Below, piece by piece: positions 1-46,560 of a stretch of 46,560 nt of DNA; the first letter of the stretch is position 1; every line of letters begins with the position of its first letter. The position numbers and the translations under genes were made by a program. The stretch lies in NCBI GenBank assembly GCA_963636255.1, contig CAVHJI010000001.1, positions 1-46,560 on the forward strand, read 5' to 3'. Below the pieces are notes generated by a model, which did no database searches, had not been told where the DNA came from, and saw nothing but the letters and a program-made list of their open reading frames with translations. The stretch is from Bacteroidaceae bacterium. GTDB taxonomy: Bacteria > Bacteroidota > Bacteroidia > Bacteroidales > Bacteroidaceae.

Positions 1-59
1 AGTTGTTGTTGATAACGCGCACGTATGTACGCGTATGCGCCCGCGAGAAAAACCAGAAA

Positions 60-1178
60 CTAAATGTCGGGAATGCTGTCCACTGCTTTTCGCCTCATCT
101 CGTCGACGACCTTCGCATAGACCTGCGTTGTCTTGATGCTCTTGTGTCCAAGAATTTTTGACACGGTGTACAGGTCGGTACCGTAGTAGAGCAGCAGCGT
201 AGCACATGTGTGCCGGCTCATGTGAAACGTCATGTGCTTCTCGATGCCTGCCGCCTGGCCCCATCGGTTCAGGTAGTCATAGATGATCGACCGGTCACGA
301 AATTGGAATACCAGGTTCTCGCGGCCATCGTAGCCGCGGTCCGGCAACCACTTCTTCGCATTCTCGGAGAGCGGGACGTAAACCGGCTCGCCCGTCTTCT
401 GCTGCACGATCTCTATCTGCTGCACGCCATCGCCCACGTCAACGATATGCTTCCACCGAAGCCGCGACACGTCGATGTACCGAAGGCCGGTAAAGCAGCA
501 GAATAGGAATGCCCTCTTCACACGCCAATCGTCGCACTCTGCTGCGGCCAGGCGCCGGACCTCGTCGAGTGTCAGATATTCTTTTTTTGTCGAACGGCGC
601 TGTGGCTTGTCCGCCGACGACAGCCGGTGCGCTGGGTTCGACACGATGAGCTCCAGGCGCACGGCCTTGTTGAGTAGGATCGACAACACGGTGAAGTACG
701 TGTACACCGTCTCGTTGCTCAACCTGCCGCCATACTTGTTCGCTCCTTCGCCTCGTAGGTACTCCAGGAATTGTCGCAGAAAACCCGGCGTCACGTCTTT
801 CAGCGTCAGCCTCTTCGACGTGAACAGCCCGATGTGCCGTATCAGGTTGTGTATCGTCTTCGAGTAGTTCATATTCTCGTTGTTGAAGTAATATATCTGC
901 TGCTCTTCCAACCACTTCAGCAGGTCGGTCTTGCCAGCCTTCTCACCGGCGAATGTCAGCCTGCCTTCTATTAGCTCCACCATGCGCTTCGCCCGGATGC
1001 CTTCCGCGACCTTCATGGTTGCCTTGTTCTCCACTTTTGCTGCACGTGTGTCTTCCGGCACCAGATACAGCCCGAGAAACTCCTTTCGCCTCGTGCCTTC
1101 GTGAATGATGTCCAGATAGATCGATTCGCCATGTGCAATTTTCTTCGTCCGAATATGGACGCTGCTCCCGTTTTTCAT
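60..1178 (-). CDS. int: Tyrosine recombinase / phage integrase (Bacteroidetes arm-binding + SAM-like + catalytic domains)
   Basis: Catalytic motifs TGLRY, HMSRHT, LGH and TQVYAK. N-terminus SIYLDI..GTRRKEFLGLYL is typical of Bacteroidetes integrases. ATG at 1178 chosen over the upstream GTG. Confidence 0.95.
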   Translation of the reverse strand: MKNGSSVHIRTKKIAHGESIYLDIIHEGTRRKEFLGLYLVPEDTRAAKVENKATMKVAEGIRAKRMVELIEGRLTFAGEKAGKTDLLKWLEEQQIYYFNNENMNYSKTIHNLIRHIGLFTSKRLTLKDVTPGFLRQFLEYLRGEGANKYGGRLSNETVYTYFTVLSILLNKAVRLELIVSNPAHRLSSADKPQRRSTKKEYLTLDEVRRLAAAECDDWRVKRAFLFCCFTGLRYIDVSRLRWKHIVDVGDGVQQIEIVQQKTGEPVYVPLSENAKKWLPDRGYDGRENLVFQFRDRSIIYDYLNRWGQAAGIEKHMTFHMSRHTCATLLLYYGTDLYTVSKILGHKSIKTTQVYAKVVDEMRRKAVDSIPDI

Positions 1179-1209
1179 GATTTCTTTTTTTTGTCTCCCT
1201 CCTGTCACG

Positions 1210-1241
1210 CCGGGGGACAGCCCGGGGGACGGATAGGGGAC
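1210..1241. repeat. Tandem GGGGAC direct repeats, candidate integrase arm-type sites
   Basis: CCGGGGGAC at 1210-1218 and 1222-1230, GGGGAC at 1236-1241, immediately upstream of int. Function is inferred. Confidence 0.4.
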
Positions 1242-1306
1242 GACGTTAAAAATAAAATAAACTAAAACAAACTAAACTAAACCGTAATGCCCCTGCCTCC
1301 AGAACG

Positions 1307-1342
1307 CAACAAAGCCGCTGCATATACACAGCGGCTTTGTTG
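1307..1342. terminator. Perfect 14-bp hairpin, probable intrinsic terminator
   Basis: CAACAAAGCCGCTG-catataca-CAGCGGCTTTGTTG. Confidence 0.65.
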
Positions 1343-1534
1343 GTGTCGGATAGCGGTTTGCACCATTTGACGGATGCTTATCCGAAGTTATCGTACATAA
1401 AAAAGTCGCTGCGTGTTGATAGCTGTTTATGCGGGGCGGGGCCATTTCTTTTCGCCTGTGGGCCTCAAAATGTCCGACGCTTGTAGTTTACCGCCGGGTG
1501 GATTTGAGGGCCGCAGAAGTAATCGTTTGGCCCT

Positions 1535-1855
1535 TTATGGCGATTTCTCGCCGCGGTGAGCGAGCCGGTGCGCCCACCCTTGATAGGTGTCGCGTATGCC
1601 GGTCGCCGGATCTTCGTAGACCTCCGCGTCCCACCACTCGAGAAGGCACCGGTGTGCATCGTCTGTGCCGAATACGTCTGCCACTTCGGTTGGGTATCTG
1701 GAGATGATGGTGCCGGCCCATGTGTTCGCGTCAAGCCCCGGCATGCCGTGCAGCACATTCCAGCAGATGTCTTTCAAGTCCTCCCGAAGCTCATCCTCGC
1801 CGCCCATCGCGTCAAGCAATGCGCGTAGTTCTTCAATCTCGTTTTTCATGGTCAT
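1535..1855 (-). CDS. Hypothetical protein (immunity-region accessory gene)
   Basis: ORF MTMKNEIEELRALL... overlaps the stop of the upstream gene and is co-oriented with the repressor. Confidence 0.6.
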   Translation of the reverse strand: MTMKNEIEELRALLDAMGGEDELREDLKDICWNVLHGMPGLDANTWAGTIISRYPTEVADVFGTDDAHRCLLEWWDAEVYEDPATGIRDTYQGWAHRLAHRGEKSP

Positions 1856-2231
1856 GATAGCTACATGCAAAGAATAATGCCGCTGGCACCAGCGATGCGT
1901 AGGCCATCGGCCTCTTCGACGGATCGAGCAGCGCCACATAGATGCAGCATGCGAGTAGCACGCCTATTGCGAGAAATGGCGAGACAGCATGCCTGTCCTT
2001 GCTTGCGACAATAGCACCGCCTGTCATGGCAAAGCACCATGCTATCGCGAGGAACAGCGCCACGTTGTCCATGGACGCAAGTAAGCAATTGCCTAACTCC
2101 CCGTCATGCCATATCTGCATGCAGCGTCCATCGTGGCAGTCGTGCCCGTTGCGCCGAAAGAACATGATAGGGACGAACGTCGACAAAAATGTAGCCCCGG
2201 CCAGAATGTTCCGGTATCTCTCCTTCGTCAT
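1833..2231 (-). CDS. Hypothetical membrane protein co-transcribed with the repressor
   Basis: About four hydrophobic segments. Start overlaps the repressor stop (ATGA). Confidence 0.6.
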   Translation of the reverse strand: MTKERYRNILAGATFLSTFVPIMFFRRNGHDCHDGRCMQIWHDGELGNCLLASMDNVALFLAIAWCFAMTGGAIVASKDRHAVSPFLAIGVLLACCIYVALLDPSKRPMAYASLVPAALFFACSYHDHEKRD

Positions 2232-2605
2232 TCCTTCATCATCTTTTCGTAGACTTTAATCAGCCTCTCCTTCTCGGCCAGCAAAGCCTCCAGCGCCTTC
2301 ACGCGCTCCTGCAGCACGGCGCAGCCCTCGCCGTTGACGTTGTCGTGGCTCCCGTGTTCGTTGTACTGGTTGTGGTGGCAGACGGTGGGCATAACCGTGT
2401 CGTCCGTGTAAGCCAGGAAGAAGTTGTAGTCGAGCGCCTCGCTAATCGAGACCAGCTTCTCTGTGTCAATGCTGTCGCGACAGAATACTCGGTTGATATT
2501 CTGATTGGCTATGCCGCATCTTCTTGCGAGCTCGGACTTTGTGACGCATAGCTCGTTCATTTTCTGCTCGATAAGCAGTCCGATGTTCACCCTCTTAATA
2601 TTCAT
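2228..2605 (-). CDS. XRE-family HTH repressor (CI-like)
   Basis: IGLLIEQKMNELCVTKSELARRCGIANQNINRVF HTH motif, C-terminal coiled coil, divergent from the early operon. Confidence 0.85.
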   Translation of the reverse strand: MNIKRVNIGLLIEQKMNELCVTKSELARRCGIANQNINRVFCRDSIDTEKLVSISEALDYNFFLAYTDDTVMPTVCHHNQYNEHGSHDNVNGEGCAVLQERVKALEALLAEKERLIKVYEKMMKE

Positions 2606-2607
2606 AG

Positions 2608-2681
2608 TTCAATCATTTAATGTTTAACAAAGGTTAAAATATTGAAATAATCAATCACAACTATTGCATGTTTCAATCATT
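2608..2681. promoter_or_regulatory. Candidate operator repeats in the lysis/lysogeny switch
   Basis: TTCAATCATT at 2608-2617 and 2672-2681, and TCAATCA at 2651-2657, in the AT-rich divergent intergenic region. Confidence 0.5.
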
Positions 2682-2694
2682 GTTATTACCTTTG
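2663..2694 (+). promoter_or_regulatory. Bacteroidetes sigma-A promoter for the early operon
   Basis: -7 element TACCTTTG at 2687-2694, with ATTG (-33-like) 20 nt upstream. Confidence 0.7.
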
Positions 2695-2725
2695 CAGCGT
2701 AAAGTTACAAACAAATATCCAAACG

Positions 2726-2932
2726 ATGAAAGAAAACACAGAAAATCAGCGTCCCGAGTCTCTTCTCGGCCAGCTCAACAGCCTCGAAGTAGGCGAGCAG
2801 TTCACCGTACCGGTGTCCCGCTGCTCCTACCTGCGCAGCATCTGCACCACCTTCGGTCTTGAATGGGGTAAGAAATTCACAACCTCCACCAATCGCGAAG
2901 CCCGCACGATCACCGCTACACGCATCTCTTAA
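2726..2932 (+). CDS. Small DNA-binding protein in the Cro position
   Basis: 68 aa. First gene of the early operon, opposite the repressor. LEVGEQFTVP...TITATRI pattern. Confidence 0.6.
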   Translation: MKENTENQRPESLLGQLNSLEVGEQFTVPVSRCSYLRSICTTFGLEWGKKFTTSTNREARTITATRIS

Positions 2933-2944
2933 CACGCACACACC

Positions 2945-3160
2945 ATGAACAAGACAATCATCATCGCCATCATCGCTGCCGCCCTCACCGGCTGCACCAC
3001 CACAAGCAACACATCTGCTGACCAGGCTTCCTGGAGCGCCTTCTGCAAGGCCTACGGCTACAATGTCAACGACCGCGACAATGCACAGGCGGTCGACACC
3101 TACCTCGACTGCTGGCGCGGTTCGGCTGCAGAGGAAACAGCTCTTGCCAACAATGACTAA
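2945..3160 (+). CDS. Small lipoprotein
   Basis: Signal peptide MNKTIIIAIIAAA followed by lipobox LTGC. Confidence 0.75.
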   Translation: MNKTIIIAIIAAALTGCTTTSNTSADQASWSAFCKAYGYNVNDRDNAQAVDTYLDCWRGSAAEETALANND

Positions 3161-3290
3161 GAACACCTTCTGCAACTCCTGTCAGCACTCGCACATGAGC
3201 GTCAACGGCTGCTATTGCCGGCCGTTCAAACGCTACGTCGAGCATTGCACCATTCCTCCGTGTTCAACCCGTAAACAACAGACAACATGA
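3153..3290 (+). CDS. Small Cys-rich hypothetical protein
   Basis: MTKNTFCNSCQHSH..GCYC..C..PC. Overlaps both neighbouring genes. Confidence 0.55.
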   Translation: MTKNTFCNSCQHSHMSVNGCYCRPFKRYVEHCTIPPCSTRKQQTT

Positions 3291-3520
3291 AAGCCATCAC
3301 AAACTATCGCTACTGGGTCCTCACCCTCCTCGGCATCATCGCCGTGTCCGGCATCGCCGCCTTTCCCGCTGACGAGCTAAGCCTCGCACAATACTTCGCA
3401 GTCCTTTTCGCGACCAAGGCCGTCGCCGTCGTCGCCGCCGCGATCACATTCAGCCTCGGCTGCCACTGGTACAACCAGGGACGCCTGCCGGAGCTCTCCG
3501 ATCTCGACGAGGAAGTCTGA
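3287..3520 (+). CDS. Small two-TM membrane protein
   Basis: Two hydrophobic stretches, ATGA coupling. Confidence 0.65.
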   Translation: MKAITNYRYWVLTLLGIIAVSGIAAFPADELSLAQYFAVLFATKAVAVVAAAITFSLGCHWYNQGRLPELSDLDEEV

Positions 3521-3523
3521 CGC

Positions 3524-3766
3524 ATGGATAGCGAACTTGCCGAGCGCCTTGAACAGATACAGGCGGCAACACTCCTCGCGTCGAAGAGTATCTACACGAC
3601 CGCGGAAGCCTGCATGTACCTTGGCGTCAAGCGAAGCTACCTGTACCAACTCGCCCACGACAGGAGAATAACCTACTACAAATCACTGAATGGCCGGATG
3701 ATCTACTTCCGTCGCGACGACATCGAGAGATGGGCGACCGCGAAAGTGTTCCCGGCGAAACAATAG
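3524..3766 (+). CDS. xis: Excisionase-family HTH protein
   Basis: YTTAEACMYLGVKRSYLYQL..RRITYYK..GRMIYFRRDDIERW is an HTH_17-like pattern. Confidence 0.85.
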   Translation: MDSELAERLEQIQAATLLASKSIYTTAEACMYLGVKRSYLYQLAHDRRITYYKSLNGRMIYFRRDDIERWATAKVFPAKQ

Positions 3767-3779
3767 ACAACTGAACGAT

Positions 3780-4058
3780 ATGAGGACATACAAATGCTTG
3801 CCAAAAAAGTATTACGGCATCGAAACGAACACCATCAAGGTGATAGGCGGCTACGCTTATACCGTGCGCCACAACAACTACTCTGGCCATAGGGACTATG
3901 TGTACCGCATGCCAGTCGAGGAATACAATGCGATGCGCGAAGAGGCGAAGTCCTGGGATGGCTACCGCTGCGACCCAACAGAAGAAAGCCTGCAGCTACA
4001 TATAGCCTGCTGGCTGGCCGGTACCGAGCCCTATATCCAGACGACAAAATATTTTTAG
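3780..4058 (+). CDS. Hypothetical protein
   Basis: 92-aa ORF filling the operon gap. Confidence 0.6.
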   Translation: MRTYKCLPKKYYGIETNTIKVIGGYAYTVRHNNYSGHRDYVYRMPVEEYNAMREEAKSWDGYRCDPTEESLQLHIACWLAGTEPYIQTTKYF

Positions 4059-4071
4059 ACTAAACATACAC

Positions 4072-5007
4072 ATGAGCCAAATCACATTCACCGTCGAGCA
4101 GCTCAACAAGATGGACGCACTCGACATCACACAGTCGCCCGCTGTACGCGACAAGTTCATCACCATCTACGACACACTCTGGGGCGCCGGCACCGGCGAA
4201 CAGGCCTACGAGCGCGAGAGTATCTTCTTCAACAAGTTGCTCCGCGACACACCTGCCCTGCAGAAGGCTACCCGCTTTTCGCTCTTTACTGCCTTTATCG
4301 ACCTGGCCGTGTGCGGCCTTTCTCTCGAGCAGGGCACGCGTGCACTCTGCTATCTAATTGGCCGCAACGTCAACGTCGGTACACGCGAGCACCCGGCATG
4401 GGAAGGACACGCCGTGCTCACCATCTCTGCCTACGGCGAGCTTGTGCTGCGCGAACGGGCCGGCCAGATCCGGCATGCTGACAACCCCGTCATCGTCTAT
4501 GACGGCGACGAATTCTCCTTCTCGGACGTCGACGGGCAGAAGCGCGTGTCCTACACGTGCCGCCTCCCTCACACCGGCAAGCGCATCATCGCCTGCTATC
4601 TCCGCATAACACGTGCCGACGGCTCCATCGACTACTCGGTCATGACCGAAGAAGACTGGGTGCGACTGGCACAGTATAGCGCACGTCAGGACCGCCGCAC
4701 CAACCGTGCCAACGCCCTGTATGGCGTCGACCAGAATGGTGTCGTCAACATTGACCCGGGCTTCTTGATGGCCAAGTGCGTCAAACACGCATTTCGGACT
4801 TACCCGAAAGTCCGCATAGGACGTGGCACCGAGTTGCAGAGCAAGCAGACTGAAGACAAGGAGATTGAGATCAACAACGAGCTCTACGGCATTGAGGCTC
4901 CCGCCGGGCAACCGGCACCCCAGCCGGAAGTCACTCCCTTCGGCCCTCCCGCCAACGACATCTCGACAGGTGTCACCGTTGACACCGGCGACGACGACGC
5001 ATTCTAA
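4072..5007 (+). CDS. recT: RecT-like single-strand annealing protein
   Basis: SLFTAFIDLAVCGLSL..CYLI..LTISAYGEL..VYDGDEF..MAKCVKHAF motifs and an acidic C-terminal tail (DDDAF). Confidence 0.8.
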   Translation: MSQITFTVEQLNKMDALDITQSPAVRDKFITIYDTLWGAGTGEQAYERESIFFNKLLRDTPALQKATRFSLFTAFIDLAVCGLSLEQGTRALCYLIGRNVNVGTREHPAWEGHAVLTISAYGELVLRERAGQIRHADNPVIVYDGDEFSFSDVDGQKRVSYTCRLPHTGKRIIACYLRITRADGSIDYSVMTEEDWVRLAQYSARQDRRTNRANALYGVDQNGVVNIDPGFLMAKCVKHAFRTYPKVRIGRGTELQSKQTEDKEIEINNELYGIEAPAGQPAPQPEVTPFGPPANDISTGVTVDTGDDDAF

Positions 5008-5035
5008 AGTTAATATAATAATCAACTACACAATC

Positions 5036-6238
5036 ATGACAACAGATATTACAATCTTCGAGCCGCAGAATTTCGGCACGGTCGTCCAGGCCGCACCACA
5101 GGCGTACCTCGAGAACAAAGTGTCCAACGAGCGCTGCCTCGCCTACGGCCAGTCGCTCCTTCAGCGGGCCGAGACCGACGGCATGAACGACGAGCTCGAC
5201 CAGAAGATAGCCGTCTACGTTGAACGTGCACGTAAGACACTGAAAAAAATGAACGGCAAGCGTTCGGGTGTCACGCAGCTCTTCGACGGCGTGCGCTCTG
5301 CCTTCACCGCCCTCGAGAACGAAGTCGACCCCTCTAAGAAAGGTACCGTTCCGGCGCAGCTCCAGGAGCTGCGCAACAAGTACGCCGCCAAGAAGCGTGC
5401 CGAGTATGAAGCCGAGATGCACCGCCGTCAGATGGAACAGGCCAAGCAGAATGCGAAGATCAAGTATGCAGCAGATGTAGAGGACGACCTGCAGCGCCAG
5501 TTCAACGCCACCGTCGCTGCTGCCTGTAACAGCCTCATCGAGCTCGACAAGTCTGTCACCATCGGCAACTACGACACCGTCCTCGCCACCGTCAGCAAGT
5601 TCTCCGAGCAGCTCCCCGCCGACTGGCTCTCCGGCCTTCGCCCGTCCGTGTTGCTTCCGGCGGTCCTCTCACCCGATGAGGTGAGTGGCATCGCCGACGA
5701 CGTGAAGAAGAACGTCGCTAAGCGGTTCGCAGAACAATACGCCTACGAAGTCAGCACCACCCGCACCGACATCCTCGACCGCCTCCCGTCCAAGCGCACA
5801 GAGCTGGTGCGCATCCAGCAGGCCAGCGCAGAGGAAGCGGAGCGCATCCGCAAGCAGATGGTCGAGCGTGAACAGCAGGAAGCCGCCGAACGCGAGAAGG
5901 AACGTGCCGAGCGCGAGGCCAAGGAGAAGGCTGCTGCCGAGCTGGCCGCGCAGAAACAGCAGATGAACACGCTCTTCGCCGAGGCACAGGTGCAGGCCTC
6001 CCAGTATCAGGCAAAGACCACCGTGCGGAAGCGCATCAACGTCCTCAACCCGGAAGGCTTCATGCAGGTGGTGGGCATGTGGTGGGCACAGTGTGGCTGC
6101 ACGCTCACCGTCCCCGAGCTCGAGAAGATATTCAGCCGGCAGCTCACTTTCTGCAACAAGCTGGCCAACGACAAGTCAAACGCAGTATTCATCCAGTCCG
6201 AAAACGTCGAGTACGTTGACGACGTCAAAGTAAAGTAA
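5036..6238 (+). CDS. Coiled-coil hypothetical protein in the recombination module
   Basis: ATG follows an AT-rich spacer. Long E/K/A/Q-rich helical tracts. Confidence 0.75.
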   Translation: MTTDITIFEPQNFGTVVQAAPQAYLENKVSNERCLAYGQSLLQRAETDGMNDELDQKIAVYVERARKTLKKMNGKRSGVTQLFDGVRSAFTALENEVDPSKKGTVPAQLQELRNKYAAKKRAEYEAEMHRRQMEQAKQNAKIKYAADVEDDLQRQFNATVAAACNSLIELDKSVTIGNYDTVLATVSKFSEQLPADWLSGLRPSVLLPAVLSPDEVSGIADDVKKNVAKRFAEQYAYEVSTTRTDILDRLPSKRTELVRIQQASAEEAERIRKQMVEREQQEAAEREKERAEREAKEKAAAELAAQKQQMNTLFAEAQVQASQYQAKTTVRKRINVLNPEGFMQVVGMWWAQCGCTLTVPELEKIFSRQLTFCNKLANDKSNAVFIQSENVEYVDDVKVK

Positions 6239-6246
6239 AATAAGTC

Positions 6247-6642
6247 ATGAAAGAAAGCGGATATTATCCTCCGGGCGCAGAGTTCGATCCTCGTGCACCC
6301 TGGAACCAGACAGACCCCGATGAGGTCGAAGTAGACATAGACTACTCGTGCACGCTCCGGCGCTCCGTAACAGTCGCCACCACCGACTACATACCCGGGT
6401 ATGTCGGCATCGGCGAAGACGGGTACCCCGAACACGATCCTGACGACTTTTCAAACACCGATTGGCTCAACGAGTTCGAGGCGGCCTACCGCACACCGCA
6501 GCAGCTCATCGCCCTGCTCCGCGAGATAGCGACAGAGTTCGCCGAAGGCCGCACGCCGCGCAAGCGCAACAGCACCTGGCAGCATATCGCCGACGACTGC
6601 GAGAATTGGGAAGTCGTGGATGAAAACGTGGAAATGTTATGA
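6247..6642 (+). CDS. Hypothetical protein
   Basis: YYPPGAEFDPRAPWNQ N-terminus, coupled to the next gene. Confidence 0.7.
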   Translation: MKESGYYPPGAEFDPRAPWNQTDPDEVEVDIDYSCTLRRSVTVATTDYIPGYVGIGEDGYPEHDPDDFSNTDWLNEFEAAYRTPQQLIALLREIATEFAEGRTPRKRNSTWQHIADDCENWEVVDENVEML

Positions 6643-7292
6643 ACCCGGACGAATACTACCGGCGAGGTGAGGTCAGCAACTCTGACCTCACCGAGCTAAA
6701 GAACCTCCTGCACCCGCATGAGCAGTATGGTGACCGAGAAGCGGCCTTTCGCTTCGGCTCGCTCGTCGACGCCATCATCACCGAGCCCGACCGCGTCAAC
6801 TACTACAGCCTCACCGTTGACGATGTGCAGTACACTGACGACGAGTTCCGGCACGCGAAAGAGATGTACCGTTCCCTGCGTGCAGAGGCCGCCAAGGATC
6901 CGTTCCTTGCCAAGGTGTTAGACACCGCCGACACACAGCGCTGCATGGTCAACAAGGCACAGCAGTTCGAATACGGCGGGCTGCCGTTCACCCTCGACAC
7001 CCGGTGCAAGTGGGACTGGTTCCTCTCGCCCTTCGGCTTCGGCGGCGACCTGAAGACCACCTTCGCCTCGACACAGAAGGAATTCGACGACGCTGTGGAC
7101 TTCTTCGACTGGGACCGCTCCCGCGCATGGTACATGGACATCGCCCATTCCGACCGCGACTTCATCTACGCCATCAGCAAGCGAAACAACCGCGTCTTCA
7201 AAAAGTTCATCTGTCGGGACGACGACATCTATCGCCACGGCCGCGAGAAATACGAAACCCTGGCATTCCAATACTGGTGCCTCAACCTCTAA
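6639..7292 (+). CDS. PD-(D/E)XK exonuclease (RecE/ExoVIII-like)
   Basis: VSNSDL..AFRFGSLVDAIITEP..RCKWD..GDLKTT motifs, near recT. Confidence 0.75.
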   Translation: MNPDEYYRRGEVSNSDLTELKNLLHPHEQYGDREAAFRFGSLVDAIITEPDRVNYYSLTVDDVQYTDDEFRHAKEMYRSLRAEAAKDPFLAKVLDTADTQRCMVNKAQQFEYGGLPFTLDTRCKWDWFLSPFGFGGDLKTTFASTQKEFDDAVDFFDWDRSRAWYMDIAHSDRDFIYAISKRNNRVFKKFICRDDDIYRHGREKYETLAFQYWCLNL

Positions 7293-7298
7293 GCGAAC

Positions 7299-8750
7299 AT
7301 GGACACGCTCCACCACAACCTGAAGATAGAGCCCTACGCCTACCAGCGTGAAGGCATCCTCTACGGCCTTGACAAGCGCCGCCTGCTCATCGGCGACGAG
7401 CCCGGCCTGGGCAAGACGCTGCAGTCCATCGGCATCGTCGACACCGCGGGGGCCTATCCTGCCCTTGTCATCTGTCCGTCGTCGCTGAAGATCAACTGGC
7501 AACGGGAGTTCGAGAAGTTCACCGACAAGAAGGCGCTCATCCTTAGCGATGCCTCACGGTCTTCGTGGCCCTACATGCTCCAGATGGGCATGTTCCACGT
7601 GGCCATCGTCAACTATGAAAGCCTGCGAAAGTATTTCGTGTGGGACATTCTGGGCGGGCGCCCATTCCGCCTGAAAGACGTAGTGTTCCATGATGCTGTG
7701 AAGCTCTTCCGGAGTATCATCATCGACGAAAGTCACCGCGTGAAGGACCCGTCAGCACAGCAGACGATCTTCGCCCGTGGCATTGCCGAAGGCAAGGACT
7801 ACCGCATACTGCTGTCTGGCACGCCTGTCGTCAACCGTCCTGCCGACCTCATCGCACAGCTCTCCATCATGGGCCGGCTGCAGGAGTTCGGCGGACGCAC
7901 GGTGTTCCTTCAGACCTACGGCGGCGGGGAGCTCTCCCGGGAACGAAGGCCGAAGGGCGAGGACCAGCCGCGCAACCTCGAGCAGCTGTCGGCAGAGCTC
8001 TACTCCCGTTGCATGATCCGTCGCGAGAAGGCGAAGGTGCTCACACAACTGCCCGACAAGACACGCACTGACCTCATAGTCGACATCTCCAACCGCGACG
8101 AATACATGCTGGCTGCCGCCGACCTTGCCGAATATCTCCGTCAGTACACCGAGTGCACCGACCGCGACATCAGGCGCAAGATGCGCATGGAAGCGCTGGT
8201 CAAGTTCATGACGCTGCGCTCCCTCGCCGCAAAGGGTAAGGTGGCACAGGCCATCGACTTCGCACGCACGTTCCTCGCCAACGGGCGCCCGCTCATCCTC
8301 TTCTGCTCCCTGCATGAGATTGTCGACCAGATAATGGACGCCTTCCCTGCGGCTGTCTCTGTCACCGGTCGCGACAACATGCAGCAGAAACAGGCCGCCG
8401 TCGATGCCTTCCAGTCTGGTCGTGCACAGCTCATCGTCTGCTCCATCAAGGCTGCCGGTGTCGGCCTCACCCTCACCGCCTCGTCGAGCGTCGCGTTCAT
8501 CGAATTTCCCTGGACCTACGCCGACTGCTGCCAGTGTGAGGACCGGGCGCACCGCATCGGGCAGAAAGACAACGTCACGTGCTACTATCTGCTGGGCCGC
8601 GCCACGATCGACCGCACGCTCTACGCCATCATTCACCGAAAGAAGTCTGTCGCCAACCAGATAATGGGCACCGACGACGACATCCCGCAGGATGAAATGT
8701 ACTTCGATCAGTTAACCACGCTCTTCCTCAATCCCGACGACAATGGTTGA
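7299..8750 (+). CDS. SNF2-family DEAD/DEAH-box helicase
   Basis: DEPGLGKT, DESH, LSGTP, AAGVGLTLT and QCEDRAHRIGQ motifs. Confidence 0.93.
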   Translation: MDTLHHNLKIEPYAYQREGILYGLDKRRLLIGDEPGLGKTLQSIGIVDTAGAYPALVICPSSLKINWQREFEKFTDKKALILSDASRSSWPYMLQMGMFHVAIVNYESLRKYFVWDILGGRPFRLKDVVFHDAVKLFRSIIIDESHRVKDPSAQQTIFARGIAEGKDYRILLSGTPVVNRPADLIAQLSIMGRLQEFGGRTVFLQTYGGGELSRERRPKGEDQPRNLEQLSAELYSRCMIRREKAKVLTQLPDKTRTDLIVDISNRDEYMLAAADLAEYLRQYTECTDRDIRRKMRMEALVKFMTLRSLAAKGKVAQAIDFARTFLANGRPLILFCSLHEIVDQIMDAFPAAVSVTGRDNMQQKQAAVDAFQSGRAQLIVCSIKAAGVGLTLTASSSVAFIEFPWTYADCCQCEDRAHRIGQKDNVTCYYLLGRATIDRTLYAIIHRKKSVANQIMGTDDDIPQDEMYFDQLTTLFLNPDDNG

Positions 8751-8901
8751 CTTCTGCAAGACCGACATGCTGCGCATTGTCAAGTATCTCGACGACGCTG
8801 CGCAGCTCTATGACCAGCACCAGGGGCTCCGCTACTCCAGCCGGGCATGGTGCATCAGAAAACTCACACTAAAACTCAAACGTAAACTATGCGCAAAGTA
8901 A
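8743..8901 (+). CDS. Small hypothetical protein (52 aa, not in the ORF track)
   Basis: Hand translation MVDFCKTDMLRIVKYLDDAAQLY...KLKRKLCAK*. Overlaps both neighbours. Confidence 0.6.
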   Translation: MVDFCKTDMLRIVKYLDDAAQLYDQHQGLRYSSRAWCIRKLTLKLKRKLCAK

Positions 8902-9107
8902 CATCTCAACATCTCACAGGGCGCTACGCGATCGTCAAGATCTTCCCGCACGTCCATGCCCTGAAGGTCGAGGTCGAACAGACCTACATCGACGAAGACG
9001 GTGCCACCGGCAAGGACACCTTCTGGCGCCTCGCCTCCGACCAGGACATCCTCAACCTGAACATTCCCGTGGCAACATGCCACACAGCAAATAACAATAA
9101 CCATTAA
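8889..9107 (+). CDS. Hypothetical protein
   Basis: 72-aa ORF within the operon. Confidence 0.6.
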   Translation: MRKVTSQHLTGRYAIVKIFPHVHALKVEVEQTYIDEDGATGKDTFWRLASDQDILNLNIPVATCHTANNNNH

Positions 9108-9120
9108 AACATCAACCACC

Positions 9121-9414
9121 ATGACAAAAATCGAATTGGCAAGAGAGGTCGCCATTTCCGAGAACCTCACCCTCTACACCGCTGTCGCAGCCATCGACGG
9201 CATCACACGTGTGATCAAGCAGCAGCTCGCTGCCGGTCAGGACGTCACCATCCGTGGCTTCGGCACCTTCCGACGCACCACCTGTAAGGAGCGCCCCGGA
9301 CGCAACATCAACACCGGCGAGGCCATCGTCATCCCGGAGCACTATGCAGCGAAGTTCGTCTCAAGCAAAGACCTCGTCTCACTGCTCAATCATGAAAAAG
9401 CGCACGACCAGTAA
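9121..9414 (+). CDS. HU/IHF-family DNA-binding protein
   Basis: MTKIEL..VTIRGFGTF..RPGRNINTGEAIVIP. Confidence 0.92.
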   Translation: MTKIELAREVAISENLTLYTAVAAIDGITRVIKQQLAAGQDVTIRGFGTFRRTTCKERPGRNINTGEAIVIPEHYAAKFVSSKDLVSLLNHEKAHDQ

Positions 9415-9763
9415 CCCCTTCGGCATTCCCTTCCGCGGTCGCAGCAAGTACGGCAACATACGGGCCGGCGAGCATGCGTCGCGGAAGGAGCACCGCCGGG
9501 CTGCAGAGCTCCGCATCATGCAACGCGCCGGCCTCATCGCCGACCTGCAGGAACAGGTGCCTTACGTCCTCATCCCTGCCCAGCGCGACGCCGACGGCCG
9601 CCTCATCGAGCGGGCCTGCAGCTACATCGCCGACTTCGTCTACACCGACACGGCCACCGGACAGACCGTCGTCGAAGACACGAAGGGCGTGCGGACGAAG
9701 GAATATATCATCAAGAGGAAGCTCATGCTGCATGTCCACGGCATACGCATCCGCGAAATCTGA
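9392..9763 (+). CDS. DUF1064-like PD-(D/E)XK endonuclease (possible resolvase)
   Basis: SKYGN..SRKE..LQEQVPY..YIADFVY..VEDTKGVRT motifs. Confidence 0.8.
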   Translation: MKKRTTSNPFGIPFRGRSKYGNIRAGEHASRKEHRRAAELRIMQRAGLIADLQEQVPYVLIPAQRDADGRLIERACSYIADFVYTDTATGQTVVEDTKGVRTKEYIIKRKLMLHVHGIRIREI

Positions 9764-9774
9764 ACACACACACC

Positions 9775-10338
9775 ATGCAAAGAGACTGTTTCACTTTCCA
9801 GCGCAGCTACTACGAGGCCATCCGTCTCCTGCCTCCCGAGGTACAGGCCGAGGTCTACCCGGCCCTCATCGAGTATGCGCTCAACGATCATCTGCCCGAC
9901 GACCTGTCAAGCGTCTCGCGGTCGCTGCTCATGCTCATCTGCCAAGCCATCGACACCGACGCCTCGCGCCGGCGCAAGGGACGCACCGCCGGGCGCAAAG
10001 GTGGCAGACCTATCGGCGCACGGACCAGGAAAGACACGCCTGCGCTACCCGTGCAGGCCGTACAGCCGCTGGACATTGACGACATGCGTGGCGCATTAGC
10101 GCTGTCTGCAGACCGCAGTTGGAACGAAGCGACGTGCATGAACTACTCTATCGACATGGACGAGCTGCACCGACGCATCGAGGCCTTCATGCTCCACTGC
10201 AAGTCCGACTGCGCTGGCCAGACGCACACCGACGTCAATGATGCCAAGAGGCATTTCTGTGCATGGATGCGAAAGGCCTATCCTGCAGAGAAACCGGCGT
10301 CCTACGATGCTGCCGGCTTCGGTTCGTCCGACATCTAA
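9775..10338 (+). CDS. Putative replication initiator (DUF6291-like N-terminus)
   Basis: FTFQRSYYEAI..LIEYAL..GRKGGRP motifs, directly upstream of the ATPase. Confidence 0.65.
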   Translation: MQRDCFTFQRSYYEAIRLLPPEVQAEVYPALIEYALNDHLPDDLSSVSRSLLMLICQAIDTDASRRRKGRTAGRKGGRPIGARTRKDTPALPVQAVQPLDIDDMRGALALSADRSWNEATCMNYSIDMDELHRRIEAFMLHCKSDCAGQTHTDVNDAKRHFCAWMRKAYPAEKPASYDAAGFGSSDI

Positions 10339-10350
10339 ATAATACGCGAC

Positions 10351-11211
10351 ATGTCTAAGCAACCATATCCCGAAACGCTGGCCGAGCAGCTGGCGGCCTA
10401 CCGAGCCAAACCGACTGGCGACGTCGACTGGGACACCGCCATCCTCGACACGCTCCGCCACCGGCAACAGGCAGACATCACGCCGTGGGTGCCGCTCCAT
10501 CAGGCGGCCCTGCGTCTGCGCGAAGCCGCACTGAAGGCGCAACGCGAGGCGGCCAACCTCACCGACGACAACGTCTACCGGGCACATGCGGCCTTCCTCA
10601 TGCACGTCGCCAACACCGTCGTGCTTGCGCCGCAGCGCCGGCAGTTCGTCGTCGACGACGACAACCGCGACGTGCTCCGCTTCCTTCTGCTCTACTTCAA
10701 CAACTGCCCGCTGGCAGAAGAGGTGTTCCCCGGCAAGGGCTACAAGCTCCACAAGCCGGTCATGCTCCAGGGTGGGGTAGGCGTCGGCAAGACGCTCATC
10801 ATGCAGATCTTCAGCGAGTATCTCCGGCAGACGCGAAATCCTCGGTTCTTCTACAATCTGTCGGTCACACAGATGGTTAATTACTATACCATCCACAACA
10901 ACCTCGACCGGTTCACATACCACGAAGAGGAAAGCCGGGGCTTCCAGTGTCAGCCTGTCAACGTCTGCCTCAACGACATCGGCATTCAGGACAAGACATT
11001 CTTCGGCATGGACACCGGACTGCTCACCGACGAATTCCTGCATGCACGCAACGAAATCTGGACGCAATACGGCATGTTCGCACACCTCACAACGAACCTC
11101 GACAACAACCAGCTGCGCCAACGCTTCTCGAAGGGCGACGGCTACGGCCGGCTCGTCGACAGGTTCAAAACCTACAACATTATTACGCTCACCGGAAAAA
11201 GCAGAAGATAA
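10351..11211 (+). CDS. P-loop ATPase (DnaC-like helicase loader)
   Basis: Walker A GGVGVGKT, Walker B-like CLNDIG, HLTTNL and RLVDRF. Confidence 0.8.
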   Translation: MSKQPYPETLAEQLAAYRAKPTGDVDWDTAILDTLRHRQQADITPWVPLHQAALRLREAALKAQREAANLTDDNVYRAHAAFLMHVANTVVLAPQRRQFVVDDDNRDVLRFLLLYFNNCPLAEEVFPGKGYKLHKPVMLQGGVGVGKTLIMQIFSEYLRQTRNPRFFYNLSVTQMVNYYTIHNNLDRFTYHEEESRGFQCQPVNVCLNDIGIQDKTFFGMDTGLLTDEFLHARNEIWTQYGMFAHLTTNLDNNQLRQRFSKGDGYGRLVDRFKTYNIITLTGKSRR

Positions 11212-11212
11212 C

Positions 11213-11452
11213 ATGAAATTACGACAAGCAAAAAAGATCCTCGCACGCCTCCGCGAGATGCACGTGCACAACGGCTACTACGGCACGACATACCCGCCGA
11301 GCTGGCGGCGCTACGTCTGCATGTGGCACAAGGCCTACGCAGTGTTCAATCACCACCACCCGCTGGGGCGCCTCGCCAACAAATGGGCCAACGACAACAT
11401 GGCTCGCATCATCAGAGAAAGCAAACTCAAACAACAACAGCAACAACAATGA
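11213..11452 (+). CDS. Small basic hypothetical protein (MKxRQAKKIL type)
   Basis: ATG immediately after the ATPase stop. N-terminus shared with 12687-12977. Confidence 0.6.
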   Translation: MKLRQAKKILARLREMHVHNGYYGTTYPPSWRRYVCMWHKAYAVFNHHHPLGRLANKWANDNMARIIRESKLKQQQQQQ

Positions 11453-12318
11453 AAATCGCCGAACAATTCTCCGAAGAGCAGCTACGCGCAGTGACGCAGG
11501 CTGTCGCTTCTGCCGCCGGCCTTGTCAAGGTCGTGGTCGGCACTGCCAACAACGCCGCATGGATGGCGTGCCTCGATGCCTTCGACAACGTCCGCCGCCA
11601 CCCGGCGTACCGCCACCAAGTCAAGCACGCCTACCGCAAGTGCTTCGACGCGCTTCACGCCTACGAAAGAGAGCTCATCTACACCGACACCAACCGCTTC
11701 TTCCACGTCGACGATCTGGAGCCGGAGGCTCGAAAGCTTTTCGCCGAAAAGCTCACCGACCGCGAATATTATGACTTCTGGGTGGCCTTCGGTATCGAGG
11801 CATATAGCGACACCAAACCGTTCTACACCTCCCTCGTAAACAAATGCCGGCTGGCATACGTAGCACATGGCTATCAGCATCCCGACATCCTCGCATGGAG
11901 CATTGCTGCAGGGCTGTGCCTCGACATCGCCGCCAACGTGGTCTACCAGGCGGCGATGCGCCGCTGCCGCGAGAACGAAGAATGGGCGCATCTCCACATC
12001 CCCGACAAGGTGTGGGACGACGTATTCCATGCTTTCGACCTCTCGCACGTCGCACGTCTGTGGGCGGACGCACATCGCCTCCTCTCCGGGCATGATGATA
12101 TGGTCCCGCTCTCCGACATCGAGCAGCGCAACATCGAGATGGGCTTCACCCAGCTCACCGTGAAGTGGATGGGCGAAAGCTCCCTCTTCGGCTCTCGCGT
12201 CAAGGTCGCCAAGGAGTACGTAGAGATGTTCAGGACCAAGAAGACAATGCTACAGCGCACCGACGTGTATGTCACGGCAGAAGACGAAATGCGTCGCGCC
12301 AAACTTATCAACATTTAA
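11449..12318 (+). CDS. Hypothetical protein
   Basis: ATGA-coupled start MKIAEQF. Codon usage matches neighbouring genes. Confidence 0.75.
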   Translation: MKIAEQFSEEQLRAVTQAVASAAGLVKVVVGTANNAAWMACLDAFDNVRRHPAYRHQVKHAYRKCFDALHAYERELIYTDTNRFFHVDDLEPEARKLFAEKLTDREYYDFWVAFGIEAYSDTKPFYTSLVNKCRLAYVAHGYQHPDILAWSIAAGLCLDIAANVVYQAAMRRCRENEEWAHLHIPDKVWDDVFHAFDLSHVARLWADAHRLLSGHDDMVPLSDIEQRNIEMGFTQLTVKWMGESSLFGSRVKVAKEYVEMFRTKKTMLQRTDVYVTAEDEMRRAKLINI

Positions 12319-12336
12319 CAACCAATACCAAACACC

Positions 12337-12672
12337 ATGACAAAACAGTATTACATTCATCGGTGCGGCTGCAAAGCGCACAACAAGAAGACCGAGGCGC
12401 TCGCCGACTATCTCCGCACGCTCAACTTCACGCTCGTCTCCTTCACGTCGTCCTTCGGCCTGCAGGAGTTCGCCAGCCAGATCAAGGACAAGGTCGCCGA
12501 CCTCAACGTGCGCTACCACCACGGCAATGACCTCACCGTCACCGTCTCCGACTTCGGCGCCGTCACCATTGCGTTCCACGACAAACCCAACGGCGAGGCT
12601 GTCGCCACCATCATGCTCTATCCCGTCAAGTTCACTATCGGCGAAGACACACGACTTATCGACTTCATCTAA
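12337..12672 (+). CDS. Hypothetical protein
   Basis: 111-aa ORF after an AT/AC-rich leader. Confidence 0.7.
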   Translation: MTKQYYIHRCGCKAHNKKTEALADYLRTLNFTLVSFTSSFGLQEFASQIKDKVADLNVRYHHGNDLTVTVSDFGAVTIAFHDKPNGEAVATIMLYPVKFTIGEDTRLIDFI

Positions 12673-12686
12673 CAGACAAAGCAAAA

Positions 12687-12977
12687 ATGAAGACACGTCA
12701 AGCTAAAAAGATCCTCAAGAATTTCGCCGGTGGCCGGCGCAACCACGTCAGCCGATACTGGTACTACCGGGTGACCAACTATGTCACATTATACTGCGCA
12801 CGTGGCGAAGGCCGCCGCGACCATCGCATCGCAGAGGCGATACGCCTGCAGAACCGCCTGGACCGCTTAGGCAACGCATGGCGCTGCCAGCATCCGGGAA
12901 AGCGAATGCGGGCGGCAGTCCGCATAGCGTGGCTCTCCAGACATTTCTACGAGACTGCAGTCTCGCAACACTTTTAG
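12687..12977 (+). CDS. Small basic hypothetical protein (MKxRQAKKIL type)
   Basis: MKTRQAKKIL start, Arg-rich. Confidence 0.6.
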   Translation: MKTRQAKKILKNFAGGRRNHVSRYWYYRVTNYVTLYCARGEGRRDHRIAEAIRLQNRLDRLGNAWRCQHPGKRMRAAVRIAWLSRHFYETAVSQHF

Positions 12978-13007
12978 CTCTCTCCCTCATCACGCTGCTT
13001 ACCTTTG
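12966..13007 (+). promoter_or_regulatory. Putative late promoter (box + -7 element)
   Basis: CAACACTTTTAGC-N21-TACCTTTG upstream of the tail gene. Confidence 0.65.
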
Positions 13008-13087
13008 TAGCGTTTTAGTCTAACGGATAGTAAGGCACGCAGCAGACGAAAGCCTACAGCGTGCCCTACTTCCCAAGCCGACACACT

Positions 13088-15982
13088 ATGAACCAGGACA
13101 TTCAGTACACCGGATTTTCAGCCGTCCCTTCCGACTATGCCTGCGCCGACGGCCAGCTGGCTGCGTCGTTCAACCTCGTCTCCGAAGACGGGGCGCTGCA
13201 GCCTGTCCTGCCGCCTGCATCCCTCTTCACACTTGGCGAGGGGCAGACCGTTGCGTTCATACACAAGACGGCTTCCTATACGCATTACATCGGCATCGCG
13301 ACCGACGACAGCAAGGCCGAAGACGAGGTGTTCTATATCGACAGCACAGACGGCACCCATGCTACACACCGCATCGGTGCTGTTCTGGGCGTCGACCACT
13401 TCAACGCCGTCGGCAACACGCTTCTGTGCTTCACGCGGCTCGGCATCTACTACTTCCTCTGGAAGGACGGCCAGTATGCCTACCTTGGCGACCACCTGCC
13501 CAACGTGCAGATGTCGTTCGGGCTCGTCGGCCATCCGCGTCTCTTCAGCATCAGCGACGACAGCGAAGACACGTTCTCCGTCAAGTTCACGGCTTCCGAC
13601 GACTACTACATGGACCAGTTCAACGTCGGCTCCATCGGCAGCTACTCCATCACCGCGTCAGGCACCTACGGCACCTTCGACGAGGACGACCAGTCCACCG
13701 TCACGTCCATCATCATGGCGAAGGTCAACAAGTTCATCGCCGCCGAGACGGTCAACAGCGGGCGCTTCTGCTTCCCGTTCTTCGTCCGGTTCGCCATGCG
13801 GCTCTACGATGGCTCCGTCGTCTGCCATTCGGCACCCGTCCTCATGAACCCGTCTACGTCGGCAGCACCGGTCGTCTCCTTCCAGAAGGCTACGTTCCGG
13901 TCCGACCATGGCGTCGAGTTCACCGGCTGCGACATCATGCTTGTGGCCGCCGACCTCAACTGGCGCCTCGTCTTGGGCAAGGACGCACTCGCCGACTGGA
14001 CCGACATCATCTCCAGCGTCGACGTGTTCATCTCCAAGCCCATCTACACTTACGACCAGAGCGGAAAGATCAAGTCGTTCAACGACCGCGACAACTATGC
14101 GTCGAAGTTTATCGGGCGTCTCTATGCCGACAACACCACCTCCGACGTCACCAAGCCGGCAGAAGACAAGGTGCTCGGCAAGTTCGCCAGCAAGGAGTTC
14201 CTCAACTGGTACGCCGAGTATGACTACTCGCAGATCTACGCCATCTACTTCTCCGACAAGCGCACCTACCCGTCCGCTACATTCCAACTGCCGGAGTTCA
14301 CCGACAACAAGGTCAGCGAGTCCATCACCGACAATGCGGCCTTCTACAAGCTCTGCTCCATCGACTTCGACGACATCGTCAATGCCGGCGCTACGCGCCA
14401 CGACATCGTTATCGACGACGACTACCTGCAGTCGCTCACCACGCGAGAGGTCATGACCGACGACTATCTCTCGCACGACCAGCTGCATGCCGACTACTCT
14501 TTTGCCTACAACGCCCGCCTGAACCTCGCCGGCGTTAGCCGGAAGCCGTTCGCCGGCTTCTACCCGCAATCGCTGTTCGCGTTCTGCAACACCAGGTTCA
14601 ACTTCGCCATCTCCGACGCTGCGTCCTACACGCTCGCCATCACCGAGACCGGCACGCCGCCGTCCGACTGGATGGCCTACACGTTCATCAAGGAGAATGG
14701 CGAGACGTATGTCGTCGCCAGCGAGTTCCCCAGCCAGTTCTATCTGGCCGACTGGTTCAGCGCCACGTCGTCCACCGGAGCACGCGAGAAACGCTCCTGG
14801 GGCACATGGTTCTTCTACCCCAACACCAATGCCTACCGCATGGTCATTCACTGTGCGAACCGGTATTTTTCTGTCGACCTCAAGGCACACGACTTCCTGA
14901 ACGGTGCCTACTGCCTTCTCGACTATGAGCAGGTACGCGACGGGTCGTCCGGTGTCTCGCTGCCGGCTGTCGCCATCGGCGAGTACGACAAGACTTATCC
15001 CATATCGGCGCCCAACAAACTCTACACTTCAGAGGTCAACAACCCGTTCTACTTCCCCGTCACCGGCATCAACACCGTCGGCACAGGCTCCATCATGGGC
15101 ATCTGCGCTGCGGCCAAGGCGCTCTCGCAGGGACAGTTCGGACAGTTCCCGCTCTACGCCTTCAGCGACGACGGCGTCTGGGCACTCGAGGTGTCCTCGA
15201 CGGGTACGTATTCTGCCAAGCAGCCCATCACACGCGACGTCTGCATCAGCAGCCAGGGCATCACGCAGCTCGATTCGGCAGTGCTCTTCCCGACCAAGCG
15301 GGGCTTGATGCTGGTCTCCGGCTCCAACGCCATCTGCATCTCCGATGCCATCAACTCCGAGTTCCCGTTCGACGCAACGGCGCTGCCCGGCTTCACCAAG
15401 ATGCACGACATGATGGGCCACGGTGCCGGCGACGCGTGTCTGCCCACCATGCCCTTCACAGAGTTCCTTGCGAGCTCGCGCATGATCTACGACTACACCC
15501 ACCAGCGGGTCATTGTCTATGCGCCCGGAGTGTCCTACGCCTACGTCTACTCGCTGCGCACGCAGCAGTGGGGCATGGCCTATTCCGACATCGCCTCGCA
15601 TCTCAACTCTTACCCCAACGCGATGGCCATGACCAGCCAGCGCGAGCTCGTCGACTATTCAGTGACTGATGCCGACAGCGTCAGCTGTCTGTATGTCACG
15701 CGACCGCTCAAGCTGGGAGCACCCGACGTGCTCAAGGCCGTCGACAACGTCATACAGCGGGGCTTCTTCCGGCAGGGACACATCGCGTCGGCACTCTACG
15801 GCTCGCGCGATCTCTTCCACTGGCACCTCGTCTGGTCCTCACGCGACCACCGGCTATGTGGCTTCTCTGGTGCACCCTACAAGTATTACCGCGTCGCCGG
15901 TGTAGGCACCATTGCCGACGACGAAAACATACATGGTGCGTCGGTGCAGTTCACCACGCGCCACACCAATCATCCAAGATAA
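13088..15982 (+). CDS. Putative tail nozzle / stabilisation protein
   Basis: About 965 aa, beta-rich, with propeller-like repeats (LYTSEVNNPFYF, LYAFSDDGVWAL, VLFPTKRGL). Size and pattern resemble podoviral nozzle proteins. Function inferred. Confidence 0.55.
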   Translation: MNQDIQYTGFSAVPSDYACADGQLAASFNLVSEDGALQPVLPPASLFTLGEGQTVAFIHKTASYTHYIGIATDDSKAEDEVFYIDSTDGTHATHRIGAVLGVDHFNAVGNTLLCFTRLGIYYFLWKDGQYAYLGDHLPNVQMSFGLVGHPRLFSISDDSEDTFSVKFTASDDYYMDQFNVGSIGSYSITASGTYGTFDEDDQSTVTSIIMAKVNKFIAAETVNSGRFCFPFFVRFAMRLYDGSVVCHSAPVLMNPSTSAAPVVSFQKATFRSDHGVEFTGCDIMLVAADLNWRLVLGKDALADWTDIISSVDVFISKPIYTYDQSGKIKSFNDRDNYASKFIGRLYADNTTSDVTKPAEDKVLGKFASKEFLNWYAEYDYSQIYAIYFSDKRTYPSATFQLPEFTDNKVSESITDNAAFYKLCSIDFDDIVNAGATRHDIVIDDDYLQSLTTREVMTDDYLSHDQLHADYSFAYNARLNLAGVSRKPFAGFYPQSLFAFCNTRFNFAISDAASYTLAITETGTPPSDWMAYTFIKENGETYVVASEFPSQFYLADWFSATSSTGAREKRSWGTWFFYPNTNAYRMVIHCANRYFSVDLKAHDFLNGAYCLLDYEQVRDGSSGVSLPAVAIGEYDKTYPISAPNKLYTSEVNNPFYFPVTGINTVGTGSIMGICAAAKALSQGQFGQFPLYAFSDDGVWALEVSSTGTYSAKQPITRDVCISSQGITQLDSAVLFPTKRGLMLVSGSNAICISDAINSEFPFDATALPGFTKMHDMMGHGAGDACLPTMPFTEFLASSRMIYDYTHQRVIVYAPGVSYAYVYSLRTQQWGMAYSDIASHLNSYPNAMAMTSQRELVDYSVTDADSVSCLYVTRPLKLGAPDVLKAVDNVIQRGFFRQGHIASALYGSRDLFHWHLVWSSRDHRLCGFSGAPYKYYRVAGVGTIADDENIHGASVQFTTRHTNHPR

Positions 15983-16076
15983 CGGTTTCATATAATATAT
16001 AAGTGTTTGCTTAGTTTCATAGTTATTAGGTATTTAGGTTTTTAATGTTGAGAATGTTGAATGTTGATTTAACAGG

Positions 16077-16114
16077 AAGAGGCCGGGATGCGTGATGCAC
16101 CCCGGCCTCTTTTT
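16077..16114 (+). terminator. Intrinsic terminator between convergent genes
   Basis: AAGAGGCCGGG-N13-CCCGGCCTCTT followed by a T run. Confidence 0.8.
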
Positions 16115-16166
16115 CAACTACACAAAATAACAAAAACAATCTTCTATCTCGTATCTCACATCTTGT

Positions 16167-16697
16167 CTATGCCAGCCAGTGCTGTCGTATGCGTGTCCGC
16201 GTCATGCGGGCAGCCAGCGCCGACCGTATCTCGCTCTCTGCGGCGTCGGCCTTCTCCAGCCACGCCCCGGCCTTCTCGGTGTTCGCCACGCTCATCCAGT
16301 CTGCCAGCGCACGGCACACCAGGTATTCGTGTATCAGCCGCTCCAGCCACTCCGCGGTCGTCTGCGAGAAGGCGCCCGGCACGCTCATCTCTATCTTGTA
16401 CACGGGCGTCTCCTTCAGCGTGTCGTCGAGCACCGTCTCCACCACGCTCCTCTTCGTGAACGGGTAGAGCATCTCCGTGCAGCCGGCCACACACAGGTCC
16501 AGCATGCGTGTCACGCGGTCCACGTTGCCGGCCTCGCCGATGTCGGTCAGCGTGTGGCGGGCTTCCTCGTTGTCCGTCGACATCACGTGCCCTTCCACGT
16601 AGGCCATGTCGCGGATGTCATACAGCAGCTCGTCACGCTTGAAGGTCAGCGTCACGGCTATCTTTCCGTCACCGGCTATCTCGTAGGTACAGCTCAT
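16167..16697 (-). CDS. Putative tail adaptor/ring protein, paralog 3
   Basis: Shares LLYDI...IHEYLV..LADW with the two upstream genes. Confidence 0.6.
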   Translation of the reverse strand: MSCTYEIAGDGKIAVTLTFKRDELLYDIRDMAYVEGHVMSTDNEEARHTLTDIGEAGNVDRVTRMLDLCVAGCTEMLYPFTKRSVVETVLDDTLKETPVYKIEMSVPGAFSQTTAEWLERLIHEYLVCRALADWMSVANTEKAGAWLEKADAAESEIRSALAARMTRTRIRQHWLA

Positions 16698-16718
16698 CGC
16701 ATGCCTCCTTCCTGTCGC

Positions 16719-17216
16719 TTACGCCGTCGGACGCGACGGCCGACTTCTCTTACTCACCGCCTGTGCTATGTTCCCCAGGCTTCTCGTGGCCAGCGCCACA
16801 TACTGCTCGGCATCGGCCTTGTTCGTCACCATGTACCACTCGGCGATCGTCGTGTTCTTCAGGTAGTCGTGCACCGCCTCGCCCACGCCGGCCGTCGCTG
16901 CCTCGTTGAAGTTGCTCGGCATCTGCAGCGACAGCGACAGGTCCGTCTTTCCGTCGTAGTGGCTGTTGTCCGTGCTGGTGCCGTCCTCGTCCAGATATTC
17001 CGACAGCACGGTCTTCACCTCGGCAAAGCCTTTCTTAATTGAGCGCAGTATCTTCTCGCGGTTCTCCTCGTCCTCCGAGGCGAACATGCTCGCCACCTCC
17101 TTGTGGTTGTCCGCATTCTGTATCGTGCGGCCGCGAAGGTACGTCTCGTTCATGATGTCGTACAGCAACCAGTCTATCTTGATGGTCACCTTCACTTCCT
17201 TCTTGTTGTCTGCCAT
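16719..17216 (-). CDS. Putative tail adaptor/ring protein, paralog 2
   Basis: LLYDIMNETY...VHDYLKNTTIAEWY...RSRPSRP. Confidence 0.6.
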   Translation of the reverse strand: MADNKKEVKVTIKIDWLLYDIMNETYLRGRTIQNADNHKEVASMFASEDEENREKILRSIKKGFAEVKTVLSEYLDEDGTSTDNSHYDGKTDLSLSLQMPSNFNEAATAGVGEAVHDYLKNTTIAEWYMVTNKADAEQYVALATRSLGNIAQAVSKRSRPSRPTA

Positions 17217-17244
17217 TGTCTTTCCTTTTATGCGTTATTTATCC

Positions 17245-17724
17245 TTAATCCTGCGGACGTGTCGGGCGCCGGCGGCTGTAGAGCAGACGCTCGGCGCTCA
17301 TCATCAGGTCGGCTGCCTGCGTGTAGTAGTCCTCCTGCTCTGTCTTGTTCGCAAACTTGAACCACTGCGCCACGATGCTCGCCACGAAGTAGTTGCGCAC
17401 CGTGCTCTGCACGCTCGCCGTCAGCTCCTTGTCGAAGTTCTTGCTCACCTCCAGCTCGGCGACATAGGCCGTGCGTGCCTTCTCGTCCGTGTCCGTCACG
17501 GCCCGCGTCGCTCCCGACAGCAGCATCTCTTTCAGACGCTCGTTGCAGGCAAGAACGCTCTCTTCCCAGAACCGGCTTAGTGTCGACAGGTCCGCGTCCG
17601 TCGCCAGGATGCGGTCATGGGCTGTCGCGTCGCCGTCGATCAGCTTGGCGCCGGTGTATTCGGTAGCCTTGGCCACCTCGCCGTACACGTCGTCCTGGTA
17701 TATGGTGATCTCTATCTTCTCCAT
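17245..17724 (-). CDS. Putative tail adaptor/ring protein, paralog 1
   Basis: VYGEVAKATEY...VRNYFVASIVAQWF...RRRPTRP. Confidence 0.6.
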   Translation of the reverse strand: MEKIEITIYQDDVYGEVAKATEYTGAKLIDGDATAHDRILATDADLSTLSRFWEESVLACNERLKEMLLSGATRAVTDTDEKARTAYVAELEVSKNFDKELTASVQSTVRNYFVASIVAQWFKFANKTEQEDYYTQAADLMMSAERLLYSRRRPTRPQD

Positions 17725-17727
17725 GTC

Positions 17728-18243
17728 TCAAAATGCTATCAGTGAATATGTCAGTCCTATTCCCACGTATGGCTGCAGGCCTCCGTGCGGTGTCAGTCCG
17801 TAGCCGCCTGTCAGTCCGAGATGCCAGCGTGCTCTCCGGCGCTGTGTCACCGTCACTGTCTCATGCGTCGCGTATGTCTCTATGCTGTCCAGACGGGCTT
17901 CGTAGCCGCTCACCCATGCCGTATAGCTTGCGCCCCTGTATGTCCGTTGCGTGATGGGCAGGCGCACCGTGCAGCTGTCTGTGTCACGCTCGGCGGGTGT
18001 GCCGGTCGTGTCGCTTGTCGCTTCGGGCTTGGCGGGCACGCGCACCGTCACATAGCGCACCACGGTGCTGTCGTGTGCCACAGGCTGGTAGCAGCGCACG
18101 GTGTCCGTCACCGTCACGCGCACCGTGTCCGCCTGTGTGGTGGCATGCTCTGCCGCCTCGCGTCTGCCGGCAAGCAGCAGTAGCACGATGCCCAGCGCCA
18201 GCACCGCTGCCAGCAGCTTCAGCTCCGTCCGTCCTCTATCCAT
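17728..18243 (-). CDS. Lysis-cassette membrane protein (spanin-like candidate)
   Basis: N-terminal TM helix, DTV repeats, and a C-terminal amphipathic beta-hairpin ending in Phe. Follows the endolysin. Confidence 0.6.
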   Translation of the reverse strand: MDRGRTELKLLAAVLALGIVLLLLAGRREAAEHATTQADTVRVTVTDTVRCYQPVAHDSTVVRYVTVRVPAKPEATSDTTGTPAERDTDSCTVRLPITQRTYRGASYTAWVSGYEARLDSIETYATHETVTVTQRRRARWHLGLTGGYGLTPHGGLQPYVGIGLTYSLIAF

Positions 18244-18826
18244 ACGCCGCTATGTATCGCTTGATCGCCGCCACATGCATGTCTGCCACCTGCTGCACGC
18301 CTTCGCCGCTAAGCAGGTAGGCCACGTCGTCCTCGTTGTCCTGGAAGAGGTTCTCCGTTAGCACAGCCGCACACTGTGTGTCGCGGCAGATGCACAGGTC
18401 CTGCGCTATCCATCCTTCCTTCGGCACGCTCCGGTTGCCCAGCAGCGAGCGCTCGGCAGCCTCATCCCACAGCAGCTTCGCCAGCGCCTTGCTCCGGGCA
18501 GAGGCGTTCAGCGACACATGGGCCGAGAAGCCGCGGGCCGAATGCCACCGGCCGTCGGCGCCTGCGGCATTGTGGTGTATCGACACCAGCAGCACGTCCT
18601 TGGCGCCATGCTTCGCGCAGTAGCCATTGGCCCGGCGCACACGCTCGCGCAGCTTGGTGTCGGTATATTCCGGCACCAGCAGATGGGCGTCCACACCACT
18701 CTCGCGCAGGGACCGCACCACCAGATAGGCTATCTCCCTGGCCTTCTCGTATTCCTTCAGCCGTCCGTCGGGGCTTTGCTTGCCCGGTGTCTCACGGCCG
18801 TGTCCGTTGTCAATCAGTACCACCAT
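18236..18826 (-). CDS. Endolysin, N-acetylmuramoyl-L-alanine amidase (Amidase_3)
   Basis: IDNGHG, E, VSIHHNA and AVLTENLF zinc-binding/catalytic motifs. Confidence 0.92.
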   Translation of the reverse strand: MVVLIDNGHGRETPGKQSPDGRLKEYEKAREIAYLVVRSLRESGVDAHLLVPEYTDTKLRERVRRANGYCAKHGAKDVLLVSIHHNAAGADGRWHSARGFSAHVSLNASARSKALAKLLWDEAAERSLLGNRSVPKEGWIAQDLCICRDTQCAAVLTENLFQDNEDDVAYLLSGEGVQQVADMHVAAIKRYIAAYG

Positions 18827-19325
18827 GGTCGTTCTTCGCTTTCAACCCAGTCAAGTCCACGTCAAAGTGTCTCGACGTCTTGTCTATCATGATGCGCTGC
18901 AGCATGCGCCACAGCCGGCTCTCGCTCTCCGTCCGGCAGCTGCTCTCGTTCTCCAGCATGCTCCAGGCCTGTTCGAAGCAGATGGCGCCTGTCACCACGT
19001 ACGACAGCGGGATGTTCACATGCACAAACACCCAGTGCTCTGCCATGTATGCCAGCACGATGGCCCACAGGCGTTTCGGGATGGTGTCCTTCACCGTCTT
19101 GCCGAAGGCAAACGACGTGAACTTCGCTGCCTCACGCTGCGTCTTGTCGGGGAACGTCTTGTGCACCCGGCGGTCCAGCCGGTAGGCTGTGTATGCGTCG
19201 CTTAGGATGAACACCACGGCTACCACGGCCAGCGGGAAGGCCGGGTTAAACTCGGCCACTATCCAGCCCAGTGCTCCGCCGATGCCCATCGCGATCATCT
19301 TCCATATCTTCAATGTAATACTCAT
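18810..19325 (-). CDS. Holin
   Basis: Multiple TM segments, ICFEQAWSMLEN motif, overlaps the endolysin start. Start set downstream of the promoter at 19345. Confidence 0.8.
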   Translation of the reverse strand: MSITLKIWKMIAMGIGGALGWIVAEFNPAFPLAVVAVVFILSDAYTAYRLDRRVHKTFPDKTQREAAKFTSFAFGKTVKDTIPKRLWAIVLAYMAEHWVFVHVNIPLSYVVTGAICFEQAWSMLENESSCRTESESRLWRMLQRIMIDKTSRHFDVDLTGLKAKNDHGGTD

Positions 19326-19344
19326 CTCGCTCTGTATATGACGG

Positions 19345-19386
19345 CAAATATACAACGCCTTCCCGCTTCACGTCCTTTATCTGTTG
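19345..19386 (-). promoter_or_regulatory. Putative late promoter for the lysis/adaptor operon
   Basis: Minus strand reads CAACAGATAAAGG-N21-TATATTTG. Confidence 0.7.
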
Positions 19387-19390
19387 TGCG

Positions 19391-19687
19391 TCAGCACAGC
19401 AGCCACCACATCAGCACGAAGCCCAGGCACGCACCCAGCACGCCGGCAGCAAGGTCTATCAAGTCGAAGGCATCGTCGTCGGTGCTGTCAAAGTAGTCGC
19501 CGGCCTCCTTCGCTATCGCCACCAGCACGCCGCCTATCGCGCCCTCGGCGGCATACACCTCTGCAGCATAGCCGGGGTCCACCTTCGCAAACACCAGCGC
19601 CGTCAAGAAGGTCACCGTCAGGATGCCGATGAAGTGGGCCACTCTGTCCATGCCCACACGCTCTATCATCTTATTCAGTTTTCTCAT
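19391..19687 (-). CDS. Small membrane protein
   Basis: Start MRKLNK overlaps the upstream stop. DRVAHF..KE..D..DLAAG pattern, three TM segments. Confidence 0.65.
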   Translation of the reverse strand: MRKLNKMIERVGMDRVAHFIGILTVTFLTALVFAKVDPGYAAEVYAAEGAIGGVLVAIAKEAGDYFDSTDDDAFDLIDLAAGVLGACLGFVLMWWLLC

Positions 19688-19992
19688 ATTTCTATGATGT
19701 TGGTTCGTCCGTCGTCGTATTTGAAGTATGGCGCACCGCAGTTCCTCACAGCCACGTAGTACGCCAATGCCCACAGCGCCATCCACTTCCGTTTCACCCA
19801 GCAGTGGCCTCCGCGCTTCACCGTCAGCATCATGTTACCCAGCAGCCGAAGGTCGGCTTCCATGCGGTCTTCCTCTGTGCCGCCGCGGTCGTAGTCGTCG
19901 TCATGCACGCAGCAGGCCGCATAGAAGGCCTGGGCGTATGGGGGCCGAAACCATTTCAGCCACCCCGTCTCACAGCCGCATCCGTTACTCAT
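19684..19992 (-). CDS. Phospholipase A2-like small protein
   Basis: NGCG..ACCVHDDDY..R.EAD..YYVAVR.CG resembles the PLA2 His-Asp fold. Confidence 0.6.
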   Translation of the reverse strand: MSNGCGCETGWLKWFRPPYAQAFYAACCVHDDDYDRGGTEEDRMEADLRLLGNMMLTVKRGGHCWVKRKWMALWALAYYVAVRNCGAPYFKYDDGRTNIIEI

Positions 19993-20479
19993 AAGCCGCC
20001 CAGTCCATGCTGTCCTTCTCTTCCCAGCCGGCCTGCAGGCATTGCTGGATATGCCCGATGCACGTCGTGTAGAAGTCCGTGAACGTCGTCATGTCCTCAA
20101 ATGTGTAGTACTGCGCCTCGCCGTCCGCGTCCTCGCCCAGCTTGAATTTCAGCGGCAGCGTCTGTCCCTGCAGCTGCACGGCAAGGTCGTAGGCGGCCTT
20201 GTAGTTGCGCTGGTTCTCTTCGCTTAGCCACACCTGCATGCCCTGCCACCGGCAGCCGCTCTCAATCTTCTCGTCCGTCTGCCGGTCTATCAGCCGATGG
20301 ATGTCCTCACGCACCTCCGACAGCGCCGGACGGTGGTCGTAATACTTCCTCCACTCGTAGCCCTGTCCGTCCTCTTCTCCATGTCCGTAGAGCAGCAGGT
20401 AGTTGTCCTTGCCGATCTCCACCAGCCTGTCCTGGCGCTCCGTAGCACCGTAGCACTTGTAAAAGTTTGTCTTTGCCAT
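19985..20479 (-). CDS. Tail-fibre-associated protein (DUF4376-like)
   Basis: WQGMQVWLSEENQRNYKAAYDLA..LPLKFKLG motif, downstream of the RT. Confidence 0.6.
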   Translation of the reverse strand: MAKTNFYKCYGATERQDRLVEIGKDNYLLLYGHGEEDGQGYEWRKYYDHRPALSEVREDIHRLIDRQTDEKIESGCRWQGMQVWLSEENQRNYKAAYDLAVQLQGQTLPLKFKLGEDADGEAQYYTFEDMTTFTDFYTTCIGHIQQCLQAGWEEKDSMDWAAYE

Positions 20480-20489
20480 AATCGTCTGT

Positions 20490-21833
20490 TTATGTGAATT
20501 TGTATTTTACTTTGCTTCCGCCAAAATATTCTGCAGCTATCACCGTCGAGAAGGGTATCTCGCCCATCGCGCTTAGCGTCTCCAGGTTGCTCTTCATCTC
20601 ATCGCTGTCGGTGAAGAACTTACTCAACTCGCCGGTCCTCGTGTCCCGGAACTGCACCAGCCAGCGTTCGCCGTAACGTGTCTTCACGTCACGCTCATAG
20701 TCCAGTATCTCTATGCGCACGTTCACCAGCTGGCGCAGCTGCGTCGTCCCGTTGGCAAAGCGCTTCTTGCCGTCTTTCGGGGTGTAGGTCACCCCAAGCT
20801 CCGCAAAGCTTTTCATGTGCTCTTTTCGCGCCTTCCGCTTGATCTTGTTGCTTTCTGCATGGTGCAGCATCGTCTCCAGCAAGTGGGTGCTCTGGGCATG
20901 CTTCGCCATGCCCCACAGCGAGCCCACAAGGGCCTTCCGGCGTTTCCGGCTCGTCACCTGTCGCAGCTTGCGTGCAAACCGTTGCTTCACCCGTTTGCGC
21001 AGCCGCACATGGCCGTCGGGGTACATCACATAGCCCAGAAAGTCCAAGCCTTCCGCCACCGGAAACACACGCTCGTTCGGCTTTATCTCCTGACAGATGC
21101 CGTCCACACATTCATGCACCAGCGCCCGCACCTCCCACAGCTCTGCCTTGCTCCCGGCAAGCACCACACCGTCGTCACAGTAGCGGTAGTAGTGCTTCAC
21201 GCCGTAGCGGTCCTTGAGCTGATGGTCCAGCGCTTGCGACAGCAGCATGTTGCACAGCCCTTGCGAGGCGCGTAGGCCTATGCTCATGCCCTTCGGCAGC
21301 AGCCGCACGAAGCGTTCCACGATGGTCAGCAGGCGTGCGTCCTTGAAGGTCCGGCGCAGACACTGCATGATGATGTCCTGGTCCACGGTCTCGTAGAACT
21401 TCCGCACGTCAAACTTGTAGCAGTACCTGGTGCCCTCCGGGTCGTCCCTCATGTCGCGCATGATGTATGCCTTCAGCTCATGCAGCCCTCTGCCCTTGAT
21501 GCTGGCCGAGGTGGTCCGCACATACCGGCGGTGCAGATGGCGGTCCACGGGCGTCATCACGGCGTTCACCGCTATGCGCTCGCTCATCGGGAACACCTGT
21601 ATGTTCCGCTCCTTGCCGCCTTCGCGCACGAGCCGGGCATGGAAGTGCCGCACCGTCAGCGTGCCGTCTTCTATCTGTTGCTTCAGCTTAGCGAGGAAGG
21701 TCTCTCGGTGCTCCAGCAGCCAGCGGCCTTCCTTCAAGTTCTTGCGGTACGTGCCGCGCACCACCGTGTCGAAGGCTTGCTCAAGGTTCGCCTGCGCCAC
21801 GATCTCTTCTATGATGTGCCCGTCACGTTGCAT
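20490..21833 (-). CDS. DGR reverse transcriptase with fused C-terminal domain
   Basis: YKFDVRKFY, GMSIGLRASQ (DGR-type GxxIGxxxSQ), YYRYCDD and GLDFLGY motifs. Adjacent to TR/VR. Confidence 0.95.
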   Translation of the reverse strand: MQRDGHIIEEIVAQANLEQAFDTVVRGTYRKNLKEGRWLLEHRETFLAKLKQQIEDGTLTVRHFHARLVREGGKERNIQVFPMSERIAVNAVMTPVDRHLHRRYVRTTSASIKGRGLHELKAYIMRDMRDDPEGTRYCYKFDVRKFYETVDQDIIMQCLRRTFKDARLLTIVERFVRLLPKGMSIGLRASQGLCNMLLSQALDHQLKDRYGVKHYYRYCDDGVVLAGSKAELWEVRALVHECVDGICQEIKPNERVFPVAEGLDFLGYVMYPDGHVRLRKRVKQRFARKLRQVTSRKRRKALVGSLWGMAKHAQSTHLLETMLHHAESNKIKRKARKEHMKSFAELGVTYTPKDGKKRFANGTTQLRQLVNVRIEILDYERDVKTRYGERWLVQFRDTRTGELSKFFTDSDEMKSNLETLSAMGEIPFSTVIAAEYFGGSKVKYKFT

Positions 21834-22240
21834 TATTGTTGCGCTTTTTGTATAATGCTTGTTTAACTTTTTTGTTTATTGGTTCTCCTTCAGTTCCGCC
21901 GGTCTAAGGCCGTCGGGATGTCTCCCTACCAGTCTCTACCGGCTTCTTGTCGTTTTTCAGCTTTCCGCAGGGGGCTCCTGCGCTTCTGCTGCGGTTCGGG
22001 CTTCTCGTCCGTCTGCTCTCCGCCATCGCGTAGCGGTATGCCGTAGGGACGATTTCCTAAAGGTGTATGTTCTGTGTGCAAGCCGCGCCCCGTTGTCCCT
22101 GTTCGCATTCGACGATGCGTTGTTCGCGTTCGCATAAGCGAGACCGCCGTTCGCATTGCCGTTGTTATTCGAGCGACCAACCACGCGGCCGATGAAGCCC
22201 TCTGCCGTTGCTCCCCTCATCGAGAGGGGGAGCGTATATT
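21834..22240 (-). ncRNA. Putative DGR template RNA (TR plus flanking structured spacer)
   Basis: Non-coding interval between target and RT that contains TR. Hairpins near 21966-21982 and 22210-22233. RNA ends not determinable. Confidence 0.55.
22078..22191 (-). repeat. DGR template repeat (TR)
   Basis: In frame it reads RVVGRSNNNGNANGGLAYANANNASSNANRDNGARLA, with 11 AAY codons and 26 adenines on the coding strand. Confidence 0.95.
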
Positions 22241-22282
22241 TCTCTTTGTCATATTTCTTTACATTTCCGTTTTCTGCGGTCG

Positions 22283-22304
22283 GTCGCCCCGTGGCCGGGG
22301 CGAC
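22283..22304 (-). other. DGR target-recognition hairpin downstream of VR
   Basis: GTCGCCCCG-GCCA-CGGGGCGAC on the minus strand: a perfect 9-bp GC-rich stem with a 4-nt loop, just after the target stop. Confidence 0.7.
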
Positions 22305-22341
22305 ACGCTTTGTCGTTTTTCGTTCTTTCGCTTCTTCGCTC

Positions 22342-25300
22342 TTACGCTATGTCGTTCTCTACGCTTATCGCGCCTCTGAAGGCAAGCCGCGCCCCGTAGT
22401 TCCCGCTCGCACACGACGATGCGCTGCCCGCGCTCGCACAAGCGAGACCGCCGAACGCAACGCCGTTGCCATCCGAGCGACCAACCACGCGGCCGCGAGA
22501 AGCAGAATATGAATGCTGGTCGCAGTAGTTCTGGGCCCACACAGAGTTGTCGCTCGTCAACTTGCTGGCGATGATGTCACAGTGCCGGCCGTGCTTCACT
22601 CTGCCGATGCAGCGTCCGCTGTCGGTCACACCCTGCACCACGCGCTCGGTCTTCGTCAGCGGGTCGAAGATGTGCCACTTCCCGTCTATCGGGTCGCTGT
22701 TGTTCGAATCGAGCATCTTCGTCTTCTTCCACTCGGCATACGTGCTGATATTCACGCCGACGTTGTCCATCACCTCCCAGGTGCAGCCGAAGAAGCTCTC
22801 GAAGCCCATACACTTGTTGCCAGCGATCTGCCCGCGCTCCGAATCGCTGTTGCCCAGCGTGTCGGCATAGCCCGTCGTGCCGCCGGCACCGCGGCCGTAG
22901 CCGCACAGCAGCTGCGCGTCTCTGTTGCCGGTCAACGAGTAGTACAGGTTCGCCATCACCTTCGACATCTCGTAGTCGAAGAGCTGGTAGCCCTGCCCGC
23001 GCCGGGCCGCGAGGTTCATCAGGTCCTTACAGGTGTAGTGAAGCGTGCCCACGGGTGTGTTCGTCGGGTTGCCCTCGCCATCATAGGTCCACTCCGACGA
23101 GGTCGTTGACGTGCCGTCGCCGCACCTGACGGTGGCGTTGCTGATGCTGCGTAGCTGCGTCAGCGTGTCCACGCTCGCATGATACACACCGCCGAGGCAT
23201 TCCTGCTGCTCCACCCAGTCGGGTTCGATGGCTTCTATCTCCGCAGAGTCCACAGCGATGGCTTCCAGCGTGTTGTTCTTGATGTTCGAACCGAACACGA
23301 AGGCCACAGCGCCGTCAGGCACGTCCGTGAAGATGTAGTCGCCCTCCACGTAGTCGAACATCGCGTTGCTCACAGCCATGTTGTACTTGCCGATGATCAC
23401 GCCATCGGCGTTCACAAACACGCCGCCGATCTGCTGGTGGTTCACGCCCGGCCAGCGCACCTGCTTCATGCCGGTCACGTCGATGCGGTAGGCGTTGTAG
23501 CCACTCGTCGTCACCAGCACGCCGTCACTGTTCAGCGTACTCTCGCCGACGGTCACGGCAGTCACCGTCACTGCCACATTCTCCGCATACACGATGTCCT
23601 TCAGCACATGCCGGTTGATGGCGTTCGCCGTGCTAAGGGGCTCGCTCTCCGACGACGACCAGCAGATGTACTTCTTCTGGTTCTTGAAATCGTTTACGCC
23701 CTTGTACCAGCAGTGGGGGATGCGCATCATCACGTCAAAGCCGGCGCCGGTCGTGTCCTTATAGTCAAACTCCGTGCCGTCCACCAGGTTGTGGTAGTTC
23801 GCGTTGCTGATGCGCTCGCCTTCCCACACGCCGGTCTCCGTGTTCAGCTTGCCCTTCACGGGTACCAGACGCTGGCGGATGCGGGTCACATGGCCGCTCG
23901 CCACATACGTCTCGCCCGTCGTGCCGTTGTCGAGGTTCGTCACGTTCTTCGGGTCGTTCACCGTGTCGTCAAACACCACCGTGCTATACTGCGAGTTGAT
24001 CACCTCCAGGCGGGGGAAGTACGTCTGCAGCGCCTTCAGCTCGCTCGCCTCGATGAGCTCCTTCAGGATCCACCGGCCTATGATGCCGCTACACTGGCCG
24101 CTCTCCTCGTAGGTCGTGCCGCTGGCGTCGATGCCCACGGCACCGCTCGTCTTCATCGCACGCAGCATCTCCACGCTCGCCGTCGTCTTCACGTCCGGGA
24201 TGCGGATGCTCTTCAGTGCCGAGGCTGCGGTAACGGCCTGCAGCAGCTGCATGGTGTCCACGCCCGGGCAGCTGTCGAGGAAGAACTTCGTCACCTTCTC
24301 CATGCCGGCCACAGTCAAGCCGCCGGGGTACGACAGCTTCGGCAGGTTCTTCAGCCACAGCGTCGTCATCGTGGCGGGCAGCTGCAGCGTCTCCACAGGG
24401 GCTGTCTCCGCGATGTCGATGTTCGACAGCTGACTGCCGGCGGCCAGCACTTCCTTCAGGCGGGGGCAGTACGTGGCGCTCACGTTCGTGACCTTCGTGT
24501 TCCGGATGTCTATCCGGCGCAGGAAGCTCTTGTTTCCGAGGTTCAGCTGGGTGATGGCGCCGCTGCCTTCCACCGGGCTGTAGTCCTCGCCGCCCATGAT
24601 GAGCTCCTGCAGCAGGGTGCAGGTCGAGATGTCCCAGCCCTCCGCCTTCGGCGTGCAGCCGCTAAGGTCGAGGCTCGCCAGCTTCGACGCACCGAACACA
24701 TACAGCATCGTGCCGCTGCCGTCGGCAGTCACGCCGCTCTTCAGCGTGTAGCTCTCGCCGGCCTTCAGGTAGCACGAATCGGTGCAGGTGTCGGCACGGT
24801 CCACGCCGAGGCCGAAGAAGGCGTCCTGTGCGGCAGTGATGGTGATCTTGATGTCGGTGCCCACCGCACGCATCTTGAACGGGTTGTTGTACAGGTCGCC
24901 CACCTGGTAGTAGCCGTCTCTGTACGAGAAGCGTTTCTCGAAGGTCTCCGGCAGGTCTTCCTGGCGCAGGCCGTGCACGGCGTAGTAGTAGTTGGCGCCT
25001 TCCTTCGAGTTCTCGATGTACTTGCGCTCGCCGTCAAATGAGCTGACGACCTTCGCATACTTCGCGATGCGGTCTGTTATCCACAGCTTCTCGCAGCCGG
25101 CAGCACTGAAGATCTTGATGCCGTCGGCCTCTGCAAGGCGCATGTCGCCGGCGATGTCGTGCAGCGTCACGGTGCTCGCACCGTTCGCACTCGTCCACAG
25201 CGTGCTGGCCGAATACGTCTGCTTGAACATCACCGAGTTCCAGCCTTGGTAGTAGTGCTTCGGATCTTCCTTCGCATCAAGGTCCCAGGGTACCGTCAGG

Positions 25301-28300
25301 CCGCAGTCGTTGTCTGCAAGCCATGTGCAGTCGCCGTCATACCAGTGGTTGAAGTAGGCGCGTGTCTTGCCCGTCGTGTCGAGGTAGAAGCCGATCATCA
25401 TGTTCTTCGACCGCTGGTCCACGGCCAGCACATAGTCGGAGGCTATCACGTAGCAGCCGGTGCTCTTCACATTGGCATACTCCCACAGCTCCTCGCTCCA
25501 CTTCTTCAGGCGGTTCTCCTTCGTGCCTGCCACTGTCGTGCCGTGCAGGGTGATGGTGCCGTCGTTCTCGTCCAGCATGTGGCTGCACTGCTGTGCCCAT
25601 GCCAGCCAGCGGTAGAGGTTGTAGGGGGCTTTCTTGCCGGCTTCATACAGCGCGTTGAGGTCGTCGTCGTCGGGGTAACGGCTCTCGTAGTATTGCAACC
25701 AGATGGGCGTGCCGTCGCTGTCGAGGGCCATCATGTCGTCGAGGCTGTTCACGCCCTGCAGCCAGCAGAAGCTGTCATACTTCAGGTATTCGTAGCACTC
25801 CGTCGGGTTCAGCACCCTGCCCGTGGCGGTCCACTTCTTCGTTGACGCGTCATACGTGAACGTGCCGGTGGTGTCCTTCCACACGCCGCCTGCATACTTC
25901 GCATATTTGCCGTCGCTCGTCGCATACACCGTGCCCCAGTCGTAGTCGTCCACGTTGTCGGCGAGCACCTCGGCAAGCGTCTTGTCCACAGGGGTGGCGT
26001 CGGCCACGGCCGTCGTCTCCGTCATAGCGCCGCTGCCGTCGTTCTCCAGGAACACATGGTCCGGACCGCAATACTCCGACAGCATGTACATCTCGCTGGC
26101 GATGAGCTCGCTCGTGTCCTTCAGCACGGCTGCCTTGTAGTCGGCGAGGCTCTGCCCCTTGGCGGCCACAAGCTCCTTGAAGTCGCCGTAGTTCACACAC
26201 ACGTCGGTGTAGCCGCTCACCTTCTCGAAACCGAAGAAGTCGGGGTTGCCCTTGTCCACGTTGAAGTTTGCCTTCGCATGGAAGTAGGCGTAGGTCTCGT
26301 TCGTCGCGTCTACGCTCTGCTTGTCGGTCCTGAACAGCGCAGCACTCACCGAATCGATGCTGGTGTTCATCGTGCCCTCACCGTTGTAGAACACCTGTGC
26401 AGGTGTCATGTAGTCGCTGCCCATGGCGCGTTGCGTCTTGTTCATCAGCTCCATCATCGCACCGTTGTTCGCACCGGTAGAGTCGGAGTAGTCCACCTTC
26501 ACGGTAATGGTCTTCACCCACAGGCCGCCGTCGATAACCTGTATCTTGTACTTCTTGGCCATCTTCACACACTGCCTGAACTTAGCCAGCTGCTCTTCGT
26601 TGTCCTTGAAGTCGCCCTCGGTGTGCAGCAGCTCTATCTTGCAGCCCTTCAGCTTCAGCTTCTTGTTCTTGATAGGCCGCATGCTCGACGTCGTGCCCTG
26701 GTTCGTGATGGTCACCTTGTAGGCCTTGAAGTCTTGCCATGGCCGGTCGGGGAAGCGCGCCACCACGTCAAAGTAGGCCTTCGTCTTCTTGTCGCCGTCC
26801 AGGGTGTCAAGATAGCCGGGGTAGCTCTGCTCGATGTCTTCCGTCTCCGCGTTCTTCAGCAGCGTCACGGTGCACAGCCCTGCCTCCATACAGGCCGACA
26901 GCGTCGGGCGGTCCTTCGTCGTGCCTTCGGCGGTCTGCGAGGCCATCACGTCGTTCTTCTCATACTCGCTCAACATCTCGCTGGTGTCCTTCAGGCCTAC
27001 CAGGTAGTTGTTCAGCGCCTGCCGGAAGTTGTAGTAGGTGGCCCAGCCGGTGATGCGATACAGATACAGGTCGGCCTTCGTGCCGTCAAACTTGATGGTG
27101 GCCTTGCTCGGGTCCAGACGTCCGGCGGTGTAATGGGTGGCTGCTGCCTCATCGCCGTTCACGTATATCTTGATCGAGCCGATGCCCGAATAAGGTGCGA
27201 TGCTCGACGGCTCCATCACGATGTCGAAACGGGTCACACGGTCCGTCCGGTACAGTGCCACGGCTGTCTGCTGGGCGCCAAGGTCGTCGGGATCGGCAGC
27301 GGTGCCGCCGTCGCAGGTGAACACCAGCTTCTCGCCGGTCAGGTAGAAGCCCATCTTGTTGTCGAGGAGGCAGTCTATCAGCTTCGCTGTGCGGTCTTCC
27401 ACGTTCTTCACGCGCACCGTGAACGACAGCGCCATGCCGTTCTGCTCGATGCTGCTCGACGCAAACGGCTGGTACGAGCACTCCGCGGTCATATCCTCGG
27501 CAATGCGCAGTGCCATGCGGCCGGTGTCCTGCTCGGTGCCGTATGTCGACGTGCCGTAGCTGTCCTTCACAAAGCCGGTCGTGCTCCAGTTGCAGCCTGT
27601 CGTCACGATGCTCACACCGCTGTCCTTGATGCTGTGGTCGGTCTCGGTGTTGTTGCGAGAGTCCATCATGATGTTAAACTCGCGCTGGTCGGTCACCTCT
27701 TCCACGTCCACCAGCGAGCCGCTCACCACAAACGTGCTGGCCTGCGACATGATGCCGTCACACTCCAGCTGCACCGTCACGCTCTTCGTGCCGTCATGCA
27801 CGCTCTCCAGCACTTGCTTCGTGTACCGTCCGGTCGTGCCGCGGTATGCCACGGTGCTGCTGTCCTTGGCGCCGTCGTAGTTGATGGTCACCTGGGGCTC
27901 GTCGGTTGTCGACACATACACAGCGTAGTCTATCTCGATGCTCTCGTAGAGCTTCTTCACGCCGGTGGCACCTTCCGTGTACCAGCGGGTCACCACGATG
28001 GGGGTCGCGTCGCCGTCCTCTATCACCATCACCGACGTGTGCAGATAGTTACCCTGCACGCCGCTGCCCACGTCCTCGCCATGGATGCGGAGCGAGTAGG
28101 CTCCGTGTGTGAGCACCTTGCCCAGACAGTTGCGGGGGTCGATGCTGATCGAATGCGAGTAGGTGTCTGTCACCACGCTCGTGCCGAGCGTCTGCCACTC
28201 GCCGTCCAGTTCCATCTCCGTCACCACCTTGATACCCTTGTCGCTCGCGTTGTTCGCAAACTTGTACATCGGCAGGTTCTTCGAGGTGCCGCCGACGGCC

Positions 28301-30477
28301 AGCACGGTGTTCGCCGTGTAGTTCAGCGTCTGCACGCTCGTTATCGTCACGTCCACGCCGCTCACGTTGATGTTGCGGCTGCCGGTGTTGCCGGCATCGT
28401 CGGTCACCACCAGCTGCAGGCGCTTGCTCGTGGCGGTCACGAAGTAACTGCTTACATCAAACGTGAAGTCGTAGGTCTCCGCGCTGGCGCTGCTCTTCTG
28501 GTTCAGCTTGTAGGTCTCCAGCGTCTGGCCGGTGTCGCGGTCCTTCAGCACACACTCCGCAATGGCGTTGTCCTGCTCCACACTGCCCATGCTGGTGATG
28601 CTCCTGATAGAGGCTTTCAGCACCACGCTGCCGCCTGCCTTGGCATACAGGGGGCTCTCCTCAAACTGGATGCTCACGATCGTGCCGCTCGAGCTGCCGC
28701 TGCCGGTACCTACGGCAAACTGCACCTCGTCGCCGACGGTGTCGCCGTCTGCGTTCTTCATCGACATCTTCACCACGCCCTCCGTCTCCGTGTCCACAGC
28801 AAGCGTTGCGGGCATGTTGCTGTAGGCTCCGCCTGCGCTGAAGGGCTCCTTGCTGCCGGCTTCCGGCGTGTCCGTAGTCGTCACAGCGGTGTTGCCGCCA
28901 CCGCCAAACTCCACCCAGGGCTTCTCGTCGGCGGGGTTCAGGTCTTCGATGGCACGGGTAAACTGGTACGCCTTCCACACCGGACTGCCGTTGTTCGTCG
29001 TCTCTGCCGTGCGGTAGGTCAGCACCACGCCGCTCTTCATGTACTGCAGGCCGCTCTCCGTCTGCTTGTCAAGCACAGCCTTGATAGCCGTCGACAGCGT
29101 GTATTCCGTGTCGTCGCAGATGTCGTTCACGTTCACCGTGTTGCCGATGGCGCTGCCGTTGCTGCCGAAGTCGGTCCAGTTGGTCTCCGTCTTCCAGTCG
29201 CTCTCCGTCTGCGTGCCGTAGCTCGTCCACTGCTTGTTCTGCACTCCGTTGTCGGAGAGGAACGACAGCACGATGCCGGGCTTCATGTAGCGGGCTTTGT
29301 CGGCGAGGTCAAAGACTTTCTCCAGCACCACAGAGAAGGTCACAGCACGCCAGCCGAGGCCCAGCAGCGAGTTTGCGTTGATGGTGTTGCCGTTCTGTAT
29401 CTCCACGTCGTGTGCGGCGATGGCTGTGGCGTTTGTCTCGCTCTTGCTCTCCGCAGCTGTCAGGCGGGTGTCAAGCAATGCGGTGTCCTGGCCGAGCCCG
29501 GCAAGCATGTTCTTCACCGTTGCCGGGATGTTCTCCGTCCATGCGCTCCACGCGCCCTGGTCGGTGTCCGTCCGGCTGATGTTGTACGACCGGCTGAAGG
29601 TCGTGACGGCACGGTCGCTGTGCGTAGAAAAGTCGAGCGCACCCGACGAGCTGGCCGTATAGTTACTCGTCAACACCTCCGTGAGCTGATGGCTCATGCT
29701 GTCGGAGAACATGTCAATGACACCGAGGATGATGCCCGCATCGTCGACAAGCGTCCAGCGGGTGTGATGGCCGTCGGCAATCATCGCCTTGGCTTCATCA
29801 ATGCTGGCGGGTATCGTGTCAATCTCGCTCAACTTGAGCACTCCCACCATCTTGTCGATGGCTGTCTGCAGCGTCGCGTCTGCTGCCGTGCGTGCCGCAG
29901 TCTCCGCGTTCACGTCGCTCTGCGCCTTCGTTGCGGCTGTCTGGGCGCCGTCGGCGGTGCTCTGCGCCTTCTCCGCTGCTGCCTGGATGTTATTGATCTG
30001 GTTCCCTTGTGTCGTCTGTCCGGTGCGCAGGCTCTTGATGTCGTCCGTGTTCTGCGCCACGTCCACCTTCACGGCTTCGATGTCGCCGGTCAGCTCCTCC
30101 ACGGCTTCCATATATTCGGTGCTGTCCACCGTCGGGTTGCCTTTGTACAGCGGGTTGCCGGCGCTGTCCACCTGTGCCACCCATGCGCCGCCGTCGGCTA
30201 CATACAGCTGGCCGAGGTGGTCGCTTGTCGCACTGCCTTCAACGGCCACCAGCGCCCACCATCCTTCGTGTGGATTGGGGTATGCCTCGCGGAGCTGCGC
30301 CGCAGTCTTGAACAGGCCTTTGTTTGGGCCTTTGATGTTCTTGGCTTCAAGCCAGCCTTCCACCGTCAGGTTGTGGGCCACCGTCAGCGAACCGCGCACC
30401 GTGCCGGTGCCGCCCATGCTCACGTTGCGGCCTATCGCTACGTCTCCGTCTATCTGCTTTGTTGGTATCGAACTCAT
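22342..30477 (-). CDS. Giant tail/receptor-binding protein, DGR target (LamG-like, CotH-like, LRR and C-terminal C-lectin-fold regions)
   Basis: 2711 aa. VR at the C-terminus preceded by FGCTWEVMD. LRR-like repeats at about 24150-24700. N-terminal coiled coil. Confidence 0.85.
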   Translation of the reverse strand: MSSIPTKQIDGDVAIGRNVSMGGTGTVRGSLTVAHNLTVEGWLEAKNIKGPNKGLFKTAAQLREAYPNPHEGWWALVAVEGSATSDHLGQLYVADGGAWVAQVDSAGNPLYKGNPTVDSTEYMEAVEELTGDIEAVKVDVAQNTDDIKSLRTGQTTQGNQINNIQAAAEKAQSTADGAQTAATKAQSDVNAETAARTAADATLQTAIDKMVGVLKLSEIDTIPASIDEAKAMIADGHHTRWTLVDDAGIILGVIDMFSDSMSHQLTEVLTSNYTASSSGALDFSTHSDRAVTTFSRSYNISRTDTDQGAWSAWTENIPATVKNMLAGLGQDTALLDTRLTAAESKSETNATAIAAHDVEIQNGNTINANSLLGLGWRAVTFSVVLEKVFDLADKARYMKPGIVLSFLSDNGVQNKQWTSYGTQTESDWKTETNWTDFGSNGSAIGNTVNVNDICDDTEYTLSTAIKAVLDKQTESGLQYMKSGVVLTYRTAETTNNGSPVWKAYQFTRAIEDLNPADEKPWVEFGGGGNTAVTTTDTPEAGSKEPFSAGGAYSNMPATLAVDTETEGVVKMSMKNADGDTVGDEVQFAVGTGSGSSSGTIVSIQFEESPLYAKAGGSVVLKASIRSITSMGSVEQDNAIAECVLKDRDTGQTLETYKLNQKSSASAETYDFTFDVSSYFVTATSKRLQLVVTDDAGNTGSRNINVSGVDVTITSVQTLNYTANTVLAVGGTSKNLPMYKFANNASDKGIKVVTEMELDGEWQTLGTSVVTDTYSHSISIDPRNCLGKVLTHGAYSLRIHGEDVGSGVQGNYLHTSVMVIEDGDATPIVVTRWYTEGATGVKKLYESIEIDYAVYVSTTDEPQVTINYDGAKDSSTVAYRGTTGRYTKQVLESVHDGTKSVTVQLECDGIMSQASTFVVSGSLVDVEEVTDQREFNIMMDSRNNTETDHSIKDSGVSIVTTGCNWSTTGFVKDSYGTSTYGTEQDTGRMALRIAEDMTAECSYQPFASSSIEQNGMALSFTVRVKNVEDRTAKLIDCLLDNKMGFYLTGEKLVFTCDGGTAADPDDLGAQQTAVALYRTDRVTRFDIVMEPSSIAPYSGIGSIKIYVNGDEAAATHYTAGRLDPSKATIKFDGTKADLYLYRITGWATYYNFRQALNNYLVGLKDTSEMLSEYEKNDVMASQTAEGTTKDRPTLSACMEAGLCTVTLLKNAETEDIEQSYPGYLDTLDGDKKTKAYFDVVARFPDRPWQDFKAYKVTITNQGTTSSMRPIKNKKLKLKGCKIELLHTEGDFKDNEEQLAKFRQCVKMAKKYKIQVIDGGLWVKTITVKVDYSDSTGANNGAMMELMNKTQRAMGSDYMTPAQVFYNGEGTMNTSIDSVSAALFRTDKQSVDATNETYAYFHAKANFNVDKGNPDFFGFEKVSGYTDVCVNYGDFKELVAAKGQSLADYKAAVLKDTSELIASEMYMLSEYCGPDHVFLENDGSGAMTETTAVADATPVDKTLAEVLADNVDDYDWGTVYATSDGKYAKYAGGVWKDTTGTFTYDASTKKWTATGRVLNPTECYEYLKYDSFCWLQGVNSLDDMMALDSDGTPIWLQYYESRYPDDDDLNALYEAGKKAPYNLYRWLAWAQQCSHMLDENDGTITLHGTTVAGTKENRLKKWSEELWEYANVKSTGCYVIASDYVLAVDQRSKNMMIGFYLDTTGKTRAYFNHWYDGDCTWLADNDCGLTVPWDLDAKEDPKHYYQGWNSVMFKQTYSASTLWTSANGASTVTLHDIAGDMRLAEADGIKIFSAAGCEKLWITDRIAKYAKVVSSFDGERKYIENSKEGANYYYAVHGLRQEDLPETFEKRFSYRDGYYQVGDLYNNPFKMRAVGTDIKITITAAQDAFFGLGVDRADTCTDSCYLKAGESYTLKSGVTADGSGTMLYVFGASKLASLDLSGCTPKAEGWDISTCTLLQELIMGGEDYSPVEGSGAITQLNLGNKSFLRRIDIRNTKVTNVSATYCPRLKEVLAAGSQLSNIDIAETAPVETLQLPATMTTLWLKNLPKLSYPGGLTVAGMEKVTKFFLDSCPGVDTMQLLQAVTAASALKSIRIPDVKTTASVEMLRAMKTSGAVGIDASGTTYEESGQCSGIIGRWILKELIEASELKALQTYFPRLEVINSQYSTVVFDDTVNDPKNVTNLDNGTTGETYVASGHVTRIRQRLVPVKGKLNTETGVWEGERISNANYHNLVDGTEFDYKDTTGAGFDVMMRIPHCWYKGVNDFKNQKKYICWSSSESEPLSTANAINRHVLKDIVYAENVAVTVTAVTVGESTLNSDGVLVTTSGYNAYRIDVTGMKQVRWPGVNHQQIGGVFVNADGVIIGKYNMAVSNAMFDYVEGDYIFTDVPDGAVAFVFGSNIKNNTLEAIAVDSAEIEAIEPDWVEQQECLGGVYHASVDTLTQLRSISNATVRCGDGTSTTSSEWTYDGEGNPTNTPVGTLHYTCKDLMNLAARRGQGYQLFDYEMSKVMANLYYSLTGNRDAQLLCGYGRGAGGTTGYADTLGNSDSERGQIAGNKCMGFESFFGCTWEVMDNVGVNISTYAEWKKTKMLDSNNSDPIDGKWHIFDPLTKTERVVQGVTDSGRCIGRVKHGRHCDIIASKLTSDNSVWAQNYCDQHSYSASRGRVVGRSDGNGVAFGGLACASAGSASSCASGNYGARLAFRGAISVENDIA
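22382..22495 (-). repeat. DGR variable repeat (VR) at the 3' end of the tail protein gene
   Basis: Encodes RVVGRSDGNGVAFGGLACASAGSASSCASGNYGARLA, with 18 mismatches to TR. Confidence 0.95.
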
Positions 30478-31112
30478 TATTCAAATATTGATTTTGCCAG
30501 GGCGCCAAGCTCCGAGGCTCTGTCGGATGCGCCCAAGGCGGTGAATACTAAGCCTGCAATGGTATAGACCACTGCCGTGTAGCAGCGCTCGCTGATGTCG
30601 ATGCCGCCGTCTTCGTCTATTTTCGGATAGGGTATGTAGGTGGCGCGTTTCACGTATGCGTCCTCGCTCATGCACGAGTAGAACTCCAGGGCCTTGCCTT
30701 CTGCCCGGTGTACCAGCGCACACACGGGCTTCTGCACGTTGCCGCGGATGCCGGGGTAACGGCTGCTCTGCAGCTCATACACCGGGTCCTCGACGCCTAT
30801 TGCGCCGTAGCATGTGCGTTCCCAGTCGCTCATCCTGAAGGCGGTCAGGCGCATGAAGTCGTCGGGCAGCAGCACAAACCCGCTGCCGCCTGTCTCCCAA
30901 TACACGCTGTCGCCAAAGTTATGGCCAGCCTCCAAATAATAGACGGGGGCCGACTGCTCCACCCGGCGCACTCCTTCCTCGATCTTCGAACGGATCAGTG
31001 TCTCCAGCGACAGCGTGTCGATGTCCTCGTCAGCAAGAAGCTGGTCGGTCTGCACGTTCTCGTCCATGGCGATGCGCACGTCTTGCGTCACTTCGTCCAC
31101 TGTGTACACCAT
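30477..31112 (-). CDS. Putative head-tail adaptor protein
   Basis: 211 aa, between capsid and tail genes. LLPDDFMRL motif and helical ends. Confidence 0.55.
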   Translation of the reverse strand: MVYTVDEVTQDVRIAMDENVQTDQLLADEDIDTLSLETLIRSKIEEGVRRVEQSAPVYYLEAGHNFGDSVYWETGGSGFVLLPDDFMRLTAFRMSDWERTCYGAIGVEDPVYELQSSRYPGIRGNVQKPVCALVHRAEGKALEFYSCMSEDAYVKRATYIPYPKIDEDGGIDISERCYTAVVYTIAGLVFTALGASDRASELGALAKSIFE

Positions 31113-31130
31113 GCCTGTTGCCTTTCTCCC

Positions 31131-31673
31131 TTACTCCGTAAAACTTATCGCCACGCCGTACGTCTTGCCGACAGCCACGATGTCAGCACGGGTGCGCATC
31201 GTGCCCTTGGCGCCGAAGGTGGTCTCAAGATACTCCTTCGCGTCGGCGTTGCAGCTAAACTCCACCTCGGTCACCGTCTGTGCTTCGGCTGTCTCGGTCA
31301 CAGGGGCCTCCGCTGCTTCCTCGGCTTCGGGCTCCTGCGTCTCCTCCGTGGCGGGCGTGTTCGCATCGCCTGTTCCTTCGGCAGGGGCCTCGGCCTTCAC
31401 TTCGGTGGTGGGGGCATTGCGCTCCACGCGTACCTCTTCATCAAGCTCTGTCGAGCTCACCACCTTGATGCGGCCGCGCTTGAAGTCGGCGCTGTTCTCG
31501 ATGGCGTGCTGCACGATGAAGTCACTTGTCGTGAAACGTGCGGGGTTCTGCCCCAGCGCAGTCATACTGCCGTCAGTGAACAGCACTTTCAGGGTGGCTT
31601 TGCTGCCTACCTTGATGAGGGCCTGATACTCCATCATCCCATACACTCCGTAGGTAATTCTTTTCTTTTTCAT
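31131..31673 (-). CDS. Hypothetical protein with an acidic low-complexity linker
   Basis: 180 aa with an E/A/T/P-rich centre, directly after the capsid gene. Confidence 0.75.
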   Translation of the reverse strand: MKKKRITYGVYGMMEYQALIKVGSKATLKVLFTDGSMTALGQNPARFTTSDFIVQHAIENSADFKRGRIKVVSSTELDEEVRVERNAPTTEVKAEAPAEGTGDANTPATEETQEPEAEEAAEAPVTETAEAQTVTEVEFSCNADAKEYLETTFGAKGTMRTRADIVAVGKTYGVAISFTE

Positions 31674-31705
31674 GGTTTATGTGTTTTTGGATTGTTCCGA
31701 AACTG

Positions 31706-31743
31706 AAAGAGGCGGGCGGCCATCTTCTGCACCTCCCGCCTCT
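31706..31743 (-). terminator. Hairpin after the capsid gene (probably a leaky terminator)
   Basis: AGAGGCGGG (31708-31716) pairs with CCCGCCTCT (31735-31743), with a short T tail on the minus strand. Confidence 0.55.
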
Positions 31744-31784
31744 ACGTTGTTTGTATATATGTAAAAACCGCTGCCTGTTGGTTG

Positions 31785-33299
31785 TTAGGCTGTTGCCATC
31801 ACGTCACCGGCGAACTCCACCCAAGACGTGCCCTTGTACTGCCACATCTGGCCGCTCATGGCCTCGGCATTGATACCGGGACAGTCGGCGATAAGGTAGT
31901 ACACGTCACCGTCGGCGGGTGTTGCGGGGGCCTCCTCGCTGTCCCACAGATGGATCTGCGTAGCGCTGGCGTTCTCGCTGTCGCCCTCGCCGTTGATCCA
32001 GATGTGGCAAGAGCCCTTCAGTGCAAGGGCATCCCACACCAGCATCGACTCGCGTGTTGCCTCCTCGCCGTCCACGCGGTCCTGCGATGAGTGCTCGGCT
32101 GAATACTGGTAGTGCACCAGACGGTCGGGAGCCACCACGAAGGCGCTGTTGCTCCACTTCAGGCGGTCCAAGGTGGGGTCGTGCTTGAACTCGATGTCAC
32201 CGAACACGGTGTGGAAGTTCGTCACCACCCAGCCCACGGGGTTCGTCACTGTGGTAATCTGGATCTCCGGGTGCTTCGAGTAGTCGATGCACTGGATGTT
32301 CTCCAGGAAGTTCTTGCCGGCAAGGGCAATCACGTTCTTGGGTACGTCCTCACCGGTGAACACCATCTTGGCCAAAGCCACGATCTCCTCAATGGTCCAC
32401 TTGCCGCTGTGCTGCAGCTCCTTCTTCACCTGGTAGCGCACGCCCTCGGTGAAGTAGATGGTCTGTGCGCCGACCTCGTCGGTCTGCACGGTCATCTTGC
32501 CTTTGCGACCGGCATACAGGGTGCGGTTGCCGCGTACCTTGAAGTTGGTGATGGCGGCCTCGGCGATAACAGCCTTGCCGAAGGGGATCTTCTTCTTCTG
32601 GGCCTCGTAGTAGTCACTCACGATCTGGTTCATGCCGCGCTTCTGCAGGTACACCGTGGTACCCTGGGGGACGATCAAGTCGGGGTCTACCTTCTTCTGT
32701 GTCTCGTACAGGGCGTTCGACAGGATGATGAGTGTCGTGCCGGCAGGGATGGCGGGCGTTGTGCAATACTCGTCGGTGCTGGCGCTCTTGGGACCGTTCA
32801 CTGCACGTACGATGGGGTTGCCGCTCGCGGTGTCATGACCGGTCACAAACAGCATCAGGTCCTTGCCGGGGGTGGGTGTCTTGCCGTCCTCGGCATAGCC
32901 GTCCACACCCTTCACCAGCAGCGTGCCGTAGGGACGGGGCACCTCGGCGTCGTTGGCGGCAAGGGGCAGGATAAACTGCTTTGCGGTGCCGGTGGTCACG
33001 GCCGTGGTGGTGGTCACCGACGAACGGGGCTCGTCGATCATATAGTGCTCCACCTCGGGAGAATTGACCTTCACCTTCTTCGCCTTCAGCATCAGCTGCA
33101 TCAGCGGGGTGTCGTCGCTTTTGAATTTGTACAACTCGTTGTCAAGGTCGGCCTGGATGAGGTTACCGGCACCGATGCCGCCGGTAGCGCCGGCAACACC
33201 GCTCACGGTGGTGGGGGCTCCAGGAACCTGACTTTCTACACCGGCACTGCCGGGAACGGGGGTAGCCATGCTACCGCCTACTTTCACTGTCTCGTCCAT
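31785..33299 (-). CDS. Major capsid protein (putative)
   Basis: 504 aa following a scaffold-like gene. DTPLMQL..VEHY and VTNFHTVFGDIEFKHDPTL resemble HK97-fold capsids. Followed by a terminator-like hairpin. Confidence 0.75.
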   Translation of the reverse strand: MDETVKVGGSMATPVPGSAGVESQVPGAPTTVSGVAGATGGIGAGNLIQADLDNELYKFKSDDTPLMQLMLKAKKVKVNSPEVEHYMIDEPRSSVTTTTAVTTGTAKQFILPLAANDAEVPRPYGTLLVKGVDGYAEDGKTPTPGKDLMLFVTGHDTASGNPIVRAVNGPKSASTDEYCTTPAIPAGTTLIILSNALYETQKKVDPDLIVPQGTTVYLQKRGMNQIVSDYYEAQKKKIPFGKAVIAEAAITNFKVRGNRTLYAGRKGKMTVQTDEVGAQTIYFTEGVRYQVKKELQHSGKWTIEEIVALAKMVFTGEDVPKNVIALAGKNFLENIQCIDYSKHPEIQITTVTNPVGWVVTNFHTVFGDIEFKHDPTLDRLKWSNSAFVVAPDRLVHYQYSAEHSSQDRVDGEEATRESMLVWDALALKGSCHIWINGEGDSENASATQIHLWDSEEAPATPADGDVYYLIADCPGINAEAMSGQMWQYKGTSWVEFAGDVMATA

Positions 33300-33338
33300 T
33301 TTTTCTTCTCTTTGTTTAGTTTATTGTTGTTCTCTCTG

Positions 33339-33506
33339 CTATCCGTTGTCTGTCTTGATGAGGTCGCCGGCACCGATGCCGCCGGTGGCCGAAGCCACAC
33401 AGCTCACCGTGGTCATGCCGCCGGGCACATGTGTCTTCAAACCGGCTGTGCCGCACACAGGCATGGCGTGCGGGCGCTCGGGCGGAAACTTCACCACTTC
33501 ACTCAT
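33339..33506 (-). CDS. 55-aa mini-protein paralogous to the capsid N-terminus (not in the ORF track)
   Basis: Hand translation MSEVVKFPPERPHAMPVCGTAGLKTHVPGGMTTVSCVASATGGIGAGDLIKTDNG*. Starts 2 nt after the scaffold stop. Confidence 0.75.
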   Translation of the reverse strand: MSEVVKFPPERPHAMPVCGTAGLKTHVPGGMTTVSCVASATGGIGAGDLIKTDNG

Positions 33507-33508
33507 GG

Positions 33509-34240
33509 CTACAGGGCTTCGTTCGCCAGCTCGAAGATGTTCTGCTTGCGGCGGGCGCTCGTGCCGTTCTTGCCGCTCAGGGGTGCCGTACCGTCTCCCT
33601 GTTCGCGCTTGCGAAGGCCCTCCACAATCTTGTCGTTGCGTCCTGCCACACGGCCCTCTTCGCCGGCTGCGGCCACGTCGTTGTCATGGTTGATTGCTTT
33701 CACAAACAGCTCCAGCGTCTCATGTGCGAACTTGCCTTTCACGCCGTCACGCACCACGCCGATGATGGCGGCGGCCACCTCGTCGACCTGCTCGTCGGTC
33801 ATGCCGCGCTCCTGTTGGAACTGCTTCAGGGTCTCGAGCGACGTGGCCATGTTCTTCGCATATTCCTCGTCGAGCGCCTTCGACTTCGCCACACGCTCCA
33901 CGTATTCCTTGTTGGCTTCAGCCAGCTTGTCGAGCATCTCGGGGTTGTCGAGAACGTCGCGTATCTGCATGCCGAAACGCTGCACCAAACCGACGACAGG
34001 GTCTACGCCGTTGTGCATGTCAGCCAGAAATTGGGCGCTCTGCGGTGACGCAGAGAACATGTCCGACAACGTCTTCTCCTGCTCGCGGTAATTGGCGAGG
34101 TCTTTCTCGTAGTTGTCGTAGTCGTCCGAAATCTGTCCGTATATCTCTTCGTCGTCCTCGAATTGCTTGTCGGGGTATTTCTTCCGCAAACGCTCCAGAT
34201 GCTGGTCGCGCCTGCTTTTTACTGCATCGTTTTCAGCCAT
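33509..34240 (-). CDS. Putative capsid scaffolding protein
   Basis: 243 aa, acidic and helical, upstream of the capsid gene. Confidence 0.65.
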   Translation of the reverse strand: MAENDAVKSRRDQHLERLRKKYPDKQFEDDEEIYGQISDDYDNYEKDLANYREQEKTLSDMFSASPQSAQFLADMHNGVDPVVGLVQRFGMQIRDVLDNPEMLDKLAEANKEYVERVAKSKALDEEYAKNMATSLETLKQFQQERGMTDEQVDEVAAAIIGVVRDGVKGKFAHETLELFVKAINHDNDVAAAGEEGRVAGRNDKIVEGLRKREQGDGTAPLSGKNGTSARRKQNIFELANEAL

Positions 34241-34273
34241 TGCAAAAAGTCATTATGTTTATTCTTATGGCCG

Positions 34274-34315
34274 CAAATATAATGTCTTTTTTAGTCCGTC
34301 GTCCTTTAAGTATTG
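34274..34315 (-). promoter_or_regulatory. Putative late promoter for the scaffold-capsid-tail-DGR operon
   Basis: Minus strand reads CAATACTTAAAGG-N21-TATATTTG. Confidence 0.7.
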
Positions 34316-34329
34316 TGACATATTTTTAT

Positions 34330-34337
34330 TATCTTTG
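34330..34337 (+). promoter_or_regulatory. -7 promoter element for the terminase operon
   Basis: TATCTTTG lies 27 nt before the ATG at 34365. It lacks the late box. Confidence 0.6.
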
Positions 34338-34364
34338 TAAGCATAAATTGTCTCTGCTGTTATT

Positions 34365-34781
34365 ATGAAACATCATGGTTCTGTTATGGATTTCACGCGG
34401 CAACGCAATGCCGACATCATGAGGGTCTACCGGAGCGTCCTTGCGTCTTCGGCAGTCATCGCCTTGCCTGTCGTCTTCGAGACGGTGGCGCAGTCACCGT
34501 CCGCACGCTTCTGGGTGAGCGAGGAACGGGCCACCAATGTTATCGCCGCTATGGAGGCCGGACGGCCGGTGCCGCGCATGCGGCCCAACAAACAGGCGAT
34601 GTTTCAGGAAATCTACCGGAGATACGCCATTCTGCGCAAGAAATACCCCAAGCGCCCCACCTATCACCTGGTGTCCATCGTCGTCAACCAGCCGGCGCCA
34701 AAGTTCTATTTCACTGCACGTACCATCGGGGAATTTATTTACCGCATAAAAAGTGGCTGGTATGACAAACATGGAAAATAG
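34365..34781 (+). CDS. Basic DNA-binding protein (small terminase or late-gene activator candidate)
   Basis: 138 aa, upstream of terL. Two similar segments, SARFWVSEERATNVI and APKFYFTARTIGEFI. Confidence 0.6.
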   Translation: MKHHGSVMDFTRQRNADIMRVYRSVLASSAVIALPVVFETVAQSPSARFWVSEERATNVIAAMEAGRPVPRMRPNKQAMFQEIYRRYAILRKKYPKRPTYHLVSIVVNQPAPKFYFTARTIGEFIYRIKSGWYDKHGK

Positions 34782-36879
34782 CGAAATCGCACATATCATA
34801 GCAGAGAATGATAGGCGCAACGACGTGATGTTCGCCAAGTTCGACCCTGTCACCGGCGAGGGCTCCATCGGCGACAGGGTGCGCGTCTGCATCTCCGACT
34901 TCGCAGTGCCGGTGCAGTACCTGCCTGCCGAGATGATGAGCATTCCGTTTGTCAAGATGCTCGTCGAGGCCGGCTCCATCAAGGCGTTCCTTGCCGACAA
35001 ACTGCAGGTCACGCCAAGCGCCGGCGACTACACCAAGGTCTCGCGCACGCTCATACGCCTGCGCTTCAAGCATGACTTCCCGTTCTGGGCGGCCACGCTT
35101 GTCTACATACACAACAAGAAAGCCGGCAATGACGTTCTCTTCCGGCTCTACTACCCACAGCGCATCCTCGTCTCACGCTTCGAGGCAAAGCGGAAGGCGG
35201 GGCTGCCCATACGTCTCATTCTCCTGAAGGCACGCCAGTGGGGAGGCTCCACCACCACACAGCTCTACATGGCATGGCTGCAGTTCGTGCACAAGAAGGG
35301 CCTCAACTCGCTCATCATCGCACACCAGGGGGCTGCTTCCGATGAAATCAAGGACATGTTCGACCTCATGATTTCACGCTACCCTGTGGAATTTCTCCAC
35401 GGCATGGGAGAGGCATATTCCGTCAACGAAGACAAGCTCGTCGGTGTCGGCAAGTCCGGCTCCACGCATCGCGTGCCGCAGCGCAACTGCAAGATAAAGG
35501 TGGGCACAGCCGAGCGTCCGAACGGCTGCCGTGGCGGCGCCTACTCGCTGGTGCATCTCTCCGAGGTCGGCCTCTGGCAGAAGACCGAAGGCAAGTCGCC
35601 ACAGGACATCGTGCGCTCTGCGTGCTCCGGCATCCTGCTCGAGCCATACACCATGATTGTCATGGAGTCCACGCCCAACGGCACCGGCAACTTCTTCCAC
35701 ACCGAATACACGGCTGCTGCGGACCCGACCATCAAGTCGCAGTATGAGGCGCTCTTCATCGCATGGTTCCAGATAGAACAGTATGCACGCCCCTTCAAGT
35801 CGCCTGATGAGATACGGGCCTTCGCGAAGGCGCTCTACGACAACCGGCACAACGCCTATGTACCGTCCAACCGCGAGGAGAGCGGACGTTATCTGTGGTC
35901 GCTGTGGGAGAAGGGAGCGTCGCTCGAGGCCATCAACTGGTACATCGAGGAACGCGCCGGAAAGGACGACTTCGCTATCATGGCGTCTGAATACCCGTCC
36001 GACGATGTCGAGGCCTTCGTACACTCCGGCACAATGGTCTTCGACAAGTATCTGGTCAAACGCTTCGAGACTTCTTGCCGCCCGCCGCGCTTCATCGGCG
36101 AGGTCTATGCCAAAGGCGATGAGGGCGAGGACGCGCTCGAGGGGCTGCACTTCCAAGAGGACCGGCAGGGGCTGCTCTCCATCTGGGCCAAGCCGGAGAC
36201 CTACGACGACTACGAGGTTACCGACCGCTATCTCACCGTCGTCGATGTCGGCGGACGCTCCAACAAGGCCGACTGGTCTGTCATCGTCGTCTTCGACCGC
36301 ATGAGCATGGTCGACGGCTCCGAGCCGCCGTCGGTCGTCGCACAGTGGTATGGCCATTGCGACATCGACCGCCTCGCATGGAGGGCTGCGCAGATCGCTG
36401 CCTACTACAACAACTCGCTGTTGGTTATCGAGAGCAACACCTTGGAGACGCACGACAAGGAACGACAGGTGGAGGGTGGCGACCAGTCGCAGTACATCCT
36501 CAACCAGATCTCCGACATCTACCCGAACCTCTATGCACGCCGGCAGTCAGAAGATGAGATACGCGAGGGCTTGCCGCGCAAGTATGGCTTCCACACCAAC
36601 GTCGCCACCAAGCCGATGATCATCTCTACGCTCGTCAAGGTCATACGCGACAGGCTCTACATCGAACGCGACAAACGGTGCCTCGACGAATATATCACCT
36701 ATGAACGGAAGGCTAATGGTGCCTATGGTGCCATCGTCGGCAAGCACGACGACCTGCTCATGACACGTGCCATCGGACTGCACATCTGCTTCCGGGAGAT
36801 GGACATGCCACAGCTCGTGCCTGTCGTCTCGCGCACACATAAAAAGAATAGAGGCCCCGTCTCCGAGGCCTCTATCTAA
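34762..36879 (+). CDS. terL: Terminase large subunit
   Basis: LKARQWGGST (Walker A), HLSE (Walker B), ESTPNG, and nuclease motifs VDVG and HDDLLM. Start could be 34762 or 34771. Confidence 0.92.
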   Translation: MTNMENSEIAHIIAENDRRNDVMFAKFDPVTGEGSIGDRVRVCISDFAVPVQYLPAEMMSIPFVKMLVEAGSIKAFLADKLQVTPSAGDYTKVSRTLIRLRFKHDFPFWAATLVYIHNKKAGNDVLFRLYYPQRILVSRFEAKRKAGLPIRLILLKARQWGGSTTTQLYMAWLQFVHKKGLNSLIIAHQGAASDEIKDMFDLMISRYPVEFLHGMGEAYSVNEDKLVGVGKSGSTHRVPQRNCKIKVGTAERPNGCRGGAYSLVHLSEVGLWQKTEGKSPQDIVRSACSGILLEPYTMIVMESTPNGTGNFFHTEYTAAADPTIKSQYEALFIAWFQIEQYARPFKSPDEIRAFAKALYDNRHNAYVPSNREESGRYLWSLWEKGASLEAINWYIEERAGKDDFAIMASEYPSDDVEAFVHSGTMVFDKYLVKRFETSCRPPRFIGEVYAKGDEGEDALEGLHFQEDRQGLLSIWAKPETYDDYEVTDRYLTVVDVGGRSNKADWSVIVVFDRMSMVDGSEPPSVVAQWYGHCDIDRLAWRAAQIAAYYNNSLLVIESNTLETHDKERQVEGGDQSQYILNQISDIYPNLYARRQSEDEIREGLPRKYGFHTNVATKPMIISTLVKVIRDRLYIERDKRCLDEYITYERKANGAYGAIVGKHDDLLMTRAIGLHICFREMDMPQLVPVVSRTHKKNRGPVSEASI

Positions 36880-36888
36880 TCACTTCGC

Positions 36889-38847
36889 TTACTGCTGCAG
36901 CATCTGCTGCGCCTGCTGTACGGCGCCCATGTTGGCATTCTGCTGGGTTTGCCGCGCCAGCTCCGGCGACAGACCGTCCGGTGTTTGCCCTTGCTCCACC
37001 TGTTCTTTCTGCGACTTGATGCTCTGCAGCAGCTCGTCGGCAAACGGGAAGTCGCCGTGCTCCAGGAGCTGCTCCACGCTGATGGCCTGCGACTGCCACA
37101 GCTGCATCAGTATGTCGTTGCTCAGTGCACGGTAGGCTGGGGTAGCGGTGCTCTCCACGATGCTTAGGTCAAACTCCACGTCACGGATCTTACGCGGATC
37201 ATACTCCACGATGGCGGAGTTCTTGCCGGCGATGTTGAACACGCGGCGGGTGTCGTAGAACTGCTGGATGTTCTTCACGTCCTTGTACGCGCCTTCGCGC
37301 ACAAATGCCGAGAACGTGTCCAGAAGGTCCAGCAACGATGTCGTGGCGTTCTGCGTCTGCTGGCTGTATAGGCTTGCCGACATTCCGCTGTAGCCGGGCT
37401 TGCCCTGCAGTGCTCCGTTCACGCCCGATATGTCCTCGAAGAACTTCAACTGCATGTTCAGGAGCTCCGAGATGCCTATCTGCGTGCAGTTGTTCGCTAT
37501 CTGGTGCGGGAGCGCTGTGCCGGTCTTCGGCTGCTTGATCATGATAACGCCGTTGAACCTTGCCCACTCGTCGGCCACGTCTTCCATCGACATGCCCTTG
37601 GGCAGACATTCCTCCGGAAACAGCAGCACACCTTTGGCGCTCGCACGCATGATCCAGTCGTACATGGTTATCAGGCGGTTCGTGTAGCGCTGCTGGTCTA
37701 TCACATTGCTCACGAACGAATGGATCTCGCCGTCGATGAACGGATAGGCCTTCCACACATACGGATGGCTCTTGTGCTCATAGGGCGTCTCTCCTTCTTC
37801 CAGGATGTCTCCGGCTGGCGACAGCATGTAGTAATACCAGTAACTGTCCATGAACCACTCATAGCGGATAAGCGGGGCCTCGTCCTCGCTCATGCCCAAC
37901 TCAAGGGCCTGCTGCAGGCGCTTCGCGTTCTCGTCGGCCACAAGCGCCTGGAAGTCCTCCACGTTCACCTTGAACACGTCACCGTTGTTCACGTCATGAC
38001 AGCGCACACGGGGCTTACTCTCCTTGCGCCACACCTCTATCACCCTGCAGCGGGTGGGGTCATAGGGCACCAGGAAGTCATAGTAGCCTTGCAGCGGATA
38101 GCCGAAGTCGTCAAACGTACTGCTAAGGTAGGTCTTGTCTTTCGCAAACTTGTATATCTCCTCCAGCCGGCGATAGTCGCTGGCGTTCTTGGCAAAACGG
38201 CCGCACAGCTCCTCGAACGACACGTCATGCACCTCGCCCACGCACGAGCAGTCCCAGCCCCGGAAGTCCCTCATGTTGTTGTCGATGAAGAAGTTGTTCG
38301 GCTGCACGTAGTCCGTCCAGCAGTCCAGCTTGTTCTCGCGCCAGCCATACCACTTCCGTTGCACCACGAAACCGCTTATCAGGAATTCTTCCATGCACCG
38401 GGCATTGATCTCCTGCATGCGGTTCAGCTGCATGTTGCATTGCAGCACCGTGCTCATCGTCTCGCCATACTGCTGCTCGTCGCGGTCACGCGCCGTGCAT
38501 GTCGGCTCCTTGGCTTGACTGCGGTACACGCCCAGCACGGCCTGCACCATCCGGCGGATGAGGTTGTTCTTCAACGGCACATTACCCTGCTGACGTATCA
38601 GGTCGGCTTCCTTGATCTTCTTGCCGTCCACGCATACCCAGTCTTCCCACTGCCGGCCGTAGGTGTAGTTTTTGTTGCGCTCGCGGTCCTGCCGGAACGT
38701 CTCCATCGACAGCCAGTACTGTTGCGCCTGCCACAGCACCTCGAAGGCTCTGTTCTCGCCCAGCGTCCGTCGCGACGACTTCACCGTGTCCAGCTCGTCA
38801 TGGCGGGGCATCACGCGGCTCATCTTATGTAGTCTCTTTGTTGCCAT
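36889..38847 (-). CDS. Portal protein (P22-like)
   Basis: YGRQW..PLKNNLI, IDQQRYTNR and ISGVNGALQG motifs, with a Q-rich C-terminal barrel. Start set at MATKRL, downstream of the promoter. Confidence 0.8.
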   Translation of the reverse strand: MATKRLHKMSRVMPRHDELDTVKSSRRTLGENRAFEVLWQAQQYWLSMETFRQDRERNKNYTYGRQWEDWVCVDGKKIKEADLIRQQGNVPLKNNLIRRMVQAVLGVYRSQAKEPTCTARDRDEQQYGETMSTVLQCNMQLNRMQEINARCMEEFLISGFVVQRKWYGWRENKLDCWTDYVQPNNFFIDNNMRDFRGWDCSCVGEVHDVSFEELCGRFAKNASDYRRLEEIYKFAKDKTYLSSTFDDFGYPLQGYYDFLVPYDPTRCRVIEVWRKESKPRVRCHDVNNGDVFKVNVEDFQALVADENAKRLQQALELGMSEDEAPLIRYEWFMDSYWYYYMLSPAGDILEEGETPYEHKSHPYVWKAYPFIDGEIHSFVSNVIDQQRYTNRLITMYDWIMRASAKGVLLFPEECLPKGMSMEDVADEWARFNGVIMIKQPKTGTALPHQIANNCTQIGISELLNMQLKFFEDISGVNGALQGKPGYSGMSASLYSQQTQNATTSLLDLLDTFSAFVREGAYKDVKNIQQFYDTRRVFNIAGKNSAIVEYDPRKIRDVEFDLSIVESTATPAYRALSNDILMQLWQSQAISVEQLLEHGDFPFADELLQSIKSQKEQVEQGQTPDGLSPELARQTQQNANMGAVQQAQQMLQQ

Positions 38848-38872
38848 ATTTGTCTTTTTAGTAGCGACGGCG

Positions 38873-38914
38873 CGAAGATAATACTTCACACCGTCACCTT
38901 GCTCTTAACTATTG
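38873..38914 (-). promoter_or_regulatory. Putative late promoter for the portal gene
   Basis: Minus strand reads CAATAGTTAAGAG-N21-TATCTTCG. Confidence 0.6.
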
Positions 38915-41900
38915 TTGCTTGCGGCTCGCATTCACACGCTCCACCAGCTCTCGCATCAGCGCCGTCCGCTCTTCCGTCAGTGCCTTGCGGTCCTCCGCGG
39001 GCAGCGTCTCGTCTTTCAGCTCTTTGCTGATGGCGTCGATGTCACTGCCATACTCTTCAAAGATCTCCATCCGGCGATACTCCGGCGAGTTGTTCAGCTT
39101 CGCAATCTTGTCGGCATAGTCAAACACTCCGTCGTCGGTGTCATTCTCGTAGTTGACAAGACGGCTGCGTGTTTTCTGATACTCGTCACGAAGCCGGTAG
39201 TACTCGTTCGTCAGCGCACGGCTCTCTGTTCGTTCGTCGCCGTTCTTCACCAGGCGGTTCACGATAAGGAAGCTCTTCGGGTCATACTCGCGGTCGCCCA
39301 CAACAGTCTCGCCCATCTTCACCATGCGGTTGATGGTGTTCGCCACACCGCCGAAGTAGCCGGTCAGCAGGTATTCCACCATCGCAGGGTTGATGTCTAT
39401 CGCGCCTGGCGTGTAGCGGTCGCCGCCTGTCGCCTCGTTAAGCAGTTTGCTTGCGTCCACCAGCTGCTCATTGGCGCTCTGATAGGCCTTCGTCCACTCC
39501 GGCATGTCTTTGTTCCATTCGTTGTCGCTGTAGATAGGCATGCCGGTCCAACCTTTGTTCGTCAGCACTTCCGCAAACGGCTTCACACTGCTCGGTACAA
39601 ATGGGTTCCAACCTCCACCGCCTTCCAGGAAGTCTATCGGCAATGCTTGGCTCAACTGCCCGGCAATACCTGCAGCAAGCTCGCCGCCCGTCTTGTGCTC
39701 CTTGTCACCAAGCGCACTGGCGGCAAGCTCGCCCAAGCCATAGAGGACGCGATATTCCACCGGCAACGGGATGCTTATCCACTGCTCGTCCATGCCAGGC
39801 AGCCGGAACACGATGTTGCTTCGGCGTACATACTCCGGCAGGTTGTAGTAGCTGTTGCGTGTATCATCATCGTCATCGTTGCCGAGTGCCGCCATCACCG
39901 CTCCAAGCAGGAACATCGCTGCTGCACCGCCAAGGGCTTTCTTCGGGTTGCGCGATGCGTTCTTTCCGAAGTTCCATGTTCCTTGAATGGCTGCGTTCCA
40001 GAACACATACAAGCTGCGCCCGGCGCCTGACAGGAATGAAGCGACACGGGCCGAATTTTTCTCGCCGGTAGCATCTATAAACTTGGCTCCGCTGCCCTTC
40101 TTGTTGAAGTTCACGCTGATCTCCTTGGCGTCCCACACCGCACGTTCCACGCTGCGCTTCATCTCCATCGACGTTACGAAGGCTGCAAATCTTGCACAGT
40201 TCTCCACGGCCCTGTTATACTCGTCGAAGCGCTCGCCAAGCAACGCCCAGGCCTTTTGCAGTGGCAACTTCCCGTTGTTCTTCTTCAGTTCACGCTTGAT
40301 GTCGTTCTTGCGCTGCTCTGTGTCGCGGAGGTTCGAGTAGCCAGTCTCGCCGCCGTTCATCATAAACTGGTAGAACAGTTTATCCGTCCTGTCGCTCATG
40401 TCGAGCTCGCCATTGCGCAGACGTGCGAACAGCATCTTCATCTTCGCGGGGTTCACCTTCGTGAAGTTCTTATGGAAGCGCCAGGCGTAGCCGGGACTTT
40501 CTTTCACCCATGCCATCGTGTTCGAATAGATTGCATCTCTCATGAAGTTCGACACCACAAAGTCCGGGTTGCGCGTCGTGTAGAAGGCGCTAAGCTGGCG
40601 GTTCAGCACCTCACCCCAGTGCATCACCTTTCCCAGCGCACCGCTCTGGTCGTTGTCAGGGTTCGTTTGTCCGTTCAGCGCCTGTGCTGCTCTCGGGTTG
40701 CCGTTAATGGTCAGCACGTAGTCCTTGCCGTTGCGCTTCACGATCACCTGGTGCTCGCGTTCCATGCTCGTCTCCACCACCCGGTATGGGATATTCGGGT
40801 GTTCCTTCTGCCGTACAAACTTATCCGGTTCTGCTGCCGACAGCTGCCGCATGGCTTCCTCAAAGGTCTCCATCTTCGCCTCCACCTCGGCGGGCGTGTC
40901 GTCAGGCTCCAGCGCCTCCGTGCCTGCCACGTCGCCGGTGTTCATCGGCATCCATTCGTCCTTCACGTCGTCATAACGCAGCCACAGGTCGCTCACGCTC
41001 ACAAGGTCGCTTGGATGCGCCAATGCGAAGTTCAGCATCTTCTGCTTCACCAGCACATTGCGGTTGCCCTGCATGATGGCGCTCTCGGCCATCGCCTCCA
41101 TGTTCGCGAACGGGTCGTCGGCTTTACTCTTGCGGCCCTTTGCCGTCTTTATTGGGCTGCTGAAACCGCTCTTCCGGTCGTTAAGGTAGGCATACACCTC
41201 GTCGCTCGTCGTCTCGTCGAAGCCTCGCAACGGGATGTAGTTGTCATACATGCCTTTGATGTCGTTGTACGTCTCGCGGTCTATCATGCCACTCTGGTAT
41301 GCCTTTGTCAGCGTGCCCTCTGTCACGGCCTGTGTCTTTGCCCACAGCTCGGCGGTGTCATGTTCGCCTTCGTAGGCCTGCACCATATTCCGGGCCTCGT
41401 CTTCTGCGTCCGCCACGTTGTCGGTCTTCGTCAACGCCGTCAGGCCGGAGTAGTCATAGGCGCGATTTTCAAAGTACAGCTCTTCCTCTCGGTCGTCCAT
41501 GCGTTGCTTCACCTCGTCAACGGCAAACTGCAGCAGCGGGTCCAGCGGGTCGTCGTTCAAGGCACGTTCCGCATTGCGCAGCTCGGCGCCCAGTTCCTTC
41601 ATGGTCTGCTTCTCGGCAGCTCGGCGTGCCATCACCTCATTGCGCTCCAGGCCATGCTTCGCCATCATGTAGTCCGTCAGCTCTGCACGCTCGCCGGCGG
41701 TCTTCGCCAGTTTCGATACCTCCTGGAGCAGGGGTTTGAACAGCTTCCGGTTAAATTCCGATGCTTCGGCCTGGTTCACGCTCGACAGGCGGTTCTCGCC
41801 AAGATACGGGTTCTCATATCCCGGCACGTCTTCTATGCGGACTTTCTTGCCCTTGCCTTCGGCCTGCAGCACAGCGTCCATCGCCTCCTTCAAACCCAGC

Positions 41901-44900
41901 ATCGAATCCTGAAGGGCTTCCTGCGTCTGGTACATGCCACGGCTCACACGGCGCTCGTAGGTGCCGCGGGCCATCGCTTTCTCATACTCTCGGTCGTCGC
42001 CGTCACGGAACATTATGTCGTCGTCATCGTGCCTGCTGGTCTCCGGCTTCGCATCACGTCCGGCTTCCTTGCCGGGCGTAGCTTCGCCATATCCGGTCTT
42101 CCGGCGCATCACCTCGGTGTCGGCTGCATCGAAGATCGAAGGACGGCCACCGTTCTTCTTGCGCTTGTACGCCTCGTGCAGCACAAACGCCCAGTCCTTG
42201 TCGTTCCACTGCCGCTTGCCCGGTATCTTCAGGCCTTTCAGCAGGGCGTCAAGTGCCTTCTGAAGCACGGCCTTCACCTTGCCCCAGAATGTCTGCTCCC
42301 CGGCGCTCATCTTCTCAAAGCCTTCCTCGCCGATGCGCCCGGCAAGGTCTGCAGCATACTCCTCCGTGGCATCGCGCTTCATCTGCTCGCGCTTGCCGGC
42401 GGCCTCCACATGGGCTTCTGCCATGTCTGCATAGTAGCTGGCGTTGCTGTTCTCGCCCTTGGCCTCATGCTCCCTGCGCTTGTGCTCGCGGATGCGGTCC
42501 ACCTCGGCGTCGTACATCTTCTGGGCCATGCTGTCGATGGCCTGCCGTATCTCGTCTTTCGACATGCGGTACATCTCATCAAGCGCATTGTTCAGTTTCT
42601 CCTCCTCGGGGAACAGCACACGCAGACCGCTATGGCCCACCACCTCATGCACAAACGTGTTCTCCACGTCTGCCATGTTCGCGTTGTTCGGCACCACGAT
42701 GGTCACCTCGCCTGTCATGGGGTTGAAGCTGCCCTTCATCCGGCGCTGGCGCACGCTGGGCAGTGCAGCCACCTCTTCGTCTGTGCGGACGATATGCACA
42801 GGTGTGTTGAGGCGCTCCGACAACTCGGTCACCCTTGCTGTCATGGCCTCTTCCATTTCGGCCTTCGGCACGCCTACCCACTTGCCGGACATCTTCGCGT
42901 TGATGCGTGCGATGTCCTCGTTGGTGACAAACGGCACCTGGCCTTCCTTGCCGGGGATCACGTCACGTTCTTCCCAGACCAGCTCGTCGAGCCTGCGGCT
43001 CTCTTCGGGTGTCAGCTCCTTGCCGGCAGGCTCGAAGTGGTAGCCTTTCTTTTCAAGCTCCTTGCGCATTTTGTCATTCAACTCGAAGCGATAGCCCTTC
43101 TCCTCCAGCAGCCTGCGCACCTGTGGCACAAAGCGGCTGTAGTCGCGATGCGTCGTCTTCTCCCGCTCCTGCGGGTTGGCCTTCCAGTATTTGTCGATGA
43201 GCTCTGCCTCTTCCTCGCGTGTCAGCACCTTGTCTATCTTGCTCCAGCGTGAGAGGTACAGCGTGCGTCCGTTGTTCCACAGATGGGCGCCGGTGGGCTT
43301 GGCGGCGTAGTCGGCATGGTAGGGCTCGTCCAGTTCGCTCTTCGGGATAAGACAACGCACCACCACCAGGTTCGGGCGCTTGTAGGCGCTCGCAAACTGC
43401 GTGTTCAGCGGGGTCTCTACGGCATGGTCATAGGGGTTGTAGTCTGCCCACAGGCCGCCGTCCTCCGAATTTTTCTTCAGGAAATACTGCAGTTTGGCCT
43501 CGCCTTCCTTCGGCTTCACGAATTTCAGAGCGTCGTTCAGCTTCAGCTCCGTCACCTTCTTGCCGTCCACCATGATGTAGCCGTTCCGGTTCAGTTCGTC
43601 CAGCCGTCGTTGCTGCTCGTCTGTGAGCTTGATCTCCTTCGGTGCCGAATAGTTCCAGCGTCGGCCCTTCAGCGTCCGGCGCTCGCCTGTCACCGCATCC
43701 GTGAAGGCCATCGGCGAGCCAAGGTCGTCGTCTTCGAACGCCTGCACGTTCCGGTACACCTCCACCAGCTCGTTATCCTTCAGAGCCTCCAGCTCCCTCG
43801 CCTTCGGGTCGTCGTCCTCCAGCAAGCGGAACTTTATGCCATCGTCTTCCTTCCTGTCGTGCATCATCTCTGCGCTCATCTCGAAGCCGCCGGCATCGCG
43901 AAGGGCCTCCACCATCTCTGTGTATTTCTTCCGCTCGGCCTCATCGTAAAGCGAACGCACAGGCATGCGACCGAACTGCTCGGCGGTAAGGTTGTCCAGG
44001 TCTTTGCCCGTCCATCTCGTGAAGGCCGACTTCACGCCGTTCCACATCTCGCGCAACCAGTTCATGGCCTTCTCCAGCCATTTCTTGTCGGTCACGCCCG
44101 TCACCTTCGAGATGATCTCCTCGTTCTCCGAACCCGTGAAGCGGCTGATGCACTCGCTAAAGATTTGGCGGTCAGTGGCGTCTTCGCCAAGGGCCTCCAG
44201 GTCCCGTCGCACGTCCTCCCACATCGGCGTGTCCTTCCACAGCTCCATGCCGCGTGCGTAGAGACGCGGATTGTTCGTCTCCACTACCTTCATCCAGATG
44301 TGTGTGTGCTCGTGCATCGGCGTATTGGCGTTGAATACGTCGTCCTTCAGCACCATGCGGTCACCGACGGCATAGCCGTACACCATGCCGCCGGCATCGC
44401 GCAGCATCTGTGCGCGGCCCTGCTCGGTGTCGGCATCGAGCTGTCTGTCGAAGGCGTCGGCCGGCAGCACCTGCACATTGTCCTTGCCGTAGATGTCACC
44501 CAGCATCCTGACGATCGTGTCGCGCTCCTCGGCTTCTATCGACGTGTATTTCGTGGCCGCATTGATCTCCTTCATGATCTCACCGTCGAGCGCGATGTCA
44601 GAGACGCGGTTGCTGATGCCCTGTTCTTCTTGCAGATACCTGTCGAGAATCTCATGCCAGTTGTCGGGCAACTTGGCCTTCACCGGCGGCTGCACCACGG
44701 CCTTGCCGTCCTCGTCATACATACGGAAGTCGGTGAGCATCTTATAGTAGTCGGGATGCTCCGTCACGCCTTCATAGTCGAACATCGGCGTGAGGCCGTT
44801 CTTGCGACAATAGTCCAGATACACCTGGGCTGCCTGGCGTGCATCGCCGCCGTTCTTGCGCACAAGCGAGTTGAACTGCAGCACCTTGTCCACGATGTGC

Positions 44901-46560
44901 AGGCCGATGTCGTTCACGTGCAACTCGCTGATGGCCTTGCCGTCCGTACCCAGCGTGTGGTAGCCGTTGTCCATCGCGGTGGCCAGGTCGTAGCCCGTCA
45001 GCTGCTTCATGATGGGGCTGGCTCCCGTGGCATGGTACGCCAGGATCATGTGCACGTCCGGATTGTCCAGCGCCCACTTGATAAACTCTACCGACGGTGC
45101 CACCACCACGTTGCCAACATGTCCGCGGAAGGCGCGGTTGTGCGCATTTTCCATAGCTGTCTCCACGGGGAAGCTCTCCACGCTCCAGGCCGGTACCAGC
45201 TCGGCCGAGCCTTTTTCGAAGCGCCCGTCGCTCTCCGGCAGGGCGCCCTTGGCGATGAAGCCGGCATGGTCGCGGAGCCATTGGTCATACTCTGCCTTGC
45301 CCAGTCCGAGGGCCTCGCGGTGCCAGTCGCTGCCGCGCCACACGTCCACGATGAGGCTCTGGTTCATCTTCGCTCCCGTCCGGCCGAACATCTCCGGCAT
45401 GAACGGACGTTTCGTGTAGAGCTGCATCGGCGCACGTGCGCCCTGCAGCAAGAGGAACTGCGTGTAGTAGTCGAAGAACATGTTTGCACGCGCATCCTCA
45501 TAGCTGAACTGGCGCACGCCGCCGCGCTCGCGCATCTCCACCTGCGAGTAGAGCTTCAGGTAGATGTCACGCGGGATGCGGTCGATGCTGAACGGGGTGG
45601 TGTCGAGCAGCTGCTTGCCGCGGAACTGACCTTGGCTAAGGTATTCCACCACGCCCGTGTTGCCAAACTTGTCGTAGAAGGCTGTGAACGCGCTCGGCGA
45701 CATGAACCACTCGTAGCTCATGTTGCCGCGCAGCATGTCGCTACCCAGCATCAGTGTGGCAATCTTCTTGATGCTGTCGGCCTTGATGCCCTCGCCCGTC
45801 TTCGTGGCGTAGTTGGCCACACGGTCCAGCCCCTTGCCGGCAGCAAGCTCTTTGAGCACAGTTTCCTGTTCTGTGGTCAGTGCCGTAGGCTCGCCCATCA
45901 GCCTGTCATCGAGGCCGGCCGCCTCGCGCACGCTGTTCCATATCTGCTCGTCGCGCTTGCTCTGCTTCAGCACCTTTCGCTTCGCCTCCACATAGCACAT
46001 CACACACGGTGTGAGGAACCCGTGCTTCTGCAGGATCTTCTTCAGAGCCTCCACCTGCGTAACGCCCAGGTGACCGCCCTTGCCGGCTTCCACCAGTGCG
46101 TCCATCACGCTGTTCATCGCCTCCTTCTTGATACAGTTGAACGAATAGTCGATGCTGATATACTCTCCCGTGTCACGGACAAACGGACGTTTGCTTGCCT
46201 CGCTGTTCTGGAACAGGCCAAACCGCGGATATTTCTCCATGAATGCCTGCATGCCGTCGGCCACAGCGTCGGCCTGCGCGATCATCGCGTCCACATCGTC
46301 CGGGTCAAGCCCGGCATCGTTCACCAGTATCTCGCGCATCCGCTCCTTGTCGGTGTCCTTCCATGTCCGGTAGTTCATCTCCACGCTGCCGTCATCGTGC
46401 CGCACCACGGCCGGCTTGCCGTCCACGTCAAGTAAGGTCTTGCCAGCTTGGTTCCGTGCCCTGCCGCCCTCGGCAGGGTTCCTCTCGCCCATCGAGCCTA
46501 CGCCGTTCCCATACTTCCTCGGGTCCACGCCTTCCAGCAGGTCCTTCATCACCCTGTCGG
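38909..46560 (-). CDS. Giant polyvalent / ejection-type protein (5'-truncated, zincin-like motifs, LPD38-like C-terminus)
   Basis: At least 2547 aa, and the frame stays open to the window edge. HEHTH and HEVVGH motifs. The C-terminal ISIPLPVEY..PSSVKPFAEVLTNKGWTGMPIY resembles LPD38. Confidence 0.75.
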   Translation of the reverse strand, partial: DRVMKDLLEGVDPRKYGNGVGSMGERNPAEGGRARNQAGKTLLDVDGKPAVVRHDDGSVEMNYRTWKDTDKERMREILVNDAGLDPDDVDAMIAQADAVADGMQAFMEKYPRFGLFQNSEASKRPFVRDTGEYISIDYSFNCIKKEAMNSVMDALVEAGKGGHLGVTQVEALKKILQKHGFLTPCVMCYVEAKRKVLKQSKRDEQIWNSVREAAGLDDRLMGEPTALTTEQETVLKELAAGKGLDRVANYATKTGEGIKADSIKKIATLMLGSDMLRGNMSYEWFMSPSAFTAFYDKFGNTGVVEYLSQGQFRGKQLLDTTPFSIDRIPRDIYLKLYSQVEMRERGGVRQFSYEDARANMFFDYYTQFLLLQGARAPMQLYTKRPFMPEMFGRTGAKMNQSLIVDVWRGSDWHREALGLGKAEYDQWLRDHAGFIAKGALPESDGRFEKGSAELVPAWSVESFPVETAMENAHNRAFRGHVGNVVVAPSVEFIKWALDNPDVHMILAYHATGASPIMKQLTGYDLATAMDNGYHTLGTDGKAISELHVNDIGLHIVDKVLQFNSLVRKNGGDARQAAQVYLDYCRKNGLTPMFDYEGVTEHPDYYKMLTDFRMYDEDGKAVVQPPVKAKLPDNWHEILDRYLQEEQGISNRVSDIALDGEIMKEINAATKYTSIEAEERDTIVRMLGDIYGKDNVQVLPADAFDRQLDADTEQGRAQMLRDAGGMVYGYAVGDRMVLKDDVFNANTPMHEHTHIWMKVVETNNPRLYARGMELWKDTPMWEDVRRDLEALGEDATDRQIFSECISRFTGSENEEIISKVTGVTDKKWLEKAMNWLREMWNGVKSAFTRWTGKDLDNLTAEQFGRMPVRSLYDEAERKKYTEMVEALRDAGGFEMSAEMMHDRKEDDGIKFRLLEDDDPKARELEALKDNELVEVYRNVQAFEDDDLGSPMAFTDAVTGERRTLKGRRWNYSAPKEIKLTDEQQRRLDELNRNGYIMVDGKKVTELKLNDALKFVKPKEGEAKLQYFLKKNSEDGGLWADYNPYDHAVETPLNTQFASAYKRPNLVVVRCLIPKSELDEPYHADYAAKPTGAHLWNNGRTLYLSRWSKIDKVLTREEEAELIDKYWKANPQEREKTTHRDYSRFVPQVRRLLEEKGYRFELNDKMRKELEKKGYHFEPAGKELTPEESRRLDELVWEERDVIPGKEGQVPFVTNEDIARINAKMSGKWVGVPKAEMEEAMTARVTELSERLNTPVHIVRTDEEVAALPSVRQRRMKGSFNPMTGEVTIVVPNNANMADVENTFVHEVVGHSGLRVLFPEEEKLNNALDEMYRMSKDEIRQAIDSMAQKMYDAEVDRIREHKRREHEAKGENSNASYYADMAEAHVEAAGKREQMKRDATEEYAADLAGRIGEEGFEKMSAGEQTFWGKVKAVLQKALDALLKGLKIPGKRQWNDKDWAFVLHEAYKRKKNGGRPSIFDAADTEVMRRKTGYGEATPGKEAGRDAKPETSRHDDDDIMFRDGDDREYEKAMARGTYERRVSRGMYQTQEALQDSMLGLKEAMDAVLQAEGKGKKVRIEDVPGYENPYLGENRLSSVNQAEASEFNRKLFKPLLQEVSKLAKTAGERAELTDYMMAKHGLERNEVMARRAAEKQTMKELGAELRNAERALNDDPLDPLLQFAVDEVKQRMDDREEELYFENRAYDYSGLTALTKTDNVADAEDEARNMVQAYEGEHDTAELWAKTQAVTEGTLTKAYQSGMIDRETYNDIKGMYDNYIPLRGFDETTSDEVYAYLNDRKSGFSSPIKTAKGRKSKADDPFANMEAMAESAIMQGNRNVLVKQKMLNFALAHPSDLVSVSDLWLRYDDVKDEWMPMNTGDVAGTEALEPDDTPAEVEAKMETFEEAMRQLSAAEPDKFVRQKEHPNIPYRVVETSMEREHQVIVKRNGKDYVLTINGNPRAAQALNGQTNPDNDQSGALGKVMHWGEVLNRQLSAFYTTRNPDFVVSNFMRDAIYSNTMAWVKESPGYAWRFHKNFTKVNPAKMKMLFARLRNGELDMSDRTDKLFYQFMMNGGETGYSNLRDTEQRKNDIKRELKKNNGKLPLQKAWALLGERFDEYNRAVENCARFAAFVTSMEMKRSVERAVWDAKEISVNFNKKGSGAKFIDATGEKNSARVASFLSGAGRSLYVFWNAAIQGTWNFGKNASRNPKKALGGAAAMFLLGAVMAALGNDDDDDTRNSYYNLPEYVRRSNIVFRLPGMDEQWISIPLPVEYRVLYGLGELAASALGDKEHKTGGELAAGIAGQLSQALPIDFLEGGGGWNPFVPSSVKPFAEVLTNKGWTGMPIYSDNEWNKDMPEWTKAYQSANEQLVDASKLLNEATGGDRYTPGAIDINPAMVEYLLTGYFGGVANTINRMVKMGETVVGDREYDPKSFLIVNRLVKNGDERTESRALTNEYYRLRDEYQKTRSRLVNYENDTDDGVFDYADKIAKLNNSPEYRRMEIFEEYGSDIDAISKELKDETLPAEDRKALTEERTALMRELVERVNASRKQQ

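Follow-up and report, generated by a model that had tools for sequence, protein, structure and literature searches.

A DGR of the Avd-less Bacteroidota type in a temperate Bacteroidales phage, with a predicted OB domain at the C-terminus of its reverse transcriptase

Related DGRs and the organization of the cassette

The closest described counterparts of the retroelement examined here are carried by phages of Bacteroides. Hankyphage (Bacteroides phage p00, BK010646; lineage 3a, architecture E1 of Wu et al. 2018), whose DGR activity has been demonstrated in culture, has the gene order target-TR-RT-CH1 and no avd, and its target is assigned to the Laminin_G_3/CotH/CLec3 class (f1) by Wu et al. 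A DGR has also been reported already in Bacteroides phages BS-TP4 (PQ571277) and BKO1-TP3. Wu et al. left retrohoming without Avd in lineage 3 unexplained, while the reverse transcriptase (RT) of Bordetella phage BPP-1, bRT, is inactive without Avd.

The window (the whole stretch of DNA analysed, 46,560 nt) carries a genuine DGR (Table 1), i.e. a phage DGR of a described and common gut lineage, and the host element is a relative of BS-TP4, a temperate phage of Bacteroidales. The cassette order, target/VR - TR - RT - CH1 without avd, is that of lineage 3a, architecture E1, and in a quick tree the RT was placed with Hankyphage-type RTs in a 10-row set (SH-aLRT 100). The lineage 3a rows of Wu et al. 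agree with the present locus in gene order and probably in target class. There is no avd near the RT and no ORF of the avd kind between target and TR, and a search of the phage's own genome, which is 85% complete, returned no bAvd. A second VR, RT or target was likewise not found in the genome, and IMG/VR gave no close copy by a single-protein search and a 21-nt pattern search. The coding strand of nt 19300-22700 showed neither a terminator nor a sigma-70-like promoter, the method used having a coverage that excludes Bacteroidota promoters.

Table 1. Features of the DGR cassette and of its target gene, in order of position in the window.
Feature	Position (nt)	Strand	Description
CH1	19985..20479	-	164 aa, pI 4.70; DUF4376
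RT C-terminal extension	20490..20816	-	aa 340-447 (108 aa); pI 9.2 (basic); SSB-like OB fold (predicted)
DGR reverse transcriptase core	20817..21833	-	aa 1-339; Pfam RVT_1; fold match
Structured template RNA (predicted transcript)	21886..22207	-	z -3.4; covariation in 12 relatives
Template repeat (TR)	22078..22191	-	26 A; 8 AAC and 3 AAT codons
GC-rich hairpin	22283..22304		perfect 9-bp stem, 4-nt loop; z -4.2, 0/200 shuffles
Target gene	22342..30477	-	2711 aa; phrog_14959; homologous to gp14 of BS-TP4 and to the target of the Hankyphage DGR
C-terminal VR-bearing domain	22345..23241	-	last 299 aa of target; probable C-type-lectin fold, CLec3 class
Variable repeat (VR)	22382..22495	-	aa 2662-2698 of target
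GC-rich element common to VR and TR	22382..22395	-	14 nt; start of IMH, named by analogy with Wu et al. 2018
Kinase-like (CotH-like) region	25330..26499	-	aa 1327-1716 of target; K1327, D1687/N1692, D1714/D1716

At 52% identity, the Hankyphage RT matches the present one along the entire 447 aa, C-terminal extension included, and CH1 is 44% identical. The Hankyphage target, too, is a giant protein and shares the kinase-like motifs and the class of VR, but it is only 24-30% identical, with 24-27% over two stretches. The backbones are different, Hankyphage having a Mu-like transposase while the present phage has a tyrosine integrase, a P22-like portal and an LPD38 giant protein. In BS-TP4 and BKO1-TP3, on the other hand, the late region is collinear with that of the present phage, and BS-TP4 has in common the portal (69%), the target (gp14, 36.5% over the full length), an RT with fused extension, a DUF4376 gene and an endolysin. 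Since the BS-TP4 RT (39% identity) is less similar than that of Hankyphage, cassette and backbone differ in their nearest relatives. In addition, a RelE/XRE pair separates VR from TR in BS-TP4.

The initial annotation assigned the element to the BPP-1 type (architecture B1, avd-TR-RT, in Wu et al.), which holds for the mutagenic chemistry but not for the build; the missing avd, the 108-aa extension of the RT and CH1 had escaped it. Common to both are adenine-specific mutagenesis, a C-terminal VR, a 14-nt GC-rich end, a downstream hairpin and the fold of the RT; in the BPP-1 template RNA the upstream and downstream flanks pair, as they are predicted to do here. The present cassette differs in lacking avd, in having an additional RT domain that is absent from bRT, in the length of the target (2711 aa), and in the position of the hairpin, far from the VR end. 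Taking together the steps from template to randomised VR and a binding role of the tip, we consider it probable that the element is a working-type DGR of the Avd-less Bacteroidota lineage 3a.

Adenine-specific variation between TR and VR

As initially annotated, TR and VR form an ungapped alignment of 114 nt; of its 18 mismatches, 17 fall on the 26 adenines of TR (hypergeometric P 6.9e-13). The VR is in the same frame as the AAY codons of TR and lies at the 3' end of the 2711-aa ORF. The shared GC-rich end also stands; VR and TR part 3' of this element, where the sequence pattern would correspond to an IMH/IMH* divergence.

Comparison with two sister phages gives a view of the variation itself. 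The sister in G095:C37 is 98.5% identical to the present phage, and the two differ at 16 of 114 bases in the VR compared with 83 of 8,022 in the remainder of the target gene. Identity among the three copies is about 98.5-98.8%; they have the TR in common, and each has a VR of its own. Measured from the shared TR, 41 of 41 substitutions are at adenines; they affect 24 of the 27 A positions and consist of 21 A>T, 19 A>G and one A>C, in agreement with the statement that in Bacteroides DGRs 'cytosine [is] rarely observed'. For each pair of copies, 10-12 of the 37 VR residues differ, against 20-22 of 2,674 elsewhere in the target. Mutagenic retrohoming, as claimed at first sight of the locus, is thus borne out by near-identical phage copies that vary in the VR only at TR adenines, together with an RT fold nearest to that of the BPP-1 DGR. 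Seven further differences, at nt 22502-22518 (5' of the VR), were considered as DGR action and rejected, as they are not TR-templated; recombination is preferred because the sister's residues at these sites resemble those of more distant relatives.

The TR of the present phage differs from that of both sisters at one of 114 positions, nt 22097, which is G here and A in the sisters, and it is this private A-to-G change that produces the sole non-adenine mismatch between TR and VR. Together with a contig that lacks host flanks or a terminal repeat, it could be taken to mean that the cassette, once active, has become dormant or begun to decay in the present phage. We regard this as improbable, as three copies so closely related bear three different VRs, the RT is intact and only 2-3 residues away from its sisters, all outside the catalytic motifs, and the flanks of the template RNA retain conserved pairs.

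Reverse transcriptase core and template RNA

The RT (nt 20490-21833, 447 aa) is unbroken, with the previously noted motifs YCDD at 218-221 and GLRASQ at 186-191. Its model is nearest to BPP-1 bRT (8ub7; Z 33.5, rmsd 2.5, 321 residues aligned), and the runner-up in the fold search, a group II maturase (Z 25.0), is behind the DGR RT by 8.5 Z. NCBIfam does list group II and retron models for the protein, and a group II intron, a retron or a chance duplication might be proposed in place of a DGR, but the scores (60.8 of 300 and 38.8 of 235 bits) are far below cut-off, and with the fold ranking and the variation at adenines only, this reading can practically be dismissed. The grouping with group II intron or retron RTs that would have spoken against the original assignment was not found, either by fold or by family score.

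The template RNA is a predicted transcript, the flank structure of which is supported by covariation. Its 5' leader (nt 22194-22207) would pair with the spacer 3' of TR, thus bracketing TR, and the spacer forms three further predicted stems ahead of the RT start. Among 12 relatives, 31 of 47 flank pairs have changed on both sides and 94.8% of cells are paired, a level reached in 0 of 500 shuffles, slid controls giving 31-42%. The GC hairpin is present as annotated and its stem is perfect, but it lies 77 nt past the VR end and is poorly conserved, a comparable perfect GC hairpin being found between VR and TR in 15 of 48 related loci.

The target protein and CH1

The kinase-type residues of the target do not vary among the homologues compared (10 of 10), and they recur in the Hankyphage and BS-TP4 targets. 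The CotH label is taken from published papers; the profile of the region against CotH is not significant (E 0.22), and Pfam gave E 0.094 in one of the 10 homologues. In an hhalign comparison with 21 CotH domains, the catalytic loop and DxD were in register at this E of 0.22, an RT control giving E 0.072. The last 299 aa match phrog_5302 'tail protein' (E 7e-15), ESM features of the VR domain point to an FGE-sulfatase cluster (0.84), and the VR motif resembles the CLec3 rows of Wu et al. By sequence resemblance, the domain probably has a C-type-lectin fold of the CLec3 class. Neither it nor the kinase region had a significant PDB or Pfam match, PDB sequence searches were empty for the target and for the C-terminal and kinase profiles, and a Laminin_G_3 match, present in the Hankyphage target, was not obtained for the present one.

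CH1 scores 29.2 bits against Pfam DUF4376 (cut-off 25), described in the literature as a Tfa-type (tail-fibre assembly) chaperone domain, and is probably, on this match, a tail-fibre assembly chaperone.

The initial annotation had the target as a phage tail protein varying receptor tropism, and from the sequence comparisons such a location and role are plausible. The target gene belongs to the late operon, where it lies between head and lysis genes and shares its strand with portal and capsid, and is followed by the DUF4376 gene and endolysin; its VR domain is homologous to PHROG tail proteins, and the Hankyphage authors call their target a putative tail fibre. It could instead be a protein of the lysogen or infection stage, with a CotH-like kinase linked to a variable lectin-like sensor and acting on host signalling or superinfection. 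The invariance of the kinase-type residues and their presence in both related phages would suit this, the full-length family phrog_14959 is without functional label, Roux et al. (2020) set this family apart from targets of the structural kind, and they and Benler et al. (2021) describe the kinase-lectin fusion as non-standard and unstudied. The kinase region would fit a virion location too, however, and against the genomic context and PHROG homology a non-tail target appears unlikely.

Our preferred reading of the locus, in which the target is a virion protein, is as follows. The RNA of leader, TR and spacer would fold with its flanks paired around TR, as covariation suggests, and the RT would copy TR with errors at adenines, an activity seen by its outcome in three genomes. 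By analogy with BPP-1, the cDNA would then replace the VR from the GC/IMH end. In this way the giant protein would be randomised at 14 codons of its C-terminal tip, allowing a computed ~10^14.6 protein variants and no stop codons. It is likely that this tip is a receptor-binding domain of the virion, assembled with the assistance of CH1/DUF4376, so that binding to the host surface would be changed.

The C-terminal extension of the RT

Residues 340-447 of the RT are predicted to form an SSB-like OB domain. The model of the extension has a pLDDT of 85.7, and its fold neighbours are mostly SSB/RPA/CST-type entries, the best Z (6.4) falling short of Z 8, under which the tool advises caution. The best neighbours of the domain taken alone are SSBs of phages, namely PRD1 P12, T4 gp32 and phi29-like/podovirus proteins (Z 6.4 with 87 residues aligned at rmsd 3.2; Z 5.3; E 8e-4 in BFVD). 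With these OB folds the extension has 11-20% identity and no sequence-level match, so that only the fold is common. Foldseek gave no PDB match at E 0.001, a PDB sequence search with the OB profile was empty, and Pfam returned nothing consistent; the ESM cluster of the extension is 44% PF17427, with a recognition value of 1963, under 2300. Binding of ssDNA or RNA is a putative property suggested by the resemblance in fold. Met340 is invariant and the sequence upstream of it is A-rich (0.52 vs 0.27), a difference confounded by relatedness and by Lys/Glu codons, and no internal start is claimed.

The extension is homologous to PAG1. The profile of its family matches a free-standing homologue (in L213) that is, by eye, identical except for one residue to row t122 of Wu et al. 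(2018), so that PAG1 is a free gene there while the present homologue is fused to the RT. In the part of that study available, PAG1 is a 'potential accessory gene' of three DGRs, termed 'tenuous', and is neither tied to an RT extension nor given a fold. We found no paper, mainly in the open literature, naming an OB/SSB domain on DGR RTs, and earlier notice is possible. The chain from RT extension to PAG1 to OB fold, with its bearing on Avd-less retrohoming, is what the present analysis adds.

In 400 genomes, all 12 outside matches to the OB profile adjoin or join an RT (three fused, seven directly after it, two before it in the avd slot), and none is accompanied by Avd. Among 39 RT loci, OB occurs in 13, Avd in three, both in none and neither in 23, and 20 of 21 OB-bearing RTs fall within one 22-row set (SH-aLRT 97, quick tree). 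In LoVEphage-type phages, an OB gene that looks separate proved to belong to a frameshifted RT and is not regarded as free-standing. Substitution of Avd by the OB domain would not be universal, since 23 of the 39 loci have neither and all six crAss, Lactobacillus and Psychrobacillus RT loci were without a match to the OB or Avd profile.

The fused OB domain is the best candidate for the missing helper; that it does the nucleic-acid-holding job of Avd in the present phage is, in our estimate, an evenly balanced proposition. Somewhat less probable is that the OB domain is no replacement, with either CH1 as the helper, as in Wu et al., or lineage-3 RTs needing none and the OB domain aiding processivity or cDNA integration. 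In 160 of 160 loci CH1 is the gene immediately downstream of the RT, in many of them without an adjacent target, and in Wu et al. it was confined to DGRs lacking avd; the loci with neither OB nor Avd also point this way. But CH1 has a tail-fibre chaperone domain and is acidic (pI 4.70), whereas Avd is described there as basic, and it is the OB domain that is basic and accompanies the RT even as a separate gene, twice in the avd slot.

Implications

The broadest reading, which we put forward tentatively and at somewhat less than even odds, is that a large branch of Bacteroidota DGRs (the Hankyphage, LoVEphage/Quimbyvirus and BS-TP4 types and their relatives) has exchanged the Avd pentamer for an OB domain of SSB origin, captured from phage replication genes and either free (PAG1) or fused to the RT. 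A fused RT and its structured RNA would then constitute a single-protein machine for mutagenic retrohoming, while CH1, rather than being a DGR factor, would serve as tail-fibre chaperone to a receptor-binding protein that bears a kinase. If true, a one-protein DGR would offer a simpler tool for targeted mutagenesis. Should CH1 be a tail-fibre chaperone, the list of four accessory classes would be shortened by one, and a role in the virion would be favoured for the unstudied giant CotH-lectin proteins.

DGR components and class of the RT

The window holds a real and apparently intact diversity-generating retroelement (DGR) of the lineage 3a typified by Hankyphage, and its build is not that of the BPP-1 type. 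The template (TR) and variable (VR) repeats were recovered where the initial annotation had placed them, and align without gaps over 114 nt; of the 18 mismatches, 17 fall on TR adenines (chance probability, 6.9e-13).

Repeat pair of the DGR in the window
Feature	Position	Strand	Remarks
TR	22078-22191	minus	aligned with VR; 26 adenines
VR	22382-22495	minus	codes for residues 2662-2698 of the 2711-aa ORF

The reverse transcriptase (RT) is intact, as had been claimed, with a whole ORF and the motifs YCDD (residues 218-221) and GLRASQ (186-191). The GC-rich end (14 nt) and a 9-bp hairpin (nt 22283-22304) are also present, but the hairpin, described as following the repeat, lies 77 nt past the VR, and a comparable one occurs in only 15 of 48 related loci. 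Just 5' of the VR and outside the TR homology, a 17-nt segment (nt 22502-22518) carries 7 differences from contig G095:C37, which represents a sister phage. The segment is aromatic-rich and variable among relatives, and is perhaps part of the binding surface, altered by recombination.

An AlphaFold model of the RT (pLDDT 87.6) is closest to the bRT of BPP-1 (8ub7; Z 33.5, rmsd 2.5, 321 aligned), followed by a group II maturase (Z 25.0), and Foldseek was concordant. Grouping with group II intron or retron RTs was not seen, and profile models of group II, retron and DRT enzymes scored far under their cut-offs. The nearest annotated RTs are those of Hankyphage (52%).

Phage genome

The window is a complete contig of 59% G+C from a 1.92-Mb bin (85% complete, 53% G+C). 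No terminal repeat was found in the contig, and no host genes were seen at its ends. Phage genes include an integrase, RecT, helicase, terminase, P22-like portal and SU10-type capsid, together with an LPD38/DarB-like giant protein and an endolysin. The host is placed to the level of Bacteroidales, close relatives occurring in bins labelled as unrelated phyla. Bacteroides phage BS-TP4 is collinear with the window (portal 69%, target 36.5%); a RelE/XRE toxin-antitoxin pair is inserted between its VR and TR (L002, nt 18956-19616), and it shares three tandem paralogous genes at the end of the late operon (nt 16167-17724; phrog_19255/35482). A 106-nt imperfect repeat (73%) is found at the start of the capsid gene (nt 33147-33252 and 33348-33453), and the sister phage has an additional copy in the same area.

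Variation between sister phages

Screening 300 genomes from the family turned up a near-identical RT in G095:C37, the phage being 98.5% identical across about 31 kb. A third copy, L049, is 98.8% identical over 21 kb. The TR is identical in both sisters, and that of the window departs from it at one base, nt 22097. Both sisters have A at this position, so the single non-adenine mismatch noted initially reflects a later change in the TR and not an error in the VR. Compared with the shared TR, the VRs of the three copies show 17, 7 and 17 substitutions, 41/41 at adenines, and 24 of its 27 adenines have been hit. Between any two phages, 10-12 of the 37 VR residues differ, compared with 20-22 of 2,674 in the remaining protein. 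These adenine-only differences among near-identical phages are evidence that the DGR has worked in the past. Among the substitutions, A>T (21) and A>G (19) predominate over A>C (1), in line with the rarity of cytosine described for Bacteroides DGRs in the available text of 10.1101/2024.11.15.621889.

The phage of the window and its 98.5% identical sister differ by a module swap (nt 38909-42034, minus strand, vs L028 nt 5446-9015) in the giant protein of 2547 aa. Residues 38-1506 are 99% identical, after which the sister has, instead of the C-terminal 1,041 aa (LPD38, DarB-like), an unrelated stretch of 1,190 aa that has no PHROG match. Some bins contain at least two related phages with DGRs, such as G095:C37 and G095:C77 (RT 100% and 58%) or contigs C154, C153 and C138 of G263 (RT 80% and 42%), which would give their cassettes the opportunity to recombine or cross-talk. 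At locus L128 (nt 9680-9797) the TR itself looks mutagenised relative to its near twin L129, with several AAC codons changed and 9 of 17 mismatches at A, possibly a VR/TR mis-assembly.

Architecture, CH1 and target protein

The initial annotation had assigned the system to BPP-1-type mutagenic retrohoming. Adenine-directed variation bears this out, but the build does not: the bAvd profile found no match in the genome or near the RT, and the gene order, TG-TR-RT-CH1 (TG, target gene), is identical to architecture E1 of lineage 3a, the targets of which are of the Laminin_G_3/CotH/CLec3 class (PMC5758913, in the part available). CH1 (164 aa, pI 4.70) shares 44% identity with the gene that follows the RT in Hankyphage, listed there as CH1 by Wu et al., and directly follows the RT in 160/160 related loci. 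Of 137 loci with sufficient flanking sequence, 62 showed an adjacent TR/VR pair, as detected by a finder limited to adjacent pairs; one of the 62, at L080, is a tandem-repeat artefact. The other 75 lineage 3a loci (within L048-L207) have TR-RT-CH1 with no adjacent VR or target homologue, and their targets may be remote.

The RNA around the TR is structured, with changes on both sides in 31 of 47 flank pairs (12 relatives), and 94.8% of cells paired vs 31-42% in slid controls, the same alignment having also served to derive the structure. The TR is enclosed by a helix between leader and spacer, a bracketing also seen with the upstream and spacer segments of the BPP-1 complex (10.1101/2023.10.23.563531, available text).

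Pfam and PDB searches with the target gave no match. Its C-terminal 299 residues match the 'tail protein' family PHROG 5302 (E 7e-15), and an ESM lead (0.84), to be taken as a lead only, connects the C-terminal region to FGE-sulfatase-type clusters. Kinase-type residues in mid-protein (K1327, D1687, N1692, D1714, D1716) are invariant in 10/10 homologues and present in the Hankyphage and BS-TP4 targets. Profile comparisons of this region with CotH were not significant, and the CotH label comes from the literature (PMC8008677, 10.1101/2020.04.01.020958 and PMC5758913, as far as available). Published views of the family conflict: putative tail fibre (PMC12135933; PMC12694917), function unknown (PMC6199706), possible host signalling (10.1101/2020.04.01.020958) or, in the accessible text of PMC8008677, unstudied. 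CH1 carries DUF4376, above the Pfam cut-off, which the portions seen of PMC7882524 and PMC10579305 describe as the conserved part of Mu-type tail-fibre chaperones; this favours a tail role for the target, which we consider probable, and makes CH1 doubtful as an RT helper.

C-terminal extension of the RT

Residues 340-447 of the RT are conserved in 53/53 aligned RTs. Folded alone (pLDDT 85.7), this extension best matches the PRD1 SSB P12 (Z 6.4, rmsd 3.2, 87 aligned), with eIF5A (5.4) and T4 gp32 (5.3) next, and most structural matches are SSB, RPA, CST and similar entries, which we take to be OB folds. BFVD matches were three other RTs, then podovirus SSBs, and the cluster indicated by ESM features is 44% phi29-type SSB; Foldseek against the PDB gave no match at E 0.001. 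These weak scores suggest an OB-like, SSB-type fold. In the RT of L015 (G159:C10) the OB-like domain is present twice in tandem. Extensions of this kind occur on about 20% of DGR RTs, with no motif assigned in the available part of Wu et al. (PMC5758913).

Gene context is stronger evidence for the extension than the fold scores. When 400 genomes of the order were searched with a profile from 20 free-standing homologues (among 150 listed), 12 outside matches were obtained, all tied to an RT of the same kind: 3 fused to it, 7 as the gene after it, and 2 between target and TR, the usual avd position. One of the latter is the potential accessory gene PAG1 of Wu et al. bar one residue (compared by eye). 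A TR/VR pair was detected at 9 of the 12 loci. Among 39 RT loci, from a search that favoured relatives of the window's RT (at most four candidates scored per genome) and included many short contigs and related, non-independent phages, 13 had the OB domain, 3 had Avd, none had both and 23 had neither, two of these last showing faint full-length domain matches (E 0.07, 0.8). The domain was found at none of 30 bAvd loci, and either factor at none of 6 other phage loci, where recoded stops could conceal genes in crAss phages. A quick tree of 52 RT cores placed 20 of the 21 RTs with the domain in one 22-row set (SH-aLRT 97), separate from the 8 Avd rows. A well-supported 21-row RT clade (L264-L288), mostly of target-RT-TR order, also has neither an Avd nor an OB match.

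Since many DGRs have neither factor, the context counts indicate that the domain is the mark of one branch without Avd; we put the chance that Avd is replaced by it at about even. Such elements are common: according to the available text of PMC12629997, DGRs occur in 12 of the 28 phage species of Bacteroidota that were inducible. The significance of the present case lies less in the DGR as such than in a testable account of Avd independence.
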